Shown here piece after piece: positions 1-64,000 of a stretch of DNA of 64,000 bases (its first letter is position 1; each line of letters begins with the position of its first letter). The stretch comes from Tubulanus polymorphus (Eukaryota > Animalia > Nemertea). Location of the stretch: positions 7,512,862 through 7,576,861 of the forward strand of contig NC_134034.1 of assembly GCF_964204645.1 (NCBI RefSeq), read 5' to 3'. A model generated the notes under the pieces. It did not search any database and was not told the DNA's origin. It worked only from the letters and a program-made list of their open reading frames with translations. A program made the position numbers and the translations under genes.

Positions 1-14
1 TTTTAATTATATAA

Positions 15-1398
15 ATGGCAGATAGTTTTCCAAAAGCTTTCCAATATAATAAATCAATTAAATATAATATTCCAGCAATAGATTTTAATAAAGATATTAC
101 ATATAGAAATGAAGTTTTAGATTCATTAACTAGAAATTTATGTTACTGAAACTAATAATTTTAATGCAAAGATGGAAAATATATTTCATGTATATTTAAT
201 TAATTTTAAAAAATTGAAAGATGAAAAACAGTGGTTATTAAAATCTAATATGAAGTATTGGCAGAACCAATTAAATTTTGCTGTTTATTGTGCAACAACA
301 GGATGTGGAATTAGTTGGAATGATCATTTGAACAATTCTAATTATAAATTAATTCAAAGTTTATTTAGATTTCATACATACTTTCAAATCAGAATAATAT
401 TAAATGAATTAGAGTGCGCTTTACCAGGATCTAGGTATTTAAAAGAATTAGATAATAATATTAATTTATCAAAGTTTTATAAAATTTGTAATGAATTTAA
501 TATAGATATAAATAATTCTGATTTTAGAACAAAAATTGGAACAATAAGATCACTTCCTTGCCCTAAAAAGATTGCAGAATATTGTGCACTTCCCATACCA
601 TCTAATAGTTTTTATAATATCTATAACAATAAATTAGGTTATGGTAAAATAGAAACAAAGGATTTAAGAACATTAAATTTCAATAAATTACCGAAATTTT
701 ATGATCATTTAAAACAAGAAAACAATAATGGTTGGGTTTATTTTATTTTAGAAAATAGTGAAGGTTTTACTAAATCAGGTATAGAAAGAATAAATCAATC
801 TATTAGAACTTATTTGATATGTATTTTAGGTGCGCAAGTTGAAACAAGATCCCCAATAATTGGAAATTTAAATACATCATTTGATACACAGAAACAATTC
901 AAAGTATTATTTGAAGATTCAATTCATAATGATAAAAATAGATCTATTCCAGAAAACATTGTAAGATATCAAAATTATTTAGATAAATCACATATTAGAT
1001 TAAATTATTGTATAGGCCCTAATCTATTAATTATTTCTAATGATTTAGTACTAAAGATGGGAAATATAATTGGTTATAATAATCTAATTAAAACTGCAAC
1101 AATAAATAATTCATTTGGATTAAATGATATAAATAAAAAGATTATTACTGCTCCAAAATTAATGGAAGGTGAAAAAAATAAAAAACATATTCAATCAACT
1201 GAAACTAAAACTAATAATATTAAATTAAATAATGATTCTAAAATAAAAGATTACAATACATCAGAAAATATAAAAACTGATATTATTCAACATGATATAA
1301 TTAAAACTAATGATGATAATAAATCCCATGAAAATACTAAATTAGCTATAACTTGTATAGGAATTGTTATAGGAGGAATATTATATTTTAAATTTTAA
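15..1398 (+). pseudogene. Conserved Polinton protein with C-terminal transmembrane segment (frameshift near 133)
   Basis: ATG at 15 (TAAATG) reads MADSFPKAF, matching MVDSFPKAF at 33098 in copy B. Continues in ORF 172-1398 (WQNQLNFAVYCATTGCGISW; hydrophobic tail LAITCIGIVIGGILYF). Confidence 0.75.
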
Positions 1399-1414
1399 TT
1401 TTTATAAGATATAA

Positions 1415-2420
1415 ATGTATGTAGAAGGTGGAGAAGCTTATGAAATGGGAGAAATGGGAAATAATAATGAAGGATTTATACCTGATGAACCACAACCTGA
1501 TTTTAATGAAACTAATATTGATAATGATGATGGATCGGCATATAATTTTAATTTAGCAGATAGTGGTTCTAAAGCCCCTTCAACAGACGAGTTTGATAAA
1601 AAAACTAGATCGAGAATAAATGCTGAAAATGAAAATCCAGATTTTGTAAAACAAAATTTAGAAAATGATGAATTTATATATAATTTCCTACCTATATTTG
1701 AAAGATTTGGATATAATATAAATGATAGAGGTGCCAGATATTTAGTAAGAGAATTAAAATTTTTAGATGGTGAATATTATTATCATTTGAAAGATGATTA
1801 TTTTATTAATATCACTTATAAAAATCAAAACAAAATAATAGCAGAATCGACTTTGAGTAATTTAGAACCATCTAGAATTAAAAGAATAAGTAATAGTAAT
1901 GAAATAGAAAATGTTACCGAAACAGAAATAAATCAAAATAAAAGAGTATTTAAACAAAGAATTAATGAATTATTTGAAATAATAAATGATAATTTAGAAA
2001 CAGAAACAACTTCTGAACAGAATGTAACTTCTAAAACTAGTTAATTTAAATCAAATAAAGTTCCAATTGAAAAACTTTTACCGAATGGAATAATTGATGC
2101 AACGGATCAAGAATTAGAAGATTTAAATATATTTTCTGATAAAGCAATTTGAGAAATTATTAGTACAAGAAATGAAGCTGATAAATTTGCCCTTGAAAAA
2201 AGTTAAAGAGATTTTAAAATAAGAACATTAAAAAAAGAAAAAAATGATAAATTTAAAGAAATAGAACAATTAAAATGAGATGGAGATAATAAAGTTATTG
2301 AAGAAATTGAATTTAAAAACATAAATGCATATTAAAAAAAAAATTGATGATTTAGAATATAACATAGAATTTCAGAAAGAAGAAATTATTATTAAAATCA
2401 TATGATTATAATATTAATAG
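1415..2420 (+). pseudogene. Degenerate tandem paralog of the 2489-3889 gene
   Basis: EGGEAYEMGEMGNNNEG aligns with the 2489 ORF. Homology continues past the stop at 2044 with several stops. Absent from copy B. Confidence 0.8.
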
Positions 2421-2488
2421 AGTTATTAGTTATAAGTTATTATTTAAATAAGAAGGTATCACAATACCATCATTTTTTTATAATGTAA

Positions 2489-3889
2489 ATGGCAGAAGGT
2501 GGAGAAGATTATGAAATGGGAGAAATGGGAAATAATAATGAGGGATATATTGATGATGATTATAATGATGCAGAAACTAATATTGATGATGGTAATGAAT
2601 CAGCATATAATTCTAATTTAGCAGATAGTGGTTCTAAAGGCAAATCAACAGATGAATTTGATAGAAGAACTAGATCGAGAATACCTATTGAAAATGAAAA
2701 TCCAGGTTTATTAAAGGAAAATTTAGAATATAATGAATTTATTCATAATTTCAAACCTATATTTGAAGAATCTGGATATAATATAAATGCCAGAGGCGCC
2801 AGACTTTTAGTAGAAGATTTAAAGTTTTTAGATGGTGAATATTATTATAGGTTGAAAGATGATTCGGATTATTATATTAATATCTCTTATAAAAAAGAAG
2901 AAAAAATAATAGCAAAATCAACTCTGCTTAAGTTAGACCTATCTAGAATTAAGAGAATAATAAATAGTAATGAAATAGAAGATGTAACACAAGAAGAAAT
3001 AAATCAAAATAAAAGAGTATTTAAACAAGGAATTAATAAATTATTTGAAACAATCAATAATAATTTAGAACCAGAAACTAGTAGACCTAATTCAAGAGAA
3101 GTTCAAACTGAAAAAATTTTACCGAATGGATTACTTGACGCAACAAATCAACAATTAGAAGATTTAGATATATTTTCTGATAAAGCAATAAGAGAAATTA
3201 TTAGTATAAGACTTGCAACTGATAAAATTATGCATGATAAAAGTATAAGAGATAAAATTAGAACTTTAGAAAAAGAATTAACTGATAAAAATGAAGAAAT
3301 AGAACAACTAAAGTCAGATCTTGATCGTAAAGCAATTGATGAAAATGAATTTAGACAAAGACATGCATATTTAGAAAAAGAAAAAGATGATTTAGAATAT
3401 AACATAGCATTACAAAAAGAAGAAATTAAATTATTATTAAAATCATATGATTATAATATTGATAGATTAAAGGATGTTTTTAAAAGATATCTAATAAAAC
3501 CAGATTCTAGAATATCATTGAAAGATAGAATAAAATTATTATTTAAGTTTGAAAGAATAACAATTCTTTCAATTCTAACAGCAGTAACTATGTTATTTAC
3601 AACAATAGGTTTAGCAATATCAAATGCTTTGAAATCTACTCCTACTCCAAATAAACCAGATAAACCCCCGAATGATAATAATTCTATACAAGATAAAGTT
3701 AAAGATGGTTTAAAGAAATTAGCAAAATATTTATGGGAACTATCTAAAAAATCTGCTGCAGCATTGCCAGGATTTATTGCATCAATTGTTGGTTTTATAT
3801 TGAAATCTGCAGGAAACATTATTAACTTTGCTGCTGAACATATTATTTTATTTTTAATTACAGTTGTAAGTGCTATTATTTTTGGGTAA
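2489..3889 (+). CDS. Acidic/coiled-coil protein with C-terminal membrane segments (putative virion membrane protein)
   Basis: 466 aa; central heptad-rich region; hydrophobic ITILSILTAVTMLFTTIGLAI and IILFLITVVSAIIFG; homolog at 30688-32145. Confidence 0.7.
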   Translation: MAEGGEDYEMGEMGNNNEGYIDDDYNDAETNIDDGNESAYNSNLADSGSKGKSTDEFDRRTRSRIPIENENPGLLKENLEYNEFIHNFKPIFEESGYNINARGARLLVEDLKFLDGEYYYRLKDDSDYYINISYKKEEKIIAKSTLLKLDLSRIKRIINSNEIEDVTQEEINQNKRVFKQGINKLFETINNNLEPETSRPNSREVQTEKILPNGLLDATNQQLEDLDIFSDKAIREIISIRLATDKIMHDKSIRDKIRTLEKELTDKNEEIEQLKSDLDRKAIDENEFRQRHAYLEKEKDDLEYNIALQKEEIKLLLKSYDYNIDRLKDVFKRYLIKPDSRISLKDRIKLLFKFERITILSILTAVTMLFTTIGLAISNALKSTPTPNKPDKPPNDNNSIQDKVKDGLKKLAKYLWELSKKSAAALPGFIASIVGFILKSAGNIINFAAEHIILFLITVVSAIIFG

Positions 3890-3975
3890 GTAAATATGAT
3901 ATCAAAAAATATCAAGAAAAAATAATAAAAAATAAACATGATAAAAAATAAATAATTAATTTTTTTGTTTAATAA

Positions 3976-5224
3976 ATGGGTGGGAGTTATATCAATCCTT
4001 CTAAGAATCATAGAATATCTAATGCTATTAAAGCAGAAAGATCACATCATATAATTACTCATAACCCTTCTAATATTAATCCTGATGAAACTTTATATGT
4101 TAGAATTCCGAGATTAACACAAAATACTTTTTGTGTTCCAAATAGTATTTATTTATCAGCCGATATAAAAGTAACCGGTAATAATAATAATTATGTTGTT
4201 GATAATGTTGGAAGATATTTGATTAAAAAATTAACTATAAAGATTGGTCCAGAAACAGTTTTCTCATTAGATGATTATAATTTATTTATGCATTATAAAG
4301 ATTTATGGTTAACTAAAGAAAATAGAAGTAATATGATATTTCAAGGAATCCAATCAGAAAACCAAAATAAATTAAGATCAGAAGCGCATAATGCAATATT
4401 AACTAATGCTATAGATAAATTGATAAAAAGTATATATGGAAGCAAATATAAAATTCCATTAGACTTTGAATTGATAAATAATAATGCACCTTTATATAAA
4501 TACGCAATTCAAGAAGACGTTATATTTGAGATAACATTTGCTCCTGTTAATGAAATTGTATTATCTAGCGTTAATAAAGATATGAGTTATAAATTATCGA
4601 ATATATGTTTAGAATATGACACAGTAACTGATGAAAATATTTCAAGTATAATTCAAACTCAATACAATCAAGGATTTTCATTATTATATGATTATATTGA
4701 TAAATTTAAAACTGTAATTATTAATGCAAATGATGAAATTATTAATGAGAATATTAACTTCCCAAGAAGATCTATTAAAGGTATATTAATATTTTTTTAC
4801 CATTGCAACATATACTAATGGTGCAATAAATGTTGATAATTATTATAATCCTGAAATAACAAAAGTAGAAATAACTATCGAAGGTATAGCAAATAAAATA
4901 TTTTGTCAAGGAATGAGAATGATTGATCAATGGCCAGAAATTAGAAAACATTTTATGAATGAAAAAGTGAAATCATCTGAAAATTGTAACATTAATCAAA
5001 TTGATTATTATACCGGTAATAAATATGCATTATGGTTAAATTTTAGAACAACAGAGGATAATTCATTACATGGTTCTGGAAAAAAACTCCAGAACACTAA
5101 AGATGGAATACAATTATTCATGACAAAGAATAAAGGAATCAAAAATTTTAAAATGCACATTTATATTATATCTGACGCGCAATTAAATATTGTAAATTCT
5201 CAATTGAATAGTGTTATGTATTAA
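3976..5224 (+). pseudogene. Probable major capsid protein (double jelly-roll type), frameshifted in the T-run near 4795
   Basis: ORFs 3976-4818 and 4913-5224 join to ~415 aa by removing one T (copy B has T6 where A has T7). Beta-rich; size and position fit a Polinton MCP. Fold is inferred, not shown. Confidence 0.7.
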
Positions 5225-5257
5225 AATTTTTAACTTTAATAAAAATATATATAATAA

Positions 5258-6439
5258 ATGGAAGGTGGAATATATGAAATACAAACTCCAAGTGAAATGA
5301 TAACAGATATATATTATATATTACCGTATGATGAATACTGTAAGTATTTTGGAGATTACTTTAATCAATTCAAATATAGAATAAGTAAAATAAAAGATAA
5401 TATTGAAACTAAAATAGAAAATAAAATTGAAACTAAAATAGAAGGTAAGAATGATATTGAATATAAAATAGAAGATAATATTGAAACTAAAATAGAAGAT
5501 AGTAATAATATTGAAACTATAATAGAAGATGTAACAGCATCTACATCTTATAATATACCCTCTACATATGATATTGAATCAAAAAAGACAAATGAAAAAT
5601 ATTGTGACGTATGTAAACAGTATAAAAGTTATAAGAATTGGGCAACTCATCTTAATTCACTCAAGCATAAGAAAAATAAGAATAAGACTATAAATGAATT
5701 GAATAATGATAGTGAAATTGATAATGATAATGTTAAAGAAGATAAATATTGTGAAGAATGTGATAAATATATAAGTCGTAGTAATTTTTCAAAGCATAAA
5801 TTAACACAAATACATTTGGATAATATAGAAAGAAATATATGTGAAAAGTGTAATGTTGTTGTATTACCTAAAGATAGAATTAAACATGATAATTCTTTTG
5901 AACATACAATAAAAGCTGCTGATTCAAATAACCTTTATAGAGTACCAACTGTATTTTTTGATATCGAAAATAATTATCATAGGAAATTATATAGATCAAT
6001 TTTTATCGATTATGCAAGAAATAATCCAAAACAAGTATTATCAGATATTGAAACTGGTCGGACGCATATAAAAATTGATCTATATAATTATTGGGGTATA
6101 CATTATTTCATAAAATTTAAAAATATAGATTTTTTAACAGAATTGAAAAAAGTTGCTGCTAATGATAATATAAGTGATAACTTTGATGAAATAATTCAAT
6201 ACTACAGTTATGAAGATTTTTTACAGGATGTTATAAATAAAATAAGAAATGATGCAAAAAATAAATATAAAAATATAAGTGAAGACAAATTAAACCAATA
6301 CATTTATTTAACTTATGAATTGTTTGCTAAGGGTTTGAATAGTATTGGTTATCATACTAAACTATTAGGCGAAAGAAAATCACAAGAATTAAAAGATGCA
6401 TGGCTCAAATTGTTTTCAGAATTAGAATCAGAAAAGTAA
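5258..6439 (+). CDS. Variable-slot protein with 8-aa repeats (IETKIEDN) and three CxxC...H...H zinc-finger-like motifs
   Basis: Intact 393-aa ORF with TAAATG start: YCDVCKQY..WATHLNSLKH, YCEECDKY..KHKLTQIH, CEKCN..KHDNSFEH. Confidence 0.7.
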   Translation: MEGGIYEIQTPSEMITDIYYILPYDEYCKYFGDYFNQFKYRISKIKDNIETKIENKIETKIEGKNDIEYKIEDNIETKIEDSNNIETIIEDVTASTSYNIPSTYDIESKKTNEKYCDVCKQYKSYKNWATHLNSLKHKKNKNKTINELNNDSEIDNDNVKEDKYCEECDKYISRSNFSKHKLTQIHLDNIERNICEKCNVVVLPKDRIKHDNSFEHTIKAADSNNLYRVPTVFFDIENNYHRKLYRSIFIDYARNNPKQVLSDIETGRTHIKIDLYNYWGIHYFIKFKNIDFLTELKKVAANDNISDNFDEIIQYYSYEDFLQDVINKIRNDAKNKYKNISEDKLNQYIYLTYELFAKGLNSIGYHTKLLGERKSQELKDAWLKLFSELESEK

Positions 6440-6459
6440 TTTAAAATATGAATATAATA

Positions 6460-7061
6460 CCCCCTTGTGTCTTTATTATCTTTAGTAGGCTTAGTACTTT
6501 TAGTACATAAAGAATAAATCTTTATTTTATTAGTAGTGAATAAAATTATCTTTAAAACTACTAAACTACTAAAGACAATAAAGACATAAATATATATATA
6601 TTACTGTTTCAATAATTATATTTATTCATCTGATGGATTTTATATATTACTGTTTCAATAATTAAATCTATTTATGGCGCATATTTATTATATATTACTG
6701 TTTTAATAATGATAAAAATCATAGATTTATCATATATAAAAATTATTTATATATCTATTTTTCTAAGTACTAATAAAATAAAGATTTATTCTTTATGTAC
6801 TAAAAGTACTAAAAGTACTAACGATAATAAAGACATAACAAACACATATAGATGTAATAAATATCATAGAATTATCTATCTCACAGATTTATTATATATA
6901 TTTGATTCAGTAATGATAAATCTATGTGTGTTTGTTATGTCTTTATTATCTTTATTATCTTTAGTAGTTTAGTAGTTCTATTTTATTTTTAAAGTATTAA
7001 TAATATGAAGATTTATTCTTTATGTACTAAAAGTACTAAAGATAATAGAGACATAAGGGGG
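6460..7061. repeat. ~600-bp segment bounded by inverted repeats (CCCCCTT..TCT.TATTATCTTTAGT...GGGGG) with internal nested inverted copies
   Basis: 6460-6521 is the near reverse complement of 7008-7061. Further copies at ~6555-6590, 6781-6853 and 6920-6978. Flanked by TA on both sides. Confidence 0.65.
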
Positions 7062-7114
7062 TATCAGGTATTAGGGTATCTAATAGGGTATCTAATACAT
7101 AGATATATAAATAG

Positions 7115-7726
7115 TTATTTTATAAATTTATATTCATAGGGAAATTGTAGTCTGAGTAATAATTTTGAACCTTTTTTATTCTTTAATTTATTCATATATT
7201 CATCATGTAATTCAGTAGGTATAATTTGATTTTCTTCCAATGATTGTTGCATAGATTTTTTATCTTTCTTATAAAATAAAACTAGAAATCTTATATTCTC
7301 CCTAAAGTCTTTAACAATTGAATTATATTTTTGATTTAAAACCCATGTTGATATCCCAAAATGTCTCCCAGAGAAAGCTAGATAACATAACTCACTTTCT
7401 CTAACTTTTGAATCATGTAAATTAGCGCAATCATCTACAATGAATAATGTATTTGATCCTTAATAAGTATCAATTGCTATTTTAATGCAATTATCTAAAT
7501 TTTCTTTTACTGTTTTAGGATCTAATATAATAAACTTTTTTATCTTAACTATATCTCTATTATATGTTTTATTCATTTCATAAGTAGGACAGAATAATAT
7601 TATATTATCAAAATGATTCTTATAAATAGTTTCTAACAAGTCTAATATGAAATGTGTTTTACCACAGTTGGTTACTCCAGTAACTAACATATTATGCGGT
7701 TCGAATATAAATAAATCTTTATTCAT
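7115..7726 (-). pseudogene. A32/FtsK-HerA packaging ATPase (copy A, frameshift near 7460)
   Basis: Walker A GVTNCGKT; near-identical to 27770-28381. Confidence 0.9.
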
Positions 7727-8831
7727 TTATTCTTTTAATTTTACTAGATATAATCCATTCATTAAATTTATCATCATATCATTTATATTTCACCAAAGAA
7801 TACTTTTTCCCTTTAAGAGTTTTTGTTTTCAATACTTTTTCTATTTTGTATTCTATTTCATCTGGATTTGGTACAAGTGATAATTCTTGTTCATAGAAAT
7901 AACCTAATATTTCTTCATCTTTTAGATCTTCTAATTTATAAACAAATGGTTTAGTTAATATTATCTTTTTAATCTTGAATATTTCTTCTGTAAAATTTGG
8001 GGTATAACCTTTATAAAAGGTTTTTCTATATTTAGATATTCTTACGTGTTGTCCAATTTTGAATCTAGGTTCACCGAAATCATGTGTAACAAATGCTCCA
8101 TATAAATTATTCCAAACTATTTCCGAATTATCTTCTTTTCTAGCGTGTATAGGTTTCATATTTATAGAACTATGTTTAGAATTATTGTAACCTTTCACTA
8201 AATCATCTAATACATCGATATATTTATATGTTTCATTAGCAGTAAAATATTTCCACATTCTAGTTTTCAATGTTTTATTAAATCTTTCTATAATAGATGC
8301 TTTTTTATCTGAGTGTGTTGAAAAATAATCTACATCGTTATCAGATAATAGTTTTTTGAAATGTTTGTTATAGAATTCCTTACCTTCATCAAATTGTATC
8401 TTATCTGGAATAGCTTCTTTAAATATAGATTTAAAAGCATTTGTCACTCCTATTCCAGTTTTATTTTTGATTGGAATTGACCATGCGTATCTACTGAATA
8501 TGTCTATAACATTCAGTATCCAGAAATATCCTTTGTTGTATTCTTCTATGTTCTTCATGTCAATTAAATCAGCTTGCCAATGTTGATCGATATATGAAAC
8601 CATAACTTTTCATGTTAAATAAGTTTTATCCATTTTCTTGTGGATTTGATATGTTGGTTGATTTTGTAACCATGATTTTAATTCGCTATATTTTATATCA
8701 CCGTGTGGGTGCCGTACGGCACCATTTTCATTATTAGATTTAATTTTATTCCATAATTCTGAAACGTTAGAATATGATACTTCACTTTCTGGGTTATAAT
8801 ATAAATCTCTTAAATATTGTTCTTTTTTCAT
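7700..8831 (-). CDS. int: Retroviral-like (rve) integrase with C-terminal chromodomain, split by two in-frame TGA codons
   Basis: ORFs 8610-8831 and 7779-8603 are in frame. WQADLID, IDIFSRYAW, QFDEGKEF, IIERFNKTLK (DDE); EYKIEKVL..LVKYK*YDDKFNEWI chromodomain. Confidence 0.92.
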
Positions 8832-8837
8832 TCTATT

Positions 8838-9206
8838 TTAATCCATTAATATTAATCTTGGTTTATTTTCAATGACTTTATCATTTGACTTATTTGGTAT
8901 GATAGGTTTATTGTCATTGGAATCATTATTGTTATAATCAGATTTATACTTATATTTATATATTACACCGGAGAATATAATAACTGTTACTAATCCAATT
9001 GTAATATATAATTTATAATTACTTCCAGCATTAGAAGAATCAGATGGATTATTATTTGAATCAATATCAGATAAAGTCTGTGATTCATTTATATCAATTA
9101 ATTTCTTTTTCTTAGCTTTTTTTAATTCTGAAGATCTTTTACCTAATTCTCTTGCCCATTTAATTTGTTTCTCGGATCTAGCCTTTTTCTTAACTCCATC
9201 ACTCAT
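8838..9206 (-). CDS. Small basic single-pass membrane protein
   Basis: Lys-rich N-terminus; TM YITIGLVTVIIFSGVIY; conserved in copy B (26281-26646). Confidence 0.75.
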   Translation of the reverse strand: MSDGVKKKARSEKQIKWARELGKRSSELKKAKKKKLIDINESQTLSDIDSNNNPSDSSNAGSNYKLYITIGLVTVIIFSGVIYKYKYKSDYNNNDSNDNKPIIPNKSNDKVIENKPRLILMD

Positions 9207-9801
9207 TTATTTTAGTTAATTTTTGTTCTGATTCATTTTCTGTTTCAGCGTTTGGTTGTAGTACATCTGTTTCGTTCTTACCTGATTTATATTCCATAGG
9301 CTTAATGTTCGAAAATGTTATGACGCCAGTAGAAATTAATGTCATAACCGATCCTAATTGAAATGAAGCATAACCAACCCATTTTTGTAATTCAGTCATA
9401 ACTAAATAGTCATTTTTCAAATCACTATATAATTTATTTTCATCATCAATTGGTATTAACTGGTTACATAACTTAGAATAATATTTGACAATACCATCTG
9501 AAATAGAATCATTTATTCTAGCTAATCTAGCTTCTTCATAAATCTTAAAATATTTTATTACTTTATCTGGTTTCATAGAGTCTAGTTCTTGAAAAGTAAT
9601 GATTCTATTTAAAAACTCATTAGTTTTTCCACCGGCAATCAATAGTTCTATATGATGCTTACAATATAAATAGTATTCATAATCTATATTGTTATTAACT
9701 TGAATAGAATTAGAAACAACTGTATCTTTATTATCACTTATACCCAAATCATCTAATGTTTTTTCAATATCAATACTATTCTTACTCGATTTCTTTGACA
9801 T
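9199..9801 (-). CDS. Conserved Polinton hypothetical protein
   Basis: 200 aa; TAAATG start; homolog at 25680-26288. Confidence 0.75.
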   Translation of the reverse strand: MSKKSSKNSIDIEKTLDDLGISDNKDTVVSNSIQVNNNIDYEYYLYCKHHIELLIAGGKTNEFLNRIITFQELDSMKPDKVIKYFKIYEEARLARINDSISDGIVKYYSKLCNQLIPIDDENKLYSDLKNDYLVMTELQKWVGYASFQLGSVMTLISTGVITFSNIKPMEYKSGKNETDVLQPNAETENESEQKLTKINE

Positions 9802-10978
9802 TTATATTAGAGAAATTTAATAAGAAAAATATAATAAGTATTCTTCAAATGATACTAGATAGTTAAAGTTAAAGAACTCGATATTGACTACTGATACTAG
9901 CTATTTGAGTTTAAAGAATTTCTATTTGAATCTATTCAAAATATAAAGTATTCTCTTTTGAAAAGAAAGTATTAAAAATATAATAGAATTCACTAGATAG
10001 TTGAAGTTATTGTTTTTTTATTATATTTTATTTAAATTAGGATTTAGATTATCTCACTACTATTGTTTATCTATTAGGAGCAGTAATTATAACTGTCCAG
10101 ATAAGTCATTTCGGATTCTTGATAATAAATCCTAAAACTGAAAATAAATTCAAAGAAACGACTGGTGGAAATACTATTTCATAAACACACGTATATTTTA
10201 TTCTACAATCATTATCGATTTCCACATTCCAAGCCGCTCCTGAGAGGAGCGGTAAGGTATGCGTGGAATGCAGGAATCAATAAAGTACAATACAACATCT
10301 GTCACTGTGTGTCATTAACAACAGCTTAATGACGCAATTGAAATTCCGGCAAACGTAATGCATTGAAAGCCTATACAGTGAGGCTAAACTGCTACAATCT
10401 CATGAGTTGAAATATCCATAATTTCTGATTCCACATCCATCCATCTTCACTTTCTTGGTTCAAATAGCAATGGTCTTCTTGTTACGCGTAGCATTTTGTT
10501 ATCTAAAAGATAAATATCTAGCGTAGAATAAAACTAACTTGAAGTTGTAGTTTTCAAATAAGATTAATACACTTACACATAACCATTTGTGGCGCATCTT
10601 ACCAGGATAAGTTTTACATGTTTAACGTTTCACAACGCCTTAATAACAACAAAAACAGTACTTACATTTATAACTGTAAACTCCTAAAATTGTGTTTATA
10701 GAGAGAATATCCTATACGTTCCTATGCTTATGTGCTGCGCGTTTATAACTGCCAGTTATTCACTAGCTAAACACCGTCTGGTGCAACAGATGTTCCTTCT
10801 TTTGTAATATAATTGATTAATCCTTTTCAACTGAAATAGCACGTTCGATCAATATTCAAATGAGGTGCACCCTATTCAACTGAATATGAAATGCGGCACA
10901 GATGTTTTTGTAAACAACCTAATATAATTACATACAGGCGGTTTGACATAGATCGAGAGTAACCGGTTTTCTAAGCGT

Positions 10979-11620
10979 TTAACATTCAACGTATTTTTCT
11001 TTATGTGTTGAGTTCCATAATTCAACAAATGTCTTTGCTTTATCCAGTTGATCTAAATATAACTGTATATTTAGTTTATTAGATTTAATAATGTTTTCCT
11101 TCTTTTCTAAAGGTCTTAAATTTCTCCAGTTCCAGATTAGCTTCTTATTATAATCATCACTCATGTCAAATTTAGAAATAGGCAACACGTGATCAATATG
11201 AAAGTATTCACCATAATTATCTATATTCATTTTATCATCGAATTGAAATATAATCCATGATTTAAGAAATTTATCTGTACAACCCAACAAATTAGATTTA
11301 GTGTTTCTGAATCTGTTTCTTTGTTGAATAATTGTGTTAATCTAGATCTTAAGCATTGTTTCAATCTAAAATTAAGATCTGTTTGATATCTTTCTCTCAT
11401 ATATTCTGCCATATAATAATTATAATGTTCTATATTATCTTCTCGGTATTGTTTGGTATATAGTTTTACAGCAATATTGAAAACCATCTTTGCTAATCTT
11501 ACGCTTACTAAATTCTGTTAATGATTTATCTAATTCACATTTAGAACACTTCTTGTAATATATATTTATAACACCAGCGTTATTTGTAATATTGATAGTT
11601 TGTGGTTGTTCTGATTCCAT
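10979..11620 (-). pseudogene. HNH-type endonuclease of the kind common in large DNA viruses (frameshifted, three ORF pieces)
   Basis: KKCSKC..EFSK..KDG N-terminus; LRSRL, LGC, NYGEYFHIDHVLPISKFD, WRNLRPL..EN..KSNK. Confidence 0.75.
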
Positions 11621-12298
11621 TTATTATACATATTTTTTACTAAATTGGTTAATATTTTAGAATCCTCTTCCATTTCTTCGACCAACGTCATCCTTTTTCA
11701 TTCCTCGCTGCTTTTGATTAGTCGTTTCGATTCCTTTATATCTAAATCATACCACTGGGCTAAACCGCGCATTCAGGCGCGCTTTTGCTTAATGCGCATG
11801 CGTTAATCATAATTATATATTCATTCTATAAATTCTGTAAAAAAGAAACAACACATGCGTTACATGCGTCACATGCGGCCATTGATGTCCGGTTTTGCTT
11901 AATGCACATGTGTTAATCATAATTATATATTCATCCTGTAAATAGAAACAGCTGAACACAGAAAATTCAAACGCATTCATGTCTGCATAGTAACAGCTGT
12001 AACAGCTGAGAATTTATAGATTTATTCCATAGCTCTTTACATGGAATGTATATAGGCTCAAATAGAATCATGTTCTAGTATATACAGCTATGCATTTTTT
12101 AAATATATTTTATTTGAATTCTATTTGATATCTCACTACTTTTGTTTATCTATTAAGAGCAGTAATTATAACTGTCCAGATAAGTCATTTCGGATCCTTG
12201 ATATCAAATTCCTCAACGTATTGTTCATTATTTGGATCATTGTTCCATTGATCAATAAATTTCTTTGCCTTTGTTAACTGTTCTGAATATAACTGTGA

Positions 12299-12760
12299 AT
12301 ATTCTAATTTCAATTTATTCTCTAAATGTGTTTTAGTTTTATTGTGTCTTGATTTTTGGGATTTATCTATATTGATATTACATGTTGAACAGTAGTACTA
12401 ATTTGCTTCCATTTTAATACTAAATTTTTTATTAAAATTGATTTTAGAAGTTATTCATTTATATTTTATTCATATATATGAATATTTTAAGAGTAATAGG
12501 GAATATCTTGTTTCATATCAAAGGTCGAAAGGGCTAGTGAGTAAAAAATGAAAAATATGAAAATAATAATAATTTCTATTTGAATTAGGAGTGAAACTCA
12601 TATAAAATGAAAAATAAATTCGAGTGTGCGAGAATTATTTTTCATTTTATATGAGTTTCGCTACTAATTCAAATAGAAATTGTTATTATTTTCATATTTT
12701 TCATTTTTTATGAGCTCGACCTTTCGACCTTTGGTATGAAACAAGATATTCCCTATTACT
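12299..12760. repeat. Terminal inverted repeat of copy A, including the 269-bp palindrome 12492-12760
   Basis: Near-identical to 39678-40139 and to the reverse complement of 20318-20676 plus 22916-23019. Confidence 0.92.
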
Positions 12761-13874
12761 CTGGTGAGTCCACTAGACCAGCCGTTGAGAGTCGAGACTG
12801 GCCAGTTTTCGCTAACCGTCAGGGCAGTATGCGGCACTGTCTTTTTGAAGCCATAGTCTGGGGTCCTTCCCTGAAAATTTGTTCAATTTATTCTGAGGGC
12901 TTTTTGGCTATCTTTCTTTTCTGACATCTTTCATGAAAAGGGCTAATGGCTGAATCTGAATAACTTTCATAATCGGAGAATCCAATTTAAGATCATTCTT
13001 ATCAATTATCATGGCCAGTTTTAAAACTGTTTATTGACAAAACTACAGGAACCACATAAATAATAAATCTTCAGCAAAACACAACAGCTCTTACATTTGT
13101 AAAGATGAGAGATCCATGGAAATATCAAGTAACATTTTTTTAGACAGGGAATTAGCGGAACACCGGAACGTTGCTTGTATGGTGCGTTTGCACCCGTCGC
13201 AAAAAACGTCGTGATAAACGAAATCAGCTGGACTAGGGCCAGGAGCTGAGAGTGATACAATGGAACTCCATTCTGATATTTAATGAATAATTCATTCACT
13301 AAATTTATGTTATCTTTAGTATTTTTAATTCATGTCCATGTTTCAATTCATTCGTTGAAATCATAGTACACTAAACAGATTCCGCGTGTGTCGGACTTTT
13401 TTTTAAACTCTTTGGTAATCGGCATTCGTAATATACATACATCTATCATTCTTCATCGAAAACCCTAGATCGAACGCGAAGTTTAAACCCTTGACTAGCG
13501 CGATTCTTAGCACCACCAATTTGAAGGGGCCATGGCTAACTCTTTTTGAGGGATTTTTGTACACTCAAAAATGGATTTTGGAATTTGAGGCGTTTTTGGT
13601 GGATTTAGGGGCTGTAGCCCCGTATTTGGAGCCAACTCGAATCACCGGACCATCGGTGTCTCACACTAAGAGTGGCCCACTGACCGTAGCGAGAGGCCGG
13701 TCCCCGGTAGCGGTTGATCGAATATTTTTCGTTTCAAATGAAACGTTTTTCGCATATCGATATTCATAGTTAATGTATACGCCACTGCCTGCGCTCGTGT
13801 CGTAGTATACGCCGATGTTGAAAAATATACACTGCGGTGGCGCTAGCGGGTGGACACCCGTACTATAAAACAAG

Positions 13875-13948
13875 TCGTATCTCGTATGTCATATGTCGTA
13901 TCTCGTATGTTGCATCTCATATCTCGTATGTTATATCTCATATCTCGT
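13875..13948. repeat. Short tandem repeat (7/21-bp, TCGTATC/TCGTATG)
   Basis: Visible reiteration of atctcgtatgt. Confidence 0.7.
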
Positions 13949-13949
13949 C

Positions 13950-14832
13950 TGAGGTCTTCCATAGAATATCGGTTCTATGAACACCTGTTTCGAAGCTATC
14001 CCAAAAACTGCTCCACTCCAAAAACGTTACCAGAAAATTTCGGAAGTTGTAAAACTGGTAGTTTAATTGGCAAAGTTCTGGGATTTGTTGAACTGAACGA
14101 GGGCTGTAAACTTTCACCTTTACCATTTGTATACTGCAAAACTTTGCATTTAGTTTCAGCGACGGAACGTGCATAGTCGTCGTGTGTCATGAATTCTTTC
14201 TCAATTTCATCGTCTCCGGCGAGGAGTGATACAATTTCGTAGTGGCACGATGTTAATTCTGATAATTTTTCGTCGACATATTTTGAATGATCAATGAGTG
14301 CCTGGTAATCGGTCGTGCAGGCAGATATCAAAGCGTTAATGTCATTCACGTACCTTGTTATGACCGAACGTAACCCACGACGAGTTCCAGTAAATCTCAT
14401 CAAATCCTCCATGATTCTTTTCTTAGGCTCCGAGGGACCAATTTTATGTCAGGAAGACATAAATAATAATACAATATAATTCGTGGCGGGAAAATATTCC
14501 CGACACTAACATATCGGGATCCCTGTGGTTTCTATCACTCAGCCTTACGAGTAATTGAGGTCTACGACTACTGCATTCAAGAGTGAATAATATACCATCA
14601 ACTGGACATTCATTAAAGGATATAAAATTCAAATTTTTATAATTTTACAAAATCCTTTCTTGAATTTTTGAAGTTTTGAAGTTCTTAATATACTAAAGTC
14701 AAGTAGAAGTATGGTAAAATAGAAGGTACCGGTACCATGTACGGCGGTAGTAACACAGACTACTCTGTACTGCGCATAACTATCAAAATCAATCAGGCTG
14801 AGGGTCTATGACATTTCAGACGTAGTCTAACA
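13950..14832 (-). mobile_element. BEL/Pao LTR retrotransposon 5' fragment: LTR (14447-14832), PBS and gag N-terminus
   Basis: Minus strand reads TGTTAG...CTGACA, then TGGTCCCTCGGAGCC (tRNA-Tyr-type PBS). ORF 13996-14412 ends IKLPVLQLPKFSGN, a BEL gag/DUF1759 start. Confidence 0.75.
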
Positions 14833-14849
14833 CCTATTTTATTTATTGA

Positions 14850-17281
14850 ATTATCTGACTTCATTTTTATTTTATTAGAACTATTACTTTTTAAAAATTT
14901 AATATCAAATCCAGCATCACTACCTAATTGGACTCGAGCTCTTCTATTAATTTCTTGCGCTAATGTTTCTAAATTATATAATCCTATAATCCTGGTGTTA
15001 GAATAAGACTAACCCATTTTTGTACTTTTAATATAAACTGCAGAGACTCCATGTTCAATAGTTTTATTCGATATATTGTAAAATGAGTTACATAAACTTA
15101 TATATACTAATTTTAAATCTACACAATTTTCAAATTCTCTATCTAATTGTACTAGTAAATTATGTGATTTATAATTTGTAACTTTTCTGGAATCAACAAA
15201 TATTCTATATTTTTTAATTCAACCATTATCTTTAACACAAAAAATTACCTCGAACAACTAAAAAATAATTTTAATAAACTTTTCCCTTAATAAATAGAAG
15301 AGAAGATACCATGCGAAATTTGTGGTAAATTGCAAGCTAAAAGTCACATAGCTAGACATATGAATAAACATGGTGAAAATTATAAACCCAACAAAATAAA
15401 CTGCCCAAATTGTAATACAACATTCTCTAGAAATTATTTCAAAAAACATTCAGAGAAGTGTAAAAACAACGACTTAATAGTTAATGTTGATAGTAACGAA
15501 AGTAATAATAACTCTGTTGAAGTTGAACCTGAAATTATTTGGAAAAAAACCTTTCTTTTTCTATTATCAGAATAATATAAAAGATCATTTCTGTGAGCAT
15601 TGTCGAATAAAATATTGAAACATAAATTTGAAAAAGAATTTGATGAAAGAAAAAAATAATCTATTAGAAAAAATAAAATAAGAGAAAACGTTACCAGATA
15701 ATAAAGAAACACTTGAAAAGTTCGAAAAACAATATAATGAATTAGCAAGAAAAACATATTATTGTAAATATTGTACCTTGATTATTACAACAAGTAATTC
15801 AAATCTACATAATAAAACATAAAGAAAACGTAGGAAAATACCAAGAACTTAACGAACATCTATCACCAAGATTTGATAGAAAAAATGCCCACAATGTATT
15901 TATGAGTACTTAAGACAAGAAGATTCTGTGGTATTTTGTAATGAATGTGGATGGCAAATGAATTTATGGGGTGACGAAAAAATTAAAGATTTTCTCATAC
16001 AGCCAAAATTAAAATATCTAGATGAAATTTTTAAAATATTTTCTATAGAAGATCATACACCAGAATATAAGCAATGGCTTGAAAAAATGAAAATGATAGA
16101 AAATAAAAATGGTAAAATAACTATGAAATATATAATAAAAAGAATTATTCCGTCAACATGTAACACAAAAGAAAAGAAAATGTATTTATATTTATTATTT
16201 AACGATTATCATAAAAAACCTAAATTAACAGAAGAAGATATGGAAAATATAAAAGAAATATATCAAAATATCATGCGGTTAATAAAATAACAGATTCAAT
16301 TAATTATGAATTCTTTTTGAATAAGATTGTAAATTTTTTAAACATCGATATAATAATTCCATTTGATGAATTAACTAACAAAAAGAAACAAAAAGAGAGC
16401 GAGATGAAATGTGGTACAATATAGACCTTTATTTAAATGAGAAAAATGAAATGGAAGAACCTTAACAATTCAATGAAAATGAAGAAGCCAATAGTGATTT
16501 CGAATATGATGATATTGATTTTATGTTTTAATAACCATAAGGTAATGTTTTTATTCCATCATCCAAAATATATCTTTTATTGTCGAATGGATTTAAGCTA
16601 GTTTTTTCAACTTCATTAATGTACATCTCGTGATCTTCTGATCTTAAATAATTCATTTTATGTTTCATTACTATTGTGTTATATAAATACTTTATATGAT
16701 CTTGAAATTCTATATGTTTATCAACCACATGCTTTGTTATTCCTTTTAACTTTTTTGCTTCGCGATCTTTTGTTCTGTGACTATACATTTTACTTCTTAT
16801 CCCAACAAATTCAATCATTTCATCACCTCCTAATTCATCTTTAAATTTACCAGGAATTTTCTTATTTTCATTGCTAAATAATTCACGATCTTTTGGATAA
16901 TTGCTTAAGTCAAAATGATGTTTTAATGTTTTTAAGTCTTTTGTTATGTCATTAGTCTTGATTTTTAGTATGTAACTGTCGGTATTTTTCTTGGATTAAT
17001 GGATTTGGATTAATAATTTAGATTATTTTTTAATAATTCTTGTTTTAAACTTTTGATTCTTTTTTAATAATTCTTGTTTTAAACTTTATATTTTCAGGAT
17101 AATCTAAATCAACTACAAAGCAATAACGAATTGGAGCATCATCTTCTAAACTCATAATTGCGCTTTCCCAAATAGTTTTATCATCATTTTCAACCTCTGT
17201 TAATATATAATTTTTATATGGTTGGGGTTGCATCATTGCCCAACCATATAAATTATTGGCGTCAATATATGATAATTTATA
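14850..17281 (-). mobile_element. Degenerate, divergent Polinton relic (copy C): minor-capsid fragment, zinc-finger gene, pPolB C-terminal fragments
   Basis: 14900-15226 is homologous to 35050-35362. 16528-16818 (IEFVGIRSKMYS, PFDNKRYILDDGI) and 17045-17281 (YIDANNLYGWAM) are pPolB. Confidence 0.85.
15294..16290 (+). pseudogene. Decayed zinc-finger protein gene(s) inside copy C
   Basis: CEICGK..SHIARHMNKH, CPNCNTTF..KHSEKC, FCNECGW; broken by stops and frameshifts. Confidence 0.5.
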
Positions 17282-17790
17282 AAGGCACTGTCGAGCCGTA
17301 AACATCGGAAATTTGGCTCCGTTCAATTAGTAGCCATGTTGTGTTTTCTTTCCGACATTTCTCTCTTCTTTTTGAGGAAGAGCTATCGAATCATTTCCTC
17401 TCTTCTCCACAATCAATTTCAAAGTCAATTTTATGAATTCATCGCAGAAAAGTATCAGGTGATTATCGATAGCCTACTACGGAAAACACAGTTGACAAAC
17501 AGTGTTAGGCCTGTGCCGGTTGGTGCGTACTGGGACTAAATATACTGTTTGGTCAGTTGGTTCGGTTGTGAAGTGTGGAATCTAAGGAAGCCTACCGGGG
17601 TATGCCTGCAGTTTAGGTGGCTCAGAGGAGCATGTTTATTAGGTAAAATCATGGAAATGGAGAATGTTGATTTTGTGACACATAAATAAAGTCTCATTGT
17701 CATTGAATTGAATTTAGCTTATTAGCGCCACAAAATCGTGTACATAGACTAGTAAGTGTAACTCTGCCTGATACCTTACTGTGTTATAGT

Positions 17791-17973
17791 AGACTTTGAT
17801 TTTAGTGTAGACATCGTGGACAGCGTCAGCGTGAATAGGTGTATGTAATGGGGCTAAAGTAGACTTTGATATTAGTGTAGACATCGTGGACAGCGTCAGC
17901 GTGAATGGGTGTATGTACGGGGCTATAGTACACTTTGATTTTAGTGTAGACATCGTGGACAGCGTCAGCGTGA
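17791..17973. repeat. ~70-bp tandem repeat, about 2.6 copies
   Basis: ACTTTGAT.TTAGTGTAGACATCGTGGACAGCGTCAGCGTGA at ~17792, 17863 and 17932. Confidence 0.85.
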
Positions 17974-18365
17974 TCGAACGGTCAGTGTACTGTACTGGGT
18001 TATAGAAGACCGCTTCTGTCATCTTCGACTCACTGACCATTTGTCGATAACCCACTAATTTTTTACAGCAGGATCGTGTGTTGTAGAACCCTTACTGTGG
18101 TCAAAGTTGTAGGTCGAAGGATATTCCGTGTAAGGTATAGAATAAACCAGTTGTAACATAACATTCGAACTTCCCCTTCCGTACTGTACTTTGTAATTTA
18201 TGTAAGAACACTTATCGAAATTTCGTTGCATGATTTCAGTTCCGAATGTCATCAGGGGATTAACAGTTATAGAAACCACTGTCAAAGAATGGACAAGTTG
18301 CCTTTTAACAATCAAGTGCACATATTTATTTTGAAGTAAAAATTAGAAAATAGCTATATACATCG

Positions 18366-20317
18366 TTATCTTTTCTTTTTAGAAGCTCCTCCAACGGCAG
18401 CGCTCGCTTTCTGGCGTTTCTGCCTGTGCCGGGTTCCACAGCTGGATGAAGGTTGTGGTTCGACGGTTTGGGTCGGTTGCGGGTCCTGGGTTTCCTTCCG
18501 TTCTTCCAGAGGTTGTTTAACATCCTGCGTAACTTCATTTCCGTACAAATCGGCTAATAAATGCGCATGCGGATGGTGCGCTGTAGCGATTTGTTTTAGT
18601 GATTGCTCAGTATTTCCGAAGTTGTTGAAACGTTCTCTGTACCGATCGTGGTTAAAGTTTGTATTTAATACAGCGGCGTGGGTAGCATCGAAACTGTCGG
18701 GGTGTGGCTTGTAGAATACCTCGCGAAATGTTCGGCCGCGTTTTAACCTTACCCACTTCCCAAAGCACATCTGTTCACACATGATCGACAATTTGACTGC
18801 AATGAGAAAGGTATTTAACATGAATATTAACAGAATCTATTCTGAATTGATTAGCATGGTGTATGAAAACATTTGCTTACTTTTAAGTGTGAGCGCTGTA
18901 CTACCTCGAATTCTCTTCTGTATAGCTCTTACAGGTATAATCGGGCCGTCACTTTCCAAAATGACATTAACCACCTTCTGTTGGTATGTAAAAACACGAG
19001 GTGCATTGATGGTGGCCTTGGAAAGGGAAGATACTGCCTGAAAGTAAATGAAACTGTTAGTTTAGCAACTTAAAAAATCACTGACAACAAAAAGGTGCAT
19101 ACATATTTGTGTGAGTATATACCTCTGTGAACACTGCCTTTTGCTTTATAGACCCGTGCAGTAATGACGTTGCAACGCTCCACATCTGTTCATTAATGAC
19201 TAGTGGAATGTCAACTCCAGTTTGTGCCGAACAAAACACATGAAGCACTGCTGCAAGTTTAACCACGTGCATCGGGTCTTTCGTGGACATCAGCGATGCC
19301 TCCATTTTCGGAGTTTCCGTTTCAGTATCTACACCGTCTGAAATAATGTAACGTAACACGTTAGATTGCCTGCAAATTGTATCAATAAATAACGTGAACT
19401 GTCATTAAAGAAAGAATTGTACTTACCGTCTGATGAGTCGAATGCATATTTAGCAGCCATATATGCAGCAAAGTTGTTTTTGAGGGTAGTGTACATTGTC
19501 GATGCTGCTGCATCGAGGGTGTAAACCCTCGGCCGGCTGTGTGTATTGTATATCATATCGTATATATCATTAATAACATCAGCTTTATAAAGAGCAGCGT
19601 TTTCGTTGTTTATTTCGGCCGCAAAATATTTTGGCTTGCACACTATGCAAATCAACCGGTCATAAAAACAATCTGCCGTTCCTTGAATCTGCACCAATTC
19701 AGTCAGATAAGTGTCTGGTTGAGTTATGATGTGCATGGAGATTTGTCAAATCCACGTTGTCCTGATGATAGATTAACGGTATCTCCTTCGCCCCCTCCCC
19801 ATAGTTTACAAAGTAGAGCTTGCTCAGACTCCCCTTTGCTTTGTTTTTGGTTGATTGCTTTAAGGATTCGTCCTCCTTCGTCTGATGTAGTAAAGCCATA
19901 ACCGCCGGAACGCTGTTGGTGACTGTGAATACCTGTATTAAGAAAATATATACACATCATAAATGAATACAAGATCCATCGAATCGTTCGATACTGTGCG
20001 AACATGCTGCATTCACCAATTTACCTGCTGTAGAGTACGTCTCGATTTGCAGACTCGTGTTTCACAGCTTGAAAAGTATTAAATGCCGGTTTCATTAACT
20101 TGTCGAAGGCAATACTTTTGCCCGCCCCCGATGCTGCAACTGTTGTCATATATATATTCGGTGACGTCGACAGGTGTGGTCCAACTTCAATCGTTGTATT
20201 GGGCCCCATTAATGCAGCTGTGGCGGATATAATTACCGACAAACTTAATGCCTTGCTGACGTTAAAAGCCCGTTCGAAAACTTCTAGAAAGTGCAGAGTT
20301 TCATCCGGCAGAGTGTC
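18366..20317 (-). pseudogene. Intron-containing DUF3987/YfjI-like P-loop NTPase gene (3' part; first 28 codons at 40140-40223)
   Basis: PNIYMTTVAASGAGKS (Walker A), TSDE (Walker B-like), LLCKLWGG, TQP, FYDRL, KLAAVLHV. GT/AG boundaries at ~20024, 19933, 19422, 19371 and 19121. Small frameshifts. Confidence 0.65.
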
Positions 20318-20586
20318 AGTAATAGGGAATATCTTGTTTCATACCAAAGGTCGAAAGGTCGAGCTCATAAAAAATGAAAAATATGAAAATAATAACAATT
20401 TCTATTTGAATTAGTAGCGAAACTCATATAAAATGAAAAATAATTCTCGCACACTCGAATTTATTTTTCATTTTATATGAGTTTCACTCCTAATTCAAAT
20501 AGAAATTATTATTATTTTCATATTTTTCATTTTTTACTCACTAGCCCTTTCAACCTTTGATATGAAACAAGATATTCCCTATTACT
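20318..20586. repeat. 269-bp imperfect terminal palindrome, left end of copy B
   Basis: Starts AGTAATAGGGAATATCTTGTTTCATA and ends TATGAAACAAGATATTCCCTATTACT; ~130-bp arms around a TCG-CACACT-CGA centre. Confidence 0.95.
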
Positions 20587-20676
20587 CTTAAAATATTCAT
20601 ATATATGAATAAAATATAAATGAATAACTTCTAAAATCAATTTTAATAAAAATTTTAGTATTAAAATGGAAGCAAA

Positions 20677-22913
20677 CAAGAGCCCCAAGGGGCACAATGG
20701 CCAGCCTGTCAGATTTGCTTTTTATAAATGATGTAATCTGTGGGTTATATTTATCAATATACACTCCCTGCTCAATATCATTTACATAGTAAAATCGTGT
20801 GTTAACACAGACAGCAGGAACGAATGTAATATAGAAATACTAAGTTATTGTATTGTTCAACGCCCCCTGGTGGCCATAAAAAAAACCAATGAGCTTGAAA
20901 CTCACCTCGATATCATAGAACATGTCATGAGCTACAACTTTCCAATTGATTATAGTAGCAAAATATGCTTAAGTATCAATTATGATGTGGAAAAACTTTT
21001 TTTCCACCTACGAATTAGTACTGATGACCCCAAGATGGCTGCCAAGTGCGTCATAATTGCCTGGTCAAAAATACCCTCTCGGATTTAAAAGATCCCTTTC
21101 CAAAGAATACCCATTACAAATTTCAATGAAACATGGCGCACCATTAGAAAGCTACAGTACTCAGAATTCAGGCCAAAATTGACATTTTTGGGAACAAAAA
21201 AGGTCACAGTACGGCCATCTCGAGTCCGATCGACTCAATTTTTCTCATGCCGATGGGCCCTCGGGGGATACAAATATATACGAATGATCAAGGTTATTGA
21301 TAAAAGTGTCTTCAAAATTTCCCTCGAAAACTTCAAAAATTTGTAAAAAGTGCTGATTTTGGCGAACAACAATGGCTGCCAGTCGGCCATCTTGAATCTG
21401 ACAGGGCCAGTTTTTGGCCTGAAGATGTGTCTAGGGTAGATACACGTATAAAACAAATATCAAGACATTACCTTGAAGCGTCTTCAAAACTTTGGAACTC
21501 TCACGAACTATCTAGATGGTTATCTCTCGACCTCAATAGCTTCAAGACCCATCTCAAAACAACTTTGTTCCATGCAGCATACCATTAACTCTCGGAAAGC
21601 GAATTGTATTTAACATTTTTTGGCAGAATAAAATTTGATTGAATTTGCAATTCGGGCACATGGCTAATTAGCATATCAAGGTCATACACCCGATTTGGTA
21701 AAACCTTTTTTTCGCGAACCTTGCGCAATTGTCAAGGATGAATTTTCTGTAGAGCAAATAAAAATTCCTCCCAAACACCAAATCAACTAAAGACTTCATA
21801 GAAATCGATCTTGAAATACAATTTTAAATCTTAAAATAAAACCCGGAAGTAAAACAGTAGACGATACCGCGGATTCACGTGAACACCTGATTTCTGTAAA
21901 CGAAATGTTGGTTGTGACAAAATTGTTCAGACGGTTTTAGGTGGTAATAAGTACGGAAACGTAACGACCATGGTCGACTTATTCGATGAACTCAGGCCTA
22001 TGTGATATCCAAATTTTGACTTTTTTATTCTCCAGACCTCCCTGATATAGAAATAAAAAATTTTGGTGGTACGAAAGTGCAATCACAGCGCCGACGGGGA
22101 CAGAGCCGTGTCAGAGATCGGCGGAGTGAAAATTGAGGTGGACGAACACGAAGAAGTAGGCTATTGCGCTACTTGAATCACGAAAACTCCTGGCGCGGCC
22201 CCGACGCTTTTCGTTGATTAAGTAATACAAATATCATGCAATGGGTTTTCACAATCTACCGCTGGTATTTACCGGATTTCAATATCACTCCAAAATTCAA
22301 AGAAACCTCGAAATATCGAACCGGAACACTTCCGGTAGATATCCGCGGCTGCCCAACCGGGAAACTTATTTGTTTCAATAGATATTGATAGGATCCATCA
22401 TTTTCACCCGTCAAGGGATTCGAACCCACTAAGCTAAAGCCATGCCAGAATCGGGTCGGGCCAATCACAGCGCTTGTAACAAACCACATTAGGCTTCTGT
22501 GGAATTTCCCAGTAAATGGGCCAATCAGCGAACACGTAGCGAACGCGGAAGTATTGTCGCGTGTTGATACATGACGTCATGCGCAAAAGCGCCAGTAATG
22601 AAATCGCGATAATTCACGTGAACAGCTGCTGATATTTTCGGATAAACCAATCACAGGGAAGACACAACTTCCTGATTGGCTGATAAAAATTGAAATTTTC
22701 CCGATTTAACTTTCGTGAAAAATGCAGAAAACATTTTTATGAGACCCTATTTCAAAATTCTGCTCGCTACGATTCCGAGAATGGATTACGCTTAAATACG
22801 TGATTTGTTCGAATATGCCCTCACTTGGCAAGCAAAAGAGCCTTTTGTGTGGAAACCATGTCATTTAAATTCGCTCCATTTGTATAGTAATAGGCTCAGC
22901 CTACGGCTGGCCT
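20677..22913 (-). mobile_element. Helentron-associated (HINE/DINE-1-like) non-autonomous element inserted in the left TIR
   Basis: Interrupts ATG GAA GCA AA|T AAG TAC at an AA/TT site. Hairpin AGGCTCAGCCTACGGCTGGCCT at one end; subTIR GGCCAGCC and stem-loop GCCCCAAGGGGC at the other. Internal repeats shared with 59865-60600. Confidence 0.7.
21493..21635 (+). mobile_element. 3' end fragment of a CR1/L2-type LINE
   Basis: Reads WNS...LNSFKTHLKTTLFHAAYH* followed by AATAAA. Confidence 0.5.
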
Positions 22914-23367
22914 AATAAGTACTACTGTCCAACATGTAATATCAATATAGATAAATCCCAAAAAAGCAAGACACAATAAAACTAAAACACATTTAGAGAA
23001 TAAATTGAAACTAGAATATTTACAGTTATATTCAGAACAGTTAACAAAGGCAAAGAAATTTATTGATCAATGGAACAATGATCCAAATAATGAACAATAC
23101 GTTGAGGAATTTGATATCAAGGATATGATTTAGATATTTCATGTCGGTTGTTTCTATTTACAAAATTATATATAATTATGATTAGCGCATGCGCATTAAG
23201 CAAAACCGCGCACGAATGCGCGGTTTTGCCCAGTGGTATTATTTAGATATAAAGGAATCGAAACAATTTATCAAAAGCAGCGAGGAATGAAAAAGGATGA
23301 CGTTGGTTGAAGAAATGGAAGAGGATTCTAAAATATTAACCAATTTAGTAAAAAATACGTATAATAA

Positions 23368-24025
23368 ATGGAATCAGAACAACCACAAATTATCAATATT
23401 ACAAATAACACTGGTGTTATAAATATATATTACAAGAAGTGTTCTAAATGTGAATTAGATAAATTAGCTTTAACAGAATTTAGTAAGCGTAAGATTAGCA
23501 AAGATGGTTTTCAATATTGCTGTAAAACTATATACCAAACAATACCGAGAAGATAATAGAGAAGCTTACAATGATTATATGACAGAATATATGAGAGTAA
23601 GATATCAAACAGATCTTAATTTTAGATTGAAACAATGTTTAAGATCTAGATTAACACAATTATTCAACAAAGAAACGCATTCAGAAACACTATCTAATCT
23701 ATTGGGTTGTACAGATGAATTCTTAAAATCATGGATTATATATCAATTCGATGATAAAATGAATATAGATAATTATGGTGAATACTTTCATATTGATCAC
23801 GTGTTGCCGATTTCTAAATTTGACATGAATGATGAATACAATAAAAAACTTATTTGGAATTGGAAGAATCTAAGACCTTTAGAAAAGAAGGAAAACATAA
23901 TTAAATCCAATAAACTAGATTTACAGTTATATTTAGATCAACTGGATAAAGCAAAGACATTTGTTGAATTATGGAATAGTATTTCACAGAATCAACCGCA
24001 TTCTGAGGTTTTGATCAGTGGTTAG
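23368..24025 (+). pseudogene. HNH-type endonuclease (copy B; one frameshift near 23525)
   Basis: Same motifs as 10979-11620; HIDHVLP...NLRPL..EN..K. Confidence 0.78.
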
Positions 24026-24375
24026 AAAGCTGGCAATTCTATTTGAGCTTTGTATGTATATAATACATAGCTTTTGCTTACTACTAAAACATATATATTG
24101 CCAAATATATCATGTTTTCAATTCTAAAGAATTAATTAACTTCATCATAAAGAACATCTGTGCAGAAGTAATTAGTTTGGTCGAACATGCGCCACGTCGG
24201 CAGTTAGAAATCAACTTTCACATACATAGAACGTATTGGATATTCTCTCTCAAAACACAGTTTACAGTTCTAAATCTAAATGTAAGTACCTTTTTTTGTA
24301 GTTATTATGAATTAGGGAAACCTTTAAACATATTTAAGTACAGTAATTCATTTTCACGATATCTTTTAGATTAAA

Positions 24376-24840
24376 ATGGAATACAGAGCAACCAGAAATT
24401 CCAAGCCAACCAACGGATGAGGAACCAGAAACGACGGATAGTGAAACTCAGGAATCAATAGAAATGGAGGATAGAACTCTCGTAATTGACGAACAAACTT
24501 CACAAAATTACAAGAACATTTGGATTATCATCAAGAAATGGTGAAAATTCTGAGTGATGTAATACATAATAAACAATTACCGCGCGAACTACAATTACCA
24601 AAATTACCAGCAACGCGACTTAAATTGCTGTTGGGACTCAAAGAATCGAAAACTAAGAAAATGAGTGGAGATATCAGTGCCGGTTTTGAAAGAAAACTGA
24701 GAAGAGTAGGTAGATTAATAAAATATGAAAAATTCAAAATATTAGGATTAGCATTTAGTGAAGTAGTTAGATATTTACCAGAAATTGAAGAAATGATTGG
24801 AAACAATCCAGTAATTAAAGAATTCTGGACAAAATTATAA
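24376..24840 (+). pseudogene. Hypothetical protein specific to copy B (acidic N-terminus, frameshifted)
   Basis: TAAAATG start, EQPEIPSQPTDEEPETTDSE, then ORF 24520-24840. Confidence 0.45.
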
Positions 24841-24933
24841 ATTATAACACTCTGTCTTTGTAATATAGATATCAAAAAATGTAATCTCGATTGTATATAT
24901 CTGTTTAAATATTGTATTGTTTACTGTTAACAG

Positions 24934-25270
24934 TGTATTGCGCAATAACCGGTCCGATTGAACCGTTTTTCTATTGTTCTCCATTGTTCTATTATTGATC
25001 GTTGTTAATGGCGGCGGTTGTTCTGTATTGATTGTTTACGTGTGTAACTGTGTATTGCGCAATAACCGGTCCGATTGGACTGCTTTTCTATTGTTCTCCA
25101 TTGTTCTACTATTGATCGTTGTTGACTGAAACAGCTGCTCAATATTGATTGGTTACAGTTCTATGTTTGAATGTTGTAGTTTACAGAATAAAAATATAAC
25201 TTTGTATTGCGCAATAACCGGTCCGATTGGACCGCATTTCTATTGTTCTCCATTGTTCTATTATCGATCG
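24934..25270. repeat. Three ~70-bp repeats containing palindromes TATTGCGCAATA and CGGTCCGATTGGACCG, separated by unequal spacers
   Basis: Copies at ~24934, 25051 and 25203. Confidence 0.85.
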
Positions 25271-25679
25271 CTAAAATTTACATAATAAATATATGTGTTT
25301 ATGAAATAATATTTCCACCAGTCGTTTCTTTGAATTTATTTTCAGCTTGAGGATTTATTATCGAGAATCCGAAATGACTTATCTGAACAGTTATAGTTAC
25401 CGCTCCTATAGATAGACAATAGTAGTGAGATATTAAATCCTAATTTAAATAAAAAGTATTTAAAAAACAATAACTTCAACTAGCTAGTGAATTCTATTAT
25501 ATTTTTAATATTTTCTTTTGGTAATTCTAATTGACACTAAATTGAATAGGTTTTGAATAGATTTGAATAGAAATTCTTTAACTTTAACTAACCTAGTCAA
25601 TTTAGTATTTACCCAAAGAGATACTAGTATCATTTTATAATACTTATAATATTTTTATTATTAAATTTCTCTAATATAA

Positions 25680-26288
25680 ATGTCAAAGAAATCGAGTAAG
25701 AATAGTATTGATATTGAAAAAACATTAGATGATTTGGGCATAAGTGATAATAAAGATACAGTTGTAACTAATTGTGCTCAAGTTAATTGTAATATAGATT
25801 ATGAATACTATTTATATTGTAAGCATCATCTAGAACTATTGATTGCCGGTGGAAAAACTAAGGATTTCTTGGGGAAAATAATAACTTTTCAAGAATTAGA
25901 TGCTATGAAACCCGATAAAGTAATAAAATATTTTAAGATTTATGAAGAAGCAAGATTAGCCTGAATAAATGATTCTATTTCAGATGGTATTGTCAAATGT
26001 TATTCTAAATTATGTAACCAGTTAATACCAATTGATGATGAAAATAAATTATATAGTGATTTGAAAAATGACTACTTAGTTATGACTGAATTACAAAAAT
26101 GGGTTGGTTATGCTTCATTTCAATTAGGATCGGTTATGACATTAATTTCTACTGGTGTCATAACATTTTCGAACATCAAGCCTATGGAATATAAATCAGG
26201 TAAGAATGAAACAGATGACGCTGTACTACAACCGAACGTCGAAACAGAAAATGAATCAGAACAAAAATTAACTAAAATAAATGAGTGA
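25680..26288 (+). pseudogene. Homolog of 9199-9801 with a premature TGA at 25962
   Basis: Copy A has Arg at this position. Confidence 0.8.
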
Positions 26289-26646
26289 TGGCGTTAAGAA
26301 AAAGGCTAGATCCGAGAAACAAATTAAATGGGCAAGAGAATTAGGTAAAAGATCTGCAGAATTAAAAAAAGCTAAGAAAAAGAAATTAACTGATATAAAT
26401 GAATCACAGACTTTATCTGATATTGATTCAAATAATAATCCATCTGATTCTTCTAATGCTGGAAGTAATTATAAATTATATATTTCAATTGGATTAGTAA
26501 CAGTTATTATATTATCCGGTGTAATATATAAATTAAAATTCAAATCTGATGATAATGATTCCGATGATAATAAACCTATCATACCAGAAAATAAGTCAAA
26601 TCATAAAGTCATTGAAACTAAATCTAAATTATTATTAATGGATTAA
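26281..26646 (+). CDS. Small basic single-pass membrane protein
   Basis: Homolog of 8838-9206. Confidence 0.75.
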   Translation: MSDGVKKKARSEKQIKWARELGKRSAELKKAKKKKLTDINESQTLSDIDSNNNPSDSSNAGSNYKLYISIGLVTVIILSGVIYKLKFKSDDNDSDDNKPIIPENKSNHKVIETKSKLLLMD

Positions 26647-26652
26647 AATAAG

Positions 26653-27795
26653 ATGAAAAAAGAACAATATTTAAGAGATTTATATTATAACCCAGAGAGT
26701 GAAGTATCATATTCTATTGTTTCAGAATTATGGGATAGAATTAAATCTGATAATGAAAATGGTGCCGTATGGCACCCACATGGTGATATAAAATATAGTG
26801 AACTAAGATTATGGTTACAAAATCAACCAACATATCAAATTCATAAGAAAATGGATAAAACTTATTTAACATGAAAAGTTATGGTTTCATATATCGATCA
26901 ACAATGGCAAGCAGATTTAATTGACATGAAGAACTTAGAAGAATACAACAAAGGATATTTCTGGATATTAAATGTTATAGACATATTCAGTAGATACGCA
27001 TGGTCAATTCCAATAAAAAATAAAACTGGTATAGAAGTGACAAATGCTTTTAAATCTATATTTAAAGAAGCAATTCCAGATAAGATACAATTTGATGAAG
27101 GTAAGGAATTCTATAACAAACATTTCAAAAAACTATTATCTGATAACGATGTAGAATATTTTTCAACACACTCAGATAAAAAAGCATCTATTATAGAAAG
27201 ATTTAATAAAACATTGAAAACTAGAATGTGGAAATATTTTACTGCTAATGAAACATATAAATATATCGATGAGTCTATAAATATATTCGATGATTTGGTG
27301 AAAGGTTATAATAATTCTAAACATAGTTCTATAAATATGAAACCTATACAAGCTAGAAAAGAAGATAATTCAGAAATAGTTTGGAATAATTTATATGGAG
27401 CATTTGTTACACATGATTTCGGTGAACCTAAATTTAAAATTGGACAACACGTAAGAATATCTAAATATAGAAAAACATTTTATAAAGGTTATACTCCAAA
27501 TTTTACTGAAGAAATATTCAAGATTAAAAAGATAATATTAACTAAACCATTTGTTTATAAATTAGAAGATTTAAAAGATGAAGAAATATTAGGTTATTTC
27601 TATGAACAAGAATTATCACTTGTACCAAATCCAGATGAAATAGAATACAAAATAGAAAAAGTATTGAAAAGAAAAACTCTAAAAGGAAAAAAGTATTCTT
27701 TGGTGAAATATAAATGATATGATGATAAATTTAATGAATGGATTTTATCTAGTAAAATTAAAAGAATAAATGAATACAGATTTATTTATATTCGA
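26653..27795 (+). CDS. int: rve integrase with chromodomain, with in-frame TGA at 26872-26874 and 27715-27717
   Basis: DDE motifs as in copy A; LRDLYYNP N-terminus typical of Polinton integrases; chromodomain continues YDDKFNEWI after the second TGA. Confidence 0.92.
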
Positions 27796-28381
27796 ACCGC
27801 ATAATATGTTAGTTACTGGTGTAACCAATTGTGGTAAAACACATTTCATATTAGACTTGTTAGAAACTATTTATAAGAATCATTTTGATAATATAATATT
27901 ATTCTGTCCTACTTATGAAATGAATAAAACATATAATAGAGATATAGTTAAGATGAAAAAGTTTATTATATTAGATCCTAAAACAGTAAAAGAAAATTTA
28001 GATAATTGTATAAAAATAGCAATTGATACTTATAAAGGATCAAATACATTATTCATTATAGATGATTGTGCTAATCTACATGATTCAAAAGTGAGAGAAA
28101 GTGAGTTATGTTATCTAGCTTTCTCTGGAAGACATTTTGGGATAACAACATGGGTTTTAAATCAAAAATATAATTCAATTATTAAAGACTTTAGAGAGAA
28201 TATAAGATTTCTAGTTTTATTCTACAATAAAGTTAGAAAATCTATGCAACAATCATTGGAAGAAAATCAAATTATACCAACTGAATTACATGATGAATAT
28301 ATGAATAAATTAAAGAATAATAAAGGTTCAAAATTATTACTGAGATTACAATTTCCATATGAATATAAATTTATAAAATAA
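27770..28381 (+). CDS. A32/FtsK-HerA DNA packaging ATPase
   Basis: Walker A GVTNCGKT, Walker B LFIIDD, SGRH arginine-finger motif, NQK, REN. Confidence 0.92.
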   Translation: MNTDLFIFEPHNMLVTGVTNCGKTHFILDLLETIYKNHFDNIILFCPTYEMNKTYNRDIVKMKKFIILDPKTVKENLDNCIKIAIDTYKGSNTLFIIDDCANLHDSKVRESELCYLAFSGRHFGITTWVLNQKYNSIIKDFRENIRFLVLFYNKVRKSMQQSLEENQIIPTELHDEYMNKLKNNKGSKLLLRLQFPYEYKFIK

Positions 28382-28497
28382 CTATTTATATACCTATGTA
28401 TTAGATAACCTAATACCTGATACCCTATTAGATACCTTAAATACTTAAAACCCCCTTTTTATTTACTATTATTTTATACAATTTTCAACCTTTATTA

Positions 28498-29382
28498 TTA
28501 TTTGATTGTTAGATAATTAATTTCTGAATCACTTTCATCATCACTCTCCAATTCATTATCAGGCCCTAACAATTTATTCAAATGCTCTACCGTATCTTCA
28601 TAAATAATTGGTTTATTGATATACTTATTAGGCATCTCAACTATATCTTTATTTTCTGATATAAGTTTCATAGAATCTTTATTATCAATGCGCTTTCCTG
28701 TATTTTCATTATCATCTTTATTAGTGTTTGTTCCTAATATTTCATTTACAGTGTTTGATCCTAATATTTCATTAGCATCGGTTAAATCTAATTCATTTTT
28801 ATTAGGTGTTGCTAATAAAAAGTCTTCATATAATTCTTTACCATTTACTTTTTTATTTGAAACAAATTTTGTAACATATCTAAATGGGTGTTCTATAAAT
28901 TCTCTTAAACCAACGCGTTCTATAACATTAGTAATATGTGAATTTGTATTCATATGTTTATTCCAATTTGATGGAGCGTTTGAAAATTCACCTTTACAAT
29001 AATCACAATAATTTCTATTTTTACTAACATTTAATATTATTGCATTATTATATGTAGAAGGTATTACATTATTTGATGTAGAGGGTATTACATTATTAGA
29101 TGTAGTAGGTATTACATTATTAGATGTAGAAGGTATTACATTATTAGATGTATTAGGTATTACATTATTAGATGTAGAAGGTATTACATTATTATCAATT
29201 ACATTACATAAATTATCAACAACTTCACTTTTATTATTATCGATTTCTATTAGTTTAGTTTTATAAATTTTGAAAATAGGATCAAATATCAAAGCTATAT
29301 TACAAGGTATTACATAATATAAACCATCATTATTTTCATGTGTATCGATGTATGGAATATGTTTATATACTTTACCTTCCAT
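28498..29382 (-). CDS. Variable-slot protein with NNVIPSTS repeats and one zinc-finger-like motif
   Basis: 294 aa; 24-bp tandem repeat at ~29045-29200; YCDYCKG..WNKHMNTNSH. Confidence 0.7.
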   Translation of the reverse strand: MEGKVYKHIPYIDTHENNDGLYYVIPCNIALIFDPIFKIYKTKLIEIDNNKSEVVDNLCNVIDNNVIPSTSNNVIPNTSNNVIPSTSNNVIPTTSNNVIPSTSNNVIPSTYNNAIILNVSKNRNYCDYCKGEFSNAPSNWNKHMNTNSHITNVIERVGLREFIEHPFRYVTKFVSNKKVNGKELYEDFLLATPNKNELDLTDANEILGSNTVNEILGTNTNKDDNENTGKRIDNKDSMKLISENKDIVEMPNKYINKPIIYEDTVEHLNKLLGPDNELESDDESDSEINYLTIK

Positions 29383-29414
29383 TTATTATATAAATTTTCA
29401 TTAAAGTTAAAATT

Positions 29415-30667
29415 TTAATACATAACACTATTTAATTGAGAATTTACAATATTTAATTGCGCGTCAGATATAATATAAATGTGCATTTTAAAATTTTTGA
29501 TTCCTTTTTTTTTTGTCATGAATAATTGTATTCCATCTTTAGTGTTTTGTAGTTTTTTTCCAGAACCATGTAATGAATTATCCTCTGTTGTTCTAAAATC
29601 TAACCATAATGCATATTTATTACCGGTATAATAATCAATTTGATTAATATTACAATTTTCAGATGATTTCACTTTTTCATTCGTAAAATGTTTTCTAATT
29701 TCTGGCCATTGATCTATCATTCTCATTCCTTGACAAAATATTTTATTTGCTATTCCTTCGATAGTTATTTCTACTTATGTTATTTCAGGATTATAATAAT
29801 TATCAACATTTATTGCGCCATAAGTATATGTTGCAATGGTAAAAAATATTAATATACCTTTAATAGATCTTCTTGGGAAGTTAATATTCTCATTAATAAT
29901 TTCATCATTTGCATTAATAGTTACAGTTTTAAATTTATCAATATAATCATATAATAATGAAAATCCTTGATTGTATTTAGTTTGAATTATACTTGAAATA
30001 TTTTCATCAGTTACTGTATCATATTCTAAACATATATAGGTATATGGCCTATATTCGATAATTTATAACTCATATCTTTATTAACGCTAGATATTACAAT
30101 TTCATTTACAGGAGCAAATGTTATTTCGAATATAACCTCTTCTTGAATTGCGTATTTATATAAAGGTGCATTGTCAAAGTCTAATGGAATTTTATATTTG
30201 CTTCCATATATACTTTTTATCAATTTATCTACAGCATTAGTTAATATTGCGCTATTAGCTTCTGATCTTAATTTATTTTGGTTTTCTGATTGGATTCCTT
30301 GAAATATCATATTATTTCTATTTTCTTTAGTTAACCATAAATCTTTATAATGCATAAATAAATTATAATCATCTAATGAGAAAACTGTTTCTGGACCAAT
30401 CTTTATTGTTAACTTTTTAATCAAATATCTCCCAACATTATCGACAACATAATTATTATTATTACCGATTACTTTTATATCGGCTGATAAATAAATACTA
30501 TTTGGAACATAAAATGTATTTTGTGTTAATCGACGGATTCTAACATATAAAGTTTCATCGGGATTAATATTAGAAGGGTTATGAGTAATTATATGATGTG
30601 ATCTTTCTGCTTTAATAGCATTAGATATTCTATGATTCTTAGAAGGATTGATATAACTCCCACTCAT
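29415..30667 (-). pseudogene. Probable major capsid protein (copy B; insertion near 30040, stop near 29777)
   Basis: Near-identical to 3976-5224. Confidence 0.7.
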
Positions 30668-30687
30668 TTATTTAACAAAAAAATTAA

Positions 30688-32145
30688 TTATTTATTTTTT
30701 ATCATGTTTACTAATCCAAAAATAATTGCACTTACAACTGTAATTAAAAATAAAATAATATATTCAGCAGCAAAGTTAAGAATATTCCCAGCAGGTTTCA
30801 ATATAAAACCAACAATTGATGCAATAACTCCTGGCAATGCTGCAGCAGATTTTTTAGATAGTTCCCATAAATATTTTGCTAATTTCTTTAAACCATCCTT
30901 AACTTTATCTTGTATAGAATTATTATCATTCGGGGGTTTATCTGGTTTGTTAGGTGTAGGAGTAGATTTCAAAGCATTTGATATTGCTAAACCAATTGTT
31001 GTAAATAACATAGTTACTGCTGTTAGAATTGAAAGAATTGTTATTCCTTCAAACTTAAATAATAATTTTATTCTATCTTTCAATGATATTCTAGAATCTG
31101 GTTTGATTAGATATCTTTTAAAAACATCTTTTAATCTATCAATATTATAATCATATGATTTTAATAATAATTTAATTTCTTCTTTTTGTAATTCTATGTT
31201 ATATTCTAAATCATCTTTTTCTTTTTCTAAACGTAATTCTTTTTGCCTATATTCTATTTCATCAATAACTTTATTATCTCTATCTTATTTTGATTGTTCT
31301 ATTTCTTTATTTTTATCAGTTAATTCTTTTTCTAAAAATCTAATTTTAAAATCTCTTATACTTTTATCATGCATAATTTTACCAGATGCATGTCTTATAC
31401 TAATAATTTCTCTAATTGCTTTATCAGAAAATATATCTAAATCTTCTAATTGTTGATCTGTTGCATCAAGTAATCCCTTCGGTAAAAGTTTTTCAGTTTG
31501 AACTTCTCTTGAATTAGGTCTACTAGTTTTGGAAGTTATATTCTGTTCAGAACTTGTTTCTGGTTCTAAATTATTATCGATTGTTTCAAATAATTCATTA
31601 ATTCTTTGTTTAAATACTCTTTCATTTTTAATAATTTCTTCTTGTGTTACATCTTCTATTTCATTACTATTTCTTATTATTTTAATTCTATATAGTAATG
31701 AGTCAGACTTAAGCAAAGTTGATTCTGCTAATATTTTGTTTTGTTTTTCATAAGAGATATCAATATAATAATCATCTTTCAAACGATAACAATATTCACC
31801 ATCTAAAAACTTTAATTCTTTTACTAAAAGTCTGGCACCTCTATCATTGATATTATATCCAGATTCTTCAAATACATGTTTGAAATTATAAATATATTCA
31901 TAATATTCTAAATTTTCCTTTAATAAACCTGGATTTTCATTTTCAATAGGTATTCTCGATCTAGTTCTTCTATCAAATTCATCTGTTGATGGGGCTTTAG
32001 AACCACTATCTGCTAAATTGGAATTATATGCTGATTCATTACCATCATCAATATTAGTTTCTGCATCATTATAATCATCATCAATATATCCTTCATTATT
32101 AATTCCCATTTCTCCCATTTCATAATCTTCTCCGCCTTCTGCCAT
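30688..32145 (-). pseudogene. Coiled-coil/membrane protein (frameshift near 31285)
   Basis: Homolog of 2489-3889. Confidence 0.75.
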
Positions 32146-32161
32146 TTACATAATAAAAAAA

Positions 32162-33098
32162 TTAAAATTTAAAATATAATATTCCTCCGATTACAATTCA
32201 TATACAAGTTATAGCTAATTTAGTATTTTCATGGGATTTATTATCATCATTTAGTTTAATTATATCATGTTGAATATTATCAGTTTTTATATTTTCTGAT
32301 GTATTGTAATCTTTTATTTTAGAATCATTATTTAATTTAATATTATTAGTTTTAGTTTCTGTTGATTGAATGTGTTTTTTATTTTTTTCACCTTCCATTA
32401 ATTTTGGAGCAGTAATAATCTTTTTATTTATATCATTAAATCCAAATGAATTATTTATTGTTGCAGTTTTAATTAGATTAGTATAACCAATTATGTTTCC
32501 CATCTTTAATACTAAATCATTAGAAATAATTAATAGATTAGGGCCTATACAATAATTTAGTCTTACATGTGATTAATCTAAATAATTTTGATATCTTACA
32601 ATGTTTTCTGGAATAGATCTATTTTTATCATTATGAATGGAATCTTCAAATAAAACTTTAAATTGTTTTTGTGTATCGAATGAAGTATTTAAATTTCCAA
32701 TTATCGGTGATCTTGTTTCAACTTATGTATGTATGAAATCTGAATAACCTTTGAATTAGTTTATATTTAGAATTATTCAAATGATCATTCCAACTAATTC
32801 CACATCCTGTTGTTGCGCGATAAACAGCAAAATTTAATTGGTTCTGCCAATACTTCATATTAGATTTTAATAACCATTGTTTTTCATCTTTCAATTTTTT
32901 AAAATCAATTAAATATACATGAAATATATTTTCCATCTTTGCATTAAAATTATTAGTTTCAGTAACATAAATTTCTAAATTAGTTAATGAATCTAAAACT
33001 TCATTTCTATACGTAATATCTTTATTAAAATCTATTGCTGGAATATTATATTTAATTGATTTATTATATTGGAAAGCTTTTGGAAAACTATCTACCAT
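32162..33098 (-). pseudogene. Homolog of 15-1398 with an internal deletion
   Basis: FRFHTY is joined almost directly to VETRSP; ~450 bp missing relative to copy A. Confidence 0.75.
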
Positions 33099-33549
33099 TT
33101 ATATAATTAAAAAATTGATAATTTATTAATTCTTTTAATAATTTATCTTGTTCTTCAACTGTTATATGGCCATTTAAACTTATTATATAATCTAGTGTAT
33201 TCTTTAATTTATTAATTTCTTTTATATTAGTTTTAATTTTTTCTTTATTACTTTTTATATCTAATTTTGAACTTATACCAGTTAAAACACTTGATGATAA
33301 TCCTAATACACCAATTGATATAGCTAAAGGTGTTAATGGTGAAAATATTGCTAGAAATGTTATTACAGAACTAATTGTAACCGAACCACTTATAATCAAA
33401 TAATATATAATTTTACTTTTTAAATATTTTTTCTTTTTTATCTTTAAGTCACTTTCAAATTCTAATATTTGTTTTTCTAAATATGTTTTTAATTTAGTTT
33501 TATTTATATCATGAGGAATAATATCAATATTTTCAACTTTATCTTCCAT
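33088..33549 (-). CDS. Two-TM membrane protein
   Basis: IIYYLIISGSVTISSVITFLAIF and LAISIGVLGLSSSVLTGI; TAAATG start. Confidence 0.7.
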   Translation of the reverse strand: MEDKVENIDIIPHDINKTKLKTYLEKQILEFESDLKIKKKKYLKSKIIYYLIISGSVTISSVITFLAIFSPLTPLAISIGVLGLSSSVLTGISSKLDIKSNKEKIKTNIKEINKLKNTLDYIISLNGHITVEEQDKLLKELINYQFFNYINGR

Positions 33550-33569
33550 TTATTTAGCAAAAAAAATTA

Positions 33570-33987
33570 CTAATTAGTAAATTTATATGCTACAAATATA
33601 ACAACAACAGTTCCACCTAAAATCCAAATTATTTCATATTTCTGTTGTTCTTTACTTGGGGTATAATAATCTGATAATTTAGGTTTGTATAGATTTTTCT
33701 TTATTGGTTACCGCGTTATATAAACTCATTGCATCATCAACTGATTGAAAATCTCTATGTGAAATCTTCTGATCATATAATTCTTTATTGATGTAATCCA
33801 TATAGTTTTGTCTTTTTTCTCTATATTCTTCTGCTGCTTTATTGTATTTCTCTAATGCTAAGTTATGTCTTCTTTGTTCTCCTAATGAACTATTTTTATC
33901 AATATGCTTAAATAAATAACCACCACCAGTAAATGCTAAAGCGTTAACAATTGCCGATCCTATAATAGTTATAATTGCAGAAGCCAT
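33570..33987 (-). pseudogene. Small membrane protein (frameshift near 33685)
   Basis: Hydrophobic N-terminus MASAIITIIGSAIVNALAFTGGGYLF. The shifted frame continues PKLSDYYTPSKEQQKYEIIWILGGTVVVVFVAYKF. Confidence 0.65.
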
Positions 33988-34011
33988 TTATTTAGCAAAA
34001 AAATTATGCAT

Positions 34012-34233
34012 TTATATGGGAGGAATATATTTTTGTTTTTCCAAATAATCAATAGTTAAATTAGATAAAGTAACTGCTAATATTAATTTTAGAATATCAT
34101 TTATATCAAATCTATCAACATTAACACTTCCCATTTTGAATACTTTTTTTAATACCATTGAATAACCAACAGTTCCAACTGATAGTAATGCGCCATTATA
34201 TAATCCAGTTATTATCCACTTATTATCACTCAT
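34012..34233 (-). CDS. Small hydrophobic protein
   Basis: 73 aa, two hydrophobic helices, TAAATG start. Confidence 0.65.
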   Translation of the reverse strand: MSDNKWIITGLYNGALLSVGTVGYSMVLKKVFKMGSVNVDRFDINDILKLILAVTLSNLTIDYLEKQKYIPPI

Positions 34234-34590
34234 TTATTTATCAAAAAAATTACTATCATCAAAATATTTAGTTAACTTATTTATGATTAATTCAACATTT
34301 ATTTTATTACTAGTTTCATTTGTATATATTTCAATTATTATTTTTTTAATATCATCGATGATAAAATCTTCATCTAATTCATAAAATCTTAAAGATTCTC
34401 TAATTAAATTAGTAATCTTTTCTACATTTAAAGTTTCTTTATCTATTGTTGTTTCATACTCAAATGTTGTTTCATTAGAAAATGCAATATTTTTAATATG
34501 TGTAATTACATCATTAATGTTAAATTCCATTTCTTTCTCATGTTTAAAATCAAACCCAAAACATATACTCGGTCCAACAGTTAGATTCAT
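34234..34590 (-). CDS. Hypothetical protein
   Basis: 118 aa; TAAATG start; tightly packed in the gene array. Confidence 0.6.
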   Translation of the reverse strand: MNLTVGPSICFGFDFKHEKEMEFNINDVITHIKNIAFSNETTFEYETTIDKETLNVEKITNLIRESLRFYELDEDFIIDDIKKIIIEIYTNETSNKINVELIINKLTKYFDDSNFFDK

Positions 34591-34606
34591 TTATATAATG
34601 AAAAAA

Positions 34607-35362
34607 TTACTCTCTACATCTTATAACTAATTCATAAATTACAGGAAAGTTATTCAAATCAATTAAATAACCATTAAGATTTCTTATTTCTAATTTAAAA
34701 TTATTGAATTTAGGAATGCATGGTTTGAAATCACATTCAGTTAAATTATAATTTATTTGAGTTCCAAATTGTTTAACATTTTTTAGCGGTAAAATATTTA
34801 ATATACTAGAACTACAAATTGATTCTTTAGTTGCTTCGAAAGTTTTTGTAGGCTCGATTAAATTGCAATAAATATAAAAGTGTGTAAAAGGTATTATATT
34901 TGAGCCGCCTTCTGCGTTTCCAGTAACTGTTAGCGGTTTAATTCCTAACATTTTAGCCAGTGGTTTGTTTACCATAAATTTATGTTGTTCATTAGATATC
35001 TTTATTCTAATTTTATTAGTACTATCAATTTTATTAAATTTAATTTCAAATACAGAAGTGCCTCCGATTTTCAACCGAGCTTTTCTATTAATTTCCTGCG
35101 CTAATGATTCTAAATTATATAATCCTGGTTTTAAAAATATATGAAACCATTTATCTTTATTTCTCATATAAATCATAAACCCTCTATGTTCAAAAGTTTT
35201 ATCTGATATATTATAAAAAGAATTACATAAACTTATATTTACTAATTTTAAATCAACACAATTCTTGAATTCTCTATCTAATTGTACTAGTAAATTATGA
35301 GATTTATAATTTGTAAGCCTTCTAGAATCTACAAATATTCTGTATTCTTTTAATTCTACCGT
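34607..35362 (-). CDS. Probable minor capsid (penton) protein; start codon reads ACG
   Basis: Open from TAAACG at 35362 (copy C has ATG GTT GAA TTA AAA here). PGLYNLESL, FYIYCNLI, LEIRNLNGYLIDLN fit the Polinton penton pattern. Confidence 0.7.
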   Translation of the reverse strand, partial: TVELKEYRIFVDSRRLTNYKSHNLLVQLDREFKNCVDLKLVNISLCNSFYNISDKTFEHRGFMIYMRNKDKWFHIFLKPGLYNLESLAQEINRKARLKIGGTSVFEIKFNKIDSTNKIRIKISNEQHKFMVNKPLAKMLGIKPLTVTGNAEGGSNIIPFTHFYIYCNLIEPTKTFEATKESICSSSILNILPLKNVKQFGTQINYNLTECDFKPCIPKFNNFKLEIRNLNGYLIDLNNFPVIYELVIRCRE

Positions 35363-35379
35363 TTATTTTACATATTTTC

Positions 35380-35721
35380 TTATTCGAAATCTATTTCATG
35401 GTGACCTTTTTCATTCTTACCTTTGTATACGAAATAGAAATCTCCAGAACATAATTCTTCTAGATCTTCACTTGATAATCTATGAAATCTATCTGGTAAA
35501 TATGTTCTAAATTTATATGTATTTCCTTTTAATCCTTCATATTCTAAGTGTATAACTAATTTATCTCCATAGTTATTAGTAACTGTATCAATATTTGTAA
35601 TTAGATATTTCTTATGGATTGTTAATTCTGTTAACTTTTTGAATCTATAATCTACAGATTTTACATTTGAAGTATCTTTTATTCTATTTAAGAATTCACT
35701 GTGTGCTTGTTTACTCTCCAT
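35380..35721 (-). CDS. Small protein, possibly OB-fold/ssDNA-binding
   Basis: FKKLTEL..Y.IT..T.YG..LPDRF pattern, immediately downstream of PolB. Function is inference. Confidence 0.45.
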   Translation of the reverse strand: MESKQAHSEFLNRIKDTSNVKSVDYRFKKLTELTIHKKYLITNIDTVTNNYGDKLVIHLEYEGLKGNTYKFRTYLPDRFHRLSSEDLEELCSGDFYFVYKGKNEKGHHEIDFE

Positions 35722-35750
35722 TTATAATACATAATTTTATTAAAATTTGA

Positions 35751-38700
35751 TTAACACGTTAGAATTCTTTTCATTATCTCGTTCTCTTTTGTTTCTTCTC
35801 TTTTAAATTTTAAGTATTCATCTAAATTACAACCATAAGCAACTGTATGAATTCCATCATCTAAAATATATCTTTTATCATCAAATGGGTTTAGACTTAT
35901 CTTTTCAATTTCTTCAATAAACATTTCATGATCTTCAGATCTTAAACATCTCATCTTATGTTTTCTAACTTCTTCATTGAATATACAATTGATGTAATCT
36001 TTGAAATGAATATTCTTTTCTACTACACTTTTGGTTATTCCTTTTAACTTTTTAGCTTCATGTTCTTTAGTTTTATATGAATACATTTTAGATCTAATAC
36101 CAATGAATTCAATCATTTCTTCACCGCCTAATTCATCTTTGAATTTACCAGGACCTTTTTTATTATCATTGCTAAACAATTCATGATTTTTAGGATAGTT
36201 ACTGAAATCAAAATGATGTTTTAATGTTTTTAAATCATCAGTTATGTTATCAGTTTTTATCTTTTATATGTAAGAATCGGTATCAAAATATAAGATTTCT
36301 ATATGTTTTTCTCCAAAAAGTGGTTGTAATATATTATAATAGAATTCATACATTAGTAATTTTGATAATTCTAAAACTGAAGCGCCAACATAGATTGGTT
36401 TATTAAATTTCATAGATGTTCTTCTCATTTTAACTGCAGCTAAATTTTCATCAAATATTCTGTTACCAATGAACTTAGGATATGTTTGTAAATGTCTAAT
36501 TCTTTTACCATTACTAACTAACTCAATATCATTTCTATTTCTAATATTTTCACAAGTCTTACCATAGAATGCATTATTCATTAACTTGAAGAAATCTTTC
36601 TCGAAATCAGTTTTAGCTTCAGTTCTCTGTTTGGTGTTAAAATCTATATATTTTTCTAACCACTTAGATTGACTGAATGAAATATATCTATGTACTTTTT
36701 TTAGGATCATTCCTTGTTTTAGATAAAACTTTAACATTCTATAATGCACTACATAATTATATTTATCTTCTTGAGTTACCATTAACTTTTCTGTATGAAT
36801 ATGATTTTCAGGTTTAATTCTTTTTTGATAATTTGATAATTCTTCATGAGTTACAGTTTTATGTTCGGGACAGTATGCTAGATTTCTAGATTTAAATTTT
36901 TTATCTTCAGGATATTCTAAATCTACAACAAAGAAGTAACCAGTATCTGAATCATCTGCAATATCTAGAATTCTTTTCTTCCAATCAAATTTATCATTAT
37001 TTTCACGTTGTAAAACTTCAGTTAATTCAAATACTCCATAAGGTTGTGGTTCCATCATTGCCCAACCATACAAATTATTTGCATCTATATATAATAACTT
37101 ATATCCAGGGTTATCATTTACATTGAAATATCTATCCCCTAATACACCTGAAACTCCTCCTCTTATAGATTTTTCAAATAATAATAATTGATCGATATTT
37201 GTTAACAAATCCATTTTTATATCTGTAAATTTTAATCCACAATCCCATGTTAATCCTGGACTTGAATAACAATGACAAGGATCAATGATAAAATATTTTA
37301 GGTTTACATCTCTAAACCATTCGAATATATCCGATAATAATAATACATCCGATTTTAAATATATATCTACTTATTGCCCATGATTTTTCATTCCAAAATG
37401 ATTCCAAATATTCAATGTTCTATTATAGACTTCATCTTTAACATATTCATTTTTTAATTCATCATAGAATTGTTCTTTCAATAATTCAGTTATGTTAAAA
37501 TCATCATGATTTTTATAGAAAGAATATGGAATTGCTCCTTTATATCTCATTAATTTAAAATCATCATTATTTGGGTAGTGTTGTTTTAATATTTTTAATT
37601 CATCATCAACTAATGATTTTGATAAGTTATCTAATGAACTATTTAAAAATCTATATGAATCTATAAATCTTAGGCAACCAAATTGGAATGATATATAATT
37701 CTCAGATGTTTTAGCTAACATTCTAAATTTATAAGTTGGTATTTTATCTTTTGATCTATTTGAATTTAATCTTTCTATTTCATTATTAATTTCTTCTATT
37801 TTATGGCATAACTGTTTGATGAATAAATGTGCATCATATCCTGATAGATTATGAAATATAACTGGTACAAAATTAATTTTCTTAGCTTGTAAGTTACAAT
37901 TCTCATGTGCAGCGCCTCTAAACTTTCCATTCAAATGATCATGGTCTCTTACTTTTTTATCTTTATCATTAAATATCTTTTCACAATAATAACATTTATC
38001 TGCAAACGCAAATTCTTCTTTATCTTCTTCTGTCATTATAATTTCTATATTTGTATTCAATAATTTACTAAATCTTATTTCATATTCAATTAATAAGTCA
38101 CAAAAATGATTGATAACATTTTCATTTCTATAATGATAATATTCACTTTCAATTAGTTCTGGATAATCAGATTTTATATATAACCCGAAAGCTGCAGCTG
38201 ATTGATGAATCTTTTTAATAGTATTTGTTTTTGGTGGTTCATCTGAAAAATCATTTTCATTAGAATTTAATTTCTTTCTTTTATAATATATTTTTTTTCT
38301 ATCTTGATCAGTTAATTCTTTATTTAATGATTCAAAATCTCCATATATTACAAATGGTACTTTATTTTTGTAATCATATTTTTTGAATTCTAATATTTTA
38401 TCCTTTTCATTTGGTAAAATTAATTTACAATAATCATGATTTTCACATAATTGTTTATGATTTAATAATGCACTTTCATTACTGAATCTATGTAAACATT
38501 TTCTACAAAGATATATTTTATTATCAAAATCATTTTCTGATTTAAAAAATAAATCAATTCTTTTAATCCACATGTAATGATTCTCATAATATAATATATC
38601 TATAACATCGTTTGAATCATAATCTTTTGATAGATATAAAGGTTCTAATGTATAATGTTTAATATTATTACCTTTTGTTTTTGGTAATTTGATTAAATCG

Positions 38701-39791
38701 AATACATTTATCTTTATATTATTATCTCTTTCTATTTTTGGGATATTTTTAATTCTAACAGGATACTTATCTATCTTATAATTATTTTCAAATGGTTTAT
38801 AATGAGTTGATCTAAAACTATGTGTAATATCTTCTGTTGGATGTAAGCAACTTATTATAGCCCATAGAAAACATTTATCATCTTCATTTTGTACATTTAT
38901 TACAGCATTAGTTTTAAATGGTAGTTTAATATAACTCGATGCTTCAATATCTGGTTCTTTATAATATGATACATTATTTTCATCAATTGGTTTTGATTTA
39001 GTTAACTTATTATATTTTGTGTTATAAACATGTAAAGTTATAAATATTATTTCATCAAATAATAAACCAGATCCTTCAAAATATTTCTCTTCTATTTTAG
39101 TTTTTACTTCATTATAACATTTATCTAATTTATCATCTATATGTTGTTTTGAAATAATATGTTGTGAATGAGAATTTATATTATATATTGGTTTATCTTC
39201 AGATTTTATAAACTTTTCTTTAACTGATATACTAATTTTAGGGTATTCAACATCTGTAATTATTTTTATTATTTCTTTCATATTTTCTAAATGTTTTTTA
39301 TTTTCTTCTAATGTTTTTCCTTTATGAAATTTAAACTCGATAGCTGCTGGGCCAATATCACTTTTAAATGCTTCGGTTATCTCTATATCTGTTTTATTAT
39401 CTAATGAATTAATATAATTTCTTACATCTTCCATGTATGGTCTTTTATTGTTTAATTTATTTTTTATGCTTTTAATTGTCTTTTGTTTCTTATCATTATC
39501 ATTATCAAAATATTCTTCACCTAAAATATCATTATTGATATTTCTAATATGACTTTTAGATTTTAAATGTTCATTATAATATCTTTTATCACTGAATGAT
39601 TGATTACATGTATCACATTTGTATGTTTCTTTTTCATTCTTTAATTCTTCTAATTTAGTTTCTAATATATCATCTTTATATTCTAGTTTCAATTTATTCT
39701 CTAAATGTGTTTTAGTTTTATTGTGTCTTGCTTTTTGGGATTTATCTATATTGATATTACATGTTGGGCAGTAGTACTTATTTGCTTCCAT
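35751..39791 (-). pseudogene. polB: Protein-primed family B DNA polymerase (pPolB) with N-terminal zinc fingers and endonuclease VII-like insert; disrupted near 37371 and 36264
   Basis: ExoI YGDFES, ExoII FHNLSGYD, DHDHLNGKFRGAAHENCN, motif A YIDANNLYGWAM, motif B KLMNNAFYGKT, motif C YFDTDS. Confidence 0.95.
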
Positions 39792-40139
39792 TTTAATACT
39801 AAAATTTTTATTAAAATTGATTTTAGAAGTTATTCATTTATATTTTATTCATATATATGAATATTTTAAGAGTAATAGGGAATATCTTGTTTCATATCAA
39901 AGGTCGAAAGGGCTAGTGAGTAAAAAATGAAAAATATGAAAATAATAATAATTTCTATTTGAATTAGGAGTGAAACTCATATAAAATGAAAAATAAATTC
40001 GAGTGTGCGAGAATTATTTTTCATTTTATATGAGTTTCGCTACTAATTCAAATAGAAATTGTTATTATTTTCATATTTTTCATTTTTTATGAGCTCGACC
40101 TTTCGACCTTTGGTATGAAACAAGATATTCCCTATTACT
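39678..40139. repeat. Right TIR of copy B (contains the first 38 codons of polB and the palindrome 39871-40139)
   Basis: Reverse complement of 20318-20676 plus 22916-23019 with only a few differences. Confidence 0.95.
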
Positions 40140-40223
40140 AGTGTCTTCCAAATAATATTTGACCTTGTAGGCCGACTTAAAAAGTTTTTCGACTGATGCC
40201 GCGTTGAATTTTCGTGCGTTCAT
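40140..40223 (-). pseudogene. 5' end of the DUF3987-like gene interrupted by copy B
   Basis: MNARKFNAASVEKLFKSAYKVKYYLEDT joins in frame to LPDETLHFLEVFERAF... at 20311. Confidence 0.75.
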
Positions 40224-40954
40224 GCTGACGTCTCGATCTCCTTCAGTCAGCAACAGAGTGCAATGGTTTTATAGGGGTACAGACAATATTGTCGCATTCC
40301 AAACTAAGTTACTGATAGGCTGGAGTGTCTGAATTTCATGAGATTTGCCGAAACCCGCATTGTAACATTGAGGTGTTTTTCATGTGCTTACATTGCCCCA
40401 TGGAAAACCAAGTAAGCGATTGGTGTGGTTTACTGAAATGCATGGGGATTACTGCAATCCGTATTGTTAGATAGAGACGTGTAAGTTTCAAAATACGTTT
40501 CCGAAAAATTGAATCTATTATTATGATAATCACTATTATTCATTTGCACATATAAATGGCCAACTTCAGACCCAGGTAACATACATGTGTTACTTGGACA
40601 TGAAACATGTCGGAAGTGGAGACGTTTAAAGATGAGTAATAGGGGTAATGGGCTTTCATACGTCAGGTCGAAAGGTCGAGCTCATAAAAAATGAAAAATA
40701 TGAAAATAATAACAATTTCTATTTGAATTAGTAGCGAAACTCATAAAAAATGAAGAATAATTCTCGCACACTCGAATTTATTTTTCATTTTCTACTCGCT
40801 AGAAAAAGTGTGAGTAAAGTGTGAGTGAAATAACTCATATTTTAGAAAAGTAACGAGTAATTAACGAGTTGATTAAAATTAGATTTTTAAACATAAAAGT
40901 GTGAGTAAAGAGTGAGTAATAATTCATATTTTGACATTGAATATTTATATTTGA

Positions 40955-41603
40955 ATGAGTTTTAATGAAAATTCAATTATAAAAATGAAGACAGAAGAAG
41001 AACCCAACTTTAAAATCGAAATAAAAGAAACCAATAAATTATTTTCACAGTTTAACATTAAAAATTATATCTCAGCAACAAATTTAGTGTCCGCAAGGTA
41101 TTATAAAATTGATAAGATTTCTATGATTAATCAAATATCATCAAATGAAACATATTTAATTACTGAACTAGTAGATACTTTTGATAATGGCGTTAAAAAT
41201 CCTAAATTGTTCAATACAGTTTTAAATTTTAAAGGAACTTTAGATGAAAACATAATTAATATTCTTAAAATTCCTTTCAATGAAAGAAATGATGATTTAA
41301 TACTTTCTAAAGATTACAATGATTTGATTAACTTAAGAATTGAAAAAAGACAATTATATTATTTCAATTTTGATAATAAACAAATTATCTATAATGAAAA
41401 TTCATCAAATATTGGCATTCAATGTGAATTAGATAATGAAAAATCATATAAAGATATTGCAATTCGATGTGATTTAGAAAATGAATTCAAAAGATTTAAT
41501 CCTTATGAAAAAATTCATTGTTATTGCAAAAGGTAACTATTCAAAATCACATAAATCAAAGCATTATGAAACAATTAAACATAAAAACTGGCGTAAAGAG
41601 TAA
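40955..41603 (+). pseudogene. TIR-encoded protein with C-terminal zinc-finger-like motif (second copy ~44052-44697 on minus)
   Basis: ORF 40955-41536 has a late frameshift. The other TIR copy reads HCHCGGKYSKSHKSKHYETIKH. Confidence 0.6.
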
Positions 41604-41677
41604 CAATTCTACATTAGAAATAAATTATATAGTCAAATAATTATTGAATTGAGTTAAATGATTTAAATATCTAATAG

Positions 41678-41925
41678 ACTGTTAAAATGATAAATTGTTT
41701 GACAGTTGAAATGATTAATTGTTTGACATTTAAAATGATAAATTGTTTGACAGTTGAAATGATAAATTGTTTGACAGTTAAAATGATAAATTGTTTGACA
41801 GTTGAAATGATAAATTGTTTGACAGTTGAAATGATAAATTGTTTGACAGTTGAAATGATAAATTGTTTGACAATTGAAATGATAAATTGTTTGACAGTTG
41901 AAATGATAAATTGTTTGACAATTAT
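41678..41925. repeat. 24-bp tandem repeat (ATGATAAATTGTTTGACAGTTGAA), about 10 copies; ~4 inverted copies at 43882-43976
   Basis: Directly visible. Confidence 0.95.
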
Positions 41926-42064
41926 AATGTTAAATTGTTTGGTTGTAAATTTAATTGTTATTTGATTTAATCATTTAAAAGTTTAATATTTTAAAAATGA
42001 TTATAAAATATTTAATTAAAAACTAGCAAATATTTATTAATTTTCTAATTTCTTTCTTAAATAA

Positions 42065-42283
42065 ATGGATGGTTTCATCCCAACTGGGAAAAGTGATTTG
42101 AAGCATTATCTTGTAGCAGGAGTTTTAATATTGGCGGCATTATATTTTTACTATGAGAATATTTCAAAAGATTTGATGAATGAAAATGATAAATTGAGTA
42201 AAAAATTAAAGAAGTTAAATGGAAACAATCACAGAAATAAAAAGAATAAAAAAGTTAATTTAGAAAATGATTTAGAGAATTAA
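42065..42283 (+). CDS. Small single-pass membrane protein of the satellite element
   Basis: TAAATG start; YLVAGVLILAALYFYY TM followed by a basic coil. Confidence 0.6.
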   Translation: MDGFIPTGKSDLKHYLVAGVLILAALYFYYENISKDLMNENDKLSKKLKKLNGNNHRNKKNKKVNLENDLEN

Positions 42284-42321
42284 AACAGCATCTTTTAATT
42301 TCATATATTTTGACTATAAAA

Positions 42322-42624
42322 ATGAGTGAAAATATATTAAACTTATTACATCTAATATATAAAAATCAACAGAATATTAAATCAATTATTATGCTTACAG
42401 GTTTATTTTCTTTTTCAATTTATAGTATAAAACAGTTGTTAGAATTCTATGATTGCTGTAAAATTAGATACACTGAATTAATAGAAAATATAAATTATAT
42501 TTCAGATAGATTGAATAATATTAAATGCTGTGAAGTATGTAATAAAAGATATAAAGATTTTAGGAGTTTAAAAACTCATAAATATATTCATGAGCTAAAT
42601 GATAAACTGTATAATTCAAATTAA
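42322..42624 (+). CDS. Small protein with hydrophobic segment and C2H2 zinc finger
   Basis: CEVCNKRYKDFRSLKTHKYIH. Confidence 0.6.
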   Translation: MSENILNLLHLIYKNQQNIKSIIMLTGLFSFSIYSIKQLLEFYDCCKIRYTELIENINYISDRLNNIKCCEVCNKRYKDFRSLKTHKYIHELNDKLYNSN

Positions 42625-42744
42625 GCAATAGACTGTTAAATTGGCTGAAATATATAAAAATAGATTATATTATAACTATTTCTATACTTAGATTAATAAT
42701 TTATGTTTTTAATTTCTATAAAAACTAATACACTTGCACAGTAC

Positions 42745-43870
42745 TTAAGAAGTGTTTTTCTCAGTATTTCACTGACCATTTAAACAGCATTGATGATGAT
42801 ATTAAATGGACTACCGAGGGTGAGGTCGAGTTACAGGCTTCGTCACAAGCCGATCTAGAGATTTGCAGTGTAGAGAGGGCTCTAGCGTTTCTCGACACAT
42901 ATGCGGTCATCAATGAGGATGGGTCGATTCGTACTAAAGTATTCCGAAAAACCACACACACAGACCAATATCTAAATTTCAACAGCAACCACCCGTTAGA
43001 ACACAAAAGGGGTGTAGTTAAAACCCTTCTACACAGGGCGGACACCATAGTTAGTGATGATAGTGACAGACAGTCGGAGAAACAACATATTAAGGAGGTT
43101 CTCTCATGGAATGATTACCCTAATTGGGTCTTCAACAAAGTCACCATGCTTCCGAAGCCCAAACCTGTAGTCAGAAATAAGCGAGACACCCAGGCTCCGC
43201 GTAAGAGATCGGTCGTAGTACCATATGTGAAGGGCATGTCTGAACAAATCAGACGGGTGATGAAAGACTACAACATTAGTGTGTATTTTAAACCGGTGAA
43301 CACGTTACGCCAGTTATTAGTTAGACCGAAGGACCCGGTACCTAAAGAACGCATTACAGGACCGGTGTACCATGTTAAATGTGAATCTTGCGATGCGAGT
43401 TATGTTGGTGAAACTGAGCGCTCCTTGAGAGCCCGGTTTGGTGAACACCGTCGACCTAGCTCTATGACGTCAGAGGTATCCCAACACATCCATACTGACA
43501 ATCCTGATCACTCTGTTGATATAGGCAACACAGACATTTTGACGGTGGAACCCCGGTGGTTCGAACGAGGTGTTCAGGAGTCATTTTACATATACCTGAG
43601 ACACCCCACGCTGAATAAAGACTTTGGGAGATTTGCTCTACCCCCTGTATGGAATAACATCCTTAAGGCAGCAGATGACGCGCGGGAGCCTTCACAGACC
43701 AGCTGACGAGATCCGGCTGTGTCGTCACATCAACAACATCTGATGACGTCACATTAAGCCTGACGATGCCTACAGAATGTAGGTGAAAGCTCGCTCTTGT
43801 GAGTATCAAAGTTTATCCAGTGTATGAGTGTTAAACTGTTCCTAATTTGGATATTCCTGGATAGTAAAGA
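42745..43870 (+). mobile_element. 5'-truncated Penelope-like retroelement (RT C-terminus plus GIY-YIG endonuclease)
   Basis: LAFLD, VFRKTTHTDQYLNFNSNHP, GPVYHVKCESCDASYVGETERSLRARFGEH; stop at 43706. Confidence 0.92.
43750..43801 (+). ncRNA. Minimal type I hammerhead ribozyme in the Penelope 3' repeat (mirror copy 49063-49114 on minus)
   Basis: CTGACGA, stem GCCTAC/GTAGGT, GAAA-GCTC, with flanking CACA..AGC / GCT..TGTG pairing. Confidence 0.75.
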
Positions 43871-46191
43871 ATGTTTAATGGAAACAATTTATCATTTTAA
43901 CTGTCAAACAATTTATCATTTCAACTGTCAAACAATTTATCATTTCAACTGTCAAACAATATATCATTTTAACAGTCTATTAGATATTTAAATCATTCAA
44001 CTCAATTCAATAATTATTTGACTATATAATATATTTTTTATGTAGAATTGTTACTCTTTACGCCAGCTTTTATGTTTAATTGTTTCATAATGCTTTGATT
44101 TATGTGATTTTGAATATTTACCTCCGCAATGACAATGAATTTTTTCATTAGGATTAAATCTTTGAATTCATTTTCTAAATCACATTGAATTGCAATATCT
44201 TTATATGATTTTTCATTATCTAATTCACATTGAATGCCAATATTTGATGAATTTTCATTATAGATAATTTGTTTATTATCAAAATTGAAATAATATAATT
44301 GTCTTTTTTCAATTCTTAGGTTAATCAAATCATTGTAATCTTTAGAAAGTATTACATCATCATTTCTTTCATTGAAAGGAATTTTAAGAATATTAATTAT
44401 GTTTTCATCTAAAGTTGCTTTAAAATGTAAAACTGTATTGAACAATTTAGGATTTTTAACGCCATTATCTTAAGTATCTACTAGTTCAGTAATTAAATAT
44501 GTTTCATTTGATGATATTTGTTTAATCATAGTAATCTTATCAATTTCATAATACCTTGCGGACACTAAATTTGTTGCTGAGATATAATTTTTAATGTTAA
44601 ACTGTGAAAATAATTTATTGGTTTCTTTTATTTCGATTTTAAAGTTGGGTTCTTCTTCTGTCTTCATTTTTATAACAGAATTTTCATTAAAACTCATTCA
44701 AATATAAATATTCAATGTTAAAATATGAATTATTACTCACACTTTACTCACACTTTTATGTTTAAAAATCTAATTTTAATCAACTCGTTAATTACTCGTT
44801 ACTTTTCTAAAATATGAGTTATTTCACTCACACTTTACTCACACTTTTTCTAGCGAGTAGAAAATGAAAAATAAATTCGAGTGTGCGAGAATTATTTTTC
44901 ATTTTTTATGAGTTTCGCTACTAATTCAAATAGAAATTGTTATTATTTTCATATTTTTCTTCTTTTATGAGCTCGACCTTTCGACCTTTCGTATGAAAGC
45001 CCATTACCCCTATTACTAAGATGTATTGGCACTATGTGAGAATAACGACGTTTTACTGGATTGGTTGATGAAATTTGGTAAGACAAAACAAAGACTTTTT
45101 GTTGATGTGCATCTGTATATTCATCGGATATCATTTCTAAACGTCTAACTTTGTTTTCTAGATTTGATTGCTGCATCCATGATTTGCCCAGACGACGGAA
45201 TTGACATGTCATGGGTACATGAACAACAAAAATCGGATGGCTACATATGGCGTTGCAAAAAATGCCGAAAACAAAGGTCTATCAGAAACAAATCCTAGTT
45301 TAGTGGTAGCCACTTGTCATTAGCTAACGTACTCCAACTGACGTACTTGTGGACCCGTGGGATTTCGGCCTAGAATGCGAAACACGAACTGAAACTAGGC
45401 TCAGACCACACGGTGGTTGACTGGTTCAATTTCTGTCGAGAGGTATGTTATTCTACCGTGATGGATAAATCCGAAAAGATCGGCGGTGTTGGAAAAATTG
45501 TGGAGATCGATGAATCCAAGTTTGGTAAACGTTAGTTCCATCGCGGCAAACATGTCGAGCGCCAATGGGTTTTTGCAGGTGTTGAACGCGGTCCACCACC
45601 AGTTCGTTGTTTTATGGTTGCTGTTCCGGAAAGATCGCGTGAAACCCTGCTCAACGTTTTAAAAGATTGGGTTGAAGATGGGACAACCGTGATTTTGGAT
45701 TGTTGGCGTGCGTACGACACGTTAGAAAACGAAGGTTTCCAACATTTGAAGGTAAACCATCCCATACATTTTAAAGATCTGGAGACTGGGGCTCATACGA
45801 AGAAGGAATGTGGCACCTTGTCAAATGTTCCCTGCCACGATTTGGCACTCGAAAAGCATTACACGACTCGTATTTCGCAGAGTTCATGTGGAGACGACGA
45901 TTGTCGGAAGATAGCAATGTATTTGTTGAATTTTTAAAGATTGTTTCAAAAATTTATAAAGTTCATGATCAATAAATTGCATCTCTAATAATTCATAAAC
46001 GAAAAACTTATTATTATTCGAAAGCGACGGACACCACAATCGAGGATTCACACATTAGCATCGACTGACGTATGGGGAGTTACAAGTTCAAACATTGAAT
46101 TAACCCTTTATTAAGCCTAAACCTCACCCTAACCCTAATCCTTGATCTAACCAACTATCTGAACCTGACTGGAGCCTTAAAAATAGAATAT

Positions 46192-46672
46192 ACCCGTTTC
46201 AGCACACCGCCGTAGACATTTTCGGACCTTTCTTACTGCGTGTACCTGGAAGAGTTACCCGTGGTAACCTTGCCAAAACTTACGGCAAGGGTTATGGTGT
46301 GATATTCAACTGCCTATCAGCACGTGCGGTTTACATAGATGTCATGGAGGGTCAAGATACTGATTCGTTTTTGCAATGCTTCAGACGGTTTACTACGATC
46401 CGTGGATATCCTACATCGATGCACTCCGACTGTGGACGTCTACGGCGGTGTGCTGAAACGGGTATGAAGGTCGCGCACGCTCGACAGGTAAAGGAGACAT
46501 GATCTGCTTACAAGCGACCTTGTTAATTCGTCGACAGGTTACACAATTGTATCTCACGGTTATCCGCTGAACACCAACAATCCAAAAGTGTGATCGGAAC
46601 TTCGCGACAGTAGTTGATACACCGTGGTGCCCTCGCTGGTGTTTGAAAAAGACCAGGTAAAGACCACGTCAA
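46192..46672. mobile_element. Two BEL/Pao integrase fragments in opposite orientations forming the duplication spacer
   Basis: Plus strand: PFQHTAVDIFGPF..VIFNCLSARAVYID..RRF..RGYPTSMHSDCG. Minus strand (46438-46672): CVTCRR..QIMSPLPVERARPSYPFQHTAVD. Confidence 0.85.
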
Positions 46673-46888
46673 ATATTCTATTTTTAAGGCTCCAGTCAGG
46701 TTCAGATAGTTGGTTAGATCAAGGATTAGGGTTAGGGTGAGGTTTAGGCTTAATAAAGGGTTAATTCAATGTTTGAACTTGTAACTCCCCATACGTCAGT
46801 CGATGCTAATGTGTGAATCCTCGATTGTGGTGTCCGTCGCTTTCGAATAATAATAAGTTTTTCGTTTATGAATTATTAGAGATGCAAT

Positions 46889-47846
46889 TTATTGATCATG
46901 AACTTTATAAATTTTTGAAACAATCTTTAAAAATTCAACAAATACATTGCTATCTTCCGACAATCGTCGTCTCCACATGAACTCTGCGAAATACGAGTCG
47001 TGTAATGCTTTTCGAGTGCCAAATCGTGGCAGGGAACATTTGACAAGGTGCCACATTCCTTCTTCGTATGAGCCCCAGTCTCCAGATCTTTAAAATGTAT
47101 GGGATGGTTTACCTTCAAATGTTGGAAACCTTCGTTTTCTAACGTGTCGTACGCACGCCAACAATCCAAAATCACGGTTGTCCCATCTTCAACCCAATCT
47201 TTTAAAACGTTGAGCAGGGTTTCACGCGATCTTTCCGGAACAGCAACCATAAAACAACGAACTGGTGGTGGACCGCGTTCAACACCTGCAAAAACCCATT
47301 GGCGCTCGACATGTTTGCCGCGATGGAACTAACGTTTACCAAACTTGGATTCATCGATCTCCACAATTTTTCCAACACCGCCGATCTTTTCGGATTTATC
47401 CATCACGGTAGAATAACATACCTCTCGACAGAAATTGAACCAGTCAACCACCGTGTGGTCTGAGCCTAGTTTCAGTTCGTGTTTCGCATTCTAGGCCGAA
47501 ATCCCACGGGTCCACAAGTACGTCAGTTGGAGTACGTTAGCTAATGACAAGTGGCTACCACTAAACTAGGATTTGTTTCTGATAGACCTTTGTTTTCGGC
47601 ATTTTTTGCAACGCCATATGTAGCCATCCGATTTTTGTTGTTCATGTACCCATGACATGTCAATTCCGTCGTCTGGGCAAATCATGGATGCAGCAATCAA
47701 ATCTAGAAAACAAAGTTAGACGTTTAGAAATGATATCCGATGAATATACAGATGCACATCAACAAAAAGTCTTTGTTTTGTCTTACCAAATTTCATCAAC
47801 CAATCCAGTAAAACGTCGTTATTCTCACATAGTGCCAATACATCTT
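46889..47846 (-). pseudogene. Mirror copy of the Merlin transposase
   Basis: Reverse complement of 45018-45975. Confidence 0.85.
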
Positions 47847-50496
47847 AGTAATAGGGGTAATGGGCTTTCATACGAAAGGTCGAAAGGTCGAGCTCATAAA
47901 AGAAGAAAAATATGAAAATAATAACAATTTCTATTTGAATTAGTAGCGAAACTCATAAAAAATGAAAAATAATTCTCGCACACTCGAATTTATTTTTCAT
48001 TTTCTACTCGCTAGAAAAAGTGTGAGTAAAGTGTGAGTGAAATAACTCATATTTTAGAAAAGTAACGAGTAATTAACGAGTTGATTAAAATTAGATTTTT
48101 AAACATAAAAGTGTGAGTAAAGTGTGAGTAATAATTCATATTTTAACATTGAATATTTATATTTGAATGAGTTTTAATGAAAATTCTGTTATAAAAATGA
48201 AGACAGAAGAAGAACCCAACTTTAAAATCGAAATAAAAGAAACCAATAAATTATTTTCACAGTTTAACATTAAAAATTATATCTCAGCAACAAATTTAGT
48301 GTCCGCAAGGTATTATGAAATTGATAAGATTACTATGATTAAACAAATATCATCAAATGAAACATATTTAATTACTGAACTAGTAGATACTTAAGATAAT
48401 GGCGTTAAAAATCCTAAATTGTTCAATACAGTTTTACATTTTAAAGCAACTTTAGATGAAAACATAATTAATATTCTTAAAATTCCTTTCAATGAAAGAA
48501 ATGATGATGTAATACTTTCTAAAGATTACAATGATTTGATTAACCTAAGAATTGAAAAAAGACAATTATATTATTTCAATTTTGATAATAAACAAATTAT
48601 CTATAATGAAAATTCATCAAATATTGGCATTCAATGTGAATTAGATAATGAAAAATCATATAAAGATATTGCAATTCAATGTGATTTAGAAAATGAATTC
48701 AAAGATTTAATCCTAATGAAAAAATTCATTGTCATTGCGGAGGTAAATATTCAAAATCACATAAATCAAAGCATTATGAAACAATTAAACATAAAAGCTG
48801 GCGTAAAGAGTAACAATTCTACATAAAAAATATATTATATAGTCAAATAATTATTGAATTGAGTTGAATGATTTAAATATCTAATAGACTGTTAAAATGA
48901 TATATTGTTTGACAGTTGAAATGATAAATTGTTTGACAGTTGAAATGATAAATTGTTTGACAGTTAAAATGATAAATTGTTTCCATTAAACATTCTTTAC
49001 TATCCAGGAATATCCAAATTAGGAACAGTTTAACACTCATACACTGGATAAACTTTGATACTCACAAGAGCGAGCTTTCACCTACATTCTGTAGGCATCG
49101 TCAGGCTTAATGTGACGTCATCAGATGTTGTTGATGTGACGACACAGCCGGATCTCGTCAGCTGGTCTGTGAAGGCTCCCGCGCGTCATCTGCTGCCTTA
49201 AGGATGTTATTCCATACAGGGGGTAGAGCAAATCTCCCAAAGTCTTTATTCAGCGTGGGGTGTCTCAGGTATATGTAAAATGACTCCTGAACACCTCGTT
49301 CGAACCACCGGGGTTCCACCGTCAAAATGTCTGTGTTGCCTATATCAACAGAGTGATCAGGATTGTCAGTATGGATGTGTTGGGATACCTCTGACGTCAT
49401 AGAGCTAGGTCGACGGTGTTCACCAAACCGGGCTCTCAAGGAGCGCTCAGTTTCACCAACATAACTCGCATCGCAAGATTCACATTTAACATGGTACACC
49501 GGTCCTGTAATGCGTTCTTTAGGTACCGGGTCCTTCGGTCTAACTAATAACTGGCGTAACGTGTTCACCGGTTTAAAATACACACTAATGTTGTAGTCTT
49601 TCATCACCCGTCTGATTTGTTCAGACATGCCCTTCACATATGGTACTACGACCGATCTCTTACGCGGAGCCTGGGTGTCTCGCTTATTTCTGACTACAGG
49701 TTTGGGCTTCGGAAGCATGGTGACTTTGTTGAAGACCCAATTAGGGTAATCATTCCATGAGAGAACCTCCTTAATATGTTGTTTCTCCGACTGTCTGTCA
49801 CTATCATCACTAACTATGGTGTCCGCCCTGTGTAGAAGGGTTTTAACTACACCCCTTTTGTGTTCTAACGGGTGGTTGCTGTTGAAATTTAGATATTGGT
49901 CTGTGTGTGTGGTTTTTCGGAATACTTTAGTACGAATCGACCCATCCTCATTGATGACCGCATATGTGTCGAGAAACGCTAGAGCCCTCTCTACACTGCA
50001 AATCTCTAGATCGGCTTGTGACGAAGCCTGTAACTCGACCTCACCCTCGGTAGTCCATTTAATATCATCATCAATGCTGTTTAAATGGTCAGTGAAATAC
50101 TGAGAAAAACACTTCTTAAGTACTGTGCAAGTGTATTAGTTTTTATAGAAATTAAAAACATAAATTATTAATCTAAGTATAGAAATAGTTATAATATAAT
50201 CTATTTTTATATATTTCAGCCAATTTAACAGTCTATTGCTTAATTTGAATTATACAGTTTATCATTTAGCTCATGAATATATTTATGAGTTTTTAAACTC
50301 CTAAAATCTTTATATCTTTTATTACATACTTCACAGCATTTAATATTATTCAATCTATCTGAAATATAATTTATATTTTCTATTAATTCAGTGTATCTAA
50401 TTTTACAGCAATCATAGAATTCTAACAACTGTTTTATACTATAAATTGAAAAAGAAAATAAACCTGTAAGCATAATAATTGATTTAATATTCTGTT
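47847..50496 (-). mobile_element. Mirror copy of the right part of the satellite element, including the Penelope insert
   Basis: Reverse complement of 42368-45017. Confidence 0.9.
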
Positions 50497-50508
50497 TAAT
50501 ATTCTCCA

Positions 50509-50742
50509 ACTAGGGGTACGCGATGAAGATCTCCCAATGAGAAAATCATTAGGCGAGAGGTATCTGCCATCATCAGGAGTTGTGGGATGTCGTCCAATGG
50601 GTCTTTCATTGAGTAGGTTGGCGACTTCGAATACCTACTCAATGAAAGACCCATTGGACGACATCCCACAACTCCTGATGATGGCAGATACCTCTCGCCT
50701 AATGATTTTCTCATTGGGAGATCTTCATCGCGTACCCCTAGT
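50509..50742. repeat. Perfect fold-back: 110-bp arms, 14-nt loop, made of BEL integrase sequence
   Basis: 50509-50618 is the reverse complement of 50633-50742. Confidence 0.95.
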
Positions 50743-51615
50743 GGACCATTTCATCCTCCTAATCAGACCTCGGATACTATGCGTTTGAATTATTTACAGT
50801 CAATGGTCGATGCCTTTTGGAACAAATGGATGAGGGATTACTCTCCTACTCTCGTACCCCGTGCAAAGTGGCATCACGATTCACGTACTGTTAGGATTGG
50901 AGATTTGTGTCTGATCAGGGACCTTAACTTGTTAAGAGGTCAGTGGAAACTTGATGAAGTCGTTAAGTTGTATCTTTCTGCGAAAGATAACAAAGTCCGA
51001 AGGGTCCAGCTTAGATATAAGGCTCTGAAATCAGGTGATCAGCATTATACGTATACAGCAGATTCGTTCGAAGATAGAGATGTCAAGAACCTCGTGCTCA
51101 TTGCTCCTGCTGAAGAGTAATAGAGTTGTGATTTTCATGAAAACTTACGAACTTTATGAAAATGATGTTTCAATCTAACATTTGTTTATAATGAGTAATT
51201 TTCTTCTGGTGGCGGAGTGTTTAGAGCATTCAATATTGGATGACCATGTATACTATTCTTCATTATAATTCTATATATCTGGGTCACTGACTAGCATTCA
51301 TTTCTCATAACAATATGAATTTGATCTCTATCTGGTATTGTGTTCTGGCTATATAAAGAGTGTATGCCTTATGCATTAGCCTCCACTTGCTCAGTCTATA
51401 TACTCGTGTCTACACGTTTCTTTGAGTCTAGCTAAAACTCAGTTCAGGTATCCGGTGAGTGTTAAATTTCATGTTCATCTACTATTCGTTGTTGTTTACG
51501 ATGTTTGTCACATTTCTAAATTTATGTTATTATGTATATTTCAGTTTTGAAATCTATACAAATAAATGATTCTCAATTCGCCTGACGTAAATGAGTTTTT
51601 GATTCGGAGGAAACA
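50633..51615 (+). mobile_element. BEL/Pao 3' end: integrase C-terminus (DUF5641-like), PPT and LTR 51218-51615
   Basis: NERPIG..YLSPNDFLIGR..FWNKWMRDY..KW..GDLCLI..RGQWKL. GGTGGCGGAG precedes TGTTT...AAACA. Confidence 0.85.
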
Positions 51616-51619
51616 TATA

Positions 51620-51950
51620 TAGTAGCCAATACCATTTTTAAGTACGTAGTTGTTACACGTACGTGACTGTACGGTGATCTCCACAGGTTAACCGTACGTG
51701 AGTTCCCTACTAACGCCGAATGTGAGTTCCTAGTAGCCAATACCATTTTAAGTACGAAGTTGTTCCCCGTACGCGACTGTACGTGATCTCCACAGGTTTA
51801 CCGTACGTGAGTTCCCTACTAACGCCGTATGTGAGTTCCTAGTAGCCAATACCATTTTAAGTACGAAGTTGTTACCCGTACGTGACTGTACGGTGATATC
51901 CACAGGTTAACCGTACGTGATTTCCCTAAAAACGCCGTACGTGAGTTCCT
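51620..51950. repeat. ~110-bp tandem repeat, 3 copies
   Basis: TAGTAGCCAATACCATTTT at 51620, 51731 and 51840. Confidence 0.9.
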
Positions 51951-52045
51951 ATAATCTGCAAACGCGCATGCGTGAAAGAATAGAGTTTGGGTTAGGTGAG
52001 GGTATAGGCTATTTGTAAATCAAATTTCATCCAACCTGCAGTTAC

Positions 52046-52118
52046 GTCTCTGGCACAGTGGGTAAATCACTGGACTACGTACTACTGGGTTTTTTTTCCG
52101 TTTGGTTTCGAATCCCAA
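52046..52118 (+). repeat. Possible tRNA-derived SINE head
   Basis: A-box-like TGGCACAGTGG and B-box-like GTTTCGAATCC; no full cloverleaf. Confidence 0.3.
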
Positions 52119-53233
52119 TATTGCATGTCTGAGCGTCAACGTACTCACATACGGCTAACCTGTTCGTAGGTATGGTATACCGATTTCTCCAGTCTTAACT
52201 GATAAGTGTACGGTACAGCTGTACGCATTATACAATTGTTCCCATGGGAATAGGGCCTATTGATTGGGCATATTATTTCCTGCTTTAGAATACTGAAATA
52301 AGCCTAACGTTCATTCAAATATCCAACATCGGTGAAAGTTTTATTACTGTATACATGTACTGTAGGTTTTCATGTTGTATGAATATTTTGCAGTTCAAAT
52401 GGGTATGATGCTGATTCCAAAGTCAAACGCATGAAGTTAGATGGTCAAGGACAGTCAACACCAAGATATCTCTCTTCGACCGATGTTGCACCATAGAAGA
52501 TCTGATTCTTTCAACGCAAGCAAAGTGATTCAACACGATCGACATAACACTGGAATAGGCTTGCAGTATCTAACGGTTCATTTCATTTAGTCCTATGTAC
52601 TTTTTAGCCAATTTGGATTTGATTGTAATTGAAACTCTGGAACTGTTAACAAAAGACAAGTTGAAAAAACACAAGTTATGTTCAAATTCAAATTTATTTT
52701 ATTACATCATATTTACAAAGCATATCATTGGTTCTTACAGTAATAATAAATTGCCCATGGGAGGTGTGGTTTACCTTGAAAGCAAGAGGTTGTTGGTTGG
52801 AGTAAGGGCATTGCTTGAAAAATCTTTTTAATTCGTGACTTCAAAGTTCCACAAGTTTATATTGTATTTTATCTTTCTTAAAGATTTATTCTGTACTCAA
52901 ATAAGACCACAGATATACATTTGTTTACGATCCACATCCAAAATTTCGCCGGGTACAGGTAGGTGCGGCAGGGAAACTATTTTATATTTTCAAAAAAAAA
53001 TATTTTTCACAATATGAAAAAAAATATTCAAAAGGCCATCCCAAAATAATTGTCCGTTTGCCGTAACACCGACTCAACTTTTCAGGACGAGTCGGTAGGT
53101 AGGTAGAAATTAATTTTTTTGCTAAATTTTTGGGCAAAAGAAACAAATTTATCACCTTTATAACATGGAAACAATATCGCAAATCTACGTTGTGCACGGG
53201 AAATTTGTCTAATAGCGTAGATTTCAAGAATTA

Positions 53234-55797
53234 CAGTCAAACTCGGTTAAGTCATCATCGTTTTATTCGTCATTTTGTTTAAGTAGTCAGTTTTTGTAAG
53301 CACCAAATATATTCTTCATTATTCCAAAGAAATTTCTGTGGTTAATTCGTCTCTTATAAGTCGTCATTTTGTTTAAATCGTCGTTATCATGTCGGTACAA
53401 TCAGTCAATTTCCACGTAAAATGCCCCGGTTAACTCGTCGCGGGAAATTTTCTGAATGCTACTGTAATCAATACATTCCAATATACATATATTGGGGCCT
53501 GCTACTGTTGTGAGTGAATATGCGCGGCGGCTCTTGTGCAGTATAAAACACAACAATCGATATAGAGTCGTAGATAATACTGTTCAGCGTACAGTCTGAA
53601 ATAGTTTCTCATGAAGTAAGATGGCAGTAAGATGTAAGATAGAAAGTTGCAGACTAAAACATACCAGGAGAAATATGACATTTTAAAGTTTCTGGAAAAA
53701 AATCCGGGTATGAAAAAGATCGAAGTTTAATATCAAGCGGCAGACTCCAAACGATTATATTAAGAACAAGGACAATATTTTCCGGAAAGTTGAGAATCCT
53801 GACGCGAAAAAAAGGGCAAATCAAGCGGGACAGAAAACCAACGTATGCTGATGTAGATCTTGCATTGATCCTTTGGTTCCGGCAGAAAGCACATATTCCT
53901 GACCTGAGGCTCGATGGTGAAATGTTATTGAAAAAGGCGCGCGACTTTGCGATCGAGTTTGGATATGAAGAAAATCCAACTTAAATTAGTTCAAGCTGGA
54001 TTGACAGATTCAAAAAACGGTATGGAATTGTGCAGGTCAGTAAGTCAGGAGAATCAGCAGGTGTTGACTTAGCGATTGTGAACGAATGGAATGAGGGAAC
54101 ATTAAAAGATATTTTGGAAAGATTTACTCCTGACAACATATTTAACGCTGACGAAACGGGACTTTTCTGGCAAATGCTGCCAGAAAAGTCCCTTGGATTT
54201 TCGAGGCAGAAAACCCATGGTCGAAAACAACCAAAAACTCGTATAACCGTGCTCGTCGCTAGCAATATGTCTGGAAGCGAAAAACTACCACTCTATGTGA
54301 TCGGAAAGGCGAAGAATCCGCGCGCATTCAAGAATGTACGACACATACCGGTGCAGTGCAAGGCTAATAAAAAAGCCTGGATGACCGGAGACTTGTTCGA
54401 AAATTGGCTCCGTAAATTGGACCGTCGCATGCTTGTTGAAATGAGAAAGATTGCAATGGTTTTAGACAATTGCTCAGCCCACCCACACATTGAGTTGGAC
54501 AATATCGAACTGTTTTTCTTACCGCCGAACACGACGAGTGTCACCCAGCCTATGGACAGTGGGATCATAAAGAACTTGAAATTTCATTACCGACATGTCC
54601 TTGCTACACGTCGATTAGAGGCGGCTGAGTCTGATGCATCAGTCCCATTGAAATGGGATCTTCTTGACGCCTGTATAACTCTTAAAGCGGCATCGCGAAA
54701 AGTTTAACAAGAGACAAAAATGCCAATTTTATCGTCAGCACTCCGGATGTCGTTGAATTGCCTGTTCCTAGCACCTCATCTGATGCTGAAATAAGTCCAG
54801 ATGAAAGTGAGGAGCGCAGCTTCCGAAATATTTGGAGCAGATTGGGCGAAATTTACGGCGATGACAGTGAAATCAACAATGGAACCAGAGAACGATGATA
54901 ATGGAGATGAGGATGACGATGGACCCATTCCTATCCCACCATCAGTTCCGAATCTGAAATCAGCTCACGAAGCACTTGATATTCTACGACGTTTTGCTCT
55001 ATCGGTAGCGGACAAAAGTTCATCAGACAAAATGATGGAGCTTACCTCTAGTTACGAGACTGAATTACTTGCAGAGATGCCCAACAGACTTGTTCAGAAA
55101 TCCATTCTTGATTTTTTCCATGCTTAGTTTATCAATAATAAACTACTGGGAGGCGAGAGGCCCTCGCGTCTGCTAATTTCTGTTTTTTAACCTTTCTCTT
55201 TGCTGTCAGTTAACCGCTTAGCTAATAAGGCAATCCTTGGATTATGGATCCATCTCCTCGAATAAGGGAGAAGTCAATACGTGTAAAAATTAAATTTGTT
55301 TTTATTTATTTCTCTTGATATTCTTCCCACCTTGATATTGGAGTGTCTTTAGCACTGCCTTCTTGTAATTTACCAATAAATGACCGGGGAAAAATGATAC
55401 GGTAGTTTTCAATTTTATTTTGTTCTCCCCTTTAAATTCTTTTGATAAAAATACCCTAATGCCAAAAGAAAAACTATTCACTGAGGACACTCTTTAAATA
55501 AATACGAATTACACACGGCTGCACTGAGTCACCCATCCAGATCCGAGCCCCGATTAACGTTGCTTAACTTCTAATGATTCTGACATCGTCGAGGATTTAC
55601 ATGAACCGGGAGAGATATTCATGGATTTTCACAAGCTCAGGGGTGTTTTAAGTATTAAATATTCTGGATGGACGAGTACCATTTTATAAGTGTTTTGGGG
55701 AACATTGAAAAATTATCACATAGGCCTAACTCGTCACTTGGATAAGTCGTCGTTTCAGTATCGGTCCCCCGGACGACAACTTAACCGAGTTTGACTG
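53234..55797 (+). mobile_element. Tigger/pogo DNA transposon with decayed transposase (~53622-55127)
   Basis: TIR CAGTCAAACTCGGTTAAGT, TA TSD. CENP-B-like HTH (LILWF, WIDRFKKRYGI), NADETGLFW, LDNCSAH, FLPPNTTSVTQPMDSGII. Confidence 0.92.
55515..55585 (-). repeat. 5S rRNA-derived sequence (SINE3-like head)
   Basis: Minus strand GAAGTTAAGCAACGT...GGATGGGTGAC matches the 5S A- and C-boxes; the rest is divergent. Confidence 0.5.
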
Positions 55798-58708
55798 TAT
55801 TCTAAAATTATAACTTCGTCCAAAGCGTCATCTCCGTGTTAAAAATGAAACAGTACATGGAATATATGCGCGCTTTTACCAGCTTCAATTTAGTCACCAT
55901 TAGAATGAATGGCATCCTATTGGAACACTGCCAGTTTCCAGAAAACTTAAACTAGGCCACATGTCAAGGCATGTTTTCACAGATGCACACTTGACTTCAA
56001 ACATACGTAGCTTATACATCGGCAGTGGGTCGGTCGGTCGGGCCGTTTTTATCAAAAATAAAATCTATTTCAATGAATCCCAGAAAAAGGTTTTCACTCG
56101 GTACTATTAAAGTCGGGTCGGTCGGGTTACGGCAAACATACCATTATTTTGGGATGGCCTGAAATCCATACGGTATGCTGTCACATGTCAGAGGGTAGCT
56201 GAATATTGAGTCTTGGAAACCTCTTCCAATGTATGGCCGCGGAAGCTTTTACCGGTACAGAATAAATCGGCTATTAGATCATTTTAAATCCTGGAATTTA
56301 CATAGTTCGCTGCTTAGTATTTTCAGGTCACAAGAAATTACAATTTATTACAAATTCTATCGAACAGAAAACACAGCGCTCATCTTCTGCTACGATTATT
56401 CAGCCTATTTTCATGTCAAACGTGCACGCGTTACAGCATCAACCTTAGTAGTTTACTGTACGAGCTTGTGTGTGTCGTCTAGCACTCCGCGCGCACGTGG
56501 AGGCCTCGTGTAAGTGAATGTTCGCTTACACCTCAATGTCAATCAAAACAATCACCGGGTATTAAAGTGAAACAATACCTACGGCGGATGTGTGAAATAA
56601 TTACATCCTCACCAGCAATGAGCATTTGAAATTCGCACGTATACGGCACCTAGTCCAATGAAACGTACGCCATTCTATGGCTTTCCCATAATTATTTTAG
56701 TAGCGCTGGAATTTTCCGTATTAAACAACCAATCCCATTCGCTCGTAGAGACGACGACCCCCAATCGAGGTCATTGCAATTTTATTCGCGAGAGCTAAGA
56801 ATTTTCCCGCCAAAAACAGTTTTTCGTAGAATTTTAACTCAGTTGACCATGTACATCGACAGAGGTTCACCATGTCTTCAATCGCATCGATTATACGTCG
56901 TTTCAGCCGAGAACCAATGAAACAAATGCTCACATAAAAAAAACATACCGCGATTTTACATTGGAATTGCGAATTGGCTCAATGCCAACCTCATATCGCT
57001 GACAACGGTAAACCAAAAAATTAAGAACACAAAAACCATTTGGTATAAATAGCAAACTTAACTAGTAGTTGTAATACATGTAAGATAATAATTGCCCCCT
57101 TCGCATCATCTGTACCATATGTGACAGTAATATCATTGTATCTTAGTAACCAAACTGTGACGTATAATTCAAAGCAAATAAATTCTGATGAAGGACACGA
57201 GCCAGAAAGCTAATTTTCAAAAGAATTGAGTTTGTTTTAATCAAGAGACTTCAGTATATATATAGTGAAAAAGAAATTATCTAGAAACCATGTTGTTTCA
57301 ATTTGCTCCATTTGTATAGTATTGGCTCATCCCATGGCTAGCCTAAAAATATGGCATGGAAATACTGCCCAAATTAAAATAGCATTTTTGATGCATCAAA
57401 CGACGCGTCAAATTCACTTTATTCAAAATGTAATCTTATTTCATAATACATATTATAAGCATCTATTTTTTTTCTCTTCTGGTTGCTCTGCATGTACTTC
57501 GCAGGGGCGGGTCTAGGTACTTTCTTGTATTAGGCGCGAACGGAGGGTGGGGGATCTGGGGGTTATCCCGTCAGACTACATGTACTTCAAATTCGATGTG
57601 CACAATTGTGCAATTTCCTGTTTTTTAGAAATAATACAAGAGGGAATGAGTAGACTATTGCAACACAACTCTCAAGCTAGGGCTCGACAGTATTCAGGAA
57701 AATAGGTAATAAAGGCTCGGAACTTTGAGGGGAAGGGGCCCTGGTCCCTCGCCGTTCCTAGATCAGCCGCTGCTTCGAAAGCTCTTCGTTTCGTGGCAGA
57801 TGTTACAATTCAATGTATTATTGTTACGTAATATACATTACAGACTGGTGGCCGCTTAGTAGCAACCACCTGTCCAAAGAAACCTTGGGCCATAATTAGA
57901 CCATTGAAGGGTTCACCATTGAAGGGTTTATGTTAGCGGTAGGGAATCAAACCCTTGCAAGGAATGGATGAAGGTCTCTGAATTCTTGCATGAATTACAT
58001 GAACATGAACCTTAGTGTCTGATAAGGTTCGTATAGAGTGGAAAGGTGAAGCCAAAATCAGTCAACCTTTTGGCAACAAAAAAGGTAACACATAGCACCC
58101 ACTGTTGTAAAAGGTTTAATACTAAATTCGCAGGTAAGACAGACCCATTTCATAAGCTGATGGGCACTCGGTAGATAAAGATATAAGAATGATTGATTGA
58201 TCAAAGCATGGCTTCAAAATTTCCCTTGAAAATTGAAAAAATGATGTGTAAAAATTGCAGATTTCGGCACTCGGCCATCTTGATCTTGCCATCTTGCCAT
58301 TCTGATCGGGTCAGTTTTTGGGTACAGGATCAGCGACGGGGCATTATTCCTGTTATATATGGGCACTTTTTTGCCCAAAGTAATTTGCTCAGATTAGAAT
58401 CCCACACTAATCCCTTGACTAAAAAAAAAAAACAACATAGAGAACAACAGAACAGTATTCGAACTCAGGCCTGCAAGCGCACAGTGACACTGCTAGACCA
58501 GTTGGAATGTTTTACCTACACATGGCCCTCAACCTAACCTTAACCCAAACCATCTGGACCATATGGATCTTTATTAAATGCATCATAAAATGAGATAAGA
58601 CTTTGAATAAAGTGAATTTGGCGCGTCAATTGACGTGTCGTTTGATACGTCGATCGAAGCGTCAAAAATGCTATTTTAATTTTGACAGTATTTCCATGCC
58701 ATATAAAA

Positions 58709-59176
58709 TCAGTTGAGTAAATACAGTAAAGCTGTATTAGTTTCAGATGAATGTATGAATGCATGAGGAATCAATTGGGATGAATGACCGGTTTCATAGG
58801 ATGTAGAATCTGGAGTGACAAGCATTATTTGAGCTTGATTGTTAATTGCAGTTGCATTTGAGGATGATTCTGATTCATCATTTGTGGCACTCAGGGCTTG
58901 TTTTGTGACTGTTTCATCCTCAGTGAGGTCATTGACTGCAAATGTGTCAGTCATTATTTCATTAGTATCGCTGTCATGACTTCGTACATGCCGTTGTAAT
59001 GCGAATTTAGTGTTAAACCTTTTACCACAGTGAGTGCAAACATGTGAACGAGGGTTTTTATGAATAGTGTTGACATGATTCCGTTGAACTGACTTCGTTT
59101 TAAACGCTGCTCCACATATTTCACATAAATAAGCTCGTATATGTGTATGTATTGTCATGTGATCTGCTAGATGAGC
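58709..59176 (-). CDS. Last coding exon of a host C2H2 zinc-finger gene
   Basis: AG acceptor at 59178-59177. AHLADHMTIHT completes the finger begun in the previous exon; two more fingers; stop at 58709. Confidence 0.88.
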   Translation of the reverse strand, partial: AHLADHMTIHTHIRAYLCEICGAAFKTKSVQRNHVNTIHKNPRSHVCTHCGKRFNTKFALQRHVRSHDSDTNEIMTDTFAVNDLTEDETVTKQALSATNDESESSSNATAINNQAQIMLVTPDSTSYETGHSSQLIPHAFIHSSETNTALLYLLN

Positions 59177-59864
59177 CTGAAATATACAATTAATGCAGAA
59201 AAATATACAATAAATCCACTTGATTATACAATTAATAATAAATGTAACTGCGATTTAAATCGAGTCACATATGTTAAGTCTGCATCACTTCATTACGGTT
59301 TTCTACATTTTCGATGAAAAACTAGTTATTCCCTTTTCATTACATGTATAATAACAACTGAAAAAACAGTACATACAATAATATTTAGAGAATCCCACAA
59401 ACACACTAAGATAACAGGCACTAAAGGCGACTACAATTTGACATCCGAAAGACCCTTTCTTGGACCCCCAGGGCCTTGAAAACTATTAGGAATAAAAGGA
59501 AACCAAATTCAAGTGAATGATCCTTAATATAAGACTCCACCATTATGTAAGTGCAGTAGGCTAAATCCGACACCGAGACAAGCAACATCATCCAGAAGTT
59601 GGTAAATGTAGGGTAGATAGATGTATGAACTAGAAAGTGGTGTAACGCTATGTATGACACCCTGGTATGTTTGAAAATAAGATTTCCACATCAAATCTTA
59701 CATCATATGAAAACCTTGACTATCTACTACAAAATAACACTAACTTGTAATGCATGGAAATAAACAGGAAATGGGCTACTCAGTATCGTGATGAACTTGG
59801 ATTATCCCTTGAATTTTCTGAGGAGTAATTGACACTGCATAGTGAAATTCCTGAGTGCTAATGG

Positions 59865-60600
59865 GTTAAAGCGTCTTCAAAATTTCCCTTCAGAAACTGT
59901 GTAAATAGTGCTGATTTTGGCGAACAACAATGGCTGCCAGTCGGCCATCCTGAATCTGACAGGGCCAGTATTTTGCCTGAAGATGTGTCTAGGGTAGATA
60001 CATGTATAAACCAAATATCAAGAAATTACCTTGAAGCGTCTTCAAAACTTTCCAACAAATCTGGATTCCGTCCGCGCAGACCTGCTTACCCCAAAATTGC
60101 ACCATCAGTAGTATTGCACATTTATCTCAGATAAAAAAAGCTTATATCAGTAGTTTTAATGAATATTTGTCTGTCATTAGTTTCCAATTAAGCATCAGTA
60201 GTTTTATACCATAAATAGTTTCCTCTAGAGTATCAGTAGTATCAGAAAACCGAATTAAGGCTGATGGGCCCTTGGACGGGTATAAATATATACGAAAGAT
60301 CAAGGTAATTGATCAAGGCGTCTTCAAAATTTCCCTCAAAAACTTCTAAAATGTGTAAAGAGTGCCGATTTTGGCGATTACAATGGCTGCCAGTCGGCCA
60401 TCTTGACAGGGCCAGTTTTTGGGCTAGAGATGTGTCTATGGTAGATACAACAGTAATCCAAATGTCAAGACATAACATTGAAGCGTCTTCAAAGCTTCCC
60501 AAAATAATTGGATTCCATCTACAGATGGAAGACAAATGGATGATGGACAAAAAGTGAACGCAATAGCCAGCTGGGACTTAAGTCCCAAGTGGCCTCAAAA
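59865..60600. repeat. Intronic fragments of the same HINE-like repeat family as 20677-22913
   Basis: AATGGCTGCCAGTCGGCCATC..GACAGGGCCAG shared with 21361-21490; terminal hairpin near 60567-60596. Confidence 0.7.
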
Positions 60601-60842
60601 TTGGAACCTTCATATTACGGCCAACTTAGCTGCCGATTTTCTGACTTAAATCTGTCGACATAGGCCAGTTCTACTGTATCAGATCATTGGACTAGTGTTT
60701 TCAAATAAATGGAAAGAGGAAAATCAAATAAATTCAAATAATCAAATTATTTCACCTAAATCAATAAAAAACTTAATTAAACCTATCTGTTATATTCTAA
60801 TGTAATCCGATATTGATAGAAATATTCTTTAGGTATACTTAC

Positions 60843-61531
60843 AGTTGACCTGAAAGTTTTCTCACAATGTGGACATACATGTTGATAATTACGCACTTCA
60901 CGATCAAGATGACTGACTTTGTGTTGCCTAAGTGTATCCTGTCTTTTGAATGCTGCACCGCACAAGTCACACAAGTATGGCCGTTTTTCCGAATGACAAA
61001 GCATGTGACGACAGAAATGTTCTTTTTTAATGGTCACATAATCACAATGTTCGCAACGATAAGACTGTATAAGTTCTGGTTCCATATCAACACGAGGATT
61101 CAGATGTACATTTAAATGTCGTATCAATAATGGTTGTGTTTTTGTCGTATACGTACACTTAGGGCAGCTGAATGTCATTTTTTGTCGTTTGTCTGCGGAT
61201 GAATGTTTCTGTCGCATGTGTCGATGCAAGAGTTTCTCACTGTCAGTTGAGTATTTACATTTCTGGCACTGATACTGAACAGCACTATGTTTAGCTTCAT
61301 GACGCCGTAGATGCCCAAGTCGTAGCGTTACAAAACTACAATGGTCACAACCATAGAAGCTACAGTCGGGATTTTTCTCATGAATGCTCATATGGCTTTT
61401 ATAATGACTTTCACGTTTTGTTTTGAATGAGCAGAGCTGACAGAAAAATTTGAATGGTGTCAGACTCTCATAATCTTTTTTCGCCTTCTTTGGAGTAAAT
61501 GTTGTCTTAGTTTCTTCTTCCAAAGATTTCA
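60843..61531 (-). CDS. Internal exon of the host C2H2 zinc-finger gene (about 6.5 fingers)
   Basis: tttcag acceptor, GTAAGT donor after CPHCEKTFRST; HSEKRPYLC linker. Confidence 0.9.
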
Positions 61532-63439
61532 CTGAAAATTCGAAAGAAAAAACTAAAAAGTTGTTATTTGATGGATCCACTTTTTAAGACAAGAGATGAA
61601 AAGCATATAGCATGCCAAGTCCCCTGTTTTTGGATAGTGTTTTCTGAGATATGATCCTGAAAAACTGATGTTGAATTTTGCGGTACTCGAAAAACGCCTA
61701 ATGAAATACACCGAATCGGAAAACGCATAATGCCTAATTCCTAGAAAATGACCTAATTTCGTAATTGCACCATCTACTGAGACTCACAATCCAACTCATC
61801 AACGGAACAGTTTGAAAATACATGTGTTTTACGCTTCACGAAACGAGACTACTACTCTAATAAACTTCATTATAGGATGATGATAGAATGTCCGCCGTGC
61901 AAGCAATTAATTACATAATGCCATAGAAGTGTAAACTGTGTAACACTTCTATGATAACGCGAAAACAAACGCCGCGGTTATAAACCGGCTTTCTTGAATT
62001 TTGAAACCGGAATGCATAAATATGGTACAACCTACGCTCGTAGGTACAACGCACACAAAGACTGATAAAATAGCCTTTCTCAAAATTATACTCCAAAACT
62101 GTTCACAACTACGCTAATGTGAACCTACCGAACCAATGAGAGACTAAATAATGTCCAGCCCCTGAACTTCCTTGAACAAAAAATAATAAACTATATGCTC
62201 CATATAATATATAATATGATATATAAAAATATGATGTCTTTTATTATCATAATACTCTGTCTTAATATGGAATAATAACACAGATAAGCCTGTGTAACCA
62301 AAGACAGTAGAAACGAAGATGGAACAGGCGGCGCTCCACGCACTCCGACGTGAACAATGTAGCGTTGCGTACATAGTTCACGCAGGGATTTAGGTCAATT
62401 TCTTGGATGTTACTTGAATAAGGCGTTATGCGTTTTACGATTCGGTGTTTTTCATTAGGCGTTTTTCGAATACCGTGAATTTTGCACAGGGTACAGGACC
62501 ATGGACTAAGTAAATTTGATGAAATAAATTTAGAGTATAAAGAAGAAATACCATATATACTTGAATAAAATTCGACTTCATGTAAAAGTCGACCATGCTG
62601 GGTTAACAGAAGACATTCAGGATGAATGAGGATCCATTTTGAAACAAGTGCAAGTTTAAAGTTGGCTTTTCTGATTTGATAAACAACACCTTTCGGATTT
62701 TACAATCAAAGTCAGAGTTAGTCTAAAATCTTGAATTCTCTAAAATCTTGAATTTGTTTTCATTGAAGTCCTGACTACAAGTGGAACAAACAGTTAAATG
62801 TTGTCCTAGGCCTATAGCAGATTTGTTTGTTGTTTGTTCGATGCTCTTTAACTCGCGTAGCTAGATGTTCAGTTTTTCCAATGAAGGAAAAGTTTACTCT
62901 ACATAGACAACTACTATTGTATGCAATTTCTGATCTTTCCCACAAACAGTATGGAGGAATAGCCCACATATGGTATGGAATTGATAAACTTCCTCATGTT
63001 CTATCTGTTAATACATCTGTTAACATATTGCGGACCATCTAATTCTTTAGTGAAAACCTGCGAAGTAACAGATATTGTAAAATCTAAATAACATACAGTT
63101 GACTAAACCTATGTTCTATTTAAATGGACATTAAATAAACATAACAGTTGCACAGTCTTAACTTAAAAGTCCAAAAATGGTCTTGAATCTTAAGAATGGT
63201 CTTTAGTTGCAAGATTGGTTATAGAACTAAGTTGGTCTAAGACTGGTCTTAAGTCTAAGCCATGACTATGCAACAGGCCCAAGTATTCAAACATATTCGG
63301 AAGACACTTGATATAAAATTTTTACCTATTTCTAAAAAAATCGTCTCTGTTTGAGTATCTAACCAGAATGAGGCAAAGCCTCTACTGCCCAAAAAGTTAC
63401 AGGGTCTGTGGTAAATGAGTAAGAAATATCGAGGCCACA

Positions 63440-63950
63440 ATTATTTCTATAGGAATGATATTAGAGAACATGTGTACCAAGTGTAAAAAATTGATCAACA
63501 TTTGCAGCCTGTAGGCTGTTTTCCCCTGATGGCCATAATTTGAATCGGCCTAAAATTGCGGCCTCTAGGCTGTTAACGTTGTATTTCAGGTCAGCCCCCT
63601 GGTGGCCATAGTTTGAATCGAATCGACCCGATCTTAAATAAATGGGGTTTTGGCCCAAGTGATACCCTACTTGTGTACCAAGTTTGAAATAAAAATCGGT
63701 CAACAATTGCGGCCTCTAGGCTGTTAACTTCGTTTTTCATGTCGGCCTCCTTGTGGCAATAATTTGAATTAAATCAATCCAATTTTAAATCGGCTTCTGG
63801 CCCAAGTGATATCCTACTTGTCTACCAAGTTTGAAAAGAATCGATCATCAATTGCGACCTCTAGGCTGTTGACGTTTTTCATGTCGGCCCCCAGGTGGCC
63901 ATAATTTGAATCGAATCGACCCAATTTTAAATAGGGTTCTGGCCCATATA
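63440..63950. repeat. Degenerate ~130-150-bp tandem repeat
   Basis: Recurrent TTGCGGCCTCTAGGCTGTT and GGCCATAATTTGAATCG motifs. Confidence 0.75.
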
Positions 63951-64000
63951 ATATGGTTCTGTTCAGTTACAACCCGCACATGACCATGTGCTGTGGCTTG

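Follow-up and report, generated by a model that had tools for sequence, protein, structure and literature searches.

The late promoters of vaccinia virus have the consensus T-N9-TAAATG (PMC11423596 Table 1; PMC11980589), of which TAAA is recognised directly by the vaccinia polymerase (PMC12917281), and the late initiator of ASFV is TATA (PMC7163114). A precedent for Polinton relatives in the company of poxviruses is given by PLVs from entomopoxvirus occlusion bodies, two of which are described as divergent and belonging to the mavpol2 capsid clade (PMC11296320); the main text of that paper uses none of the terms promoter, motif, TAAAT or transcription. It is an open question by what means animal Polintons are transcribed and if a helper virus is required, the latter a possibility raised in PMC8097293. 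No promoter analysis of Mavericks/Polintons was met in the available parts of PMC8502044 and PMC8097293, and our literature search found no report of a TAAATG motif in Polintons. Here, we describe a two-part element at the gene starts of a Polinton lineage, represented in the window (the whole 64,000-nucleotide stretch of DNA analysed) by two Polinton copies and a non-autonomous satellite (Table 1).

Polinton copies and their gene content

The Polinton hallmarks found were terminal inverted repeats bounded by AG...CT together with a 6-bp target-site duplication, a retroviral-type integrase (Pfam rve, 1.5e-9) and a packaging ATPase (Pfam Pox_A32, 8.4e-12). Copy B is about 77% AT, its left terminal repeat is interrupted by an insert (approximately 20681-22913), and several of its genes are broken. 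Neither copy in the window is intact, and the two are probably a record of how the lineage lives, not of present activity. The putative double jelly-roll major capsid protein had 60 homologues and a single, weak Pfam match (Capsid_N, E=0.0029), and a PDB sequence search gave no match. From sequence motifs, we take one gene to be polB-like, a putative protein-primed family B polymerase; its pieces cluster with a 1211-aa ORF of a relative (L018), and their Pfam matches were limited to endonuclease VII and zinc fingers. The penton-like gene is presumed to be one from a sequence motif.

No protease family was matched among the ORFs scanned with Pfam, and a divergent maturation protease is conceivable. 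In the complete copy of the element, Pfam gave no match to RNA polymerase, TBP or TFIIB; the polB-like gene is the only ORF big enough for an RNA polymerase, and no pox-like genes were found in the element. The 113-aa ORF is predicted to encode an OB-fold single-strand DNA-binding protein, and the predicted model of the OG7 ORF (pLDDT 37.8) was too poor for structure search. Two ORFs considered as RNA polymerase subunits gained no support in that role, namely, the variable ORF at 24538 (no Pfam match and no PDB match below E=0.1) and the satellite ORF at 40955 (sub-threshold Rpb1_5, E=0.014; no PDB match below E=0.1).

Table 1. Polinton copies, satellite and gene starts in the window (element, T at -12 with TAAATG)
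Feature	Position	Strand	Remarks
Polinton copy A, partial	1..12760	opposite orientation to B	87-96% identical to B
Polinton copy B, from one terminal repeat to the other	20318..40139	.	Ends AGT...ACT; 6-bp target-site duplication AGTGTC
HNH/zinc-finger-like gene, T(-12)...TAAATG element	23348..23370	+	A-run subtype
Conserved ORF group OG2, element	25660..25682	+	
121-aa ORF, element	26261..26283	+	A-run subtype; within upstream coding region
Integrase start without element	26633..26655	+	rve gene 26653-27717, in two pieces
A32-like packaging ATPase (27770-28381), element	27750..27772	+	
Variable zinc-finger ORF, element	29380..29402	-	A-run subtype
Major capsid protein gene, element with T7 run	30665..30687	-	Gene broken in copy B
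Coiled-coil ORF group OG3, element with T7 run	32143..32165	-	
Conserved ORF group OG7, element with T6 run	33096..33118	-	Within 3' end of upstream ORF
153-aa predicted membrane ORF, element with T8 run	33547..33569	-	Weak SLATT match
102-aa ORF group OG5, element with T7 run	33985..34007	-	
Element with T7 run, within upstream ORF	34231..34253	-	TAA is the stop of that upstream ORF
118-aa ORF, element with T6 run	34588..34610	-	
Penton-like gene, broken start	35356..35385	-	
113-aa ORF, element	35719..35741	-	Predicted OB-fold single-strand DNA-binding protein
polB-like gene start, TAAAATG variant	39789..39811	-	T at -12 and -13; within terminal repeat
Non-autonomous element (satellite)	40635..45017	.	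Terminal bases same as Polinton copies; own 6-bp duplication AAGATG
Satellite ORF 42065 with element; satellite ORF 42322 with TAAAAATG variant	within 40635..45017		

Distribution of the element at gene starts

An earlier note on this DNA had counted TAAATG at 13 of 17 gene starts in copy B and at the satellite ORF at 42065, and all 13 listed starts and 42065 do have TAA immediately before ATG. The enrichment over background that it proposed to measure was strong: in the region 22914-39800 (the polB start, beyond the region edge, and the broken penton start were left out; counting both gives the 13/17 of the note), TAAATG was found at 13/15 starts versus 37/683 other ATGs (5.4%; Fisher p=2.5e-14). 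A stricter null of first-ATG-after-stop sites (37/478) gave p=2.3e-12, and an upstream-composition null (P(TAA)=0.087) gave p=1.5e-12; TAA-ATG stood at 6/288 and 16/562 in the host flanks. The T runs described upstream were recovered as T6-T8 within -20 to -8 at 7 of the 13 starts, with T at -12 in 13/13 and at -13 in 10/13. Of the three exceptions it named, the integrase is a true miss, and polB and the broken variable ORF turned out to be near misses (TAAAATG). In agreement with the note, copy B has a broken penton start, 34233 is the one site within the window where the TAA doubles as the stop of the upstream ORF, and copy A shares the motif (8/9 starts examined carry the element); copy A is not independent of copy B because of the identity of the two.

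In relatives (best DNA matches, 64-79% identical), starts were taken as the first ATG with N-terminal homology, and the motif was not used in choosing them. TAAATG was present at 48/54 homology-supported starts in one capsid-protein clade versus 0/53 in sister Polintons, with integrases making up 3 of the 6 misses; in the MCP tree, a 16-row clade (support 100/98) had the motif in 15/16 rows versus 0/8 other rows. An AT-rich outgroup had it at 0/11 starts and clade members at 36-44% GC at 7/8, and the motif is thus the mark of a clade, not of AT richness. T at -12 was found in 45/48 clade starts versus 38/119 non-start TAAATG sites, and G at +4 in 33/48. The element lies within upstream coding regions at 7/48 starts (6 of them with T at -12) and also in head-to-head pairs, and is therefore tied to the downstream ATG. 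The division into A-run and T-run subtypes goes with gene family (p=0.027 by permutation; n=58). We discarded the idea that the T run terminates the upstream gene, since it occurs within coding sequence and between genes arranged head-to-head.

Two sequence hallmarks of a poxvirus late promoter are present: TAAAT over the start codon and a T 10 bases upstream in a T-rich block. T at -13, which makes up the vaccinia late pattern T-N9-TAAATG, was found in 40/48 clade starts versus 37/119 non-start TAAATG sites, and the vaccinia late group I core in 23/48 versus 7/119; the fixed T itself peaks at -12, a base closer to the ATG than in the published pattern (-13). The poxvirus intermediate spacing TAAAAA-N14-TAAA (PMC11423596 Table 1) was found at 0/48 starts (strict) or 1/48 (loose), and a two-class intermediate/late system was dropped, as the A run does not match this spacing. 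Of the pox/asfar-like helper suggested by the earlier note, the resemblance to poxvirus late promoters stood (clade-wide, independent of GC and with fitting spacing), the asfar-like part was not supported (the invariant part of the element is TAAAT, not the TATA initiator of asfarviruses), and dependence on a helper is what we infer.

Clade coding regions retain AATAAA in the sense direction (185 versus 196.7 expected; 3.65 per kb), but it is reduced in the AT-rich outgroup (16 versus 25.8; z -2.9), a contrast based on 10 kb. AATAAA after stops is scarce in outgroup genes too (1/12 and 2/53), so the outgroup is no clean Pol II control. Sense TTTTTNT is depleted (13 versus 43.5), as are T6+ and A runs; the TTTTTNT depletion speaks against a poxvirus-late reading, as late poxvirus genes should not need it.

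Proposed transcription by a helper virus and its alternatives

We consider the lineage to be virophage-like and transcribed by the late machinery of a pox-type helper, with a probability of roughly 0.5; that the helper is a giant virus of some kind is likely. The two-part element, with its T fixed at 12-13 bases upstream and TAAAT over the start codon, would be recognised as a late promoter by the polymerase that such a poxvirus-type helper uses for RNA synthesis. On the vaccinia model, transcripts would begin within the AAA and gain a 5' poly(A) leader through slippage of the polymerase, so that an A would take the place of the anti-Kozak T at -3. Copies integrated in the genome would then be mostly silent, with expression of the genes for capsid, ATPase and replication in a helper-infected cell, as in mavirus/EMALE provirophages. 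More tentatively, this animal Polinton clade may consist of endogenous virophages of a poxvirus-type virus, with the non-autonomous satellite sharing the promoter. Counted against the pox-type helper is that the motif itself is short and AT-rich. A strict motif scan of the viral_contigs set gave 19 matches, mostly chance phage sites, and no helper with repeated fixed spacing; no capsid or ATPase relatives were found in viral_contigs or phage records, and the dNK gene of a relative (L005) gave no pointer to a donor.

It is unlikely that the helper is a nucleocytovirus outside the poxviruses (e.g., iridovirus-like or of another marine lineage) with a TAAAT initiator. Three giant-virus-type contigs (L051, L058 and L059), two of which had been picked by the motif, have TAA-ATG before 4/10, 6/12 and 5/20 ORFs (25-50%), the late promoters of iridoviruses and their relatives have been little mapped (PMC5294985), and an iridovirus partner has been proposed for vertebrate Mavericks (PMC8097293). 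A literature query on poxviruses of marine invertebrates listed just 3 entries. However, T at -12 was found in 1/4, 3/6 and 2/5 of the TAA-ATG starts of these contigs, i.e., it is not fixed, the T-N9-TAAATG geometry is the one published for poxviruses, ASFV initiates late transcription at TATA (PMC7163114), and no relevant literature was found joining iridoviruses with TAAATG. Slightly less likely again is a private nuclear promoter, in which host Pol II would be steered to leaderless starts by a factor from the host or by a divergent one that this Polinton, or a sister of it, encodes. The element does integrate in nuclear DNA, and the 118-aa ORF, the variable ORF, OG2 and OG7 leave room for such a factor; against this stand the missing Pfam matches to TBP and TFIIB, the single-strand DNA-binding fold predicted for the 113-aa candidate, just 5/54 starts with a TATA-like box spaced as for Pol II, and an element that overlaps the ATG instead of lying ~30 bases upstream. 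Unpurged sense AATAAA, at the density given above, should also truncate Pol II transcripts.

Improbable, too, is that TAAATG helps in translation or in the packing of genes, be it by coupling stop to start, as a guard stop in frame, through overlap with an upstream AATAAA or as a trans-splice acceptor, although the close packing of the genes and the many starts that read AATAAATG would suit this. TAA is the upstream stop in only 2/48 cases, head-to-head pairs and first genes also carry the element, the fixed T at -12 would have no role, and AG within 12 bases of the ATG is rarer in the clade (7/54) than in the compared starts (28/53). Chance, through AT richness (high in copy B) or motif-based choice of starts, is already refuted by three nulls, all with p <=2.3e-12, by the homology-based choice of starts in relatives, and by the motif's absence from the AT-rich outgroup and presence in GC-richer clade members.

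If transcription by a pox-type helper is correct, provirophage biology would reach from protists to animals, the motif would be a beacon predicting hidden pox-like viruses and their hosts, and provirophage defence in those hosts would be possible. Should the helper reading fail, a Polinton lineage is still defined by a regulatory element that it has conserved.

Comparison with known systems

With Mavericks/Polintons, or 'adintoviruses', the locus shares terminal inverted repeats, a 6-bp duplication, an rve integrase, an A32-like ATPase, a putative capsid gene and a polB-like gene (PMC8502044 and PMC8097293), but no protease was detected among the ORFs scanned, and sister Polintons in the compared set are without the motif. 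The yeast cytoplasmic elements pGKL1/2 are protein-primed linear elements, as the Polintons described here may be, with a TAAAN initiator giving 5' poly(A) leaders, but they have an RNA polymerase and a capping enzyme of their own and an upstream element like that of early promoters (PMC6211774).

Poxvirus late promoters, as known from vaccinia (PMC11980589, PMC11423596, PMC5294985), have TAAAT over the start codon, mostly G at +4 and a T-rich block about one helical turn upstream, a geometry that 40/48 clade starts fit. They differ in the position of the T (the clade peaks at -12, not -13) and are one temporal class, whereas the Polinton motif stands at almost all genes, replication genes included, in an integrating element with no detectable RNA polymerase. 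Entomopoxvirus-associated PLVs have Polinton-related capsids tied to poxviruses in animals; unlike the Polintons described here, they were found physically with their helper, in insects, and some have no detectable integrase (PMC11296320). The mavirus/EMALE provirophages with CroV late promoters (bioRxiv 10.1101/2025.10.09.676808; 10.64898/2026.07.28.741278) are similar as integrated, small, capsid-coding elements without an RNA polymerase of their own, whose genes carry a clade-specific late motif of giant-virus type. Those are protist virophages with a known helper and shown reactivation, whereas the Polinton described here resides in what is probably an animal genome and has a motif of pox type.

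Polinton copies and neighbouring repeats

In Polinton copy B, Pfam identified an integrase (rve) and an ATPase of the A32-like type; a capsid-like gene (60 homologues) and a polB-like gene were also present, and many genes were broken in copies A and B alike. The Polinton terminal repeat overlapped the promoter and the first codons of polB, and the broken variable gene had no family match. In a public DNA run under the same species label, 96,287 reads matched 22500-42400, mostly 90-99% alike, so this Polinton family is present in many diverged copies. In the window flanks, ORFs with C2H2 zinc fingers and a transposase of the DDE_1 type (Pfam), along with a fragment carrying GIY-YIG that we take to be Penelope-like, point to an animal.

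The long inverted repeats of the satellite contained a 193-aa ORF, and one satellite ORF start had the promoter element; its small ORFs matched none of the Polinton ORFs compared, and the insert within it is presumably a Penelope-like fragment. The 3,831-bp inverted repeat reflects a recent inverted duplication or, alternatively, an artefact of assembly.

Features located in the window (window coordinates)
Feature	Position	Description
Polinton copy A	1-12760	Inverted, partial; identity to copy B 87-96%
Terminal repeats	12490-12762, 20318-20586, 39871-40139	Each with a 270-bp imperfect palindrome (about 89%)
Third Polinton fragment	14829-17281	Older, decayed; penton-like and polB-like pieces, 71-79% identity to copy B
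Polinton copy B	20318-40139	AGT...ACT ends; AGTGTC 6-base duplication on either side
Variable gene	24372-24840	Broken; acidic N-terminal part, basic helical C-terminal part; missing in copy A
Tandem repeat	24910-25308	Non-coding, inside copy B; ~115-bp GC-richer repeat, three tandem copies
Satellite	40635-45017	Non-autonomous; terminal bases as in the Polinton, own 6-bp duplication
Inverted repeat	42361-46191 / 46673-50503	3,831 bp, 100% identity, gap 481 bp
Recurring part of satellite	47847-48982	
Small palindrome	50509-50742	Beside the inverted repeat

A two-part element at Polinton gene starts

The earlier note had listed 13 of 17 copy B gene starts as TAAATG, and all 13 were reproduced. 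Scoring left out polB (off the region edge) and penton (broken start), giving TAA before ATG at 13/15 starts (13/17 with both added), against 37/683 other ATGs in copy B, 37/478 first ATGs after a stop and 8.7% predicted from upstream composition; the enrichment proposed as a check was thus borne out (all p ≤ 2.3e-12). T was present at -12 in 13/13 and at -13 in 10/13 of these starts, and the T-run described upstream of many starts was found as T6-T8 in 7/13. Among the supposed exceptions, integrase indeed lacked the element; polB and the variable ORF had the near-match TAAAATG.

An alignment of 47 capsid homologues was used to fetch 36 metagenome loci and one genome locus. The capsid tree (24 rows) contained a 16-row clade including the window (support, 100/98), in which 15/16 capsid starts were TAAATG, versus 0/8 in the remaining rows; two loci, L016 and L025, owe their place in the clade to capsid identity (55-57%) rather than to the tree. 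Starts in relatives were taken as the first ATG with N-terminal homology, leaving out near-duplicates (copy A, L002, L012, L023, L034, and the satellite), 8 internal gene fragments, 1 antisense-shadow group, and 1 further internal piece. TAAATG was found at 48/54 clade starts (subgroups, 27/30, 7/8, 11/11, 1/3, and 2/2) and at 0/53 starts outside. GC content is not the cause, since outgroup loci at 26-39% GC gave 0/11 and clade loci at 36-44% GC gave 7/8. Best DNA matches among relatives were 64-79% identical and the starts share common ancestry, so the 48 represent a single origin kept over deep divergence, not 48 independent events. T was found at -12 in 45/48 clade starts versus 38/119 non-start TAAATG sites of the same loci, and at -13 in 40/48 versus 37/119. 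The clade has its own two-part element coupled to the start codon, which is real, conserved, and lineage-defining.

Three AT-rich outgroup Polintons (L017, L028, and L032) often had TA(T/G)AAA-ATG-like starts with A at -3, possibly a looser relative of the motif. One clade member (L005:10340-10981) carried a deoxynucleoside kinase (Pfam dNK, 1.7e-31) downstream of a full T-run TAAATG element; its three homologues (60-67% identity) suggest an element-borne family. A Polinton capsid/ATPase fragment lay within an archaeal MAG contig (L037, genome_contigs), which is probably misbinned.

Alternative readings of the element

Stop-start coupling would make TAA the stop codon of the upstream gene, as was the case in 2/48 starts; the element lay within the upstream coding region at 7/48 and faced both directions in head-to-head gene pairs. 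A splice acceptor would place AG near the start, yet AG was rarer in the clade (7/54) than outside (28/53). A private nuclear promoter is quite unlikely, with TATA-like boxes at Pol II distance in 5/54 clade starts. Sense AATAAA occurred 185 times over 50.6 kb of clade coding sequence (72 regions), against 196.7 predicted by synonymous shuffling; this fits release from nuclear polyadenylation. The 16 AT-rich outgroup regions (10.2 kb; 16 versus 25.8 expected) are a weak control, because outgroup genes also lack AATAAA after stops. In clade coding regions, sense TTTTTNT was depleted to 0.30 (mirror TNTTTTT, 0.59), and T6+ runs stood at 0.20 of expectation (A6+, 0.65; copy B and L001-L025), falling to 0.07 in GC-richer members, which may mark termination sensitive to T runs or the avoidance of cryptic promoters.

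Proteins of the window and the loci, searched against Pfam in sets of 32, 33, and 32, had no match to RNA polymerase, TBP, or TFIIB that rose above noise. A poxvirus polymerase subunit was also sought in these elements, with no hit. The 113-aa ORF with its element at 35719..35741 (-) is predicted to be an OB-fold SSB (pLDDT, 80; best matches, PRD1 P12 [E = 0.01] and phage SSB [1.6e-4]).

Comparison with viral promoters and helpers

In vaccinia late promoters, TAAAT(G) spans the start codon, with a T ten bases before it (PMC11980589); the consensus is written T-N9-TAAATG (PMC11423596, Table 1). This pattern fitted 40/48 clade starts versus 37/119 non-start sites, upholding the poxvirus-late-like resemblance proposed earlier; the late group I core fitted 23/48 versus 7/119, and the poxvirus intermediate pattern 0/48. 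Whether the upstream block was rich in T or in A depended on the gene family (P = 0.027). The element looks like a poxvirus late promoter and would, as a putative promoter, have its TAAA read by a poxvirus-type polymerase, as in the vaccinia intermediate complex (PMC12917281). Slippage at TAAA, which gives poxviruses a 5' poly(A) leader (PMC6211774), would place A at mRNA -3; +4 was G in 33/48 clade starts versus 24/53 outside.

We put the probability of a pox-type helper at about 0.5. The asfar-like helper also suggested earlier is not supported, as the ASFV late initiator is TATA (PMC7163114) and the clade element is TAAAT. Another giant virus as helper is unlikely: three giant-virus-type contigs (two MAG contigs picked by motif scan and one relative by PCNA homology) had TAA-ATG at 4/10, 6/12, and 5/20 ORFs, but without the fixed T. 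A strict motif scan of viral contigs, 19 of which matched, found no helper.

Within the literature covered, which excludes most subscription papers, no report of a TAAATG motif in Polintons was found; the main texts of PMC11296320 and PMC8502044 use the word "promoter" 0 times, and their supplements could bear on novelty. The literature covered also included further sources (PMC5294985, PMC6401483, PMC4542343, and bioRxiv 10.64898/2026.10.13.758929, 10.1101/2024.03.23.586382, and 10.64898/2026.07.28.741278). Mavericks acting as virophages are already in print as a general idea (PMC8097293), as are PLVs associated with poxviruses. EMALEs have CroV-like promoters and are expressed in helper-infected cells (bioRxiv 10.1101/2025.10.09.676808); the genes of this Polinton lineage may likewise be expressed within helper-infected cells.

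Follow-up and report, generated by a model that had tools for sequence, protein, structure and literature searches.

Non-autonomous Polintons were reportedly described in 2006, by Kapitonov and Jurka, as deletion derivatives or as non-coding. Like the element analyzed here, they have Polinton ends, a 6-bp target site duplication (TSD), and presumed mobilization in trans; they lack enzymes, as does the present copy of the element. The element differs from them in that it has only 160 bp in common with the putative helper copies of the window and in that its three genes, all orphans, are preceded by the start-word classes of the helper. An autonomous Polinton or Maverick has pPolB and an rve integrase, whereas the present copy of the element has neither. 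Mavericks are defined by 6-bp TSDs and AGT-type end motifs, and the end motif is linked to protein priming (PMC8097293). One named non-autonomous Polinton is Polinton-1N1_DR (PMC9341505). According to a recent report, butterfly Polintons without polB are still mobile, their long terminal inverted repeats (TIRs) duplicate genes, and retroelement cargo lies inside them (10.1101/2025.02.07.637071). The element resembles them in being mobile without polB, in its gene-bearing long TIRs, and in the retroelement it contains; in that report, however, butterfly Polintons keep recognizable core genes and exceed 12 kb, whereas no core gene and approximately 3–4 kb are seen here.

Transpovirons are small, linear, TIR-bounded dsDNAs with few genes, no capsid, zinc-binding proteins, and dependence on a helper, which is likely for the element too; the other features are likewise in common with it. 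However, transpovirons are approximately 7 kb long, have a gene for an SF1 helicase joined to a dead pPolB, and are carried by giant viruses (PMC5499653). The element has no helicase, is integrated in an animal genome, and has ends in common with its helper. The likeness to transpovirons proposed in the initial annotation fails, since no SF1 helicase/pPolB fusion is encoded in this copy, where the longest ORF has 193 aa. The putative helper is similar to adintoviruses with Beta-class virion modules in having pPolB, rve integrase, A32 ATPase, and jelly-roll capsid genes, and the word “satellite” has 0 occurrences in that paper (Starrett et al.; PMC8502044). Viral satellite nucleic acids, like the element, carry genes unrelated to those of the helper. 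The adintovirus class of the helper is assumed by us from motifs, not from a tree, and small helper ORFs are taken to be cupiennin-like and gasderminX-like. Bidnaviruses are ssDNA, non-integrating viruses with pPolB-type replication, and both of their segments are needed. Their segments resemble the element and the Polinton in pPolB-type replication and in shared terminal sequences on different molecules, but the helper Polinton looks self-sufficient.

The window, that is, the whole stretch analyzed, comprises 64,000 nucleotides of the nemertean Tubulanus polymorphus. The element occupies 40635–45017, and both of its ends read AGTAATAGGG, with 10/10 identity to the ends of the resident Polintons. 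Its TIRs begin with the Polinton-type AG end motif (AGTAAT..., one base off (AGT)2), measure 1138 bp, in line with the approximately 1.1 kb claimed before, and are 96.8% alike. The left TIR (40635–41772, + strand) holds ORF1 and the first units of a tandem array; the right TIR (43882–45017, − strand) holds four array units, a broken ORF1 copy, an upstream word at 44691, and the shared terminus. Flank comparison confirmed the claimed 6-bp TSD, AAGATG, on both sides (40629–40634 and 45018–45023, + strand). The insertion target was a Merlin/IS1595-type transposase relic (Pfam DDE_Tnp_IS1595 in the right flank; E value, 1.3e-8).

The terminal 160 bp (40635–40794, + strand) are common to the Polinton outer palindrome arm with 91.9% identity. 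Bases 26–160 are identical at 129/135 positions on the left and 130/135 on the right, which agrees with the approximately 130 bp of near-identity reported in the initial annotation. Judging from this conservation, the terminal 160 bp are likely the recognition end for the integrase and pPolB. Bases 11–25 match the Polinton copies of the window at only 8/15 positions, so that the reported difference holds against copies A and B, but it is not specific to the element: in the reads, many other Polinton ends carry the element-type bases (loose ends at 39880 and 40120, with 649 and 546 reads). A Polinton subfamily whose first 25 bases are like those of the element is a more likely helper than copy A or B. 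The Polinton terminal palindrome is 269 bp long (fold of −98 kcal/mol with DNA parameters) and is found on all three Polinton ends within the window. In the element it is interrupted after base 160, and word counts against shuffles revealed a GAGT/TGAGT repeat tract (40795–40954, + strand) in place of the inner arm, as had been noted. GAGT occurred 8 times against 1.8 expected, a count matched by 0/200 shuffles; it is also enriched in the Polinton end, where 0/200 shuffles reached its count. The insertion of the element indicates that the long palindrome is dispensable for insertion.

Polinton copy B (20318–40139; TSD AGTGTC) is bounded by the 269-bp palindromes and encodes an rve integrase, an A32 ATPase, a fragmented pPolB, and a capsid gene. 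It had been called complete, which is correct for its TIRs and TSD but not for pPolB, found in three pieces. Copy A (1–12760) is partial and shows 87–96% identity to B in most of the blocks that the two have in common; the slot beside the capsid gene holds a different accessory gene in each copy. Neither the pieces of pPolB nor those of the Polinton capsid gene had an informative match among PDB sequences.

No gene for pPolB, rve integrase, or another enzyme was identified within this copy of the element. ORF1 (40985–41536, + strand) is an orphan of 183 aa from its likely start, or 193 aa from an upstream ATG at 40955; it contains GIQCE, presumably a dynein-light-chain-like motif, and a C-terminal zinc finger. 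The zinc-finger protein claimed for the TIRs is thus real as to its finger but intact in neither copy: a frameshift splits the finger near the 3′ end of the left copy, and the right copy has a stop at codon 76 plus a frameshift, so that its finger is read in a separate frame (~44048–44164). ORF2 (42065–42283, + strand), an orphan of 72 aa with a basic tail, had been described as a small transmembrane protein; its TA(2–4)ATG start was verified, whereas its one membrane segment is borderline (KD19 of 1.51). ORF3 (42322–42624, + strand; 100 aa) combines a long hydrophobic helix with one C2H2-like finger. The Pfam C2H2 match is below the cut-off (E value, 0.01); the zinc ligands are kept in a relative. 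A 24-bp tandem array (41677–41941, + strand) has 11 units on the left and is open in one frame of 92 aa, a doubtful candidate for a fourth gene; its start score was on par with background ATGs.

The three ORFs had been stated to lack counterparts in copy B, and tblastn outside the element and its duplicate, including Polinton copies A and B and a third fragment, indeed gave nothing better than an E value of 0.17. Pairwise and profile comparisons with candidate Polinton counterparts gave no match, nor did ORF2 match two small hydrophobic Polinton ORFs. No ORF1 homologue was detected by a 5.8-billion word search of lengths 106–338 or by HMMER among 1.84 billion representatives; a viral contig collection contained no relative of ORF1 or ORF3, and the ORF3 alignment retrieved no locus from viral and prokaryote collections. 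Pfam, PHROGs, and NCBIfam yielded only sub-threshold or compositional matches to the three ORFs. The predicted structure of ORF1 had a pLDDT of 30; that of ORF3 had a pLDDT of 78 (pTM, 0.38), and its fold matched nothing in a viral structure library under an E value of 2. A planarian virus-like-element match to the ORF3 fold (E value, 3.0) was not counted as evidence. A distant OB-fold/SSB relationship between ORF1 and the Polinton 113-aa gene was rejected (BLAST E value, 4; hhalign probability, 0.5% with a two-sequence profile). Homology, profile, and structure comparison assigned no function to any ORF of the element.

The codon-position composition of ORF1 matches that of Polinton genes, and the two family-polymorphic substitutions listed in it are both synonymous. 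Among the indels listed (12 of 51), 2/3 in ORFs were 3 bp long compared with 0/9 outside (p = 0.045). Differences between the left and right ORF1 copies (2 synonymous, 8 missense, and 1 stop) are neutral. ORF3 has one intact relative with 68% identity, ungapped over 85 aa; 14/27 changes were conservative (p = 0.10), and the chance of no stop was 0.11. Taken alone, these values appear to be a weak sign of selection on ORF3.

All three ORFs begin with TA(2–4)ATG, as Polinton genes do. This start is enriched in copy B (p = 7e-6) and in the element (p = 0.004), with no enrichment in host-like DNA. Two classes of upstream words were first spotted by eye, and profiles were afterwards trained on Polinton genes only (four replication-class and six capsid-module genes), with TAAA itself excluded. 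With the replication-class profile, the ORF1 start ranked 1/77 among element ATGs, and 5/876 background ATGs scored as high. The word itself, TTTAATRAAAAT (40961–40971, + strand), lies ahead of ORF1 at 327 nt from the end, compared with 325 nt for the Polinton word before pPolB, and the ATG lies at 351 nt compared with 349 nt. The exact word turned up by chance in 81/1000 shuffles of the element, so that only its position is telling. With the capsid-module profile, the ORF2 start ranked 3/77, and 1/876 background ATGs scored as high as its word (TAATTTYTTT..TAAATAAATG; 42046–42064, + strand). ORF3 fits neither class well (33 and 149 of 876 background ATGs). The TAAATG-ending words are poxvirus-late-like, and the existence of two classes points to transcription in stages, possibly by a system other than that of the host. 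Packaging in helper particles is hinted at solely by the capsid-class word ahead of ORF2.

The present copy is decayed, as ORF1 is broken in both TIRs. A 5′-truncated retroelement (42732–43881, + strand; boundary from contig ends) is taken by us to be Penelope-like from RT-thumb, GIY-YIG, and hammerhead motifs; Pfam and Rfam gave no match to it. Without it, the element measures 3233 bp, close to the approximately 3.3 kb given before, but this is only a minimum because the right array ends mid-unit at the Penelope junction and the insertion may hide a deletion. Core genes of intact copies could sit where Penelope now is. A segment at 46673–50496 (− strand) is a 100% identical inverted duplicate of 42368–46191, and each of its two joints shows AATATTCT microhomology. 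The copy at 47847 does not count as an independent insertion, given its identical flank and 100% identity, and represents a local inverted duplication.

Two studies, with three samples in all, provided four sequence runs; X5 consists of raw reads of a second study, and the other three runs are contigs. The element is a real multi-copy mobile family. In X5, 703 reads exit the terminus into mixed flanks (flank agreement, 0.34), some of which may stem from Polinton ends, and the ORFs are gene-like; this differs from the single copy with neutral ORFs that the initial annotation had considered. Median depth in X5 was 442 over the TIR, 149 over ORF2–3, 34–48 over the Merlin and Penelope relics, and 632 over the Polinton core. 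Depth over the TIR relative to the interior came to 2.96, 1.85, 1.13, and 0.99 across the four runs, values that give no sharp test of the expected 2:1. In X5, read starts did not accumulate at the terminus as they would with free ends. Terminal and array patterns had 0 matches in viral contigs, and six metagenome matches were dismissed as chance 19-mers with no similarity beyond them.

Taken together, we consider the element to be a helper-dependent, gene-bearing Polinton derivative that is likely copied by pPolB and inserted by the integrase and that likely coordinates the expression of its three genes with that of the helper (probability of approximately 0.6). Polinton ends and start signals without enzymes make reliance on the Polinton for copying and insertion likely. 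In a mobile family with Polinton-type ends, a TSD, and start words, the borrowing of integrase and pPolB claimed earlier stands as the likely route; mobilization in trans we infer from the shared ends. The pPolB of an active helper would prime at the shared terminal bases and copy the element over its full length; the long palindrome would be dispensable, and the multiplied GAGT words may serve as binding sites. The rve integrase would then insert the linear copy, making the 6-bp duplication. ORF1, which occupies the pPolB slot and has that gene's upstream word equally far from the end, would be expressed with replication genes, and its zinc-finger protein likely binds DNA at ends or promoters in favor of the element. 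ORF2, a probable small membrane protein under a capsid-module word, would be made with particle genes and likely acts in assembly or exit. For ORF3, a regulatory role is likely, as a zinc-finger protein with either a membrane anchor or a coiled coil.

A stronger version can be advanced only tentatively: a true satellite, a 3–5-kb linear DNA that is freely amplified on Polinton reactivation, runs an early DNA-binding gene and a late membrane gene in the two-step program of the helper, is packaged in helper particles, and uses the helper integrase. Somewhat more doubtful is an origin by internal deletion from a Polinton subfamily that is full-length and absent from the window, with ORF1–3 as its TIR or accessory genes and the core lost, here perhaps at Penelope. 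The mid-unit break in the right array, the element-type bases 11–25 on other Polinton ends, and the turnover of accessory genes implied by the differing slot in copies A and B all fit such an origin, and promoter-like words would be inherited from the Polinton. Gene-containing TIRs of ~2 kb and mobile polB-less Polintons in butterflies (10.1101/2025.02.07.637071) and Maverick TIRs of up to 1,447 bp (PMC8097293) point the same way. However, what follows the terminal word is pPolB at one end of copies A and B but ORF1 at both ends of the element, and the element end lacks the 269-bp palindrome. The finding that none of the best 15 of 327 joints runs from the element interior to a Polinton core gene argues weakly against it as well. 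As nothing more than a deletion derivative, the element would be of modest interest, though still a well-defined non-autonomous family.

The class-specific words at the right distance, the gene-like codon composition, the in-frame indels, the synonymous family variants, and the intact, diverged ORF3 relative make it improbable that the element is an ordinary MITE-like passenger whose ORFs are accidental or dead cargo and in which nothing but the terminal 160 bp counts, even though both ORF1 copies are broken, ORF1 lacks a homologue among the 1.84 billion representatives, and open frames and TAAATG-like words come easily in AT-rich DNA. Still less probable is a bipartite Polinton with the element as its obligate second segment. 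Common termini, complementary and non-overlapping gene sets, and a similar Polinton-to-element depth ratio in the three contig runs (8.2–10.7) would suit it, but the overall ratio (4.2–10.7) is not near 1, although the ratio among integrated copies may differ from that in virions; copy B unites polymerase, integrase, ATPase, and capsid genes on one molecule, and the viral collection lacks relatives of ORF1 and ORF3. The bidnavirus-style segment suggested in the initial annotation is thus not upheld for an element 4–11 times rarer than the Polinton core. An artefact of rearranged, possibly amplified-DNA assembly is hardly credible and, for the family, largely refuted: the 3.8-kb, 100% identical inverted duplication with microhomology at both joints does overlap the element, but the TSD is perfect, the TIRs are 3.2% diverged, and all 30 depth bins, in a stretch ending before the right TIR, were covered in the four runs.

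Non-autonomous Polintons are already known, but the literature searched gave none with its own genes under the two promoter-like classes of the helper. A parasite reduced to the ends and two start-site words indicates which cis signals the helper polymerase, integrase, and transcription system require. It has long been an open question whether animal Polintons lead a viral life, with replication and packaging. In run X1, one of the three samples, the element and the Polinton were jointly over-represented approximately 10-fold; this is a suggestive lead for co-replication and, if true, names an animal for direct observation of Polinton replication.

The element at 40635–45017 is real. It is 4383 bp long, lies in a Merlin/IS1595 DNA transposon relic and is flanked on both sides by AAGATG, as expected from the 6-bp target site duplication (TSD) proposed in the initial annotation. 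The terminal inverted repeats (TIRs), annotated as approximately 1.1 kb, measured 1138 bp with 96.8% mutual identity, and the claimed Polinton-like ends were recovered, since bases 1–10 (10/10) and 26–160 (129/135) matched the Polinton outer arm. Bases 11–25 did differ from the Polintons of the window (8/15), but the distinction did not extend to other Polinton subfamilies: two loose-end groups of 649 and 546 reads, among the best 24 of 2133 loose ends, were Polinton ends with element-type bases 11–25. This stretch is therefore no marker of the element, and these subfamilies may point to its real helper. The inner palindrome arm was indeed replaced; the element departs from the 269-bp palindrome at base 160, and a GAGT-rich tract follows. 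The Polinton end shares this enrichment in GAGT, a word found infrequently in the Polinton core. Beyond the tract lie ORF1, an 11-unit 24-bp array, ORF2, ORF3, an insertion of 1150 bp that we take from its motifs to be Penelope-like, four array units truncated within a unit, and the right TIR. The ORFs lack a counterpart in the window Polintons, as claimed (best match, E 0.17). A frameshift close to the 3′ end disrupts the left ORF1, and the right one is broken by both a frameshift and a stop at codon 76; the ORF1 zinc finger is whole only as a separate frame in the right copy. Because both ORF1 copies are broken, this copy of the element is dead, and the differences between them (2 synonymous, 8 missense, and 1 stop) look neutral.

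Reads from four runs, covering three samples and two studies, were mapped on 36000–43880. In X5, the raw reads of the second study (about 12/100 of the run sampled), median depth was 632 for pPolB, 442 for the TIR, 149 for ORF2–3, 48 for Penelope, and 34 for the Merlin flank. Multiple insertions were borne out: 703 X5 reads, some of which may be Polinton ends, exit the terminus into flanks with an agreement of only 0.34, which is the pattern expected with many insertion sites. The element copy number was estimated at 23 to 154 for an assumed genome of 300 to 2000 Mb, with no single-copy baseline. The bin holding most of the 24-bp array reached a depth of 786, and other copies therefore have longer or more arrays.

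The putative helper family is represented by two related, AT-rich Polintons, A (1–12760, partial) and B (20318–40139, TSD AGTGTC). A more distant third fragment at about 14800–17300 (14838–17305) has 71–79% identity to B and small ORFs of its own, and no terminus was seen in it. Host repeats are also present, and the Penelope-, Merlin-, and Pao-like neighbours together with the adintovirus-like gene set suggest an animal host. Genes for an rve integrase (Pfam E value, 1.5e-9) and an A32 ATPase (8.4e-12) are present in B, and the capsid ORF of A has a weak Capsid_N match (0.003). The B polymerase is split into three, the middle piece bearing the B-family motifs; an IMG/VR contig with 28–40% identity to the polymerase carries a related integrase too. 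The Polinton ends (12492–12760, 20318–20586, and 39871–40139) are 269-bp imperfect palindromes with the same arm order, each opened and closed by the terminal 10-mer (fold, −98 kcal/mol). An insert of ~2.2 kb in the left TIR of B (20680–22914) recurs in part at 59868–60500 and is likely a host repeat. The ORF opposite pPolB at the end of both Polintons (23368–24025; 10979–11620) is presumably an HNH-like endonuclease, judged by motif; Pfam gave no match for either copy. EVQTE in a capsid-module protein (31288–32145) and GIQCE in ORF1 (41387–41470) resemble what we take to be a dynein-light-chain binding motif.

TA(2–4)ATG is the start of most Polinton genes and also of ORF1, ORF2, and ORF3; Fisher tests gave p = 7e-6 for B, 0.012 for A, and 1.0 for host-like DNA. 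Upstream words in the Polintons (1–12760, 22914–39870) form two classes, replication/accessory versus capsid module, both ending in TAAATG and resembling poxvirus late starts. The replication-class word, TTTAATRAAAAT, is found ahead of pPolB, of the gene next to it, and of two unrelated accessory genes; capsid-module genes are preceded by a T-run. This division suggests staged, possibly non-host transcription. Behind one such word, a single slot holds different accessory genes in A (5258–6439) and B (28498–29382), both with repeats and a zinc finger. The classes were spotted by eye, and profiles of positions −30 to −6 were then built from Polinton genes alone (4 and 6); they proved robust on leave-one-out, with between 0 and 13 of the 876 background ATGs scoring as high. 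With the replication profile, the ORF1 start (40985) ranked first of 77 element ATGs (5/876 background ATGs as high), the ORF2 start ranked third of 77 with the capsid profile (1/876), and the ORF3 start matched neither class. Measured from the end, the replication word is at 327 nt in the element and 325 nt in the Polinton, and the ATG at 351 and 349 nt, respectively, although the intervening sequence is unrelated. Shuffling the element 1000 times gave the bare word in 81 cases, so it is not rare; the evidence is its position, not its occurrence. Judged by sequence, ORF1–3 resemble genes that are tied in with the helper.

Several further signs, individually weak, favour genes. ORF1 has a gene-like codon composition, and two of two listed family variants are synonymous, a third listed change being missense and nearly fixed in reads. 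Among the best 12 of 51 rows, 3-bp indels made up two of three within ORFs versus none of nine outside (p = 0.045). ORF3 has one intact relative (68% identity) that retains the zinc ligands, the conservative fraction being non-significant alone (p = 0.10). No ORF1 relative was found among 1.84 billion representatives, and predicted folds of ORF1 and ORF3 were uninformative.

We favour, with a probability of roughly 0.6, helper-dependent copying and insertion. The helper pPolB would copy the element and the helper integrase would insert it; the ORF1 product would be made early and bind DNA, and that of ORF2 late, acting at membranes or particles. This reading is based on the shared ends, the 6-bp TSD, the many flanks, and the helper-type start words in a copy (40635–45017) without enzymes. 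In Mavericks, according to PMC8097293, TSDs are 6 bp long and the end motifs are linked to protein priming. The main rival, which we judge unlikely, is that the element is a deletion product of an unseen full-length Polinton subfamily; it would account for the ends and start words equally well, and the Penelope junction could conceal a deletion. As a tentative proposal, the helper-dependent element would be a true satellite that replicates freely and is packaged.

Kapitonov and Jurka reportedly described non-autonomous Polintons in 2006. Such elements exist and are named in the accessible part of PMC9341505, and both mobile Polintons lacking polB and TIRs that contain genes appear in that of 10.1101/2025.02.07.637071. 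Transpovirons are marked by a helicase–pPolB fusion in the portion available of PMC5499653, whereas the element has none. No element of this kind occurs in the accessible portions of PMC3014272, PMC6431247, 10.1101/2024.01.15.575659, PMC11296320, PMC8502044, and PMC11131425. A search of titles and the opening lines of abstracts, with most subscription journals, Repbase reports, and supplements outside its scope, found neither a satellite of an animal Polinton with genes of its own nor TAAATG start words in Polintons; transposon libraries in those sources may already hold such families.

The ratio of element interior to Penelope depth was 68.7 in contig run X1, compared to 5.5, 4.5, and 3.1 in X2, X3 (also contig runs), and X5, and that of pPolB to Penelope was 657, compared to 45, 48, and 13. 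Over 36000–43880, Polinton and element in X1 both stood about 10–15-fold above host repeats relative to X2 and X3. The depth of one interior variant, represented by a single contig per run, was 26 times higher in X1 than in X2, compared with 2.7 times for Penelope. Diverged AT-rich relic contigs, which may be different loci in the two runs, differed only 1.7-fold (medians 43.6 and 25.8; 7 and 3 of the best 24 contigs), which argues against plain AT bias. These depths fit a shared amplification of Polinton and element in the X1 sample, where active Polinton replication is possible. Against this, the depth of a contig does not give a copy number, the library types are unrecorded, X1 may be the assembly source, and no read-start pile-up at the terminus was seen in X5.

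A terminus at 47847 was rejected as a second insertion, as it lies within an inverted duplicate (46673–50496 = 42368–46191, 100% identity) with microhomology at both joints. The duplicate, either an amplification artefact or a template-switch event, interrupts, at microhomology of AATATTCT, a reading frame that would otherwise be continuous, and a further foldback lies beyond it at about 50550–50700. Among the best 15 of 327 joints, position 39931 was joined to 42109 in reads and contigs of three runs, so that the ORF2 start meets an inner-arm end of Polinton type on the other strand; this is a low-copy recombinant or deleted derivative.
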